From: Perna viridis
Lineage: Eukaryota
DNA: 64,000 nt
Direction: 5' to 3'
NCBI GenBank assembly: GCA_037379345.1
Contig: CM074511.1
Span: 14,074,001 to 14,138,000 of the forward strand
A program made the translations under genes and the position numbers. The notes beneath the pieces were generated by a model. The model had not been told where the DNA came from. It saw only the letters and a list, made by a program, of their open reading frames with translations, and did not search any database. Shown here piece by piece: positions 1 through 64,000 of the stretch; positions within the stretch are counted from its first letter, which is position 1, and every line of letters starts with the position of its first letter.

Positions 1-2540
1 GGGGGGGAAATGGTCATTCAATCAAGTATTCCTTGAAGTTTATTATTTTACTTGCTGTAATGGAAGAACACTGGTAAACTTCTATGTTATACATTGCTGT
101 TCATGCTCTTTGTCACACTTGAAGACCTTGACTTATGACTAAAAATATTCAATTCCTTTTTTCTCAGGAAATTTCCATAATTATGTGATATCTAACCTCT
201 GTATTATGCTGGTGCATTTAGATGATTACTTTTTTTCACAGACAGCTGGTGCATGGTGTCTGCTACAAATTTTTGGACAAAGCAGCCCTTGTTTTTCCCT
301 ATAGAGATTTATTCTCTATGGATAATAGATTGTGTAGCAGCCTTCCATATATAATAAACAACTCCCAACAACCACAAACATGAAATTTCAATATTGACAT
401 GGTTTTTATCTTTAGCAAGTGATTCTTGTCAGTTTCTGTTTTCATGCTGGAAAGAAATTCCTCTGAAAAACAGACTCTGTAAAATTCATCAAAACGCTTA
501 CCTAACGGTATATCTGCCAAAAATTCATTCTGTTCAATGTTCTAATCATTTTTACATGATTATGCAGTGTTTTAGCTAATTAAGGCATATGGGCAAGTCA
601 GCAGGGCTTATCATTTGGGAAAATCATAAGATGAAAAGAGGATGCAGATCTCAAAAGATAGTATTTTTTCTACGTCTTAACAGGTCTCTGAGTAGGAAGT
701 GAAGTCATAAAGATATTAGGAAATAGATTTCATGTTGGTTTGAGCTAATGAAGTGAATGATCAGATTTTAGACTCTGGCCATCACATTAGATGCTTTGTT
801 AACACAGATTTGGATAGTTGTGTATTGCTTGCAAACTAATTGGAGACTTTATTAATGGCTGATTAGCTGAAGGTAAGAATGTAAATTGTTGTTGGTAACA
901 TGCTACCAAATGTTTATTTTTGTGTGAAAAACGCAGAAAATGTGTAATGATTGCAGTTCTGTGATGTTGATGTATTGTTAAATGCATAGGAAATGCGTGT
1001 ACACCTAGAGGAACATACTCGTTAATTAAGAGCAAGTGCGTAATATAGTAATGAAAGTGTGAGGGAAATTTCTATTAAGTAAGATTATGGGTCAGAGTTT
1101 TGGTTGCTGTCTTGTGGTTTATAATACATGAGGAAGAATGAAACAAATATTGAAACTTAGCCAAACTGTCGATTAAGTGGATATGTTTTGTAAAAGATAT
1201 ATTGTTTATTGTTTTTTTAGTGTGATTGAATTATTCTGAGATCAATTTGATAATTGGACAAGTATTACTTAGTTGTGGGGTCTTTCAAGTATAGTTAACA
1301 CACCCATATATATTTAACTGTTCTGTTATATCCAGAATTTGAATTTGAAAAAGAGCATTGCATTATACTTCAGTTTTGCATATCTCAGTATTTCCCAAAG
1401 TTGTCACTAGCCACTTGGATCTTGTCTGAGCACATCCACCTCCCCCCTTTTTTCATCTGCGAGTACATTGTACTAATATGCATCTAAGGGAGAAAAACAA
1501 TTACAAATACTCATGTGTTAATCTTTCTCTCACCCAAAGATTACTCAAACAAATTTCTCTTATCAAATCTCTTGAGTGCTTACAGAAGTCTTTAAAATGT
1601 ATTAAAATATTTAAAAGATAACATCTCTTTGATGCCAGTTAAAATGTTTACAATGTTTCCAGGTTTTCACAAAATCATTTCTGCACATGCTGTGGCTTAT
1701 TTATCATGATGACAAATTTTCAGACTGAGTGCTCCAGTGGCCTTCTGACCTATAAACACTTCTAAAGCTAATTTGTTTCTGTATTTTCTGGTAGAAATGA
1801 CAGTCCAGTGGCAACATTCAGACCTGTACATAGAAAGTGTAATAGGTGTGAATGCATATCAATTTATTGTCATGTCTTTTGGTATTTGGGACCTTTTGCT
1901 GTCCATACAAACATCTATGTCTGGTCCTATGCTCTTTTGTCAAGTATAACTTGAGAATAATTGATATTGGAATGATTTGAATTTTTGTATGGAGCTTTTG
2001 CATGTTCAGTTCTACCAAGTATGTGACTATTTTCTACCCATCAACTTTAAGTTTTCCTGGACCTTTAGTTCTGTTCTGTTTCTTCCTTGACAGCCCTGTA
2101 TTGCTACGTCTTATTTCAAAGTCTACATGGAGGTCTTCAGCTTGTCATGACTTAGATATCAGATCTAGGTTCTATAGATATATGCATGTCTCAGAGGACA
2201 CCTTCCTAGTCAGGAAATAAATCTGTCAAAAATATCAGAAAATGGTGTGGTTAATCTACTAGAAATCAAATTCACAACTCATCAGTTTAACAGAATGCTA
2301 TCAAACTTGATATATAGCTCTCCAGACCCCAAAGATTACTTAGCAGATAAAACACACTTGATTAGCCAAGTCCAATGTGATGGATTCTCATCTATTTGGC
2401 TTAGCTGTCATTTGTTTACTGCTTATATTTGTAGATAGTTTACAACTTCAATTTAAGATTGATTATAATAGAAAATGAAACTTGCAATTTATTTTGAATG
2501 ATAAATAACAGCTATAACAAATTATATTCTATGGGTAGCT

Positions 2541-2677
2541 TGTGGAGGATCATTAATTTTTTTTTTAAATGGAGGCCACTGCTGGCCTAAGAGGGTCCCA
2601 ATTTAGTGATTTCCATGTCTATATGATTAACTAAATTTTTCTAACCTGTTACCCCCCTCACCCTGGATCCGTCCATG
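2541..2677. mobile_element. Degenerate MITE of the CAG(G/T)GGCGGATCCAG-ended family
   Basis: Starts tgtggaggatc and ends ctggatccgtccatg, similar to the termini of the better-preserved copies at 2886 and 57372. Confidence 0.4.
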
Positions 2678-2885
2678 GAGGATTTAAGTTCTTCTGTGTT
2701 GAGTTTTAGGTGTAACATCGAACAGTGCATATGGCACAGTTTCATGGTTCATTGATTTAAAAAGTTTTTATAGCTATATAGAAAGACACTTTTCATCTGT
2801 AAGTATCTTAATTTATTTACACATGCATTTGTCATAAAACCTTGACCTACCTTTAATACCTATTTAGACAATAGTAAATACACAT

Positions 2886-3151
2886 CAGGGGTGGATTGAG
2901 GCGGGGGCGTGGCGGGCGTGCGCCCCCCCCCCCCCTAAAATTTGTAAAGCATGGGTTGTCAGAGATAGATTTAGGCAGTTTTAGGTTGAAACTTTAATTT
3001 CTCGCTAATTTTACCACAAAAGATATCTACATTGCACCCACTCTAGAAGAATATTTAAAAAATTTAACCTCAAAACATTTTTCACCTCACTCCGCTCGGC
3101 GAAATTTTTAATTTGCGCCCCCCCTAATCTAAAATCCTGGATCCCCCCTTG
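2886..3151. mobile_element. MITE with imperfect TIRs and 5-bp direct flanks (CACAT)
   Basis: Ends are caggggtggatt and gatccccccttg. CACAT lies at 2881-2885 and 3152-3156. The element retains many CpGs, unlike its surroundings, suggesting a relatively young insertion. Confidence 0.7.
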
Positions 3152-3526
3152 CACATAAGCAGTAAGACTCATTAATATCTGTTTGTCTCAGGAGCATTAT
3201 ACCACAAACAGTATCAGCAATCAACAACAAAAGGCTTTTATGTCTGTTTACAATGAAAACAACCACTTATTTCATCCTGCTTTTTCTCATACTTCTCATT
3301 GTTTATTTTCTCTTTTCCATTTTTTGCTGTGAGAGGTTGCCAGTGCAAGTTTTCTAAATGTGATCATTTAGTATAAGCACTCTTTCCTTGTGATTGCAGT
3401 TGATAATTAGAGTAACAGAGAAAAACTTTTTTTCCATAAAATGAAACTAAATTTAAATGATATCTAGTAATGTTTCAAGACAAGCACAATCTTGACTTTA
3501 GACAGGGTATTGCTGATGCTACAGTA

Positions 3527-3714
3527 TATTGTAAATGTTTTAATTTTCGCAGATTCTGGCAAGCGAACATATTTGCGGGTATTAATTTCCATGATTTAAA
3601 AAAAATGATTAGCATTATACTATGTTTTAAATCAATTTTTCCAGTACTATTCTTCATGATTTTCCGATTAAATAGCAAAAATTAGTTCACCGCGAAAACA
3701 AGTACATTTGCAGT
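3527..3714. mobile_element. MITE with TA(C/T)TGT...CAGTA ends
   Basis: Imperfect TIRs tattgtaaatgt / acatttgcagta, internal tttcgc/gcgaaa motifs and locally elevated CpG. Confidence 0.5.
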
Positions 3715-3747
3715 AATTAAATTAACTTCTTGCAGACTTTGGTGTTC

Positions 3748-3899
3748 TAGGTGTTGATCCAGAGATTTTGAAATGGGGAGTTCTAGAATGGTTCCAAAAA
3801 AAATGGTTTTCCAGGCTATAATTTGCACATTTTTACATGGAATAACAACAAAAGGGGGTTCCACCAATCACTCCTTCCAAACATCCTGGATTTGCTACT
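3748..3899. mobile_element. Degenerate GGATCCAG-family MITE
   Basis: Starts taggtgttgatccag and ends cctggatttgctact. Confidence 0.35.
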
Positions 3900-6800
3900 A
3901 TTTCCCTGCAGGTGTTCACATTGTTAATAAGCATTGACCCAATCCACTGAAGGCAAACACTTTTCTTTAGTATTCTTAATACACTGCTACTTCTTCACAC
4001 TCTGTTACTTTTTGAATCCTATGGCAGTGCCCTATTGCTCATACAATACTTCTCCTTTCTTAATCTAATACTGTGGTTTTGTCTACAATCTTATTGACAG
4101 TTTTGATGATTTTTGAGTAATCAATTGTAGCTTACCCTTAAGATCCATGTCGATGACTATAGATGGTCCTTGATTTATTTTTAGTCAGTCAGTCTGTTCT
4201 TTTTAAATATTTTTTTGATTTTCCTAACATTCCAATTCTGTTTTTTTATATCCTTTATATGTCAGCCTGTTCTGTAAAAGTCAAATTGATATGCACTATT
4301 CCCAAATGTTAAGTATGACAATTAAATTAAGCAGCAGACATTAAAAATTAAATTCACTAATACAGTTTTGTCAAAATGCTTTTTGTATGTAAAAACAGAT
4401 TTTATCAGATTTTGAACTGAAAAAATGAAATTTTGAAATGTTATTTTGTCAATTTTGCTACTTTATCCAATTGTAGACTTGAAATTGATTTTCAAAACAT
4501 AGACTTTGAAGCTCTTTGGAACTTCGTCATTGCTTTAGGGTTTCTATTGCATATTTATTTTTTGACAAAATGAAATCAGAAAACACAAATTTAATGTTCT
4601 GTGGTATAATGAAGACTTGTCTCAAGGTTGATTTTATCTGAATTTGAATTCAAGCTTTTATCTGAAATCACTTTTTAATCCAAAAAATAAAATACTATTT
4701 TCTATTTTCTGTTTTTTCCAACCCTCAGTCACATATTTGTCAGCTGTTGCAGGCATGATTAATACCGATAAATTTATTATTAGTTGAGGGTGATATCAAA
4801 TTTTACACCATCTGTTGTATCTGTTTTTAACTAAGATGACATTAAATGCATTGATTTCAAGCCTGTTATAGTATTGGTTTTCCTTTAACTTACAATAGAT
4901 GTTTTTATTCATGTTGCTTTTTTCCTTTTTCATACCAAGATTTTTATGGGTCAATGTTTATGTGGTTACACTTATATTTACTAGAAGCACACTGTTATGT
5001 AATTGAATGGATTAAAATTTGTGTGGGTGAGTGTGTTTGTCTGTTTCAGATCTTATTACATTTTAATGTACAAACTTAAGGTAGGATTGATAATTACACC
5101 CGTTAGAATTTTAGTTGAAATATAATTCTTACTTTTAGGTAATTTCAGACATGTATGCATTTCAGTCTCAAGATTATTTTTTTTCTTTATTCCAAAATTA
5201 TTTGAAGATACCTGAAGGCTTAACATGTAGCTGAGTTGCTTTATTCATTTAACCATTAGTACTTTTATTGAATCTTGATAAAGTAGAACATAATATGTAG
5301 AATGTGTATAGTTAAATGATGGTCCCTATCTGGTTCTTGGCTATGACTTGTTATAAAAACCAGTATGGTCATCATTTCAGGTTAATCCTTATTTTTCTAA
5401 CAAATTAAAATTTTTGGTTTCTATTCATCCAAGTAATGGGTACAAAAATATTGACTTTAACTTCCCCATCCCAAGGGCTAAATTATTTTCCTATTAAAAC
5501 ATGATTATAATCCCTCCCTTCAGATCAACAAGGGCAATAAAGGCCTGTGAAATGTGATTGGTCTCTGTGACAATTGATTGAAAGGACAAATAAGATTTGA
5601 GCCATTTTCTGATTCTTGGGAGTAAATATGTGTAATGACTGTCTTTCTTGTGGACGACAATAGCCATTGCCTAGAGGCTGAAAATAATTTCATTAATATG
5701 TGCCCTGATTCAATTACATCTGTATGAGGTTGATAAATTTATTGTAAGAACACAAAGTAATGTTATATGGGACAAAAATGATCACATTATATTGTAAAGG
5801 TCACGCTCAGGACACAATACAAGCAATCTCAATTTGACCACAAACTCATACATACCAGTAAATCCTCAATGACTTGCGTAGGCCCAAACATCTCTCATTG
5901 TATGGATGTATAATAGGACATATTTAGTTACTTGTGGTAAGTTTCTATTCTGTTCTTAAGTGCTGTGCATGAGATTGCTTCAAATTATAGAATTTACAAA
6001 AGTTTTGTACCAACATGTGAGTGTTACTTGGCAGGTTTTATCTATGGATACGTCACTGTACTTAAACATATGAAGAGTTTTCATCTTGTGCATGTTATCA
6101 TTTTTTTTATCAATAAAAACCCGCTAATAAGGAGTATATGGATAATGATTATCATGATTATTGTAATTTAAAACCATATGGTGTCACCAAGCAGTTTAGG
6201 AAGGATTCAGTTACTTTGCTACAATATTAAAAGCTATATTCTATACACCTGCATTCAAGATGAAGTAGGAGGTGACTGAATGTTTTTTTGGCAGTATAGT
6301 CTTTCATCCACTTTGAAATGAAGACTTTACTCCCTTTTATTGATAAAGGTAATGAATGAACTCAAAGTTCTTATACCACTATATAGTTCCCAATCTGTTA
6401 CTTCCTTGATGTACTGTACGCCCTATACCGGTACTTCAAATTAAGATGGATGCTAACCATGAACTTAAATTACCAGTAACAAACTGTGCCATTTTCTACC
6501 ACCTTTATATTTTCTTACGCCCAGTAATTCAAATAGGACTTGAAGCAGAATATTAGAAGTGAAATCCATAAAATTGCATGTTTAGAAAGAAGAGAGTTAA
6601 TCAGACATAATATTTTGGCACTGCTACGGAGAGAAAATCAAGATTTGAAAAAGTTCCATCAATATTTTAAACTACTAGATCTCTTTCTTCATAGGCCTCT
6701 AAGGAATTCCATTTTAGATTGTCATCATCCCGTATAATATTTTATACGCAAATAGGCATAATGCAAATCGGCTAATGGATTCCTTAGGTAAAATTTCAAG

Positions 6801-9800
6801 TTTTGGTATACTTGATATTCCGCTGAAACCAATAGTCATGAAATTTTTAAATTGTGCTGTTCGTGTTGCTGCATAATAACTTGTTCAATTCATTTTGTTT
6901 TATTTTACCTTGAGGAAATTAATGTAGAGAAGTGCCTGGCCTTTTACAACCTCCTGAGTACATGAGTAGGGATCGTACATTATATTCTGTTATCTTTCAT
7001 GATATATACACTCTTTTCTAAGTTGGGAAAACCAGCATTACGCAAGCAAAATGGATTTACTGATAAAAATGTTTTTTTCCAATAGACCTGAATAAAATTT
7101 GTTAGGATGTATCGCTAATTAAAATATATGATATTATTAATGTGATAATTGAATTTATTACTATGGCTAATGTTCCTTGGAACTTATTGAAAAATTCAGA
7201 ATTGATGGCTTAAGTGTCATATTGAAGAACTTTCAGTGTATATGATTGACACTATGGTCACTAATCTGTTATTTCAGGGGGAGAGGTGAAATTTAAGATG
7301 TTGACAACTTTTCAGGGACATAATTTAAGCTTCAAAGAACTGTTCAAAATTCTAGCAATTCTTTATCATTAAATAAATCTGATTTATGTGTCTTTCCATT
7401 TATACAACAAGCATTGGCAATGTTTATAATTTATTGGTCTATCTTCTTTACAAAATGCCAATTATACCCCAAGCAACAAGTTGAGAATATATAAAATCTA
7501 TGATGTTTTAGACCCATCAGTATGTGTGTCTGTCATTGTGTCATATCATGCTGTTGCCTGGATAACACCTCCATTTTTTACTGATTTCCTTCATACATCA
7601 ATAATTACATTTATGGTACTGGTACTGTACATCTCGTCATAATACCTAATCTCATTGGATAATCGACTTTTTAAATGATGTTTGATAAGTTGATGAAACA
7701 CTGTTCTAGTGTGCTTCATTGAAAATGTGCTAAGGTCTGTGCTATGATGAATATCGAATATTAAGTGTATGGTTTGTAGCAATTAAAGCTCAAACAGGAT
7801 TGATTTTCTCAAATATCTGTCTTGTGGTACCACTTTTCTGGATGGGACAAATTCGCCTGGATAGTGCATCAATCTCTTGACTGATTCCCTTCAAACTTTG
7901 GTTAATGGTAGTAGCAAAACAAATGCTTGGAAGAGATTTATTTTCACAGAAAATTCAGAAGGAAGAAACTTGATAAATATGTTACAAGTCATGAGTTCCA
8001 TTTAAATATGTCGTATTATTTCCTGTAGACTTTTTGACCATTTTTGTAAAGGATCTTGTTAACTAGGTGCCAACTTCAATATAGAATGTCCTCACTGGAG
8101 ATATTGAATGTTGGCCTTTCAAAGCTTGTCAACCTTTCTTTGATCAGATTGCATAATATTTTTGCTTTGAGAACCTGTTAACTGAGTGCTCTTTTTTGGC
8201 ATAAGGACTTGACTGCATATGTGGTTATGTGAGGTATTGTGAGTGTGCTACTAAGGCACTTTATTTATTTAAGATTAAGAGGAAGCTATAAGGTTGAACC
8301 TGTAAATTTATGTGATGCAAATATAGACCAATAACAAAAACATTGAGCAAACCCATTTCAATGAAGAAATTGTAGCACGTTATTCATTTGTTACTGTGAG
8401 TAACATATCAAATATGGAAATGAAAAGCACAGACAAGGGATTATATTACAGCATCTGTTAAATATTCAGCCCCAGGGAGGGAATGTTGATTAATGATAGG
8501 ACCTTTACTGCAAAAAATACAATGTTTTATCCATGTTGCTAAACTGGGGATTCCTTGCAAAAAAATTAACAATTATGATTCGAGGGAATGTCAGTTCTCT
8601 GTAGATCTATAAACAGAGTTTTATGGTATTATTTTCCACGTTTAACATTAATAATACAAGTTCTTTATGAATGTTTTGGTGCTATAAATTACTACTGTTG
8701 TGAAGAGGATTATTATATAGTTTTATGTATGAAATTGATTGGGACTGTTAATTGTTTCTGTTGGGTTGTTGAATAAATATTGGATGTCGCATAATTTTTG
8801 TAATGGCTACAGAAGCCAGAAAATCTGGCTAATTGCATCAATTTGATAAAAAATTGTTGAATATCAATCAATTAACTGGTTGATGGCTGGACAATAGAGA
8901 CTAGTATTACAACCTTTGTTAAGGCGATTGTCCTAGTCTCGTTTAAGAATTATGAATCGTATTTTCTTGGGTTCTTTATTAGATGCAGTTCATTATTTTG
9001 TATTGACCAAAGGCAATGGACATAATCAAGTAAATGTCACCAATTTTACAAATTACTTTCAAGTATCAATCATAATATTTACTGTCAGAAATCAATAGGG
9101 CAAACGGGCTAGGTTACAAAGAGCAGGATTGAAAAACGGCAGAAATTCGCTGTAATTAAATAATTATCGTCCACTGCACTGTTTGATAGAATGGAAAATT
9201 CTATATAAATCTGTCAAATTAGTCTTACAGTTACTTGCCAGGGGAAGCCTTATCACTTTGAGAGCTTGAGGAAAAATTTCTCCAACCAGTTGAAAACCTT
9301 AATTGAATGAGATTTCCGAGAAATTCTGATTGATGTTGATCTCAGTGACCCTGAAACGACACTGTTTTGTCAGCATGTTATATGCAGCCTTTTGTGTTTC
9401 AGACTTAGGGTGAATGATGTCACTTTTCATCAGCATCAAAGTCATAGGATTTGTCAAGATTTAACATAAAGGGCAAAGGTAAAGAGTATCCAATATGGGC
9501 TGCTGGTTAAAACCATGAACTTGATATTGACTAAAGTATATTGAGAAAACACTACAATTACTGTGACGACAAAAGCTTAAGTAAATTGTTCAGTCTTAGG
9601 CCTTGATTGATGAATTTATTCACAGCACAACTTTTTAAATAATAGTTATTGTGTGGGTGTAATTGAATCGTTTAATTCTGTGAAGCTTTCTTTTCTTATG
9701 CCAATAACAAGTAGCACTTCATTGTGTAATGAACATTGTGGATTTTTTAAAGTCTGGTGGAAAGCATATCCGAAGCGTTTGTTGTCATTACACAAAGTTT

Positions 9801-10516
9801 TGTGTATCCCACTTGAGTATCCCAGAAAGGGTTACAACAAACAGGATGCACTCTTAGACAAATCTTTGATAACAGTACATGAGTCCAGACTACAAAGTGT
9901 TAGGTGATCTTAATAAAACATTTTATGATGTGCTCCAATACTTAGTAACAAAGTCTTCATTGGCTGTTAAAAGATGACCCATACCTCAGTATTAGGAACT
10001 TAGAATTAGCTTTTGATTCTTGAAAGATCAGCTATAACAACAGCATCAACAATCTTCTTTGGTACTTTAAACCTAACTGTATAAAACTGTGGCCAGCTCT
10101 TGTCAGATGTTAACTGGCTACAAATTGCATGCGCTTTTACCACAGTATGGCAACTGTTACTGTTGTAAAGAACATAGACTTAGTAACAGCTGACAAACAT
10201 GAATGAGATTACAGAGGTAGTTTTCAATAATTACTACATGCCTGTAACAAGGTAAATGATGACAATGTGCACTATTTCTGTCAAGTTTAAGAGGCAATCA
10301 ACAACACTAGGTGTAGAAGTTCTTAGTAAGTTATGAATTAATATCATTATTGACAGCACCCTATTATAATGATGTATACCGGAATGTCTGTGAATGTAGT
10401 TGTTGATATCTGCCCTTATCTTACCACCCATCCTTTTCTACACATGTATGCTTTGTATGATAATACAATTTTATTGAATATCCCCATAGTACCCAGTTAA
10501 TGGTAATCTCTCCTAT

Positions 10517-10637
10517 TTTATTCCTCCATTTTGTTGGAGGTATACAGTGATCATGGTGTTGATCTGTCCAGTGTCCAGTTTATTCCTCCATTTTGTTGGA
10601 GGTATACAGTGATCATGGTGTTGATCTGTCCAGTGTC
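10517..10637. repeat. Tandem duplication, 62-bp period, 2 copies
   Basis: tttattcctccattttgttggaggtatacagtgatcatggtgttgatctgtccagtgtc occurs at 10517 and 10579. Confidence 0.95.
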
Positions 10638-10832
10638 ATCCACAACTTTTGTGTTACAGTTTTCCCTGTAATGACTTCACAGCAACTTAATACTGTATGA
10701 AGATATGCCAAATTATCAGATCCAATTTTAGACTGAAGAGGGATCAACTTCCTTTTTTAAAAATTATCGTAATATTTTGACCAAATGAGGTGGAGAGGAG
10801 TATCAACCAGTAAGCTTAAGTTTTTTCTAGTT
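10517..10832 (+). mobile_element. Degenerate Helentron-associated (DINE/HINE-like) non-autonomous element
   Basis: T-rich start, 5' hairpin cctcca..tggagg, ctgtcc microsatellite remnants, and a 3' end gaggagtatc...ttttctagtt that inversely matches the 5' tattcctc. Confidence 0.45.
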
Positions 10833-12265
10833 TTAATGAGAAGTCATATTAAGTTTTTTTTGTATTTCAAACCTAAACTTGTACCATAAATGTTTGATTA
10901 CCAAACCTTGGAATCATTTCATGGTAATGATTTGGAATTAGACATTCTACTTACCCTGCTATCAATTACTATGCTTGTTTACCAATTATATTCATTTGAA
11001 GTTCAGAGGTTCCTGGGAATCTTTGACCTATAACACATTTTTTTTTTTATATATAGTTATTTAGGTCTGTTTGCCAAATTTAAGGTGTACTTATTATATT
11101 AAATGACCTTAGGCTTTTCTAATAATGTAATTTTCTGCCTTGAAATTAAAGTCCATGTAAGGCAATATAATTAAACTGACATATTTCTTGTACATGTATA
11201 AAAAGAGTAGTTGCAGCTGAAATATCTTGATTCATATTGTCAAACTACCCATAAATATTTTGGTTGAATGCATAAATATTTCTCTTTGTATGTTATAAAA
11301 GCTAGTCAAACTCAAATTATATTTTGGGGCTGCAGTGTTAAATGAAAATTCCTAAATTCAATGATTTGCAAGGCTCACAACTGTCTAGCAATTGCTTCAT
11401 GGTTAAAAGTACAAGTGCCAATCTAGGTGTTCAAAAGATAAACTTCAAGATGTAGGTAGTAAAAACTCTTAGCTAGAAATCAAAGTAACTGCAATTTAAA
11501 AGAGTTTGTTAAAACTAGAGAATTCTGTACAATTGCTCCATGGGAAGTTGTTGAACTTAAATTGTTTCTTTGAAAATTGTAATAAAGATGGAAAATATTA
11601 TTTTCAGATTTGTTTTCATCAAAGAATCAGATATAAAGCAAAAAAATTTAAATGAGATTTTGAGGATAAAAGGCAGAACTTAGTAAAAGTTTTCTTTCAT
11701 ATCCTGTTTATTCTGTTCATAGGTTGTGTTTGTCCTTCAATGCTACATGGAAATGTTGATCTGTGGATGAGATGGAAGTTATTTGAATGGCTTTACTTAA
11801 TTACAACTTTGTCCTTGAACTTTTTTCTTTACTTTTCTTTTTACCTTCTTTATTTTATTTTTTAAAAACTTCAGACTTTCCTCTTCATCCTTCCTTTGAA
11901 AATTAACTAAACAGCAGCTTGTTTGTCATAATATTCCCACTCAACCAGTGAATGGTTTGTCTGTCTTTCTTTCTGCCTGTCTGATAAATGGCTAAAGACA
12001 GGGCTTATCTTGTAGGCGATTTTGTTGCTGTCTGATGTCATCTTCCTGTGTTGTTTTTTCCTTTATGGAATTTTTTCCTTTATGAATGAAAAAATAATTA
12101 TGTGACTAAAATCTCAGCTGTCACTTGACAGATTGATTTTGAATATAGTATGTGGCTTTTGTAAATAGATAAGCATTCGTTGTTAGCGAGTGTGGTTGCT
12201 TACTTGCAGGGTATATACCTACATGTTGTCAGAGCACATGTTGTAAATGATTTTGGTTACATGTA

Positions 12266-12394
12266 GGGGTATACCTAGCACACCAAAATGTTTAACTTCA
12301 TGTCAATTGGGGTATACCTAGCACACCAAAATGTTTAACTTCATGTCAATTGGGGTATACCTAGCACACCAAAATGTTTAACTTCATGTCAATT
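12266..12394. repeat. Tandem repeat, 43 bp x 3, perfect
   Basis: ggggtatacctagcacaccaaaatgtttaacttcatgtcaatt occurs at 12266, 12309 and 12352. Confidence 0.97.
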
Positions 12395-14736
12395 TATATT
12401 AAAACACAGATGTATGTTAATCATGAAATTAACCTTTGCCCTCTTGTATGTTTATATTGTCTCCCAAGTATTCAACCAGATATGTTTTCTAGTGTTTATT
12501 TCATGAGTTACATTATTATTGTATAAGTTGCAGCTAAATTCAAGGGTTTATTACCCATATTATACTGATTTGCATATCATGATAGATTTTCATCTGTATA
12601 ACATAATGAATAAAGTGAATGGAGTTATCAGATGTATTCTGAATATCATATGCAATGGAAACGTGTAGAGTTATTTCTCTTGGGAAAAAGCATTTGGATG
12701 GATACACTAATTATTTATGGATATGTTTGGGAGGAGGGAATTTCTGTGCCTAAATAAGGTAATTTGTTAATTTTCTTTTACAAGTTAAGTGCTTGACTTT
12801 GATGAATGCTATTACTTTTGGGTTATGTAACATCAGTAAATCATCTGTATTGAGATAAGATCTTACTCTAGAAAGACACTAGTACCTGAACTTAAGAATT
12901 TGATAGGTTTCTAGAAATATGTATCAAATACTGAATCAGATTTTCTGCTTGTAACAATTATTTTTATTTTTTTACATCATATTGCTGAGTTTAGTTATCA
13001 GCTCAGTGAAGCAAATATATCCATAAACTTCTGTGTGAAAATCTTGAGAGCTGTGAAAAGTCATGAATTTGAACTTTACCATCATGAATTCACTTTATGT
13101 TTTTTTTTCACTTTTGTTGCTGTTCAATACAATTCAACATTTTCCCATTGTACAACTCGTATATATTTTATGCTATGTACATGGATGTCTGTCTGTATTA
13201 CATGTATGATATGCCAGGTCTTCCCATGCCTGTAAATAACATGTCTACAGAACTATAAATTATCAGTCTATTATCGCAGTGGCATGTTAACTGTTTTCTG
13301 ACTGACCTCTGGAACTGATAAGGCTCAATAAAAAAGAAATTTCACACTTGACCCCATAAAGGTCATGATTATCTGTTGTGATTATCTGTTTCAGAGTTGT
13401 CTCCCCTAAGGGCAAGTTGTACATTTCACAAAAGACTCTTCCTAGTAGTAAAATGTACGTTTTCCATGTGGCATATTCTTTATAAAATGTAAACAAGGGA
13501 TAAATAATGATATTTATGGATTATTAACAATTATTTTGCAAGGTATAGTCCTTAACTAATTGGATTTGTATGCTTTAAACAAATTGATGTGTATTGCAGA
13601 TTTAGAAGGATTACCTAATTTTCTTTATAAATGTCATTTAAATCCTATAGAAATGACTTCAGCACTTTTTTTTATGTTACAAATTATACTGAAGTTAAGT
13701 CTGGTGATATTCTTTGAAGAAGAAGTATTTAAAGTGAAATATAGTCTTCACATCTGACTGACTTTTGAGGTGTTAGCAGTATACACAGTGTAAAATGTTG
13801 CTTCATAATTTTAAGGATTATTTATGTTGATTGTGCCAAGTAAGGGTCTCTACTAATATGATCTGTTTCATGTCAAGTAGATTAAGAAAGCTTATAACAA
13901 ATGGGTTACTAACATGCTTTTACTTTCTACTCCACCTTACAGAAATTATTATTGAGAAATTCTTCACTATTTTTAGAAAAATAAGACAATTTGATAAATG
14001 GGTGATGCATTAGTTGCTTACATGTAGTTTGGCAATTATTCAAGTTGGACTGTTTTGCAATATCTCAAATGATTGTTTATAGTCATTTAGTTGTGATAAG
14101 GAGTTGTTAATGGTTTCTCCTGTAGGCTGCTATGACACCATACACTTCTATCAGCATTTCAGACATGTTACCACAAACTCTAAACCTAAAATATTAAAAA
14201 TATCAATCTTACATGCCTGCTAAAACAATTATTGATAAAAATGCCATTATGCTGTTGTAAATCTCCATGAAATTTTATATAACTGTATACATGAGATAAA
14301 CAGATACCTTATGTGATAATAAATGTCGCCTGTTGTATATTTATAGATTTGAAATTGACAATTATATATGAAAACAACTTGATATTCATTTACTTTATCG
14401 AAGTAGCTCACGTCCATTAGGATTTTTTTCTTTTCATTTGTGTCAATGCAATATTTCAGGTAACATAAACTTACAGTGTACAGTTGCCATTGATTGGTTG
14501 AAATATTTTTTATTGCTGAATTTTAAAATCTAATTGAGTACAAAAGAATACACTTGTGTACTATTAGATAAAAATGAAAAGAACTTTTTTTTCTTACATG
14601 ATGAATGAAAGTAATAACAAAATTACTTAACTGAGAGTTATTGCCGTTAATACCATTTACTATTAAACAAATCTACTGTTGTAGTATTCTACTCTTGAAT
14701 GACATTTATATTCTTGGCCTTCTTGAAGAATAGTTA

Positions 14737-14937
14737 ACTCCCATTTTTCCGGTGCACCTGGTCCATGCTCCCAGTTTTTAGTGGAGTCCGAGTTGCTCAT
14801 TTGCTTTTGTTACTTTGTATGTGTGATTTTAGTTACTTCTTGTTCTTTGTGTATGTCTGTTTTCCATGTCTGGTCTTTGTCCCTGGATTACATTCTTTTG
14901 ATTGCCGCTATAACCTTGGTTCCCTTGATTACTCTTT
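14737..14937 (+). mobile_element. Short interspersed repeat (SINE-like; head ttccggtgcacctg..ctcccagtttttagtggagt)
   Basis: The head aligns with the reverse complement of 19260-19314 in this window. It resembles an abundant mytilid repeat (from memory). Confidence 0.55.
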
Positions 14938-17900
14938 CACCAAGAGAAAATTCAGAGATACTCTGCAATGTCTCATTTCTGATTAGAATGTAGCCAATAT
15001 ATTTTTCAGCTGAAATTTGCACATTGTTTTTACACATAATCTTTCTTGTATAGACTTAGTGATGACATTGATATGAATTTGTATGAAGAAAAAAGAAAAA
15101 AAGACAATGAATACTCGAAATCAGAGCAATTTTGTACTTATAAAATGAATGTCCAGTTCACACTACCAGGTCACTAGGATCCAGACAAGGTTTTATAAAT
15201 GCCTACAAGCTATATTTTTATGTTCTTTTAACTGCTACTGTTAAAATAAACTCCATATTTACCAATATAGTTATGGTGGTAAAATTCAAAACACATAAGA
15301 TAGTCATTTGTAGACAATTTAGATTTCCAGGTTGTTAAGTCTAGCCATTTGTCAATTTGAACTGTTAAATCTTGACACTTTAAGGTGGTTTTTAATGTTC
15401 AAAAGATTCAATAAAATTTGATTTAATGAAGTGCTAATTGAATTTTAATTGGTTCTCTGTATTTACATGTAAAGAACATCACTTGATAAGCATTTATAGA
15501 AATTGTTTTATGGTCATTGCCTGTAAGTGTGAGAGGCTTGTTTTCCCATTCCCCCCTTTATTATGGATATTTATAGTAGTTCTAACTTTTAGCACCCTAG
15601 CTTGAGTTGAGTTCTTAGACTTTTGTATTAAAAGGATAAATAGTCAACTAATCAATCTGTCTTGAAATTAAAACAATTTATCTTGGTATGCATTAGACAT
15701 AAGAAAAAAACCTGCAGAAATTCATTTGTAAATGGAGAAGTCAAACAGGCATTTTATGTTCTGATCTTGAAGAAATGTTCATCCTTTGGAGATTGTTTTG
15801 TTATTGTTTGTGTTGATCGATGAAAATATCCAAATTTGTGCTTTGATTGTTGTATTGAGAAACTGATAAAGCACCATCACTCTCATGTAAACTGTCTTTT
15901 ATGGTGATTAACGTAATATTTTGACGAACAAATGTTGCCTTTTATACAATTATGGTAAGAGGATGCTCATTTTTATCGTTTATTGTAGGAAGAGATCGGT
16001 ACCGGTACATATTGTTGGAAATATTGGCCATTTAGACGTCTCATTAATGTATTAAAGCTATCATGATTCAGAATAATTTGGCCAATTTGTATGACTTGTT
16101 AAGGAAAGAAAAATAAATGTTTCTATGTAGTTTCTTAATAATCGATCAATTTGTTTCAAATTAATCTTAACAGCAAAACAGCGAGTGTTGATGATTGAGG
16201 TTAAACTGACAATTAGAGAGAAAAGCAAAGAGATTTTTACAAAACTGCATACTTCATTTCAATCATAAAATGTTGGTAAACATTTTCTTGGTAAATCTCT
16301 AACTCTTCTGCATTAGTCTAAAACCCTTAACAAAAGAAACTTCACAAATGCTGGTATGAATTTAGGCATTAATTAATTGACGACTGAAAACCTTTTAACT
16401 GCAAATTGTATCAATTTGTAATAATCACCACTGATACTTGAGAGCATTTCATTTCATTCTGCGTGCATAAAAAGAGCAAAAATAGATTTTTTAGTAAAAA
16501 ATATTCTTTTTCTCTCCTATTTTTAACCTATAAACTTTATGACGTGAGTTTCTTGTTACATAACATGCCTGAAAATTAAGCACTAAAATTTTATTGATTG
16601 TTGTATACTTCCATACAGCACCATTAGCTGCAGTTAATTTTCATGATATAATGATCTCATAAGCTGTTACTTTAGAATCTTTGTTTGATGTTCAGACAAT
16701 AAATGCATATGGCTAGAAGAGAGCACATGCTTGGGTCTATCCATAAACTTGAAATATTTCAAGAGGGATACGTTTTACCAGTTGAAGATGATAGTAAGAA
16801 TATATAAATCATTGAAATTGCATAATTTTAGCTTTCAAAGGGTTTCATGTTGGCAAAAACTGCTTTGAGATATTTCCAAGTAGTCTTCAGAAGTTCTCAT
16901 ACAACATATTTGTATTTGTGTGACCTACTTCACTCTGATCTATATCATGAAAACAGTAAAACTGTAATATTAAATAAACTTCTTTTAAGATTAATAAAAA
17001 AACTTGCATTAAGTCAATTAAAATCAACAATTTTTAATTTGGGGAGATATCAAATGTAATCAAGTTATTTATAAACTAAATTAACATGAAAATTAATAAG
17101 AATGTCATAAAAATATTTTACTGTAAAACGACCCTTAATACAATATATATGCTATTGCTTGCAGTGGTACACATTACTAGAAACTGGGGAAATATGGTGC
17201 ATACTTATAACCTTCTAATCCATGACTAGACTGCCTCAGTTTTCATTATAGACATTTAATCAAGTTACAAAATATTTCAACAGAAAACAGGCTTATCTGT
17301 GTGAAGAATAGGGGATTATGGCCATTAAGCCACCTATCAAACTTCAATCTAAGGCTGGCCAGGGAGGGGTGTCAAGGCTATCACCAGGATCTAATGTTTG
17401 ACAGGCAGGGTGTTATCATGGTGTTGCTATCTGTATCTCCTCAAAAATCCATGTAATTATTATTGTCAGGGGTTAATCTAACTCAGGCAGTTTTTTTGGT
17501 GAGTCCTTTTAGATGCACATTAGTTTTTTAACTTTATTTGTTAATTAATCTAATAGTTTTTTCTTAGATTCAATAAGTAATTCTCACCTGACATCCTTTT
17601 ATCTGTGCCTTTCATCTATTTCGTCATTAACTTGTCTTACATATTTGCTTCTTTTTATAGTATAAACTGTCTGAGAGTAACTCTTGAAAAAATCTGGTTA
17701 TTTGATCTTTCCTTAATGTTTATTTTGGCTGACAGTGACGGTTATTTTATTCAAAACATTTATAATGTTAAGGTCAGTTAAACTTACCTTTAATTTCAAG
17801 AATTTAGGTAACTGCATGTGCAAGTAGTTACAAATAATTAGGATATTGCATAGAAGATGTTGTAAGGTCTAGTTTTTGTGTTGAATCAATAACAATTCTC

Positions 17901-18189
17901 TATGGTCCTGTAGTATTTTCATGAGATATTTATCCAGCCAGCTAGACTGCTTATTTCATACTATAGACATAATACATGTTCATGTGTATTACTGTGTCAA
18001 TAATAACATTGTTGTACAAGAGAATTTAGTGGTAAGTTATGCAGGTAATATACCTGGTCAAGATGGTCATTAATCAGTAATGTGTATTGCTGTAAAAATA
18101 ATAAACAAACACCTGTCATTGTATTTGCTGTGTATAGTAAGTAGTACATGTTGCTTTAATATAGACCTGTACATATTCACTATGGCTAG

Positions 18190-18456
18190 TTTAAAAAGAA
18201 CGGTGAATATGATAAAGCGACAGCAACCCAACCAGGATAAAAAATGTCAGCTCAAGGTCTTCAATGAGCGATGAGGAAACCCTCACAACACAGGGTAGAC
18301 TGCAGCTGGCCCCAAAACAACATTATACACAGGTACAGCATAATGGTTGCCCCCCCCCTCCCCCCATATACTCCAGCAACATAAAAGTAAACTGAGAATG
18401 GAAACAAACAAGACATACAGAAATTCCTGACTTTGTACAGGTGCAAAAAACAAGGC
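18190..18456 (-). mobile_element. Degenerate interspersed repeat copy
   Basis: Strand composition is reversed relative to the flanks (A/C-rich). The motifs cagctggcccc and cctgactttgtacaggtgcaaaaa resemble a common mytilid SINE-like repeat (from memory only). Confidence 0.35.
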
Positions 18457-18902
18457 ACATCATTGATTTAGATCAATATTTTTTGTGTAATGGGTGAAAG
18501 TTTACGAATAGAAAGAACTGTCTTTGTCTGAATGTTCTTCATATCAGCTTGCATTACAGACAGGAAAACATTTTATTGGAATAAAATAGCATCAAGACCT
18601 ATGATTTTTCAACTCTTTATATGACTATTCCCCATATTCAGTTAAAATCTCAACTCAACAGCTTTATACATCTTTGTTACTATAAGAAAGATAGTACACC
18701 TGGATACTTGACAGAGATTCTCAACACTTTGTAAAAAATAATTCCAAGTCATCTTCTAAATATACCAAAGAAGGTATTTATTTTTTTTTGTTTTAAAGAA
18801 GATGTTTTTCTTTAGTCTTTGATATCTGTTTTCAGTTTTTTTATAGGGAAAGTGGTATTAAAATCTTTGTTCATAAATATACATTCAAAGAGTATTTAAC
18901 TA

Positions 18903-19181
18903 AGAAAAAACAAGAAACCGAGAAACACTCAAATACATCTCACACACGAAAACAGGAAACCGAGAAACACTCAAATATATCTCACACATGAAAACAGGAA
19001 ACCGAGAAAAGCTCATATACATCTCACACACGAAAACAGGAAACTGAGAAACACTCAAATATATCTCGCACACGAAAACAAGAAACCGAGAAACACTCAA
19101 ATACATCTCACACGCGAAAACAGGAAACCGAGAAACACTCAAATACATCTCACACATGAAAACTGGAAACCGAGAAAAGCT
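18903..19181. repeat. Minisatellite, 42-bp unit, about 6.5 copies
   Basis: Unit gaaaacaggaaaccgagaaacactcaaatacatctcacacac. It explains the spurious ORF 18900-19157. Confidence 0.95.
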
Positions 19182-19314
19182 ACATAGACCGGTAATTACA
19201 TATAAAAAACTGTAGATAAGAAAAACAAGACATCACACAAAATAAAAACTAAAGCACTAAATATGAACTCCCACAAAAAACAAGGAGTGCCATCAGGTGT
19301 CCCTGAAGGGTAAG
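18903..19314 (-). mobile_element. Interspersed element (same family as 14737) carrying the 42-bp minisatellite
   Basis: The minus strand reads cttacccttcagggacacctg...ctccttgttttttgtgggagttc, then a T-rich body, then the tandem array. Confidence 0.55.
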
Positions 19315-22300
19315 GACTAAGTCATGCTATTCTGTGTGACTGCTAGACTGATCGGTATATATATATATATTAAATAACAATGAGATCAGATAATGTCTAG
19401 TGATATAGATTCATCTTTTAATGGACACATGTGTAATGAAACAAAACCATTTCAGCACTAGGAAGAAATTGATTCAGCTCTTTAGAAATTCCCATGGCAG
19501 TATTTTGGTTCCATCAAGAATCTTAGAATCATTTTATTTTCCAGTGAATGATTTTTAAGGTTTTTGCTCTTTTACTATATTTGTCTTGGTCATGTTTGTA
19601 GAATGGGTTAAACTGGGTTTCTTTTTGTCTGTTTAGGATTTCTGATGAGAAAATCATATGCCTCAGATTTAAATACTGTTTGTATAATCCAAGGACAGAA
19701 AATTCAGAATGGTTTTCTACCCCATGCTTACTTATGACCAAGGCTGCATGTATATAGTAATTATGTCAATTTGCAAGTTAGCTATATCAGTAAATCTGAT
19801 GTAGTCATTTTCGGTCATAAACAAACATTCAGTTTACCCACATATTGATTCAGTATGTATTTTACATGTAAGTGATTTATGTCCAGTCATTTCCACATAT
19901 GCTTTATTTTATATCCTTGTCTCTTTTTCACCATATTCTGCTTGTTAGCATTGTAGATGATAACAAGTCATTACAAGAATGCCGCTCTGATAAATATTTC
20001 AATGCATCTGAATATTGAAAATTCACAAAGGAGATATTAAGTGTGCAGTTAATGCATTTCATTAGCTGAGGAACAAGTATTGTATGTAGGACTCGTAGAT
20101 AGATAATGAAATATTTATATTTTGGACTTAATATTGTGAAAAATACCATGAATTAGTCGATTTTTCACACAGCCTTTTGTTATAGTAGAAAAGGTGATAC
20201 AATACCTGTTTTTGAATTTGATCCCTTTAGCTGAAGTGTTTTATATTACTTCAAAAAACGATCAGTAACCGTAGAAATTTGGCAGAAAACATAAGATTTT
20301 GATTAATAATGTATGTCCTTGTCGATGAATTGAAGCTGTCTTTTGCTTATTCAGAAAGAATTACCATAAATGAAAATTCACCGCCATGAAATAGCTTAGA
20401 AATATTTGTAAAGAAATAATTATCAAAAGTGAATTTTGTGTGATCTCAAATATTAAAATAAAAATTGATATTTTGGTTCAATTTGTTATTAAATGTCAAG
20501 TGTTTTATTGAGGAATTTTTGCAAAAGATGAAAAATAGGATTAATTTAATTGATTAAAACATTTATTAATGTTGTATAATGAATTTTCGCAGCATGAAAA
20601 TATTTTTCCTTGTTCAGCATTGACTAGTCATAATCAATTCTATTAAAAGGAAGAAAAAACCTGGAAGGCAGGATTAAATTGTTTCATGATAAATTATTGA
20701 CAAAATGATATTTTAAATAGCTGATGGTCTGTTCAAGCTTAAGAGCAATCAATTGCTTTATTTAACATGAATTTATCCGAAAAAAAAAAACAACAATATT
20801 TATTTCAGATGTAATTGATTAATATAATTGGATTAATGTGAAGGGAGGATGAATGACTGAAAGGGCTTATCTGGGGTGGTTTGTCCAGGGTAGTTAATAA
20901 CTTTTATAGTCCTCTAGGGAGCAGTTAAATGAAAGTTATGTAGGGACACATAATGCTCATTTAAGGGCCAAACAAGAATGACAATTATATATTCACTTAG
21001 TACCAGCTAGGAATCATACCAACTAGGCTGAAGGAACATTAGTATAGCTGTTGAAGCACTATATTTAAATCATGCTGTGAGAATTAACCACTACACATTT
21101 AAGAGTCTATATATGATTTGATAATACCTACCTCGGACCCTTAGCTTAGCTGCTTAAGCAGGACTTTATTTGTTAGGCCTAAAATGGAGTAGTAGCTTAA
21201 AGTAAAAAAAAACCTGACTTTGTAATTGAACCAAGGACTTCTGGTAATATAACCCTATTTTTATTACCATCTATTCAAATGAAACCAATAAAGCTTGCTA
21301 CTGAGTCTACCTGTGAGAGGAATCCACTGCTTTATTTAGCTTTGAATGAGAAATTTTCTTGCAAAACACTAACTAATAAATTCATAGATTCATTATTGAT
21401 ACATCATTTGTTTGTTACTTGTTATAACCTTGAAGTTATAGCAATATAGAAATATTTATTTATCACCAACAAAATGTAAGAACAATAGTAGTGACATTTA
21501 CATCATCCCTGGAGAGATGGTGTCAATTTTCATCAAGTTTATAATAAGGATCTCAGTAGAAACCCAAATCATCAATACTAGTGGCCTAACTCTATAGCCA
21601 GAGCTTCAGATAATTTCATTGATTGGTCCCTAGTGGGGCATCATTTTTATGAATGGAATTCCACAGTTTATTTATATACCAGGCCAATTGTTGACATGAT
21701 GTCTAATGGTCAGTGATCTGTATAGTATATTGTTTATGCGAAGTTACATCACAATCGGTTAAATTTAATGGGGAGCACAGCTGGACATCTTGTTGGAAAG
21801 CCTATTCAGGCTTGTATGTGTCAGAGTTATTGTTAATATTGACTTGGATGTTTTAGCTGGTTACTCTTGATATATAAAATTTGTTACTTAACTTTAATTA
21901 AATTGGATATGATACCAGTAATTATTCAATGTGGATATTTTAATGTCTAAATGGATCTTTCTCCAAATAAAGGAATGAATGAATAAGGTAATTTTTACTT
22001 CATTATTTTCACCAAACCATTTATAAAGTGAGATATTAATTTCCATGTATAGTATTATATCTAAGGTTACCTGTATTTGTTTCAAAGTGGAAAGAGAAAA
22101 AAACTTGTAGATAATTGTATAATCATGGGAAGCTTCAAACAGTGTCTCTAGACGCTGTAGCCTGCATTCTCAGAAAATGCAAGAATCTTGCAAGGTCAGG
22201 AAAAGTGAATTATTTTAAGCAATATTAACCAATTATCAAACAATGTTTTATTCAAATAATGTTTATGAATTTAGAAAGACTTGTCTGCAGTGGTTAGAAA

Positions 22301-23112
22301 GAGAGGAAATGATTATCTGCCGCTGCATCGAGCTTGTAACTGTGAGACATTGTAAAACAAACTTTGGCCGATACAAAAAAGTTTGTATTGTTATTATTCT
22401 ATTTCAATATTTGGTAATTTTTACCAGATGGCTGTTTTGAAATACTTAATTGTTCATACTTGAAACTGTTATTTTTCTGAATATTTCTGTTTGAGTTTAT
22501 CTGTAAAAATCATGTTCTTATTTAATTACCAGGGAATGAAGGAAAGTATCCTTTTCCTGCAGATAAAATGGTTTTAAGTATTTGATAAAAACTGAAAAGA
22601 TATCTTTGTTTTAATCTCAGTATATTGATTAATATATATGATAAACACATTGTGGTGGGCTACTACTTGTAAATTATACTAACTGCTGTTGTCTAGATAG
22701 CATTGAATAAACCATTACAAAGTGAAAAATGGTGCAATAGTACAAAATTAATTGGCATTCAGGCTTTGGTTTCATAAAAAATCTCATTTTGAGGTTTTCC
22801 TCATATACTTAAGTCTGGGTTAAGTTTTTCCTCAAATCTTCAATTTCAAGTTTTTCAGTTGGACAAAATTTGAGTTGAGGATCATCATATAGAAGTCAGT
22901 TCACTCATAACTTTTTTTTGCTTTACAGTCAAATACTGGTATTCATTTGCAACTTTAAATAGGGCTTTTACATACCATCCTTGTAAAAGTTCAGTTAATC
23001 CTAGATTTCTATGAAGATGTTGGTCTCCTATTATTACATGCCAAGCACATTTATTTGCATAACTTCCATACCACCTACAGAAAATGTACAATATAAATTA
23101 CAGAATTTTGGC

Positions 23113-23360
23113 TAACTTATTTTATCTTTATGTCTGTTTTGTTCCCCCCACTCAAGGATGTTACAAAGGTGTAACTTATTTTATCTTTATGTCTGTTTTG
23201 TCCCCCCCCCACTGGAGGATGTTTCAAAAGTGTAATTTATTTTATCTTTAGGTCTGTTTTGTTCCCCCACTCAAGGATGTTACAAAGGTGTAATATATTT
23301 TATCTTTATGTCTGTTTTGTTCCCCCCACTCAAGGATGTTACAGAGGTGTAATATATTTT
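23113..23360. repeat. Tandem repeat, ~59-bp unit (58-61, variable C-run), about 4.2 copies
   Basis: taacttattttatctttatgtctgttttgttccccccactcaaggatgttacaaaggtg starts at 23113, 23172, 23233, 23291 and (partial) 23350. Confidence 0.95.
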
Positions 23361-23430
23361 GGATGGGTCTTTGATTCCTAACTCACTTTATCATCTTCTG
23401 GTTACAATCTTCATTTCATGTCATATTTTT

Positions 23431-23569
23431 GTGGCAGATCCAAAAACTCAAAAAAGGGGAGGACACCCTAGTGAACTCCAGTTTTTTTTCATGTTGGTGA
23501 TCAACACAACTTTTTGAGCCTAAAAGGGGGGAGGAGGCAGGCCTCCAGGGCCCCTTAGATCTAACTATG
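23431..23569. mobile_element. Degenerate GTGGCAGATCC-family MITE
   Basis: Starts gtggcagatcca and ends ccccttagatctaactatg. Confidence 0.4.
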
Positions 23570-26500
23570 AATTTCTGTCAAACTTAAGTGAAATGTTGGT
23601 TACCACAAAAGCTTTAGTAGAATGGATTTTAACCAAAATTCAATGAGGGGAGCTACTTATTTATTGATTTATGCTCTAATGTGGATAAAGCTTACATTTT
23701 CTAAATCATACATGAAATGTTGATTTCCATAAAAGCCTTCTAGGGCTAAATTGTCTAAAATGAAGTTTTAAGGGGTAAAAGACTGTGCAGACTTTAATTC
23801 CTTCATAGGGGATGCTATATGTATGTATACATCATCCATGTCTATAATTCTGACTATTAGAGTAGATATTGAAGTTGGTCTTGAAGGATAAGTAATAACA
23901 GGAAATGAAGATGTTTTTCATTACATTTTCTTGTTGCAACTAGAGAATTTCATGACACTGAATATAATCTGTTGACATTTTATTAGTTTGGTCAGTGTGA
24001 AATATTGCTACAAGTCCTATATCTAGTCTACTGGTAGTAAATTAAGTTGTACAGACATGAGGTCTGAAGAATTGTCATATATTGATAGATGAACTTTCAT
24101 TAGGGGCCAGCGTATAGGAAGTCATGAAAGTACTCATTGACGCAGTGTAATTATTTTTAGGATTTAATTTTCTTTCTGAGGTTTGGTGTTCACATTTAAT
24201 GTATGATTGTTGATCTATATATGTTGTATTAACTGATTGCTTTTATTGATTTCAAGTTGTGGTAAAGAGGGTTTTATTTATATCATTTATTTATTGCATT
24301 TAGATAAATGAATTCATGTATGTTCGTTGAATTTGCATTTCTGTTTTTGCAACATGTACTCAATATGGGTTGTTTATGCCCTTTTAATGAGGTGAAAAGG
24401 ACAGTTTACATTCAGATGTTATAATTTTATAAAGGACAAAGATAAGCCAAAAATGGTATGTTTATATCATTCTAATAAATTTGTATTTAGTTAGAAATAA
24501 CAGGTGCAAATGATATTACGTTCGATAAAATAGCCCACTTCATATCTAAAATTATCTTGATGGGAATGTAAGTTTCCACAGATCTACTTTCATTTTATGT
24601 TTTATCAGTTATTTATGACAACAGTTGTATCTTGAATACACAAGTAAATATTTAGTATATTGGATAAGAAGAGATTAATATTGTAATATCCATGTCATAG
24701 TAAATTATGGAAATATTGGTTTGTGTATTGAATATACAGGTTTACTTAGGAAATAACCTTATGTAATAACCTCTACCACCAAGGGAGTTCGTTTATTTAC
24801 CAACGCTGATAACAGTTTTTTTTTACATCAAAGACATCATACAGGTAGGAAGTGTTCTGATTTTTTACCTGGAGTATTTTCCTTTTTAATTCCTTACATA
24901 TTATTCAGTAAATCAGTCTAAGCTTTGACATAGAGGGGGAAATTTGAATTGCATTCAGTTCTTGGTTTAGTTTAAAAGCATTTACTGGCAGGATTTGAGC
25001 ATTCATTTAAGTCCATTTATCACGTACATGTATGACTCATAAGTTTTACCTTGGATCGGTAAATGCACATTGTGATTAGCAATTTTATGCTATCAATATT
25101 GAAAATCTCTATGTACTTAATGGATTCAATCTGCTTAATTTGAATGTGCTCTTTCACTACAAAAGTAATTCTTAGATTTACCAGTTTTGGTAGACAAACC
25201 CTTTACAATGACATTATTTTTTAAAAAATGTATAAATCTAAAAAAAAAGTACCTTTCAATTAAACATGATATTTTAAACTAAGTCAATTAATGTTGAGCA
25301 ATGTGCACTGTCATATATTTCTTATAGTGTGACCTATCTGTTTTTGAATTGCTTTGTACAAGAAAATTTTTGTTATTATAACAAGATGCTCTTTACTTTC
25401 CAACAATCTGGTTTCCTGCCATGAATCCACTGCTCTTCTATTTCTGTCTATTTAGCCTCTGGAGATTTTAGCATCTTTTATGTAACTCATGTGTCTAAAT
25501 GGATTTTATCAGCTTCAAATCCACAGTGTTTTTGCAGTAGTTGCAATTAAACAACAGACAATGATTTAAGAAAAGCTTTTAGCCATTGCAGAAATGTGAT
25601 AACACAGATAATTTTGATTTGTTATCAAAGTCTTTATCTTTTGAGAGCGTTTAAAAAGATTGTCAGAGTCTAGCAGCCATGTACAAGGTGGTTGAAATGC
25701 AGATGCATGACCTTTAATTAATATATAGTCTTGCATTTCAAACATGATCAAATACTGCTTGTCAATTTCATCTGAGTGTAAAAACAAATTAATGGTAGAT
25801 TGATGTAAGTTTCAATGAAATGTACAATTCTGGACTGAAGCTGTGAGTCGTGGATTTCAGTTCAGTTTTAGACTAGAATCAATATTGTATTGATATATCA
25901 TGTGGTATCCATGTGAAGTATGCCTATTTTAGATAATTCTGGAATTCCTATGAGAGGGAGATCTAGCAAATGAATATCAGGATGTGATACAGTAATGATA
26001 CATTATTTGTAGGGGTGCATTTTTAAAAGGGGAGTCCAGTAATGAATTATTTTTATACAACATACAAATGCATTGAGAGCTACTAATCACTAGGACATAA
26101 CAATGCCATTTAACGAAACAGATAAAGTTAATTTGAATAGCTTGTTTGTTTTGCCTTTTGCTGCTATATGATTTATGCATGGAGTCCCTATTGTTCAACT
26201 TTTTATAAGGTAACCCTCAGAAGAACCTCTTTTGATGCTTCTGGTTGGTATTTCCTTCCATTGTAGATTATATCCTTTTAGAATGCATGGAATTTATGTC
26301 AATAGGGACCATTAGAGTTCTTACAATTGACCATGTCTAGTCTATGATAAAGTTAACATTATTGTAGCTTTCGATCTGGCCTCACTTTGATAGAGTCCAG
26401 GTTTATTAAAGTTCTTTGCTTGACAACTAAGCTGACTTAGGCCCAATGACTGAGGTGTATTTAAGATTATGAATGATCAGTCATGGAAGACAAGTTTTAA

Positions 26501-27510
26501 AGTGACTAAAGAGTTAAAAGATAACTTGTGGTTGATAATATTCCTATGAATTTGTGATAACATATGTACTGTACCATTTTATCTGTAACATAAACCAGGT
26601 TCCTTCATCTCTGTTACAAGGGTTTCCTCCTTGTTATGTTAATATTAGGGAAAAAATAGCCAAATGTTGTCTTAACAGGTTAAATTGAAAATTGTCTATT
26701 GAGCTATAATATAGATATTTTAATACTTGAAGAGAACAAAGGTGAGAACAGTCATCTCTGTAAGTTCTAGAACAGGTTTTAGTGGTGAAATGGTCCAAGT
26801 CATAATGTCACAATACTAAAATGTATTCTATAAATATATATTACAGCTAACACTAAACATAATCACAGTCTAACAGCTATGGCTAAAATAATTTTTAATT
26901 TAATTATTTTTAGCCAATATAGGACCTTCTATTACTCACTCTTATCTTCACTATTGATATTGAGAACAGAAATGTATATAAATTACACAATATTATATAT
27001 ATCTTCTATAAAACAAACTTGTGAAATTGTATTTTAGCAATCTATCATGAAAATGTATATTGAAAGAAATGTTTCCTAACACACAAAGACAGACACAAAA
27101 ACAATCTTTAAGATATTTCAATAGGTTTGGCAAATTAATCTGTTAGCTAAAAAAAACATAACATTGACATAAACTCTTAATGAACTTCTTGCTGAAGTAC
27201 TATTAGGGATTCTTTCATTCATTAATGTTTTCTCAGCTGATCAGAAAATTCCGTACTTCCTATATCCAGGGATAGTAATAGATTATTGGCAGGAAATGAA
27301 CTGGTCACTCTAAGTAAATGGTCATTAGAAGAAAATTATGGCTTGTGTCATGTGTAGTATGTTTGGCAATTGACATTTGTCATTCACTTATATAAACTTA
27401 GTATGACCCTTTGTAATATGGTTGATTGGTGACATGTTTTATGTAAGTAATGTTATAGATAGTACTTTTTTGTTAGCTATTGATGCATGTCAGGATGTGT
27501 AATTCTCCGA

Positions 27511-27669
27511 CAGGAAGGGTAGACTTTAAAAAAGGGTGGATGTTTCAATCCAGAAATTTGAAATAGGATGTTCAAGGCTTTGATATGCTCAGTTTTGCCC
27601 AAACTTTGTACAAAATTAATAATTTTTTCCAACAAAAATGGTGGTCACCCACCCCAGGATCCACCACTG
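27511..27669. mobile_element. Degenerate GGATCC-family MITE
   Basis: The 3' end ccccaggatccaccactg matches the family terminus; the 5' end is eroded. Confidence 0.35.
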
Positions 27670-28965
27670 CAACAGTATTTAATTTTTAATTTAATTTTCA
27701 TCTTAAAGCTAACTGACTTTTTGTCCCATGGAAGTCTTTGATTAGTTTTGGAAAGGAGATGATGTGGAGATGTGTGGATGTCACCAGAAAACAATATTAA
27801 TTTACAAATATTGAATAATGATGAACTATGACCTTATGAGTTGTTATCTGGTGTAATACAGTGCTTGATGCATCACATTAAAATAGAAATATTAAAATAA
27901 ATATTTAGAAATACTTCAATTGAAATAAACACAGTCTATATTTCCTACTTCTTTTGACAAAGCTCTGTTTGTTTTGCGGGTCATAGAGAGAGAATGCTAT
28001 AATGAAGAATTATCTCTTTTATGCAAGAAATAGACCCATTAATTGATAAAATTACATTGAGGCATTACATTACAGACAAAATAAAGGAAATTGATCTAAA
28101 AAATTATCATATTTATTTCACAAACTTACAAATTGAACAAGTTTCTTGAACATCTTCCAAATCACATGTGGTTTTGAGAGGGTAACGTTAGATGATGGCA
28201 AAATAAATTCATCAGTAATTTGGCAGGAGAAAAATTATTAGCAATCACTTGTGTTTTTAGTACCAGTAGATTTATTGATATTTAAATTGGTTGTGTGTGA
28301 TTATTTGATAAAGTGATGAAGAAAGATTGCTGCTGATATTCCATGAAAAATCACATGAAAAAGCCAAGAATTCTGGTTACTTTATGTTATGTTGCTTGAA
28401 ATTAAAAATAAGATTAATAGTTTCTATTCAAATTTGAATTATGTTTTGGTTCTGGCCTTTTACTGCATGTGCATCTGTTTGGTACAGGCTTTAAACTCTT
28501 CATTTTGGCTTTCTGTTATTTTCTTGTTACCATAGTTACAATATCCCCTGCGTGAAAGTCCTGACAAGGAAATTCCCACTATGTACCATGCAACAGCCAG
28601 TTCCAATGGTAGTTTGAAATATGAATATTTCAGAGTAAATAATGTGCTAGGATGTTAACATCTAAACAATCATCTACAAAGACTATTATTTAAAAGATAT
28701 TTACATTACCCAATGGGAAGATCACAAGCCTTCCATATCTAACTGCATGCTTAAGTTATTGCTCCTAAATATTGTATTTTGTATCTCAATTGTCTTTTCT
28801 TATAAATGGGAGGAAAATGAAAATTGGCAGTTTGGATTGATGTATGAGGAGGGATCATTTCCTTGGGTCACTCATCCTGAATGAATTGGTTGAGATTACA
28901 GGAGGTTCCAGGTTATGCAATATTGACCAAAGTGGTGATAACTCAATTTTTTTCTTTTGTTTCAG

Positions 28966-29030
28966 ATTTTCTGGATTTTAATGAAATAAGAAGATCTATA
29001 AATTGTCTGAGATTTGATGTTGATTGTCTG
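28966..29030 (+). other. Candidate 65-bp non-coding (5'-UTR) exon
   Basis: Very strong acceptor (tttttttcttttgtttcag|) and consensus donor (CTG|GTAAGT), on the same strand as the plexin. No transcript evidence is available. Confidence 0.4.
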
Positions 29031-31017
29031 GTAAGTTCAATTAGCACAATAGTTGAAATAATTGATGTTGGATCATTGACAAAGATTCCGTTAAAAGTTC
29101 TATGGCGGTAGTAATGATTGGTGGTGATTTACAAATGATGATTTAGTTATGTTGGAAGGAATGTTACTTATCTGTAAACAAAGTTCAACTTTTGAAAATA
29201 AGGGAAGACTATAAATTCTTGATCTTTGACTTATGAAATTCAAGGTTCCTCTTAGTCAAGTTCAACTGAACTATAAGCAGAGCAGTGCCTTTAAGGATTC
29301 ACTTTAGTTTGCATTGATACACATTACCAATAGATGGCTTTATGTATAATTGTTCAGAATTCACTGTTCAAATAATAATAGGCAGATATAATGCATTATT
29401 GTAAAAATTACAAAATGTTAGGTAAAGATATCTGTATTATTGTCATTATTGGCCCTTTTGGAGAAATTCTGACAACCCTATTGTGTTTAGGACAGTAGAA
29501 GTTGTTCAGATTGATGTTTTTGAGAAAAAGATAGGACATTTTATTATAATGGAGGTCAGTCTACGTAGTAATTGAACTTCAGGTTATGTGATCTCTTATA
29601 TCGGTTTGCCAGCCTATTGAAACTTATAGTGTAGTGACTTTAGGTGACTGGCTGGTTATACCAAACTTGTTATTATTGTTATTGTAAACAAAGGGATACA
29701 ATTAAAAAAGGGTAGTTCAACATTACTGATTGTATAATACAAAAAAAGTAGAGGTGATTGTGTTGAATAATGTGCAGGACACATTTTTTTAAGTACATTC
29801 CTCTGTGTGTTTTTCAGATTTCAGAATTGCAAACGCTTAAAATATAGAACAAGGTCAGTTAAAATGATATTGTATTCCTTATTTTCTCAGCTTAAAATTT
29901 TAAAACATGTTGAATAAGAATTTCATAATCATATTAAATAAAACTTGGTGTTTGTGCCACTTCAGCAAATTTAAATAAACTCTATGAGAGAGGGTTCAGT
30001 GGATTATGAATTGGCTTGGTGAACCGACTTTTGATAACAAGATTGTCATCTCACCGAATATGACCTCAAGTGTTCTGCTCGATTTAATATCATTATTTTG
30101 ACTAAGGTTTAAATAGACCTATTTTACACCTGGATGTAACTTGTATATCTAGATAAGTATATAATCATAAGGTAATTATGGTATTATCTTGTCTATTTCA
30201 TAACATTAAGCTTGTTCATTTAAGGGCAGGACCACCATTTTCAAGGTCTGATAATTTTGTTTGTTTATTTGAACTTGATATTGAGATTGTGAAGCAATCA
30301 CCTGTTTTAATTAAAACACTTCCTTTTGATGTTCCTTTGAGGGAAACATAAACAGGTGCTTACAATTTATGTCAATTTTATATGCATTATTTCTGCAATT
30401 TTGATGCAACATTTAGAAATTGATAGCCGGTACTAATGGGTGCAATCATGTATTTGGTTTGCACCATCAGAAATGATCTGAATTTCATTTATCATAAAAT
30501 CGGCAGATGATATCCCCTTGTAACGAAGTACAGATTTCTATGACCCATCACTTTCTATTTAATTTCATGTAATGCACTTGAGCATTTTTGATACCTGAGT
30601 AAGCTAACTGGATACTGTGTTACAAATTGGAAATAAGAAATCTTTATTTCTGGCAAGGTCAGTATGATATATTCAGTAACTTAATACTTTCCTATTTGTA
30701 TGTACTGTTTGAAGTGGATTTTGACACGTAAATGGCACTTTTTTTCCCTTACACTGTAACTTAAACTTGAAATGTTTTCAACGCTATATCTTTATACATC
30801 ATACAGTGCATATTTTCAAAGCTAGTTTGCCTGTTCTGAGAAAACATGTTTTTTTTTCTTTATTTTTTAATAATTTAATTTCAGAAATAACACACTTCCT
30901 GATTGGATAAAAAATGTGTCCAACATCTCATAGACCAAATTTTGTAGTGTGACATTGACGTCATCAACTTTTTTTGATAGTTTACTTGTTAAATTTTTAT
31001 ATTTGAATTAATTTATT

Positions 31018-31141
31018 AGGAATGACTGTTATGATTTTTTAGTATATTTGAAATCATCTCAATGCCCATGATGCTACACAGGTTGTTTAGTGTGCAACAT
31101 GTGATTGAGGTTATAGACCAAGAAATATAACAGTCATTCCT
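31018..31141. mobile_element. Small foldback element / MITE with a perfect 15-bp inverted repeat
   Basis: aggaatgactgttat (31018-31032) pairs with ataacagtcattcct (31127-31141), followed by taa. Confidence 0.65.
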
Positions 31142-33522
31142 TAATTAGTTTTACTGTCACTATCCCCCACGAGGGCACCGAAATTTAAATATTCAATGAG
31201 CAATATTGACCACAATTTACATTCCAAGATTCAAATAAGGGGTGCATTAGATTTGTTTTGCATAAAAAAGCCAGAAAACAACACTTTCATGAATTTGAGG
31301 GCCCTGAAATGGTTTTCTTGGTTGCTGAGGACTATTTCATGCATTAAAACCTCCATGGACATTTTCAAAAGTTGGCAGGTATGAGTACAAGAATGAATAT
31401 TCAATTGTATAATTAGTGTACATGTACTATATTAGAGAGAGAGACCATTACATGATGTAGGAGATTTGGCCTCTTTAGGTTTTACAGTGTCAGAAACATA
31501 TATACTTTTTATTGTGCAAGGATGAGTAACAAATGTTTTCTGAATAACTAATTTAATGCTAAGTAGTTGAGTTCAAATTTCATATTAAATTGTGCTTGTG
31601 AAGAAGCCTTTGATGATAAAAGTACAGCTATATTCTCCTAATCAGCTTTAACTTGATAAGAAAAGATATGACAAGTTTCTATTTCTTAACATGACAAAGA
31701 GATGATTAAGTCTCCTTTTATAGGCGGAACAAGCATGGATTTTCCTATAATTTATTGAGAAAATTATAGTTCTGTAAATACCTTTATTAGTAAATTGATT
31801 TCCTTTTATCAAGCGCCATAAATCGCCACCACACTGTTTTCAGTAGGTGGAGAGATGATATCTATAAATAGGTAATATGAGATGAAAGAACAATCTAAAT
31901 ATATTGGTTACAATTAACATATGGTATTGTCGTTTTGCCTTCTGTATATGTGATTCATTCATCCTTTTTTTTTTTTACCTGTCCACAATAAAGACAGGTA
32001 ATTGTTAGCCCCTTCTTTTGAGTCAGATCAAAACAATTACTTTGTAATCATTAATAGATAGTTTTCATCGATTACTTGTCAAGTGTTGGTAAAATTGACA
32101 CTTAGTCTCAATGCAATATGATATTATTATCGCTGCAATATTACTTGACGTTTTGAGAAAATATCGTTGTAAATATGAACATAAATATTGTAAATATAGC
32201 TGTGTATTGTTGTTGTAGAGAATAGCTTTATGGGACTTCTAATTGGAAGGGCGACAGGTAACTACCGTTTGGCATGCAATTTTCGTTGCTTTGGTACAGG
32301 ATATTGGAAAAACGATCTCCGATGATATTGTAGAGAAACCCAGTACAAAATTGGAGCAATCAACTAAGATTATTAAACTTTTAAGGACAATGCATTGTTT
32401 TTAGATCAGTAACGCACCATTGTTTGAGGAAATATTGTACTTGATTATTTCTCAGGAAGTGTAAACAATATCAATCTTGGAAATTTCATCTCAGATTACA
32501 TTAGGAATAGCTAGGATTCTATGATATGAATACCGATTAACTTTTGAGTGCCTCCAATACTTCATATGGGAATAACTTATTTTTATTTTTCCTCAAATTG
32601 ATTCACAGCAGGGAGGCCAAGACCTCAATTAATCAGCTAGTAATTTTGGGCTTCCTGTTTTTCGTTGTTTTAACAGGATACAACCCTCGACAAAACTGAA
32701 GATGGTGATTGCCATAAACTGAACTTTCAGTAAAAACGGATGTTAAGTTTATGGTATCTTGCTCTAAGGGGAATTTAGCCTACATATAGGCATGATATAG
32801 TGTATATTACTTCAACAGAAGGGTAAGGTCTTATTAAAAAGCTTTCAGACTCTAAATCTTAATCCATTTATTTATATCAAAAGTCAGAGCTTAAAATTCA
32901 AACTTTAAAGTGATTTACTTTATAGAATTGAATACTATTTCTTAAATGTAGAACTGAAAGCAAGATTTGTGTAGATATAATATAAACAACATTTCAGTTG
33001 TAGATTGGAGATCTATGTTAGAAGTATAAGCTTCTGATTTTTTATCCAACTTTTAAAGAAATATATTAAGAAATTTTATCTGTTTTTGTTTGTAAATTTG
33101 TCTCCTTTATCTTTTGCCTCTTTTGAAGTAACAGAAATTCATCTTGCTGATATCATAGAAACAGTGAAGTACTGCATGGTTTATGTAGAAAATAGTACTA
33201 CTTAAAAATCAGAAAACGATAAAAAATGCCCCCCCCCCCCCTCAAATATTTTCAAAATAAATATTTTTGATTTTTACTCTGAAATTATTACTGTACACCA
33301 ACTTATTTTTGTGAGCCATTTATTTTGCTTATTTTGCAAGAATGAAAAAAATCACGAAAATAAATTGTCTGAAATATGTCCCTTCATTATAGACCTACAT
33401 ATAAAAAAGGGTGATAGTCATGAAAATTGATTTGATAGCCTGAAATGCAATAAAAAAAAAACTTTTAGAATAGTCTGTTCATGGTAAGTTTTAGGTTTAT
33501 TTTAGAGATCATTACAAGGTTT

Positions 33523-34709
33523 CCAGTACCAAGATAAGCACTTCGAAACCCTACCCCTAGACTGAAGTATACCAGTACCAAGATAAACACTTCCAGACCT
33601 TACCCCTAGACTGGTGTACCAGTACCAAGATAAGTACTTCCAAACCCTACCCCTACACCGATGTTCCAATACCAAGATAAGCACTTTCAAACCTTACCCC
33701 TAGACTGATGTTCCAGTACCAAGATAAACATTTCCAAACCCTACCCCTAGACTGATGCTCCAGTACCAAGATAAGCACTTCCAAACCCTACCCCTAGACT
33801 GGTGTACCAGTACCAAGATAAGCACTTCCAAACCTTACCCCTAGGCTGGTGTACCAGTACCAAGATAAGCACTTCCTTACCAAACCCTACCCCTAGACTG
33901 ATGTACCAGTACCAAGATAAGCACTTCCAAACCCTACCCCTAGACTGGTGTACCAGTACCAAGATAAGCACTTCCAAACCCTACCCCTAGACTGGTGTAC
34001 CAGTACCAAGATAAGCACTTCCAAACCCTACCCCTAGACTGATGTTCCAGTACCAAGATAAGCACTTCCAAACCCTACCCCTAGACTGATGTTCCAGTAC
34101 CAAGATAAACACTTCCAAACCCTACCCCTAGACTGATGTACCAGTACCAAGATAAGCACTTCCAAACCCTACCCCTAGACTGATGTTCCAGTACCAAGAT
34201 AAGCACTTCCAAACCCTACCCCTAGACTGGTGTACCAGTACCAAGATAAGCACTTCCAAACCCTACCCCTAGACTGGTGTACCAGTACCAAGATAAGCAC
34301 TTCCTTACCAAACCCTACCCCTAGACTTGTGTACCAGTACCAAGATAAGCACTTCCAAACCCTACCCCTAGACTGGTGTACCAGTACCAAGATAAGCACT
34401 TCCAAACCCTACCCCTAGACTGGTGTACCAGTACCAAGATAAGCACTTCCAAACCCTACCCCTAGACTGGTGTACCAGTACCAAGATAAACACTTCCAAA
34501 CCTTACCCTTAGACTGGTGTACCAGTACCAAGATAAGCACTTCCAAACCCTACCCCTAGACTGGTGTACCAGTACCAAGATAAGCACTTCCAAGCCCTAC
34601 CCCTAGACTGGTGTACCAGTACCAAGATAAGCACTTCCTTACCAAACCCTACCCCTAGACTGGTGTACCAGTACCAAGATAAGCACTTCCTTACCATACC
34701 CCTAGACTG
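33523..34709. repeat. Minisatellite, 47-bp unit (52-bp variant with +CTTAC), about 25 copies
   Basis: Unit ccagtaccaagataagcacttccaaaccctacccctagactggtgta. It explains the six repetitive ORFs between 33502 and 34697. Confidence 0.98.
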
Positions 34710-35558
34710 TCATTATACTTGTCTTAATTAACACAATACACAATCATTAAATCAGGATTATACCTTTTTTTCTTCTAAATCCCTTAAATAATCAATTTTT
34801 CATCAAGTAATAGACAGCCATTCTTAGAAAAATCTCTGTGAATTATTGGTGATTACATGTAAATTCAATTACAGAGTGTGTTTTTGGTGTTCTTAACTAA
34901 ATTAACCATTTTGTACTATAATAGGCTAACACAGCTAGAAGCATTTTAATTTGTGAAGGTTGTTAAAATCTTTTCAGAACTTCTCTGATAGTATAACAGT
35001 TTTTTTCTTTTATTGATGAAAAATCTTTTTTTTCCGCCTGTGATCTTATTTTTTTTTTCAAATTTAACCTCCATATGGACTCAGCTGAACTTATTGGAAC
35101 TAGGAAAAATAATCTCAATATAAAAAAAATGATGATGGGGAATATAATTTTAATAGATGCATAACATTTAATATTTGGACTAATTGCAGTGGTGCAGTGT
35201 TGAAAATGTTGTTAAAAGAGATTGAGTAAAGTAAAGCACGTTTTTAAATCTGATTACAAAGAAATTTTCATAAATATTTGAAATTGATATGGATTATAAT
35301 TTTATTTAAAATCTCTCCTGTGATGAGTAAAAACAAATGTAAACAAACATTTAATCAGGTCTAGTTAATTGAGTCCTTTTACACTTGTGTTCTGGTAATA
35401 GTAGGCGAGCTTATATGAGCTTGGTTCCAAGGCTAGGCTAGTTGAAAAGTACACATTGAAAAGTACACATGTGCATTCATTTCCTCATCTTCAGTTTTTT
35501 GTGTGTGATTGTATTTTATTCTGTTCACTACATTCTGTATGTAGATTTCTCTGTTTCA

Positions 35559-35855
35559 TGTTTCCAGGTTTCAGTCATGTCTTTGTTTCCAGGTTTTGGT
35601 CATGTCTTTGTTTCCAGGTTTCGGTCATGTCTTTGTTTCCAGGTTTCAATCATGTCTTTGTTTCCAGGTTTCGGTCATGTCTTTGTTTCCAGGTTTCCGT
35701 CATATATTTGTTTCCAGTTTTCAGTCACGTCTTTGTTTCCAGGTTTCGGTCATGTACTTGTTTCCAGGTTTCGGTCATGTCTTTGTTTCCAGGTTTCGAT
35801 CATGTCTTTGTTTCCAGGTTTCGATCATGTCTTTGTTTCCAGGTTTTGGTCATGT
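35559..35855. repeat. Minisatellite, 25-bp unit, about 12 copies
   Basis: Unit tgtttccaggtttcggtcatgtctt. It has no stop codon in the three + frames, which explains the ORFs at 35456-35942. Confidence 0.97.
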
Positions 35856-35886
35856 ATTCTTATGTATCTACTTGTGAAGTACATAT

Positions 35887-36069
35887 TACTGTGTAGTGGG
35901 CTACCAATTTTCATGGATTTCAGGGGCAAGGTAAACCATTAAATTTGAATTCCAATGAAAAGGAATTTTTACTTAAAATCGTATGACAGTATCTTCAATA
36001 ATCCATGAATTGTGCTTTTCACTTAAACAAAGAAAATTGATACTCACGAATATAAGTACTTTCACAGTA
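35887..36069. mobile_element. MITE with TACTGTG...CACAGTA ends
   Basis: 7-bp TIR tactgtg/cacagta, with internal ttcatggatt / aatccatgaa inverted motifs. Confidence 0.55.
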
Positions 36070-36109
36070 AATACCGCTGAGATTTTGAAGCTGAATCTAA
36101 GGTTATACA

Positions 36110-36627
36110 GACCCGTGCAGGTCCGGGTGTCAAAAGAATAGGCCTGCAGCAGCGCTAAGCTTGTCGTAAAAAGAGACTAAATACTGCTCAGAACCATAGC
36201 CAGAGGCTAGGGCGCTCTGCCCATAGAGCAACTGGGTTGTGTGCCCCAGGTGGTGGAATGGGGTTCCCCTGGTGTGTTACATGCTTGGGTTGTCAGACTA
36301 TAATATGAAAAACCTGACCGCAAACCACACGGTGTTGGGAAAGATGCCACATTCCTCGCACATTAAAAAACCCTACTGTGGTATTTTCCCGGAGTAGGAA
36401 CCATAGGGCTCTGCCACCCGGAGGCTAAATTGCCCGACCCTACCTACCTCTCCCTATTTCCAGTGGCAATCAAAATTTCTCAACCCCATTATCCTTGTGT
36501 CCCATCCCATTTTTCATTTCATTATCATTTCATGTTCATTTTATCATCCATTTCATGTTCATCGCCTGAATATAGCTGAAATATTGCTGCTCGGGCATTA
36601 AACCCCAATAAACAAACAAAAACAAAA
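36110..36627 (+). mobile_element. SINE-like non-autonomous retroposon, 518 bp, with 13-bp TSD
   Basis: TSD ctaaggttataca at 36097-36109 and 36628-36640. The body is GC/CpG-rich. The 3' tail cgcctgaatatagctgaaatattgctgctcgggcattaaacccc is followed by an (AAAC)n-type A-rich tail. Confidence 0.88.
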
Positions 36628-37589
36628 CTAAGGTTATACAATAGAATATTGGTTTAAAGTACATTACTACAAAACATAAATGTCTGCTATACTTTAGCTA
36701 TGGATTGTAATATCTCATTTTACCTCATTTATTTATCAAGATCACAGGTTTTTATTTCTATGAATTTTTTTTTAGACTATAACTGCTTTACAGGTGTTTT
36801 TTTATTTTTCCTTCTAAATACCAATGCTTCAGTGTTAAATTGCTTGTTGCCACTTCTAAATCAGTTTTTTAGTAATAGGAGGCAGTACTTTCTTCTGTTT
36901 TAATTTAGGCAGGAAATTGAAATTCCAATTCATTTTTGACAAGGCCCCTAGGAGACCGACAGATCAGGTTTTCCTATTAGAAAGATGTGATGTTCCTCAA
37001 GTTACGTCTAGACAGCTTTTAGGACTCTGATGAAAAAAGTTAGAAACTGTTTTGTTTCCTAGTAGGCTGATAAACACTTTCATCAGTTACAGAGTGGAGA
37101 GGTGAAATGAGAAAATTCATTGAAAAAAATCGATGTGATTTTATATTTTGATCCACTTTCAAGTTTTGTGTAGATTGTTTGTGAAGCCATAATGTCAATT
37201 TGCCATAGGCAGGAAGAGTGGTCTCTCAATATGTTTTATGCTTCATATTAAAGCGTAAACAGAATTTTTTTTAAGATGGCCTATGAAACCATCATTTACT
37301 TTTTGAGGTTCCTGAATTTTAACTTATTTTTCTTCAGGTAGTCTTTTAATTTTTTTATTTATTTTGATGCCTTGGGGTAAAATATATTAGCATACTATGC
37401 TAAAACACTCCTTTTCATAGGAAATGCATTGTATTAAAGGGACTTTCCAGTCATATTCGTTATATATTGATGCGTGCACATTATAGAATTTTACCAGCAA
37501 GGAAATACAAACCATACATATAATCTATATAAGTAGGAAGTTTGATGACCTTTACAAATTGGTTACCACTCCACACATCTTAAGTAACA

Positions 37590-38390
37590 GTTAAGGTTAA
37601 AAGTGTTCTTTCCATGAATGTCTTATAAGGAAGTATGGTGATGACCTATTCTTATGCTAATTGTACATTTGGCGCAATACCAAACTTGTAACAGTGTTCG
37701 TCTTAAGACTTTGTGGTTCAACATTGTTTTATTGCTCACTTTATTGGTATGGTCATTTTCTGTTGCTATGTGAGGTAATTAAATCTGTTAGATATGTTAA
37801 AATTTGTGTATACTTAAAATGTAATGATATTTCTGGATGGTCATCGTGTTTGAAATGTGTCCTCATGTTTATCAAATACATGATAATTCTTTTTAGTTAT
37901 TATGCATTAAGGACTGTAGTTGTTTTTTTTTTTTTCTGTGGATGAATGATCGAGAAAGATGTTTTTTTATTTCTGTAACAAATTCAATATTGCTTGCCAG
38001 CAGGCTGCTATATAGATGTGTTGGCATTAAAAGTTGAGGTTAGAAGTGTCTATATATCTTGAGTGTCTTATTTTAAGGAAGTATGGTGATGACTTGTATC
38101 TATTCTGATACTAATCATGTGACGGTGTTTATCGTGTGGTACAATATTTGCTTAATTTGGTACTTTTTGCTACTTCTTTTGGTTTTTTATTACTTGAAGT
38201 TAAACTTTCTGTTAATAAGTTGAAATTTTTATATGCTTACAAGATTTGTGAGATAATGGTGTTTTCATGATGACCATATTTGAAAAATGTCCTCGTTTTT
38301 ATCAAATACATGATAATTCTTTTTAGGTATTGTACATTAAGTTTTTTTATGGATGAAATAGAGCAAGCTGGAGTTCTTTATTTCTGTTAG
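37590..38390. repeat. Old, diverged tandem duplication, period ~430-450 bp
   Basis: Identical blocks taaggaagtatggtgatgac (37626 and 38074) and tttatcaaatacatgataattctttttag (37868 and 38298), with colinear weaker similarity between them. Confidence 0.85.
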
Positions 38391-39883
38391 TTTCAATCAG
38401 TAAATTGTTACCATGCCTCACTCTATGCCATCTGCTACTTTCATCAGGTTTTTTAAAGACCTTGACCACCCTTTCAGGTCTTGTACCATATATGTAGGTG
38501 TTAAGGGTTAGTAGAACCAACTGTTGTTTGAGTCAAAGCCCACCCCTTTGCTTAAACCTTACTGAAAACTTGGCTCAGAGTATGGTCTACTATGGCTACT
38601 ACACTGACATTGGTATGATGGCATTTTCCCACTCTGTCTGTCTTGTCTGTCTTGGATGTCGACCAGTAGTGATGCCAGATGCCTATAAATCTAAATTAAA
38701 TGCTACATACTATATACAGGACAGACCAGCATGCATGATATGGTTGTGATATAAAATATTCATGGTTGTCTATTTGTTTTATGAACCCTTGTTCTGACCA
38801 GAATCAATATTTGTGACCCTTTGTTATTTCCCACAGATAGATTTTTTTTCTACAGACTTGTATGAATTTTGTCCACAAATAATGTTTATTCGACAAGATT
38901 GCTATCTATTAATTGGAAAAAAGTAACTTAGTCCATACATATGTCACACTTAGAAATAGCCACTACTGTGATAGATTGAATGTTGAGAAATATTGGGGAA
39001 AGTTTTGTCCTGCTGATTAGCTGTTATAGCATTGTGTACACTGACACAAGTGATTATTGAGGAATTGGATAATAATTGAATGTTTGCTTAATCACCAGAC
39101 ATTAGGAATATATTGGATGATTTTTTTAGCCCAGTCATTTTTCCCTTGTCCATCTCTTGTCAGAAGAAATTGCATTTTGATAATGACATCCTTCAATGGA
39201 GACTGGGTTGGTTTGATTACAATTCGAAAAAGAGATTGCTTGGATAAAAGTTTTTTGGTAGAATTATTACCATGAATTGCTTGTTATATCAAGTAAAATA
39301 GATTTTCAGAATATCCTCCCCACATTTTTCATGTTTTTGTCTACAGTCTATATTAAAACAGTTGTAATTCTTCAATATATGTTATTTTTATTCCCAAGTA
39401 GTAATTCATTTACATAACGGTCCATATTTACTGAAAATTGAATACTATAAGGCTTCTCATGTCCAGCAAGTTTTAAAAAACAAATTGCTTGCAAATCTTT
39501 CTTTTGTCAATTTGGAAAGAATTTTGGAAATACATTACTGAAAAAACTAAACAATTATGAAAGAACTGGAAACTAATTGACGAAGAACAAAGTCTTCATT
39601 GAACAGTTCATTTGTTTCATATACAGCAAACAAAACTTGTTCTGTATCAGTAATATTCTTGGATGTTGTCTAATGAAATATTCAATGGTATTTATTTTGT
39701 GGTTTTGTAGGAATAATAGATGTTTTTTTGTACGTAAATTATTTATTTTTTACATATTTTTTTATTTTTGGCTTATTGTCTTTACTGCAAAACATATGAC
39801 ACATTATACATTTGACTGTAATGGAAAAAACTCTTCAATGCAGAATCTATCATCATTGTGGTCATGTGATTACATTTTGTCAA

Positions 39884-40400
39884 TTTTTTTCTCACCTGCA
39901 ACAAAAGTCACAGAAGGCAAGACTTAGGTTTTGCTTTTCCGACAACAGTGTTGGTGATGGCGGCATCCACAAACTTAATGTTAAGTTTTTTGATAAGTTC
40001 ATTTCAACATGAACCCCTTATGCTAGGTCAATGATATTTGGTGCACAGATGCATTACCATCTTTGCATCACAGATCCATGCCAATTTTATGCATATACCC
40101 TCACAGTCATGGTCTGTTGACTTAGAAAATTCAATTTTTTATGTTAAGTTTAATGACAAGTTCACTTAAACTTGAACCCCTTATGCTAAATCAATGATAT
40201 TTGGTATACAGATGTATTGCCATCATATTCCCTTGCAGTCTAGTGCATTTTTTAGTGGTAACACAAAAATGATAATTTTATAATTTCATATTATTATTCA
40301 AAATATGAAAGCAATACCAAAAAATTTTTTTAAAAACACACCCTTATATCAAGAATATTGGACATGTGAGACTTGTATCTGCTGTGATAACAGTTTATTT
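39884..40400 (+). mobile_element. Helentron-type non-autonomous element with internal ~163-bp tandem repeat
   Basis: T-run start; subTIR tctcacctg (39890) with nearby inverted partner aggcaaga (39915); ggtgatggcggc microsatellite remnant; two core repeats starting atgttaagttt at 39978 and 40141; 3' subTIR catgtgaga (40363); terminal hairpin ctgt-gata-acag (40382-40393); T-rich end. Confidence 0.7.
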
Positions 40401-43400
40401 TAACAAATCAAAAGATCAGTTGATCTTGTTTTGTTGCCTTATGTAGTACATATGTCACATGTTTGAAAAGCAATGACACAGTATATGTTTAGGGAGTTTG
40501 CTGAAATATTGTTTAGTAATGGTAATCTGTGACATTGTGTTATCATTTGGACAATACTGCCCTTAGGAAGCATTAAGGAAGATTATTTTTGTTGACATAT
40601 TCTGTCTGATCTCTATGTAGCCAATGATAGGATTTGTCTCAAAAACTTTCCAAAAACACTTGGAGATCATTGTCAATCATTGTATATATTAAATATCATA
40701 AACTTTATCTTAAGCTGAATTTGACTGATGCCTGAAAAAAAATTTTAAATGACAAGGTGGAAGATCTTGTTGACCCAAAGAGTTTTAAAAACATTTACAG
40801 AAATATGTGTATTGTCAAGAATTTAGGTTTAAATAAGGTTTAATAAACAATGATGATAAACATACCCAAGGTTTACCTTACTCTTGGGCATAACAGAACT
40901 CATTCTTTTTTCTTTCTGGAATAATCATGATTTTATGGCTACCATATTAAGAAGCCATACTCAGAGACTGGCTAAAACAGTATATTTCATCACATAAAGA
41001 ATGTAATATGTTACAGTCTGTTTTAAAATTTCCTGGTTACATCAAGGCTATATTTATTCTGTAATTCCTCCTAAATGTCTCTGTTTTAAGTGCAGAACTT
41101 GGTGTTTTCTTTGTAATTTCCTATTCGCCAGATCCTTCAGTTCAATATTGCCATATTGTAATGTAAATGACTTTTTATGGATTAAAGCATGCACTACCTA
41201 CTTAGGAATTGTCAGGCAGAAAAGATTTTTATTGTCTTTCTTCTATAGCAGTGGTTAGTTTATTTAGCTGAAAAAAGGAAAGAACATTAAAAATCATTTA
41301 CAAAAATCCTTCACATGACACGAAAGCTTTAAGTTTATGGTCTGAGCTGATCAAGTTCTATTTAGGATACTGATTTCTGGTGAGACATTCTGCTATGAAA
41401 TTGATTTAAGAATCTGCAGCCAGGCTGCAGCAAATTGGAATTTTTCTGTCGTGTTCCATTCCAAAAAACATGAGGGTACATCATTTCTTTAATTTGCGCT
41501 AGAATTATTTAATGAAATTTGCTTCTGATATTACACATTAGTCCTTAGTCAGGCCTGGCATGTTTTTGTCTTTCCAAACTCTCCAATTTGATGACTGGGT
41601 GAAATGGACATGAAATGTATCTGGGTTGTCAATCAAAAACTGACATTCTAGAATTGCTCTCTGAGAAGATTGAATAATGCATGTATGTTGTGAATGTTTG
41701 GAGAGAATGAAATTGATGGGTTACATTCATATTGAGAAATGATCTGTCTCACATTAAATATTGTTTTGATAAGGGACTGAAGCTGCAATTTATAAAATTT
41801 GGTGTTGTATATAATCTTTTTTAAATGTACTTGAGGAAGTGTTTTATTACAATTCCATGCATGAGCTGCTAGGAGTGTCTTCATAACTTACTTTTCTGCC
41901 ATTCAGGTATTTATTCATTCCTTAATAGCACTTCAATTTTTTTCACATTTGAACAAGCTTTGATAAATTAAAGCAATGTTGGATTTCTTCATCTTGTTTA
42001 ATTATTATGTGCTTGAAGAACCAGCAATAACGGCCATATTCATCTGTATCTTTATGTGACAAAAACATTAATAGTGTCTGTATATTGTTTAATGAATAAG
42101 ATAAAAAAAATATTGTAATAGTACAAAAATTTATGTCTGACAACTAAGATTGAAGGTATTCCAATTAACCAAAAAATAATCTACCATCTTTTTTTTCATT
42201 AGTGATTGGTGAGCAAGATAGGAAAAGTCAAGTCTTATTTGTACCCTTTTTTTAAAGTCATATCCATTTCATCCATCCACACACAGGTCATCTTTAACTT
42301 TCCTAATGATTATGCTGAGGAATTCAAGATGCTTGAATAACTGCTGATCTTTTGAGCTTTTGATAAACCCTTGCCCTTGTTAACAATGCTGATACACCTG
42401 GTCTGAAGGAAAATAATAGGATTATGAACCCTAAATGTTTGTTCCAAGTTTTGGTATCTGTACAGTTTAAGTCAGTGGGAGATATTGTTTGATCTTTGGA
42501 AATGTGAACAATGAATTGGATGCAGAGGTATTTTTGATAAAGAACAGGCTGAACTATATAAAACTTATTGAAAAATAAATGAGAGGCTTTTTGGATAAAG
42601 AGAATTAAGCTACCTATAGGACAGGTGCGATATGATTTGAACAAATATTTTCTTTTCGATTAGTCATTGTGTACCTAAAGAAATTTGTTTGTGTTCTGCT
42701 TGTCATAGTAGGTAATAGGACAGGTTTTAAAATATTGTAGGTTGTAAATTAATATTCTAAGTAAACTATATAGGAAGCCTAGCTAAGAATGTATTGACCA
42801 AGGATATACTTTGTGGCATTGGTCATATATTGTTTTGTTTTTATTTGTGATTTCATTGACTGCAATAATTTAGTAAACCCGAAGATTTTGGACACAATTT
42901 TAATATTTAGCCACTTATTTAGTCCTTTATTATTATAGGTTGTCTGACTTCAGGTCTATATACCCCCTCTCAAAAAGTTGTTGGTGTTTTGTAATAACCT
43001 TGTCTATTTATCTGTTTTGTCAGTCATTCTCTCCATCCATTATTCTGTCCATCCAAATTTCATCGCCATAGTCCTTTTTTGTATGTACCAAATGCAAGCC
43101 ATTTTAACAAGTTTTTCAAAGAAACTGAACCCCCCAACACTTAACGATCTGGTTGGCATTCTTATGGAAGAAGGCCAAGAACAGTAAATATTTTTCTTGG
43201 AAACTCAAACTATTTTCACTTCAGTAAATAGCTAAATGGTCTGAAATAAGTTATTTAAAAGTATCCAAATACTTTCAGTGGCTTCAATAAATTGAAGATT
43301 TGAATTTGCTCCATTTGGACAGTAAAGTGTCTGTTGGGTTGGAAAGGTACTACGTTTTTTTTTTTTTTAAATTAAAATCAAATCAAATCAAATTCAGAAA

Positions 43401-44694
43401 TATGAAAACAGATTATTATCTCAACTCATGATTGATGGATTGATTTTAAAAAATGGTATGTGGCTTTATTTGTTCTTTTTTTAAATGAAAATGTCAACTT
43501 CTGTACAAGTTGGCATATACCTAGTACAACATATGTGTGCAACTTCATATTAATGTAGAAAAAGTCCTCTCAGTTATATAACAAACCAGTTTAGCTCAAA
43601 TTGTTTATACAATGTCCCTTTAAAAGTTCAAGTGTACATCAAAATACTTGTCAAAATAAATACTATTTACATGTAGAATATAATATATGTTAAACTACTT
43701 TTTATGTTTAAGGTGAAGTAGAAAAAAAAGTACTGTTCTTTCCTTCATGGGAATGTGTTGAAAAGGGGGTTGGGGACTTTTTTTTCTTTTTAGATGTTTT
43801 TCCTATTTTAGGACAACATTGAATATTGGAACTTAGTTGGTCAAATACTACAGATGGTATAATCACAAATGGCAACAAACAATCTTGAATATATTAAAAG
43901 GAGAATTTCAGGCTTAACTGTTCTAATTTGCAGTTTTCAGTTTCAGTATCACTGTGTATCAAAGGTCATGCTCCTATGATGAATTAGACCTCCTTTTAGA
44001 ATAGGTTATAGTTATAATTAACAACAGTCTCTACCCCTTCCTGTATCACTATACAAAATGCCAATGATTAGAGTGTGACCATACTTAGACATAAATTATC
44101 TGACCACTCAGTATAAAAACTCTTTCTTAAACTTGTTTGTTTTCATTTTCACTTAAAATTTAATATCAGTCCAAGTATTGGGCGTGTCTTTTAGAAAGTG
44201 TGTTATAAACTTTGGTTTGAATGGCCGTAGAAAGTTAATTAGTATTGGAGCCTCTTCACCTACAAGAAATCAGACATCTTAAACAACCCTTGAGCTCAGG
44301 GTACTTGAGGTTGGTCATATTACTTTCTTTCTGAGGTGTTTGATTACTAAATCTATACAAGTTTTCAAGTGTCACTGATTTATTTCTATGTTAAATTCAG
44401 CCAAGAGTGTGTAAAGTTTTGGCATGAATAATATTTTGGACTAGGATTTCCTGTAGGATTTTGGGAATTAGGACTGTTAAACATTTGGCAGCCATAGTAA
44501 AGGTCTGTTTTTTTATACGTACATTTTCATTTCTGGAATAGAAAAAATGTTAAGTGATGGACATGTTAAAAAATTCTGTGATTTTCTTTAAATGTGTTTT
44601 TTTTTTTTAGTATTGCAGGATCAATTCAGGAGGTATATACTGTACCCAACAAGCGTTCTAAAAGTTTTAATTAAATTTGTATCTCAAATAACTG

Positions 44695-44854
44695 TACATT
44701 GAATCCTGTCTAAACTGAAACCCTTTGGTTTATGTAAGACAGGTTTACCAAGATTCAAAGTACATTTAAATTGATGTGAATGAACCTTTAAAAGAGTCTG
44801 GTTTAGAGAGGTTTTCAGATAATTCAGGGCTCAGTTTGGACAGTTCTCAATGTA
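44695..44854. mobile_element. MITE with TA ends (Tc1/mariner-type structure)
   Basis: Termini tacattga / tcaatgta plus a subterminal inverted pair ctgtctaaactga / tcagtttggacag. Confidence 0.6.
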
Positions 44855-46186
44855 TACTTTTCTTCATGTATGTAGTGTCTTTTCTTACGTAGTGACCTAA
44901 ATTCTATGTTTAATATGTATACAAACTCATATCCTGTTGATAAGTCAAGAGTTTTTTTCTTGTTAGACCCTTGTATACAAGTAAACAAATCCGTTTAGGG
45001 ATTTAATCAGCCTGTAATAGATATACATGTATTGTTACTGGGGGATCTCTACTAATATCTGAAGTATATCCTTTTTTTTTGTGCTTATTGACAATCTGGG
45101 TAAGTTGTTTAAGAGGAAGTCTTTCTATCACAATAAGTGGTGATCATTTGAAAATTTCCTGCAACTGAATCATTGTATCAAGATTTGCTCCCAAATTTAA
45201 AACTATATGTAAATGTTTTTGAAGTACTGAGATGATTGATTTGATGGTCAGGGTATGACTGAATTACAGGACTAGTAATTTCTTCATGGTGGATTGTTAG
45301 TCAGCTTCTCTCATAGTTTTCTAGTTATTGCTAACCCATTTCTAGAATCTCATTTAAAACCAGCTGCCCAAAATTTTGTGTACAGTTTGAAAAGATAGGT
45401 GTTCATTGGCTTGTTTCCAGTCCTCTTCAGAAATAGGTAATTTGTACCCAACAGAAAGTCCAACTTACATTGAGGTTGAATATATTAACCATTTTATGTC
45501 AAAATATGACAAACCTATGTGCTTGTAAAATTCCTAGTTATGATATAATTTGATACATAGTAATACATATACTTCCACATGACCAATATTTAATGAAATT
45601 CAGGACGAGGACAGCTGCACCCATTTGCAAATTTGACTGAAAGTCTTTTTTGTACTCAAGTTGCTTTTCAGCCAGATGAAGATGTCTAGCAATGGGTTCT
45701 ATAGACTGAGTACTATTATGCAGCTTCTTTTCAAACTGAGCCTTAACCACTAATTGTAAATGACGAGTGAGGTGTCACAATTCTTGTTTTTTATGTCCCT
45801 TTTAAAGGAATTGATGTATTGTATGGTATCAAGACCCTAACGTCATTGTTGTAATTGACAATCGTGTTGTGGTCTAAAACCTATCAGTATGTGAATTTTA
45901 TGTAAGTTAAGACCATGATATTATCATAAAAGGACCTTGAAAAAGCCACAGTTGTAGTCAAAAGGATGTAGTTTTATTTTGTTGACAGTAAAAAAACTTG
46001 AATAGGTGCAGTTACAGTAAACCAAATACATTATTATAGTGGTAACCATCTCATGAATAATTGAAAACATTATGAATAAATGATTGTTGACATGTGAAAT
46101 GCATTACTTAAGTGTGAAATGGAAATGTTACATGTGACTTCACAAAAGGTAGTAACATAGATTACAAGAAGACCAGATAATTTGAT

Positions 46187-49100
46187 GGGGAATAATTAAC
46201 AGACTGAGATGGTGAATATGTTATTGATTAGAGAATCCTGTTTGTGGGGGGGGGATAATTAACAGACTGAGATGGTGAATTTGTCATTGATTAGAGAATC
46301 CTGTTTGTGGGGGGGATAATTAACAGACTGAGATGGTGAATTTGTCATTGATTAGAGAATCCTGTTTTTGGGGGGGATAATTAACAGACTGAGATGGTGA
46401 ATATGTCATTGATTAGAGAATCCTGTTTGGGGGGGGGAATAATTAACAGACTGAAATGGTGAATTTGTCATTGATTAGAGAATCCTGTTTGGGGGGGGGG
46501 GTGATAATTAACAGACTGAGATGGTGAATTTGTCATTGATTAGAGAATCCTGTTTGTGGGGGGTGATAATTAACAGACTGAGATGGTGAATTTGTCATTG
46601 ATTAGAGAATCCTGTTTGGGGGGTGATAATTAACAGACTGAGATGGTGAATTTGTCATTGATTAGAGAATCCTGTTTGTGGGGGGGGGGTGATAATTAAC
46701 AGACTGAGATGGTGAATTTGTCATTGATTAGAGAATCCTGTTTGTGGGGGGTGATAATTAACAGACTGAGATGGTGAATTTGTCATTGATTAGAGAATCC
46801 TGTTTGGGGGGTGATAATTAACAGACTGAGATGGTGAATTTGTCATTGATTAAAGAATCCTGTTTGGGGGGGGGATAATTAACAGACTGAGATGGTGAAT
46901 TTGTCATTGATTAGAGAATCCTGTTTGGGGGGTGATAATTAACAGACTGAGATGGTGAATTTGTCATTGATTAGAGAATCCTGTTTGTGGGGGGGGGGGT
47001 GAAAATAAAAATACTGTGAGGGTGAATTTTACATTGTTTAGATAATCCGTTTTGTGGGGGGGGGGTGATAAGTAACAGACTGAGATGGTGAATTTGTCAT
47101 TGATTAGAGAATACTGTTTGTGGGGGGGATAATTAACAGACTGAGATGGTGAATTTGTCATTGATTAGAGAATCCTGTTTGTGGGGGGTGATAATTAACA
47201 GACTGAGATGGTGAATTTGTCATTGATTAGAGAATCCTGTTTGTGGGGGGTGATAATTAACAGACTGAAATGGTGAATTTGTCATTGATTAGAGAATCCT
47301 GTTTGGGGGGGGGGGGTGATAATTAACAGACTGAGATGGTGAATTTGTCATTGATTAGAGAATCCTGTTTGGGGGGTGATAATTAACAGACTGAAATGGT
47401 GAATTTGTCATTTATTAGAGAATCCTGTTTGGGGGGGGGGTGATAATTAACAGACTGAGATGGTGAATTTGTCATTGATTAGAGAATCCTGTTTGTGGGG
47501 GGGGGGGGGTGATAATTAACAGACTGAGATGGTGAATTTGTCATTGATTAGAGAATCCTGTTTGTGGGGGGGGGTGATAATTAACAGACTGAGATGGTGA
47601 ATTTGTCATTGATTAGAGAATCCTGTTTGGGGGGGGGGGTGATAATTAACAGACTGAGATGGTGAATTTGTCATTGATTAGAGAATCCTGTTTGGGGGGG
47701 GGGGGTGATAATTAACAGACTGAGATGGTGAATTTGTCATTGATTAGAGAATCCTGTTTGTGGGGGGTGATAATTAACAGACTGAGATGGTAAATTTGTC
47801 TTTGATTAGAGAATCCTGTTTGTGGGGGGGTGGGTGATTAACAGACTGAGATGGTGAATTTGTCATTGATTAGAGAATCCTGTTTGTGGGGGGGGGGTTG
47901 ATAATTAACAGACTGAGATTGTGAATTTGTCATTGATTAGAGACTCCTGTTTGGGGGGGGGGGTGATTAACAGACTGAGATGGTGAATTTGTCATTGATT
48001 AGAGAATCCTGTTTGGGGGGGGATAATTAACAGACTGAGATGGTGAATTTGTCATTGATTAGAGAATCCTGTTTGTGGGGGGGGGGTTGATAATTAACAG
48101 ACTGAGATGGTGAATTTGTCATTGATTAGAGAATCCTGTTTGTGAGGGGGTGATAATTAACAGACTGAGATGGTGAATTTGTCATTGATTAGAGAATCCT
48201 GTTTGGGGGGTGATAATTAACAGACTGAAATGGTGAATTTGTCATTGATTAGAGAATCCTGTTTGTGGGGGGGGGGGTGATAATTAACAGACTGAGATGG
48301 TGAATTTGTCATTGATTAGAGAATCCTGTTTGTGGGGGGGGTGATAATTAACAGACTGAGATGGTGAATTTGTCATTGATTAGAGAATCCTGTTTGTGGG
48401 GGGGGGGTGATAATTAACAGACTGAGATGGTGAATTTGTCATTGATTAGAGAATCCTGTTTGGGGGGGGGGTGATAATTAACAGACTGAGATGGTGAATT
48501 TGTCATTGATTAGAGAATCCTGTTTGTGGGGGGTGATAATTAACAGACTGAGATGGTAAATTTGTCTTTGATTAGAGAATCCTGTTTGTGGGGGGGTGGG
48601 TGATTAACAGACTGAGATGGTGAATTTGTCATTGATTAGAGAATCCTGTTTGTGGGGGGGGTTGATAATTAACAGACTGAGATGGTGAATTTGTCATTGA
48701 TTAGAGAATCCTGTTTGGGGGGGGGGGGTGATTAACAGACTGAGATGGTGAATTTGTCATTGATTAGAGAATCCTGTTTGGGGGGGATAATTAACAGACT
48801 GAGATGGTGAATTTGTCATTGATTAGAGAATCCTGTTTGTGGGGGGGGTTGATAATTAACAGACTGAGATGGTGAATTTGTCATTGATTAGAGAATCCTG
48901 TTTGTGAGGGGGTGATAATTAACAGACTGAGATGGTGAATTTGTCATTGATTAGAGAATCCTGTTTGGGGGGTGATAATTAACAGACTGAAATGGTGAAT
49001 TTGTCATTGATTAGAGAATCCTGTTTGTGGGGGGGGGTGATAATTAACAGACTGAGATGGTGAATTTGTCATTGATTAGAGAATCCTGTTTGTGGGGGGG

Positions 49101-49283
49101 GGGGGTGATAATTAACAGACTGAGATGGTGAATTTGTCATTGATTAGAGAATCCTGTTTGTGGGGGGGGGGATAATTAACAAACTGAGATGGTGAATATG
49201 TCATTGATTAAAGAATTCTGTTTGGGGTGATAATTAACAGACTGAGATGGTGAATATGTCATTGATTAAAGAATCCTGTTTGG
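46187..49283. repeat. Tandem array of ~3.1 kb, about 49 copies of a ~60-69-bp unit with a variable poly-G tract
   Basis: Constant 53-bp core gataattaacagactgagatggtgaatttgtcattgattagagaatcctgttt followed by (gt)G(4-13)(t). Copies were counted by eye. Confidence 0.98.
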
Positions 49284-51030
49284 CTCTTCAAAGGCTTTAA
49301 AGTATTGTGAAAAGGTTCATTGTAGTTGAATCAGAATTGTTTTTTCCCATTTGAGTTCTTCTTTAAGTATGTCTGATATGCCTGCATGTACTTCTTTGAT
49401 GGATACTACTTCTAGCTTTAATGACCTCAGTGTGAAATAGAATGTTACTGGAATACAAACCAGAACTTTTATTCTACACTGATCAGCATACTGCATTGAA
49501 AACTAAGTTAAGTGTAAATTGTATAAAAATTGAAATAAAATCTGATTTATTGAAGCAAAAAATATGTAAGTAGGTTTTTTTTCTGGTCTGATTACTTTCT
49601 GTTTTATGTATAGCCTTCCTATGAATGAACAGTCTGTCACAGTTCCAGTTCAGTTCAGTGATGCATCTTTATTTAAATCCAAATCAGTTCGATCGATATC
49701 ATTTTTCGTTGGATTTTAAAATAAACCACAAGTTAGTAGAATTTGTGCTTTTCTTCATTTAAATGGAGAAAAAGGTAAATCACACATAGCATCATACACT
49801 TCATTTGTTGAACATGTGGCCAAGGTGGTGGTGGTAAGTTTTCATTTTTGAAATTTGATTAGTTTAAGGTCTTTAGATTTGTAGCTGAGGCACGTCATAT
49901 AAACATTATAGTTTTATGTGGTGGAACAAATGGGATGATCTGTTTTTAATTATAGCAGTATAAACACACATTTTACTCACACCAGATGATCTTATACAGA
50001 AATATATCCATATCATAACAATATCATAGCTTAATATTTGTCTTCTATGTGATCTGCCTCATTAAGAAGGAGAATTAATTAGAAGTGACCAAAAGAATAA
50101 TTTATAGGTGATAAAACTCACACAGGTTAGTAACAGGAACTAGAAGATTAGGACTGATTAGTGGTATGTGGATATTAGGGGTAAAACACTGTAAAAACAG
50201 GCAAAGAGAGGCTTGTGAACGACAGTCTGAACATCCAAGATAATTGTTATTGTTGCTTGTTGTAGAGTGGATTATTGCTGCTCTTTGTACCTTTTTCTAG
50301 TTTTTGTGGACTTAAAATTCTCTAGCTTTTACAAAGGTATGTCTTCAATAACAACTATAGTGTAACAAAAAGACATGAAGCTCAAGAATTTACTGTGTTA
50401 TGTTAAATATTGTGTGTTTGTAACCAGGTTTTTCACTCATTTTTCTTCTATAACACTCATTTTTTTACTTTCTTAAAAATATAGAATGTAATAATTCATA
50501 CGATAGTGTACTACACCCTAATTAATTAGTGATATAATTATGTAATTAACATTTAATCTTTAAGATGAGCCTTCCATTAGTAATAACTGTCATTTCATGC
50601 CAGGACAATATTAGACTATCTATCATACTTGTAGCATGAAGACATTTGTTTTTACTGTCTGGGTCTTTTAAAGTCACGATTTGTGCAGTTCTTAACAGAA
50701 CTGAATGATGGTTGGATATGAAATAAGACATAACAATTGACTATCTGTAACTTTAATTTATATCAGGATATGAAAATGATATCATTCTATAAATTAAATA
50801 CTAATGATACAACATGAAAAGTTTCATACGGAAAATCTTAGTAGACTCAGTAGTAATAGAGAGCTACATTGACTTTTAGACTGGCCTTTGCTGTGCCTGA
50901 AATTTACATGATAATTTAGTGTTTAGGTCAAGCCAATAAGTTTGCCTGAAGTTTGAGTAGGTGGGGGGGTCATGGTTTTAATCACCAAAGGTTTTGAAAT
51001 TTGCAGTTACTGCATTAATATCTGGTATTG

Positions 51031-51052
51031 CAATCAATCAATCAATCAATCA
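51031..51052. repeat. (CAAT)n microsatellite, about 5.5 units
   Basis: caatcaatcaatcaatcaatca. Confidence 0.9.
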
Positions 51053-51899
51053 GTAGGGATAACATCATATTGTAATTAGGTACAGTTACAGTACGTCGTC
51101 ATATGACCATTTTTTTTTAAATGTATGCAACTGCAAATTTCTATTAAGTGCTGTTTGAAGTATTACCTAACAAAATCAACATTGTCTCATATTGTGTGAC
51201 TAACTTTACCAACATTACACAGGATGTAGTACATCTTAACCAAGTTATGAAGTAGATATTTTATAAAATTGTTAGCCGAATTATAACCTCTTTTGTTTAA
51301 GGTAAGCAGTTCGTAAATGAAGCTAGGGAGGTTCAGTTTTATTCTGACCATGTAAGATTTAGGGCCTGAGTTTTAAATGGCTAAGCTTTGTGAATACATG
51401 TACTTATGTTTGACAAGAAAGGAGTTTTTATTTTCCATTTGAAAGAAATTAAGTCATTTTACTATGTTTTTATTTCCTGACAATATTTCTTGTTTTTGTT
51501 CACGACTGATGGGTGCCATAGTCCTCAGTATAGTTAAGTATAATTTTCATGTAAGGGTGATGGTTACAGGCTTTATCTGATCTGCCATATTTCTCTAAAC
51601 TCAATTATTGAGAGAATTTTTCAAATTAAATGTTGTTGTGGACTTGAAGCATCATTTCGGTTCTGTTGTATTTTCAAGCAGCAACAATAAGCCCAACCAG
51701 TGCTATTTTTGGGGTATGAGTATTTTTCTCCTTGAAACTGACCATTAAACTTTTGTATTAGATAGAGATGATGCTTTTATATCATTTTAAAGCTTAGTAC
51801 ATTTGTTTAAACATATTTCATTGTAAAATTTGCAAAGGATCAGACAAGCTTTTTACCACCTTACCTTGTCTTCTCTCTTAGTACATTGTATATATATAA

Positions 51900-52621
51900 C
51901 AGTGTTCGTTCCAGTAAATTGCAGAAGGATTAAGCAGGGGGTTATTTTCAGAATAAAGGGGGTCAATATGGCAGTATAATATGGGATCATTAATAGATAA
52001 CTAGAGAGATTCAACCTACAAATAAGTTAATGTCAGGTTTGTATACATTTTATAGTTTCATTTTCAATGAGAGGTAACAGAGGTATATACTCTTCAAATG
52101 GACAAAAGAATTAGTATTTGTTGTCTATTTATTATGACATTCTCTTGATTCAAATTGTTACTTATTTTGATGTGACAGCTCCACTTAGAATTTTTCTGTT
52201 CTTTTCGGGGTCATATCCAACCTGGCCCAGGCCTACAGTCATTCCATTTCCATTTTACTCAACATTCTCTAGTTTCCTCACCTATGTCTGTTTTCAGCCA
52301 GTCAGCTCATGTGAGAGTTACTGGGTGTCTTGGGAAACGAACTTGTCCCATGCACACCGCCTGCAGTTTCCCTAAGTATTTTGACCCAAAAATTTTTTAC
52401 AAATTTTTGTTTCTCATGTTTAGTAGGAAACAGTCAAAGCTATTGGCACTTTAAAATGACAGAGACATATTTGAACACAGAGTAGAAAAAATTTCAGGAA
52501 ATTCATACATAGCTCTACAGAATACTGTGCGTCCACTGGGTCCACATGCCACACTTTTTGTGCTCCATGCATAAAATATCCGTGCCAATGGGCGCAAGGG
52601 TGCGATCTTGAATGAACACTG
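51900..52621. mobile_element. Non-autonomous DNA transposon with CAGTGTT termini (hAT-like ends)
   Basis: TIRs cagtgttcgttccag / cttgaatgaacactg match at 13/15. The 3' subterminal region is GC/CpG-rich. No 8-bp TSD is recognisable. Confidence 0.5.
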
Positions 52622-52749
52622 TTAAAATATTTTTTATGATTCTGCCTTTATAGATGTTCACTAGCTTGTTTGTTGTTCACATAGAATCAGTATACTGATG
52701 CATTATTTCAAGCAGAATTTAACCTGCCTGTCAACTGATTCAAGTAAAG

Positions 52750-52805
52750 TGTCAACTTACAAGTCGCATGACAACTTACAAGTCACATGTCAACTTACAA
52801 GTCAC
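52750..52805. repeat. Tandem repeat, 19 bp x 3
   Basis: tgtcaacttacaagtcgca / tgacaacttacaagtcaca / tgtcaacttacaagtcac. Confidence 0.93.
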
Positions 52806-54281
52806 GTTTCACTTAAAAGTCATGGTGTCCAATATCAAGAGCAAAATTTTGCTAATTAGGGAGCATCCTTCTTTAAATAAACTAAATTCTAAGTATGCAT
52901 CTTTAGAAGAACCCTATTGCATCATTAAGCTTCTGTACAGTTCATTAAACACTATGGCTTTATAATTATTTAACATCATATTGCAACTGAATCTAACAGA
53001 GAAAATGAGCCATTTGTCAGCAAATTTATTATCTTAGTGTTATGGCTTTAAATACTATTGGCTTTTGCAATAGTTGTAACAACATGGGGTTGACTCTTTG
53101 TGAAGTTATTTCAAAGGCAATTGAAGTGTTAGGAGTAAGTTAGAGCTTGAAAGTATATATGTATCTAGGCCAAGCAATTATCCTTTATCAATCATAAGAT
53201 CTGAGGGGAACTGAAAAAAAAATTCAGGTTGAAACTGAGCTGCACCACACAAAAAGGGTATGCTTAATATCTATTGTTTAATTTAATGTTTTTGGATGCT
53301 CTCTCCAATTGATTTAGTCTATCTATGTTACATAAGTTACTTACATGCAGACAGCAAAAAACAAAACAAAAAACTATGCTTTTTTGTGTGGAGTGTCACT
53401 TGAATTTACATGTGTTCATGCATATTATGGAACAGTTAGGATTAATTTTGATTCTTTAAGTGACAAAGTTGACGTAATCTGAGGAAACAACTTTACATAG
53501 AAGGAAGTTATCTACGTGGACACAAGGACTTAATTATCCTTAGAAAATTCTTGTTAGCTTAAGCACTTCCATAGGACTGTCTCAATTTCAAAAGTTTTAA
53601 TTTGATAACTGTATTTTAGTGTTTGATGTTCAAAGCTAACAACTCAGGTTCTTTATATGAATTTCTCAATGACTATTTTGTCACTGACAAACCTAATACT
53701 ATGCAAGGTTCTAAGAGCTTGAACAATTCTTGAATTACAAAGTTTCAACACCTAGATCTGTACACTAACCACTTCATCATGATGTTTGTCTCTCCACATT
53801 TATTGTTAACATTTGATAATATCCTATTGCTGTATTTTTGTGGGAATATTTTTACAGCAAATTCTACAAAATTTTAATTTTTTTATTTAAAATTGGTTTG
53901 TCATACCAGTATTCATTAACTCAAAGCTTTCCTTCTTGATTTAATTGCCGAGGGCATCAAAATAGAAAAGAAAGATTCTTTTACTGAAAACAATATAAGG
54001 AATGTGGTTTTTAGGATAAAACATACTTTTTGCTGTTGGAGTGCAATTCATACCCAATACTTTGCAACAGAAAACCAGCCAGATATCAAACATTGACCCT
54101 TGACACTATATTAGCTGACTCTCTACCAAGTAAAAAGAACAAGAGTATCCTTGAGGGATCAAATTTTCAGTAAGGAGTTCAGTTGGTTTTGGCATCAGCC
54201 CCTGGTCCCATAAATAAATAAATCTCAAATAGAGGATGACCATTATTTACAAATCAGATTGCTTGAAATGAAGATTTTTTA

Positions 54282-54460
54282 CAGTGACGGATCCAGAGGG
54301 TGTGGGTGCAATGGGTTGACACCCCACCTTTTTATTGGAATCTTTGTCATTATCATGTGTAAAATTGACAAAAAGGGCAAACAATGTCCTAGCAACTCCC
54401 TTTTCTGAGAAATCCCGGCTGGCACCCCTCCTTTTAAAAGTTCCCAGATCCATAACCACA
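54282..54460. mobile_element. GGATCCAG-family MITE
   Basis: The 5' terminus is cagtgacggatccagaggg; the 3' end is degenerate (cccagatccataacc). Confidence 0.45.
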
Positions 54461-55979
54461 GTTATGCAAATAACTCGTCCCTTTTGATTCACAATAGAGT
54501 CTTCGAAGGTAATACAAGGAAACATTGATTTGCTTTAAAAGATGTTCAGTTTGTACAGATTTTAGGTAGAAAATAGGCAAATACGACGTCCAAGAAATGT
54601 TCTGAAATTTTGCATGTGGAAAGATCAACTCGATTGCAATCATACGACAGAAAAAAATGACATTGTATCGGATTTCATTTTCTAAGTACATAAATTTGAA
54701 ATATACAGGTACAAGTATAGTGATGAAAATCCAAAGTATCAGAAGGAATCTGGTTTCTTGTTTCTCAGGGTTTGATTAAGACTGTATGGTACTTGTACAT
54801 TGTTGATCCTTATCTTTCATGCTCACTTACTTCATAATGATGGACAATGAAAATTAATATACTTTTGTCATAACATCATTAATCAAGTGCTCTTGGATTG
54901 TTGTCTGGACTTTTTGCCTTAAATGTACTATTTTTGTGGTAAATGATATTTGTGTTATCTGAGTTTTGCAATTAAAATGTAATCTTGAATGGATTGCAGG
55001 CATAAAAGAAAAATATTAATTTTACATTCTATCATTTTTTATCCTTTTCTATTTAAAACTCCCATTGATTAAGTCTTTGTGTTTATAAAGCAGTGTTTTA
55101 TTGACTTGCAAGAACAGTCACAATGACTCTTTTGTGTGGAGGTGAAAAACTGCTTAGGGCAAGACAAAATGCATGATTTGATTTTTCTGATGGTTTATGA
55201 TAAAGCTTGTGTAAAATCCATCTTTAATTCAATTGACTATGTAAAACTCAATAACCTTCTTCTTATTTATTTGTACCTTCTGTATTTTTCAGTGGCTGAG
55301 AAATTTAAATAACTTTTGACACATGTCAATGAGGGATGGTTTCAGATAAATTTAAAAAAGGGCATTTTGAAGGGTTCTAACACAAACTTAATGTAAATGT
55401 GTTAGATGTCGTAGGATGGGGTTTTCAGGGGTTACTGGTAGTTTGGGGTCATTGTATGCAATATTAGCTTTTGATTGTCATGGAAATTTATTTGTAAAAT
55501 GGAATAAAGGATGTGGCTGTTTGAGCTTCCTTTCCTGGTATTTGTGGTAGAAAAAAAGAAGTTCATAATAGTAAGTTTGAAAAGAAAAACATGAATAACT
55601 TGATAAATTGTGAAGTTAAAATCCACTTAAAATAATATTTCTTATGTATTTCTGACTCATTAATTTTTGGACAGAATCATAAATATTGCTCAAATGGGGA
55701 GATAACTCTTCATTTTTTAATGTTGGTACACCTGTTTGTAAAATGGAGTAGTGGTTAATTTACATTGAACATGGTATTTAAATGACAGTAATTTACACAT
55801 TTAAACCACACTAAAAGAGTTGAGAAGGGGAAAAAATATGGTAAAAGTTGGCATGTTAACTGGATTTAAAATTTACCGTTCTTTGAATGTACAGTGACTT
55901 GCAAGTATTTTAAATATTTTCTTCTTTTTCAAGTGTGATAATGTTTAGATTCATAGTTTTTATTTCTTTCTATTTTCAG

Positions 55980-56108
55980 ACAACTATCAATGAGTGAGTA
56001 TAGTATATGCGGTGTAGCCAGAATGTTCGGATGGTGTGACTACTATAGGTGGATATAAAAATGATCAGATTCATCTTACTACGGGTAGACAGTGGGACTT
56101 AAAGAGGA
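55980..56108 (+). other. 5'-UTR part of the first coding exon of the plexin gene
   Basis: A strong acceptor, tttttatttctttctattttcag|a, has its AG at 55978-55979, 129 nt upstream of the ATG at 56109. This implies non-coding exon(s) further upstream. Confidence 0.7.
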
Positions 56109-57344
56109 ATGAAAATGGCAGTGTTCCAGGATTGGTGGATTCAGTCCCCTTGCAGTAGAGTTTTACTGGTTGTATGTGTTTTGCAACACTTTTTCCTGGT
56201 GCTGAATTCGATTGTTGCATTATCTTATCCTGTTAATTCATACAGAGTAGAAACAACTTTCTTGAAAGACAACAGCAGTGAAAATGGTTCCATCATTCAT
56301 TTCATTTATGATAGAGATCTGAATTCATTTTATGTTGGTGGTACAAATCGAATCTTCAAGCTTAGCTCTTCTCTAGAAATTCAACAAGAGTTAATCACAG
56401 GTCCAAAGTTAGACAGCATTCACTGTGAACCAGACTCATCTAATTGTGAATATGCTAAGGAATTAACAGATAATTACAACAAAATATTGCTCATCCAACA
56501 ACCAGTGAATGGAAATGGCCATATTATTGTTTGTGGAAGTTTGTTTCAAGGATACTGTGAGTTCCGTGATTTACACAATATAAGTAGGACTATTAGTGCC
56601 AATGTGGAAAACAAAAAAGTAGTAGCAAATGAGAAAAAGGCTTCAACTGTTGGTATTCTAGTTAGAATTGGCCTAAGTGAGCATGTCATTTACATTGGAA
56701 CATCATTTCCAATAGCATTCGTCTGTGAGAGTGATGAATATAGTAAGTTTCGTAGAAGTAGTGTTCCAAGTTTGAGTATGAGAAAGTTATCAATGGATGA
56801 TGCCTTTGATTTGTATAATTCTCAGCTTGTAAGTCTTAGCAAAGTGTCTTCATCCTTGAAGGTTCATGATGATATGTTGGAAAAGTATACCATTGATTAT
56901 AAATCAGCATTTTCTGTTGGAAATTACACCTTTTTTTTATCGATTCAACCTTCACGTACTTGTCAAAATGTACAAAGTGGCCCTCCTGTATCCGAATCAA
57001 AGATATCCTCAACATGCATTTCTGATACACTTTTTTATTCTTATGTGGATATTCCATTGAAGTGTGGAAATAGTATCGTCTACAACTTGATTCAAGCTGG
57101 AAAAACCTTGGTTCCTGGATTAAATTTACAAGAAAAAATGCTATTAAGTGATACAAAGGAAAAACACATTGTAGTTGGAATTTTCCATAAAATTGTCAGT
57201 GCAAATCAGGTTGATTCAGCTATTTGTATTTATTCTATCTCTGAAATTCAACGCAAAATGCAGGAAAATATCAACCTCTGTATGAATGGGAACAGATCAG
57301 TAAGGGGGGATGATAAATTTGAACATGGTGCAAAATGTGATTCA
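56109..57344 (+). CDS. Plexin (class A vs B not resolvable), first coding exon: signal peptide and most of the Sema domain, 412 codons
   Basis: The 442-aa ORF has a hydrophobic N-terminus and plexin Sema motifs: FYVGGTNRIFKL, TGPKLDSIHC, LTDNYNKILLI, VCGSLFQGYC, VVANEKKASTVG, FYSYVDIPLKC, YNLIQA, SAICIYS..IQRKMQENINLCMNG. Donor TCA|GTAAGT at 57344/57345, phase 0. The ORF tail beyond 57344 is intronic. Confidence 0.93.
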
Positions 57345-57371
57345 GTAAGTATAAACTATATTTTTGTTTGG

Positions 57372-57473
57372 AGTGGCAGATCCAGGGGGTTCAGATTAAA
57401 GAACCCTTACCCTGTTGTTGGAATTCATGTTTTTTGAGGTAAGACTTATAGCCCCCTCTCTGTATCTGCCACT
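57372..57473. mobile_element. ~100-bp MITE located 27 bp into the first coding intron of the plexin
   Basis: TIRs agtggcagatccag (57372-57385) and ctgtatctgccact (57460-57473) match at 13/14. Confidence 0.75.
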
Positions 57474-58487
57474 GGTATTTATTTCCACTTTGAAACCTTC
57501 ATTTTCAAGAGGATTTTGAGTTATATTCCTGATTGTCGTATTTTTTGCAAATTAGATATAAAAAATGAAATACATATCTATTCTGCAATTTGTTTATTAT
57601 CAAAATTAATTATGTTAATTATGAAAGGGTATAAAGATCTGAAGGGCTAAACAAAATTCTGTTGCCAATTTTGAAGTTTATAGGAAGTAATATTTGTGAA
57701 TTTTCAGAATGTTATATTAACTTCTCAGATGTGTAGCATCTAAATCTTGATTGGTATGGCTGGGGTAATGAACACATATTTGAACTTGTTTTTCTTATTT
57801 ACTGAGTAAAATATCTTTTTTTTTTTTTTTTGTTCTTTTATTTATTTTGACAAAAATTATAGGTACTCTGCCAGCTGTACCTGTCGAACCAGCTGCTATG
57901 CCCCTGCTTTTTTACTGGATTGGGAATTTTTGTATGGAAAGAAGAAATTTTCTAATATTCTGCAGCACTCTTTGTACTACAATTGTACTTCTACATTCCA
58001 ATTGTACATGTTACTATGTACTGTATCAATATTTGCACTTGTATTGAATTTTTTTGGCAACAATCTTAGACATGAATTTTTTTATCCAAAGATCTTCTAA
58101 AAGGTAATCTCAATTTAAAGTAAAAGGTGTATAGTGCATGAAAATAAATTTTAATAAATGATTTCTTAAAATTCCTTACTCATCAATCAGCTAGCTTGAA
58201 ATTTGATAGAGAAAAATTAATGATTTTAGGAAAATTATTATGAAACATGGCCTAAGACAAACACTGATTATAATATATGTTAGACTCTCATTTAAGAAAG
58301 GAACTCCTTGAGTGGCATTTCAAAGTTTAATTTTACAGCAGAAAAATCTCAGACTCAATTTTTCAAATACATGAAGGTAAAATGAAACTTAGTTCACAAC
58401 AGCCTGTATACATCCATCAGAGTGAGAATTATTGACAATGTCCTTCATTGTAAAAAAAAAAATGTATTTGTATTTCATCTTTTTTAG

Positions 58488-58685
58488 TCTGGTGTAATTG
58501 GAGCAAATCACGCATCTCTATGCAACGTCTTTATATCAAGTTATGGAAGGGTTGAAGGTATTCTTCCTGCTGTATCCAAGCCTGCTATTGTCTTCCCAAA
58601 CACAACATTGACTTCCATTACATTAACCACAACTACCAACTTTACACTTGCTTTTCTTGGTACTGCAAATGGGCTTATGAAAAAG
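58488..58685 (+). CDS. Plexin coding exon 2 (Sema domain), 198 bp
   Basis: Acceptor catctttttttag| and donor AAG|GTAAAA, phase 0/0. Translates SGVIGANHASLCNVF...TTLTSITLTTTTNFTLAFLGTANGLMKK, containing the typical plexin T-x-A-F-L-G-T-x-x-G-x-x-K-K motif. Confidence 0.9.
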
Positions 58686-58792
58686 GTAAAAGTAATAGAT
58701 AAAATAAGACATTTTTTATTTTTTTCCTTTGCCGGAAAACTTTTGAATTAATGGGATTGTATTATGTTGTGGTGCTTTCATTGTTGTTATAT

Positions 58793-58848
58793 TCATCCTC
58801 AGTATTAGCATGGTCATCATCCTCAGTATTAGCATGGTCATCATCCTC
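58793..58848. repeat. Tandem repeat, 24 bp x 2.3
   Basis: tcatcctcagtattagcatggtca occurs at 58793, 58817 and (partial) 58841. Confidence 0.93.
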
Positions 58849-59135
58849 ATTCATAGACATTTGGTTTCTTCACAGTTAATAGTCCTTGAAAATCATTTTA
58901 TGGATCTTATTATACAAAAGTCAGGTTGGGATTTTGGAGGTTATGACTATCAGCGTTTGGGTAAAAGGGTGTAATATAAGTGGCAGAACACAAACCTTTT
59001 ACTAGTTTATACTAGTTTATACACAATAACTTGAGCGATCTCTATGAAATTATACTATAAATATCAAGCTATCAGAACAATACCAATATCTATATTTGTA
59101 ACATGATGTTAAACCATATCACAAAAATATTTGGG

Positions 59136-59238
59136 TCTGACACTCTTAGGGAATCACACTGTCATTGTTCGTGTCAGCATCCGCAGCTCTGACACTCTTA
59201 GGGAATCACACTGTCATTGTTGGTGTCAGCATCCACAG
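59136..59238. repeat. Tandem duplication, 52 bp x 2
   Basis: tctgacactcttagggaatcacactgtcattgtt(c/g)gtgtcagcatcc(g/a)cag occurs at 59136 and 59188. Confidence 0.95.
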
Positions 59239-60727
59239 TGGCTACATTTTTAGATGCCTTTTTTATTTGTAGACATTCGATGTATAGGCAGTTACATAAG
59301 TAAGATTCTTTGTAAGAATCATGCAAATTCTGTAATATGTGATACACCCCAAAAAAGGCTACACATTTTAATTTTTTGTAATCGAGATGCTTTATAGGTC
59401 TATATGATGAAATGAATAATTTTTCATTCCAGTCTGTCTGCTCTTAGTAGATAATTCACATTGAAAATCCAACAGTTTCTGTTGTATTTTAGTGTCATTT
59501 ACAGAGTTATCTCCCTTAATTTTGAATTCTGCAGTGCATTCTATATAATTTTTATCTCTTATGAACAAGGGTTATATGAAAAGCCACATGTTAATTTATG
59601 TTTACTTATGAATTTTAAACAAAATATCAAATATAAAAATATGTAGGCTTTCCAACCATGTATCACATTTTGCATATTATCTGGAGTGCTAGTGTCATGT
59701 CAACTATGGACATTCATACTACAGCAGCAAGTTAAAAAAAACAAAGACAGAACTAAAACAAAAAACAAAAAAAAACATTGAGCGGTTTCATTATGAATAG
59801 GCAATAACAGTGAACAGACTTGATATAAAATTGATCTACGGATGACGCTTAGAACTGTGGGGAAAAATTCCAGGCTGTGCTGAGTATTTTCACTAGTTTG
59901 AGCTTTGAGCTAAATTACTATATCAAAGTTTTTGTCAAGTCAGTGCACTGTTATTGTCTTTATACTGCAACAAAATTTTGAAAGAAATGTGACTTATTTG
60001 AAGTAAATGACATTATTTGTGACATCACAACAAAAAAATTATATTCATTCAGTGACCATACATAAACCACTTGTAAATATATGGTCAATGCATTTTGACT
60101 GTTCAAATAGAACAGTTGCAGTAAAAATAGTTTTATTAGATACTTTCACATGTTAAAGAAACAACAAAAAAGATGGTTAGATAAGGTTCTAGATATTGAC
60201 CTGTTTGATAGACCATTTAAGTAGCAGTCTTTGTAAAGATCAGACAGGAGGTGCTTCATGCATATCAAAAACCCACCAAATTCAGTTTTATTTCTTGTTC
60301 AGAAACTGTTACTGATCACACTACCAGTCTTAGTTTTTCATTTAGTTGCTTCTTAAAAATTATATGGATTGTACATGAAATTAGCACTTTGCAAGAGTTA
60401 TCATTCTTCATTTTGTTTGATTTTGTTGATTTTAGTGCTAGATAAATGTATGATTTTCTCAAAAGTGCAGATCTGAATAAAGAAATAATTATTGCTGTGT
60501 GAAAATATAGCATATGTAGACTGAAAAAGCATTATTTGTTGGTGGGTTTTTCTACACTATGAATTTCTTAACCATTGGCAGTGTCTGAATTTTATGTGGA
60601 CTGGTACTTAAAAAGACTATGAGTAAATCAAGAAACAGTGAAGAATTTTCTTAAAATGAAATAGGCTTACTGCATGTTAGATAATTTTCTAGGTATACAA
60701 ATGACATCACTTATTTCTTCTTTCTAG

Positions 60728-60859
60728 ATTGTATTAGAAGAGAAATCATTAGCTAAAGAGTATGATACTGATCTTGTCATTGACAAAGGATATCCAATTA
60801 ACCAGGATACTATTTATGACGTGGAACATAGGAAACTCTATCTTACCAGTTCAAGATTG
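60728..60859 (+). CDS. Plexin coding exon 3 (end of Sema domain), 132 bp
   Basis: Acceptor atttcttctttctag| and donor TTG|GTATGT, phase 0/0. Translates IVLEEKSLAKEYDTDLVIDKGYPINQDTIYDVEHRKLYLTSSRL. Confidence 0.88.
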
Positions 60860-61641
60860 GTATGTCAATGTTTGGCATTTACAAAATGTTCAATAAAAGA
60901 GAAAAAGAAACTGGCTACAGCACATACAATGATTATGTTCAGTGGATAGATTTGGTCAAATGACAATCACCTAATAAATGTTTCCTAGGTAATTGACTAC
61001 ACAATTGATAAAGAGCTTGAAACCTTCATTAAATATCTATTGTATCATCTACCTATAGTGGGAATACTAGTTCATTTAGTGATTGTCATTTAATCATTGG
61101 AAGACGACATTTATCCCTTAACATGATCATTAAATGTGCTGTAAATCTGCATATTGTAAGAAGAGGACTGATATTGTTTTTCGATAAAATATTCTTCTGA
61201 ATGAATTAACTGCAGTTTCTCATTTTTTTCTCTGTATAAAACAAATTGACAATGGTTCAAGGAAGATAACTATTGCAATAAAATCAGTAACTAAAAATGA
61301 ACTTGCGTCTGTAGAAAAAGTAAAACTACAAGCATGAGAGTGTATATAATATTGTCAAGTGCTGAGAGAAAGAAAGAGTAAGAAATACACTCAATAAAAT
61401 TAACTTATTGATACAAATACATTTGGAAAATAATGGAAAAAAAACAATGAATCTTTGTGCACACACAAATGTATTATTTTCACACTCAGTAAATAAGCAT
61501 AATTGATGAATGAATGTGTTTGTTCTTTGTGGAAACGTCATGAATAATAATGCATATGATTTTAGTGGTAAGGGAAGTTTTATTTCTTAGCCATTAAAGT
61601 TACAGGTTTATAGCTGATCTCTGTTATCTTACTTTTTGTAG

Positions 61642-61742
61642 GTTGCCAAAGTACCAGTTGAGAATTGTGGGCAATATAAGAATTGTTCCACATGTTTGGG
61701 AAGTATGGATCCATTCTGTGGATGGTGTACATTAGAAAATAG
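61642..61742 (+). CDS. Plexin coding exon 4 (PSI domain), 101 bp
   Basis: Acceptor cttactttttgtag| and donor AG|GTAGAG, phase 0/2. Translates [33 protein letters not shown](R), a canonical PSI CxxCL...DPxCGWC motif. Confidence 0.93.
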
Positions 61743-61854
61743 GTAGAGATAATTAAAAAATATCATGATAATTCAATTTCACAAATTGTAATGGAACTTG
61801 TTTTTTATCAATAAACACATGGGATCCTCTCTATCTCAGGAAAATTTCTAACAA

Positions 61855-62317
61855 TAATAGGAATAAGGGGCTGAAACAGGAGCAAAATTAAACTTTTTCT
61901 AGATTGTGGACAATAACAAGTAAATGTTAATGCATCTCATTGAAATTGTATCAAAAAGTGCCACACTACCAAAGGGAAGCCTGATAAGACTCTCGGGATT
62001 GTGACTTAAACCATTTTTTAATTAAGGGCCAAAAAGCAAGCATTTTTCTAATATCTGGACAATGACTTGACTGTAAGTGAAAGGATATCTTTAATATTAT
62101 AGCACATGGTGATGTACAATTAAAAGAAGGCTTGGATTGATTTTGGGTGTGGTGACTGGAACTGTTGAGGAATAAGGGGCATAAGATTCTTTTCAATTTT
62201 TTTACTGTGTCAAATATTGAGTCACATTCTAAATACAGAGCAGTATCAAGCTTAAATGCCCCAACAGTTCAGGGTTCAACCTCTATGGTCATAACAAGAT
62301 GCCCCCACCTAGCATTT
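61855..62317 (+). mobile_element. Degenerate satellite-bearing (Helentron-type) element in a plexin intron
   Basis: Diverged ~150-160-bp repeats are marked by ggaataaggggc (61860, 62169) and ttaagggcc (62022). The 3' end tgccccaacagttcagggttcaacctct resembles a mytilid repeat terminus (from memory). Confidence 0.45.
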
Positions 62318-62751
62318 CATAAGCATATTGAACTTAGCCATTTTTTCACTTTATAATGTAGATGGTACCTACTTAGTGTAATCTGTAAAAGTATTTACCA
62401 ATACATTGTATTATTATTGTAGTATTTATACACAAATTGAAGATGTGTACTTTATGTTATGGAGAAATTTGAGTATTTTATTTGTTTATTATTAAGCATA
62501 TTGAACTTAGCATTTTTTTTCAGTACACATGTATATGGTATCTTAAGTATATTACTTTATATTGCTTTAGGAAATTTTAAACTGATAATTTGTTTTTTTT
62601 CTCTCCACATTTTTCTTGAGGAAAAAGATAGGGCTCCAGGTTCCTTCAGATCTGCCACTGGTATTAGACACCATTAAGACTGATCCTTATTTCTAAGGGT
62701 TTACCATCAGTAGATATATTTTACTTCAGTCAGAATCATTTTCTTCTGCAG

Positions 62752-62875
62752 GTGTACTTTAAAATCAGAATGTTCTTTATCAACCCAGAATGTAGATAGA
62801 TGGAAAATTTTAACAGACTGTACAGCAATAAATGACATCTCTCCACCAGATGCTTCTACATCACAGAATGTCATC
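62752..62875 (+). CDS. Plexin coding exon 5 (end of PSI, start of IPT/TIG-like domain), 124 bp
   Basis: Acceptor cattttcttctgcag| and donor ATC|GTAAGT, phase 2/0, matching the upstream exon. Translates (R)CTLKSECSLSTQNVDRWKILTDCTAINDISPPDASTSQNVI. Confidence 0.88.
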
Positions 62876-63581
62876 GTAAGTTTATCAGCTAGTTTATTGT
62901 TTTTTAATCTTCTAAAATTGCAAAAAAATTAGTTACTACAGATGACAATGTTATGTCAAATTAACTACTAATATGACATTGTCAATGAACAGAATAACTT
63001 CTGTTTTAACTGTCTCAACAGAACATGACATCTTGTCCAATCAGACTTCCTGCCATAAATAGCAGAGATTTCTTACTTTTGAGACAAGACTATTCCTTGT
63101 TTCCTTTACTCACCTGTGGGTTAAAACATGCCACATATATAATGACAGATATCTTATAAGTACTAATGAGTACTATTGAGAATGGCATTCTGAATAAGCA
63201 TATAGATCACAAAATTATTTCAATTATGAAAAATAGATTTAAACACTAGAAAAACCCAAAAATATTTAATTTTGAAACCTTCAGGTATGATTTGAATGTC
63301 TTTTCAATCAGCAGAGCTTCAGAAGATATTTAAGCTTTTGTTGGCACTTAAGTTTCCTTGTTGGCCATTCATAAACTGCACAAGGGAGAACAATTTACTG
63401 TATATATGAAATATCTTTATTGATATAATTATTTTCATTGCTGAGCTTTATAAAAAGCAAACTTGCTGCATTACAAAAAATGTCAATCCTATTGTAAGGA
63501 ACAGTGAATTATAACTTTATTTTTAGACCTCATTGTCATTTTGTCTGTTATTTTTCAAAGATATTTGTTTAATATTTTCAG

Positions 63582-63741
63582 TTGTATCTGTCCATCATAG
63601 ATTTACCCAGGGAAACAAACTATAGCTGTGTATTTGACTTTGGTGTAGTGAAACCCTCTACAAAAGGCACCCCATGGAACTTTGGAATTAGTTGTCCTAC
63701 ACCTAATATATCAGATTTAGATATTACCTTTGGCCCAACAG
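63582..63741 (+). CDS. Plexin coding exon 6 (IPT/TIG-like domain), 160 bp; gene continues beyond the window
   Basis: Acceptor aatattttcag| and donor CAG|GTAAAG, phase 0/1. Translates LYLSIIDLPRETNYSCVFDFG...GISCPTP, matching the plexin Y-x-C-x-F ... C-x-T/S-P pattern. Confidence 0.85.
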
Positions 63742-64000
63742 GTAAAGTGCTCTGTCAATGCGAGACTCATAAGAGTAGTCAAGGATGTTAAAAATCCCTT
63801 AGTAGTGGTAAAGTGCCCAGTCATAAAAATTATTCATTAGCAAGTTCAAATTACAGTAAAATAGTTAATTTCATCAAATAGAGTTGGTCTGTCCTTGATT
63901 AAATGACCATTACCTAATGAAAAGTTAGTCATATTGCTTGCTGTAAATGTTTGGTTTCCTTTAATTGCTTTCTTCGGTTTAGATTAAGTATCGACGTAAA

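Follow-up and report, generated by a model that had tools for sequence, protein, structure and literature searches.

The locus examined here raises the question of what a compact, apparently structured RNA head does at the very start of a retroposon. In the window, i.e., the whole stretch of 64,000 nucleotides of Perna viridis DNA that was analysed, a non-autonomous retroposon of 518 nt lies on the plus strand (36110–36627), flanked by two identical 13-bp target-site duplications in the same orientation (5′ copy at 36097–36109, 3′ copy at 36628–36640), which bear out G36110 as its first base, as already noticed in the first-pass annotation. Its place in a family of LP-SINE type (see below) is based on full-length relatives and on a count of head-pattern matches. 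The element terminates in a LINE-type 3′ tail followed by an (AAAC)n repeat (36575–36627, plus strand), recognized from the sequence; by eye only, this tail shares a short motif and its layout with the 3′ end of a LINE from the same genome, while blastn found no match between the two tails. No tRNA gene was found in the 64-kb window and a simple regular expression recovered neither an A box nor a B box in the element, which does not have the features of a tRNA-derived SINE. The retroposon is co-oriented with a plexin-like gene (Sema domain), as first proposed, the spliced exons of which lie on the plus strand within 55972–63742; the first placed coding exon spans 55972–57344, splicing was seen in four runs, and one contig carries 57 further upstream bases for which no placement was found in 44500–64000. 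Elsewhere in the window, about 12 copies of a 25-bp unit are arrayed at 35559–35850, 260 bp upstream of the element, the region 46000–50000 displays a strong G skew (0.55–0.62) and is probably a satellite, and a C-skewed stretch occupies 33000–35000.

The element belongs to a large family, comprising at least 10,863 heads: a loop-free head pattern had 10,863 exact matches in the 723-Mb genome, compared to 25 for the reversed control. A 91-nt head search of the genome returned 1462 candidates, of which 40 were scored, and 28 of the 29 other loci compared match the window copy across nearly the whole element, with 82–91% identity. Regarding the 5′ end, 99 distinct copies were sampled, 50 of them with a detectable duplication; among these 50, 27 start at G1, 41 within 1 nt of it and 46 within 2 nt, bearing in mind that the head served as the query in choosing about one third of the loci and that head anchors were required throughout, so that deeper truncations are uncounted. 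In addition, 529 contigs of one DNA-like run diverge at 36110 or 36112. All four bases are found at position −1. An extra G at the element start is a signature known from L1 work, where it marks a copied cap; such a G precedes G1 in 17/76 (p 0.08), 5/19 and 8/26 cases in three sets, hence without clear excess. Since 5′ ends are common across copies, the window copy is not a random 5′ truncation. The shared 5′ G, put forward as a check in the first-pass annotation, is thus observed, whereas its own refuting case, i.e., a random 5′ truncation of a longer element, is contradicted. An older, diverged copy of the family was also seen inside a tandem repeat of about 2.9 kb (L242–L246, own genome C1, ~2.79–2.80 Mb).

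In the window copy, the head can form an H-type pseudoknot, in which helix S1 (36111–36115/36124–36128) encloses a loop that is itself the 5′ strand of helix S2 (36116–36123/36141–36148, 8 bp, one G-U). These two helices, the A-rich linker between them and the hairpin downstream, all of which had been described at the outset, are present in the sequence. Taken alone, this copy is weak evidence: when the 78 nt are shuffled, 4 of 2000 sequences can form such a pseudoknot, but so can 49 of 820 window tiles, and its plain single-sequence fold is unremarkable (z 0.49). Across the family, the first part of the head (36110–36128, plus strand) consists of the first base G, the S1 core (36112–36115/36124–36127) and the S1 loop, the outer S1 pair (36111–36128) being formed in only 39 of 122 copies. 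An AGAAUA linker (36135–36140, plus strand) stands directly 5′ of the 3′ strand of S2 and is nearly invariant in both alignments (A1 and A2), partly due to the selection of parseable heads; it may engage in minor-groove contacts. The 3′ strand of S2 follows (36141–36148, plus strand), the helix measuring 7–9 bp across families and being supported by covariation. Next comes a third stem, S3 (36151–36157/36182–36188, feature 36151–36188, plus strand), of 7 bp, which surrounds an internal loop and the hairpin; each of its pairs is formed in 99–109 of the 122 copies, and one is broken in the window copy. The hairpin (36163–36180, plus strand) is near-invariant and has a stem of 4 bp (36163–36166/36174–36177) and a 7-nt loop of UAARAGG type, followed by UAA, its closing pair being broken in the window copy; for this part, the 122-copy counts run too high, as the loci were retrieved with patterns that favour it. 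The module hairpin may harbour a T-loop.

The third stem had initially been drawn differently, as GCAG (36149–36152) paired with CTGC (36184–36187). However, 100 of the 122 copies carry a G at 36184 and the corresponding pair (36152–36184) is formed in only 16 of them, so that this stem was a copy-specific misreading, resting on a private mutation. More generally, the window copy carries bases other than those of the family majority at three positions (36172, 36174 and 36184); the changes at 36174 and 36184 break pairs, which marks it as a decayed copy.

As for the covariation proposed as a check in the first-pass annotation, an alignment of 22 diverse heads was used, hand-picked as intact representatives and including six viral ones. 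A hairpin scan of metagenomes yielded at least 122 stretches, in many families. S2 shows double-sided changes in seven of its eight pairs (45 cells vs. 14.9 when shuffled) and a covariation score of 0.657 vs. 0.253 when shuffled, a score that 0/500 shuffles reach and that slid partners do not approach (at most 0.236), these figures being inflated by the relatedness and the choice of the rows. Support for S1 is lower than for S2, while the hairpin stem is nearly devoid of variation and displays no stem covariation. S3 is found, with different sequences, in most retroposon families, but its pairing exceeds that between families only modestly (13.0 vs. 9.5), and it is weak or irregular in three viral copies (L185, L187 and L191). 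A conserved U opens the loop, yet it is paired in only about half of the heads. Over the alignment of heads, there are 19 G-U cells but only 4 A-C cells, which indicates that it is the sense strand that folds. Altogether, the comparison of these sequences argues that the head is a conserved RNA module, made of a pseudoknot, an AGAAUA linker, a stem and an invariant hairpin. In some metagenome families (L165, L172, L111, L066 and L120), the linker ahead of AGAAUA bears long insertions (15–60 nt, some repeat-like), whereas the spacing from AGAAUA to S2 is constant. Tandem pairs of the module were also seen, both in an animal-like contig (L098:1370–1515) and in a viral contig (L184:1–153).

As a sequence, this head already has a name. 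Matetovici et al. (2016; PMC4758252) described mollusc SINEs with a head of about 70 bp common to Nimb-17_LMi, I-3_DR and RTE-9_CPB, which they named LP (LINE promoter) and for which they proposed a promoter function, the ribozyme of L1Tc being mentioned as an analogy only. Their LP-SINEs have a non-tRNA head, duplications of variable length and tandem-repeat tails. The scallop “Nimb-17 homology” copies of their Figure S2 show, by eye, the same layout and the same hairpin as the window head, with compensated changes in S2 and a different but paired S3. With a Nimb-17-like head of about 70 bp (compared by eye to the scallop block), duplications, a tandem-repeat tail and no tRNA head, our element is, on these sequence features, a further member of the LP-SINE kind (PMC4758252), and this kinship by itself points to a mollusc host. 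The link to RTE and mollusc SINE heads, mentioned in the first-pass annotation, is thereby supported. Its description as an uncharacterized structured-RNA head holds in part: the head is structured and starts at the first base, but it had been described as the LP head in 2016. Neither a fold nor viral copies of the LP head appear in the text of PMC4758252 to which we refer, and the word “pseudoknot” is absent from its main text. In the literature outside subscription journals and repeat databases, the hairpin sequence had no full-text match, LP-SINE and Nimb heads were treated in PMC4758252 only, and no account turned up of the fold of the LP head, of its occurrence in viruses or of its exchange for an HDV-like head. 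What appears to be new is the covariation of the fold, the viral occurrence and the HDV-like swap, and not the sequence itself. Furthermore, in four loci (L123, L132, L146 and L151; e.g., L132:740–880), the module immediately precedes a tRNA-like head that bears A- and B-box-like motifs, an arrangement also found in the pectinid SINEs of PMC4758252; ARAGORN called no tRNA in these four loci.

The relationships of the module to LINEs may be informative about its job. In two loci (L200 and L205), the module is followed by a gag-like ORF1 with zinc knuckles, which has 150 matches in the P. viridis genome. The five copies examined correspond to a young two-ORF LINE of 6.08 kb (endonuclease, reverse transcriptase [RT] and RNase H), with more than 99% identity between copies, and the 5′ UTR of this LINE shares collinear blocks with L200 and L205. 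However, its first shared block is not preceded by the module but by about 190 nt opening with an HDV-like fold. This head passes our self-made HDV descriptor (P1-P2-P3-L3-P3-P1-P1.1-P4-C..A-P2), which none of 40 shuffles does. The same descriptor matches neither the window copy nor 14 of 15 other heads, and its sole match among the latter does not use the helices of the module. Rfam returned no match for the LINE head, so that the silence of Rfam is weak evidence. The module and the HDV-like head thus look interchangeable, which suggests a common job, i.e., making the 5′ end of the element. No LINE with a module head was found in the P. viridis genome among 12 inspected of the 150 ORF1 loci, and the 24 variant-tail matches in that genome all belong to the SINE family, without any module-headed LINE. 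The LINE head itself (L220:1700–1760, own genome C8; also L221–L224) is possibly an HDV-like ribozyme in an I/Nimb-type clade. Moreover, four of the five fetched LINE loci (L221–L224) have at least one SINE copy within about 1.5 kb, some of them abutting, suggesting shared insertion hot spots.

Thirteen pattern matches were also obtained in prokaryote genome records, and each of the five examined with the model has one copy. L200 and L205 were rejected as bacterial copies, as they carry a LINE ORF1, and so was L206/L316, where, at the end of a contig, a truncated kinase gene runs into a short SINE-like unit; this unit recurs in the AT-rich DNA of L136. Of 401 genomes of one prokaryote order, one matched, and that one was the query itself. 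In plasmids and phages, blastn found no match to the module. Where examined, the apparent bacterial copies are, by their sequence context, best read as host or chimeric sequence; that no genuine bacterial copy came to light counts in favour of the roadblock discussed below. More broadly, eukaryotic SINE or LINE sequence is present in several prokaryote records (L316:1–420, L200, L204 and L205), either as chimeric contig ends or as host contamination.

The module is also found in viruses. Our head parser was applied to 59 new viral loci and to 13 chosen earlier, and the whole module was recovered in seven of the 11 viral loci that have the hairpin. Under a scoring model built from 17 non-viral rows only, viral modules reach 40–70 bits, compared to 20–31 for hairpin-only matches. 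On six small viral contigs, the module is in coding sense, with the hairpin 53–151 nt past the stop codon of the last long ORF and 44–136 nt from the contig end. According to Pfam, these contigs encode a tetravirus-type capsid (L185 and L192, which have the same sequence), an RdRP_4 (L188), an RdRP_3 along with a nodavirus-type capsid (L191) and an RdRP_3 (L193), while the protein of L184 has no Pfam or PDB match; the latter contig carries a second module copy in tandem, with compensated changes in S2. In L187, the module is intergenic within a DNA-virus contig of 212 kb. As a loop-free control, 62 viral loci were considered: the five with a UAARAGG loop (four distinct) form a pseudoknot reached by 0/100 shuffles, whereas the other 57 either lack one or have one that at least 5/100 shuffles reach. 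The viral set is small (six distinct sequences), and three wider scans provided no further viral example, 80 of at least 120 loci having been scored in the last one. That unrelated RNA-virus contigs carry the module just past their last stop codon indicates that it acts as RNA, and these contigs display a conserved pseudoknot in a virus UTR, on the sense strand, as xrRNAs do.

Which activity, then, could serve both at the 5′ end of retroposons and in the 3′ UTR of viruses? Our tentative answer, to which we assign a probability of roughly 0.4, is that the head is a roadblock to the 5′-to-3′ exoribonucleases XRN1/XRN2, i.e., an xrRNA-like element. The element RNA would be read through from host promoters and the co-transcript shortened from its 5′ end as far as the base of S1, where the nuclease would stall; an I/Nimb-type LINE protein recognizing the tail would then reverse transcribe the protected RNA. 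Full-length copies would thus arise with neither a Pol III promoter nor a ribozyme. In viruses, the product of such a block would be a short non-coding 3′ RNA. Among the options listed in the first-pass annotation, the sequence data favour exonuclease resistance rather than self-cleavage, given the presence of the module in virus 3′ UTRs and the fact that an exonuclease block fits both settings. Indeed, a 3′ UTR position after the stop codon is typical of xrRNAs (PMC8374639, PMC10321173), while viral ribozymes mostly reside in 5′ UTRs, with exceptions in 3′ UTRs (PMC13725137).

Known xrRNAs provide both likenesses and differences. The module resembles the class 3 xrRNAs of plant viruses (ST9a) in being compact, with a pseudoknot of 8–9 bp, a first stem at the 5′ boundary and a UTR position; in that class, it is at the base of the first stem that XRN1 comes to a stop, and both the long pseudoknot and a T-loop are needed (PMC12397905). 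However, class 3 has P1 and P2, with an AGY linker and with the T-loop lodged in the apical loop, whereas the module has one short stem, a loop that is paired throughout and a separate downstream hairpin; moreover, no retroelement example of the class is given in the text of PMC12397905 to which we refer. Coremin and its Watson–Crick variant, from virus 3′ UTRs, likewise combine a small pseudoknot-like part with a required downstream hairpin, but are characterized by a YGAD loop, a CUAC spacer and a sequence-variable second hairpin (PMC10321173), while in the module it is the pseudoknot that varies and the hairpin that is conserved. As for classes 1 and 2, the supported structure contains no three-way junction and Rfam gave no match. 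These disparities with classes 1–3, along with the lack of an Rfam family match, would argue against a roadblock, and so would the finding that XRN1 is not halted by plain H-type frameshift pseudoknots, also when a hairpin is added to them (PMC10321173). The limited support for S3 and the small size of the viral set count against it as well. Finally, a 17-nt stretch scarcely varies from molluscs to viruses, partly because the search patterns select for it, and in this respect resembles a catalytic core or a site of protein binding more than it does the variable xrRNAs.

The s2m element is a single stem-loop. Found in virus 3′ UTRs and insect genomes, it is, like the module, a small RNA with a patchy distribution among unrelated viruses and in animal genomes, where LINE-like sequence lies nearby (bioRxiv 2020.06.29.177030). 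It is not known to have a defined role at retroposon 5′ ends, and Rfam has no match for the module. The HDV-like ribozymes of R2, RTE and L1Tc/Ingi occupy the same position and apparently do the same job, i.e., defining a 5′ end from a co-transcript, but the module lacks their P2-P3-L3-P1 order (PMC6765202, PMC5786205). Around the window copy, the Rfam ribozyme models (hammerhead, twister, twister-sister, pistol, hatchet and HDV) gave no relevant match up to an E-value of 10, and 20 loci yielded no Rfam match at the gathering score; together with the failure of the HDV descriptor, this agrees with the initial statement that the fold does not correspond to HDV, hammerhead, twister or pistol.

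At face value, these comparisons might still suit a new class of self-cleaving ribozyme, cutting just 5′ of the first base and freeing the element from host co-transcripts, in the manner of the HDV-like ribozymes of R2, RTE and L1Tc. A 2026 preprint reports about 150 new ribozyme classes. The sharp 5′ end, the free base at −1 and the many invariant unpaired bases would be expected from such a ribozyme, and the module occupies the place of the HDV-like head in related LINEs, a swap that would fit a ribozyme and a roadblock equally well; besides, linear RNA viruses do carry ribozymes, exceptionally in 3′ UTRs (PMC13725137). Against this, a cut 5′ of the module would presumably sever the viral genome from its 3′ end in all six small-virus contigs, neither the presumed cut site nor the positions next to it hold a base that families and viruses have in common, and both the HDV descriptor and Rfam failed, so we consider a ribozyme unlikely, albeit a serious candidate. 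A position past the last stop codon also fits translation enhancers. This position, the near-invariant hairpin without stem covariation, suggestive of sequence-specific binding, and the ORF1 downstream of the module in L200 and L205 could all point to a binder of the ribosome or of translation factors, which would act as a 3′ cap-independent enhancer in viruses and, in LINEs and SINEs, would work like an IRES or capture proteins. The 5′ end would then be set separately, e.g., by an overlapping internal promoter, as in the 77-nt signature of L1Tc, the precedent cited in PMC4758252. Yet, SINEs are non-coding and nonetheless begin exactly at the module, which precedes a tRNA-like head in some families (also in PMC4758252), and G1 is not clearly preceded by an extra G from a copied cap; to us, a translation element appears rather improbable.

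Two further readings deserve very little credence. The module might be recognized by polymerases, the LINE RT using it to join the 5′ end and viral replicases binding it close to the 3′ end of the genome. Its locations in retroposons (5′ ends) and in viruses (near 3′ ends) would allow this, and the R2 protein, which binds a 5′ pseudoknot, provides an example (PMC6765202). However, the polymerases of its carriers are unrelated (Nimb/RTE RTs, RdRP_3, RdRP_4 and those of a large DNA virus), which makes one shared host factor or an intrinsic activity more likely. Hardly any weight at all should go to a promoter acting at the DNA level only, with an incidental fold and viral copies as passive captures, even though the module is at position +1 of LINEs and SINEs and a promoter was what PMC4758252 proposed: the covariation, with its sense-strand G-U bias, speaks against it, as do the distinct and fully paired S2 sequences of RNA viruses, whose lack of a DNA stage implies that a promoter is not the shared function. 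In contrast, any of the readings, including the exonuclease roadblock that we prefer, leaves room for a promoter that overlaps the RNA function in the manner of L1Tc.

Considered as a whole, the sequence comparisons make it fairly probable that we are dealing with an undescribed class of mobile RNA modules, passed between LINEs, SINEs, RNA viruses of invertebrates and a large DNA virus, the fold of which would by itself make a defined 5′ end, either as the first xrRNA of cellular retrotransposons (replacing a promoter and a ribozyme) or as a new ribozyme class. This bears on the question of how full-length 5′ ends arise in those LINEs and SINEs that have neither a Pol III head nor a known ribozyme. 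So far, xrRNAs are known from viruses, even if a 2021 review anticipates cellular ones (PMC8374639). If the module cleaves, it would represent a new ribozyme class; if it blocks XRN1, it would be a cellular xrRNA present in tens of thousands of genomic copies, and would open a third route to the 5′ ends of retrotransposons.
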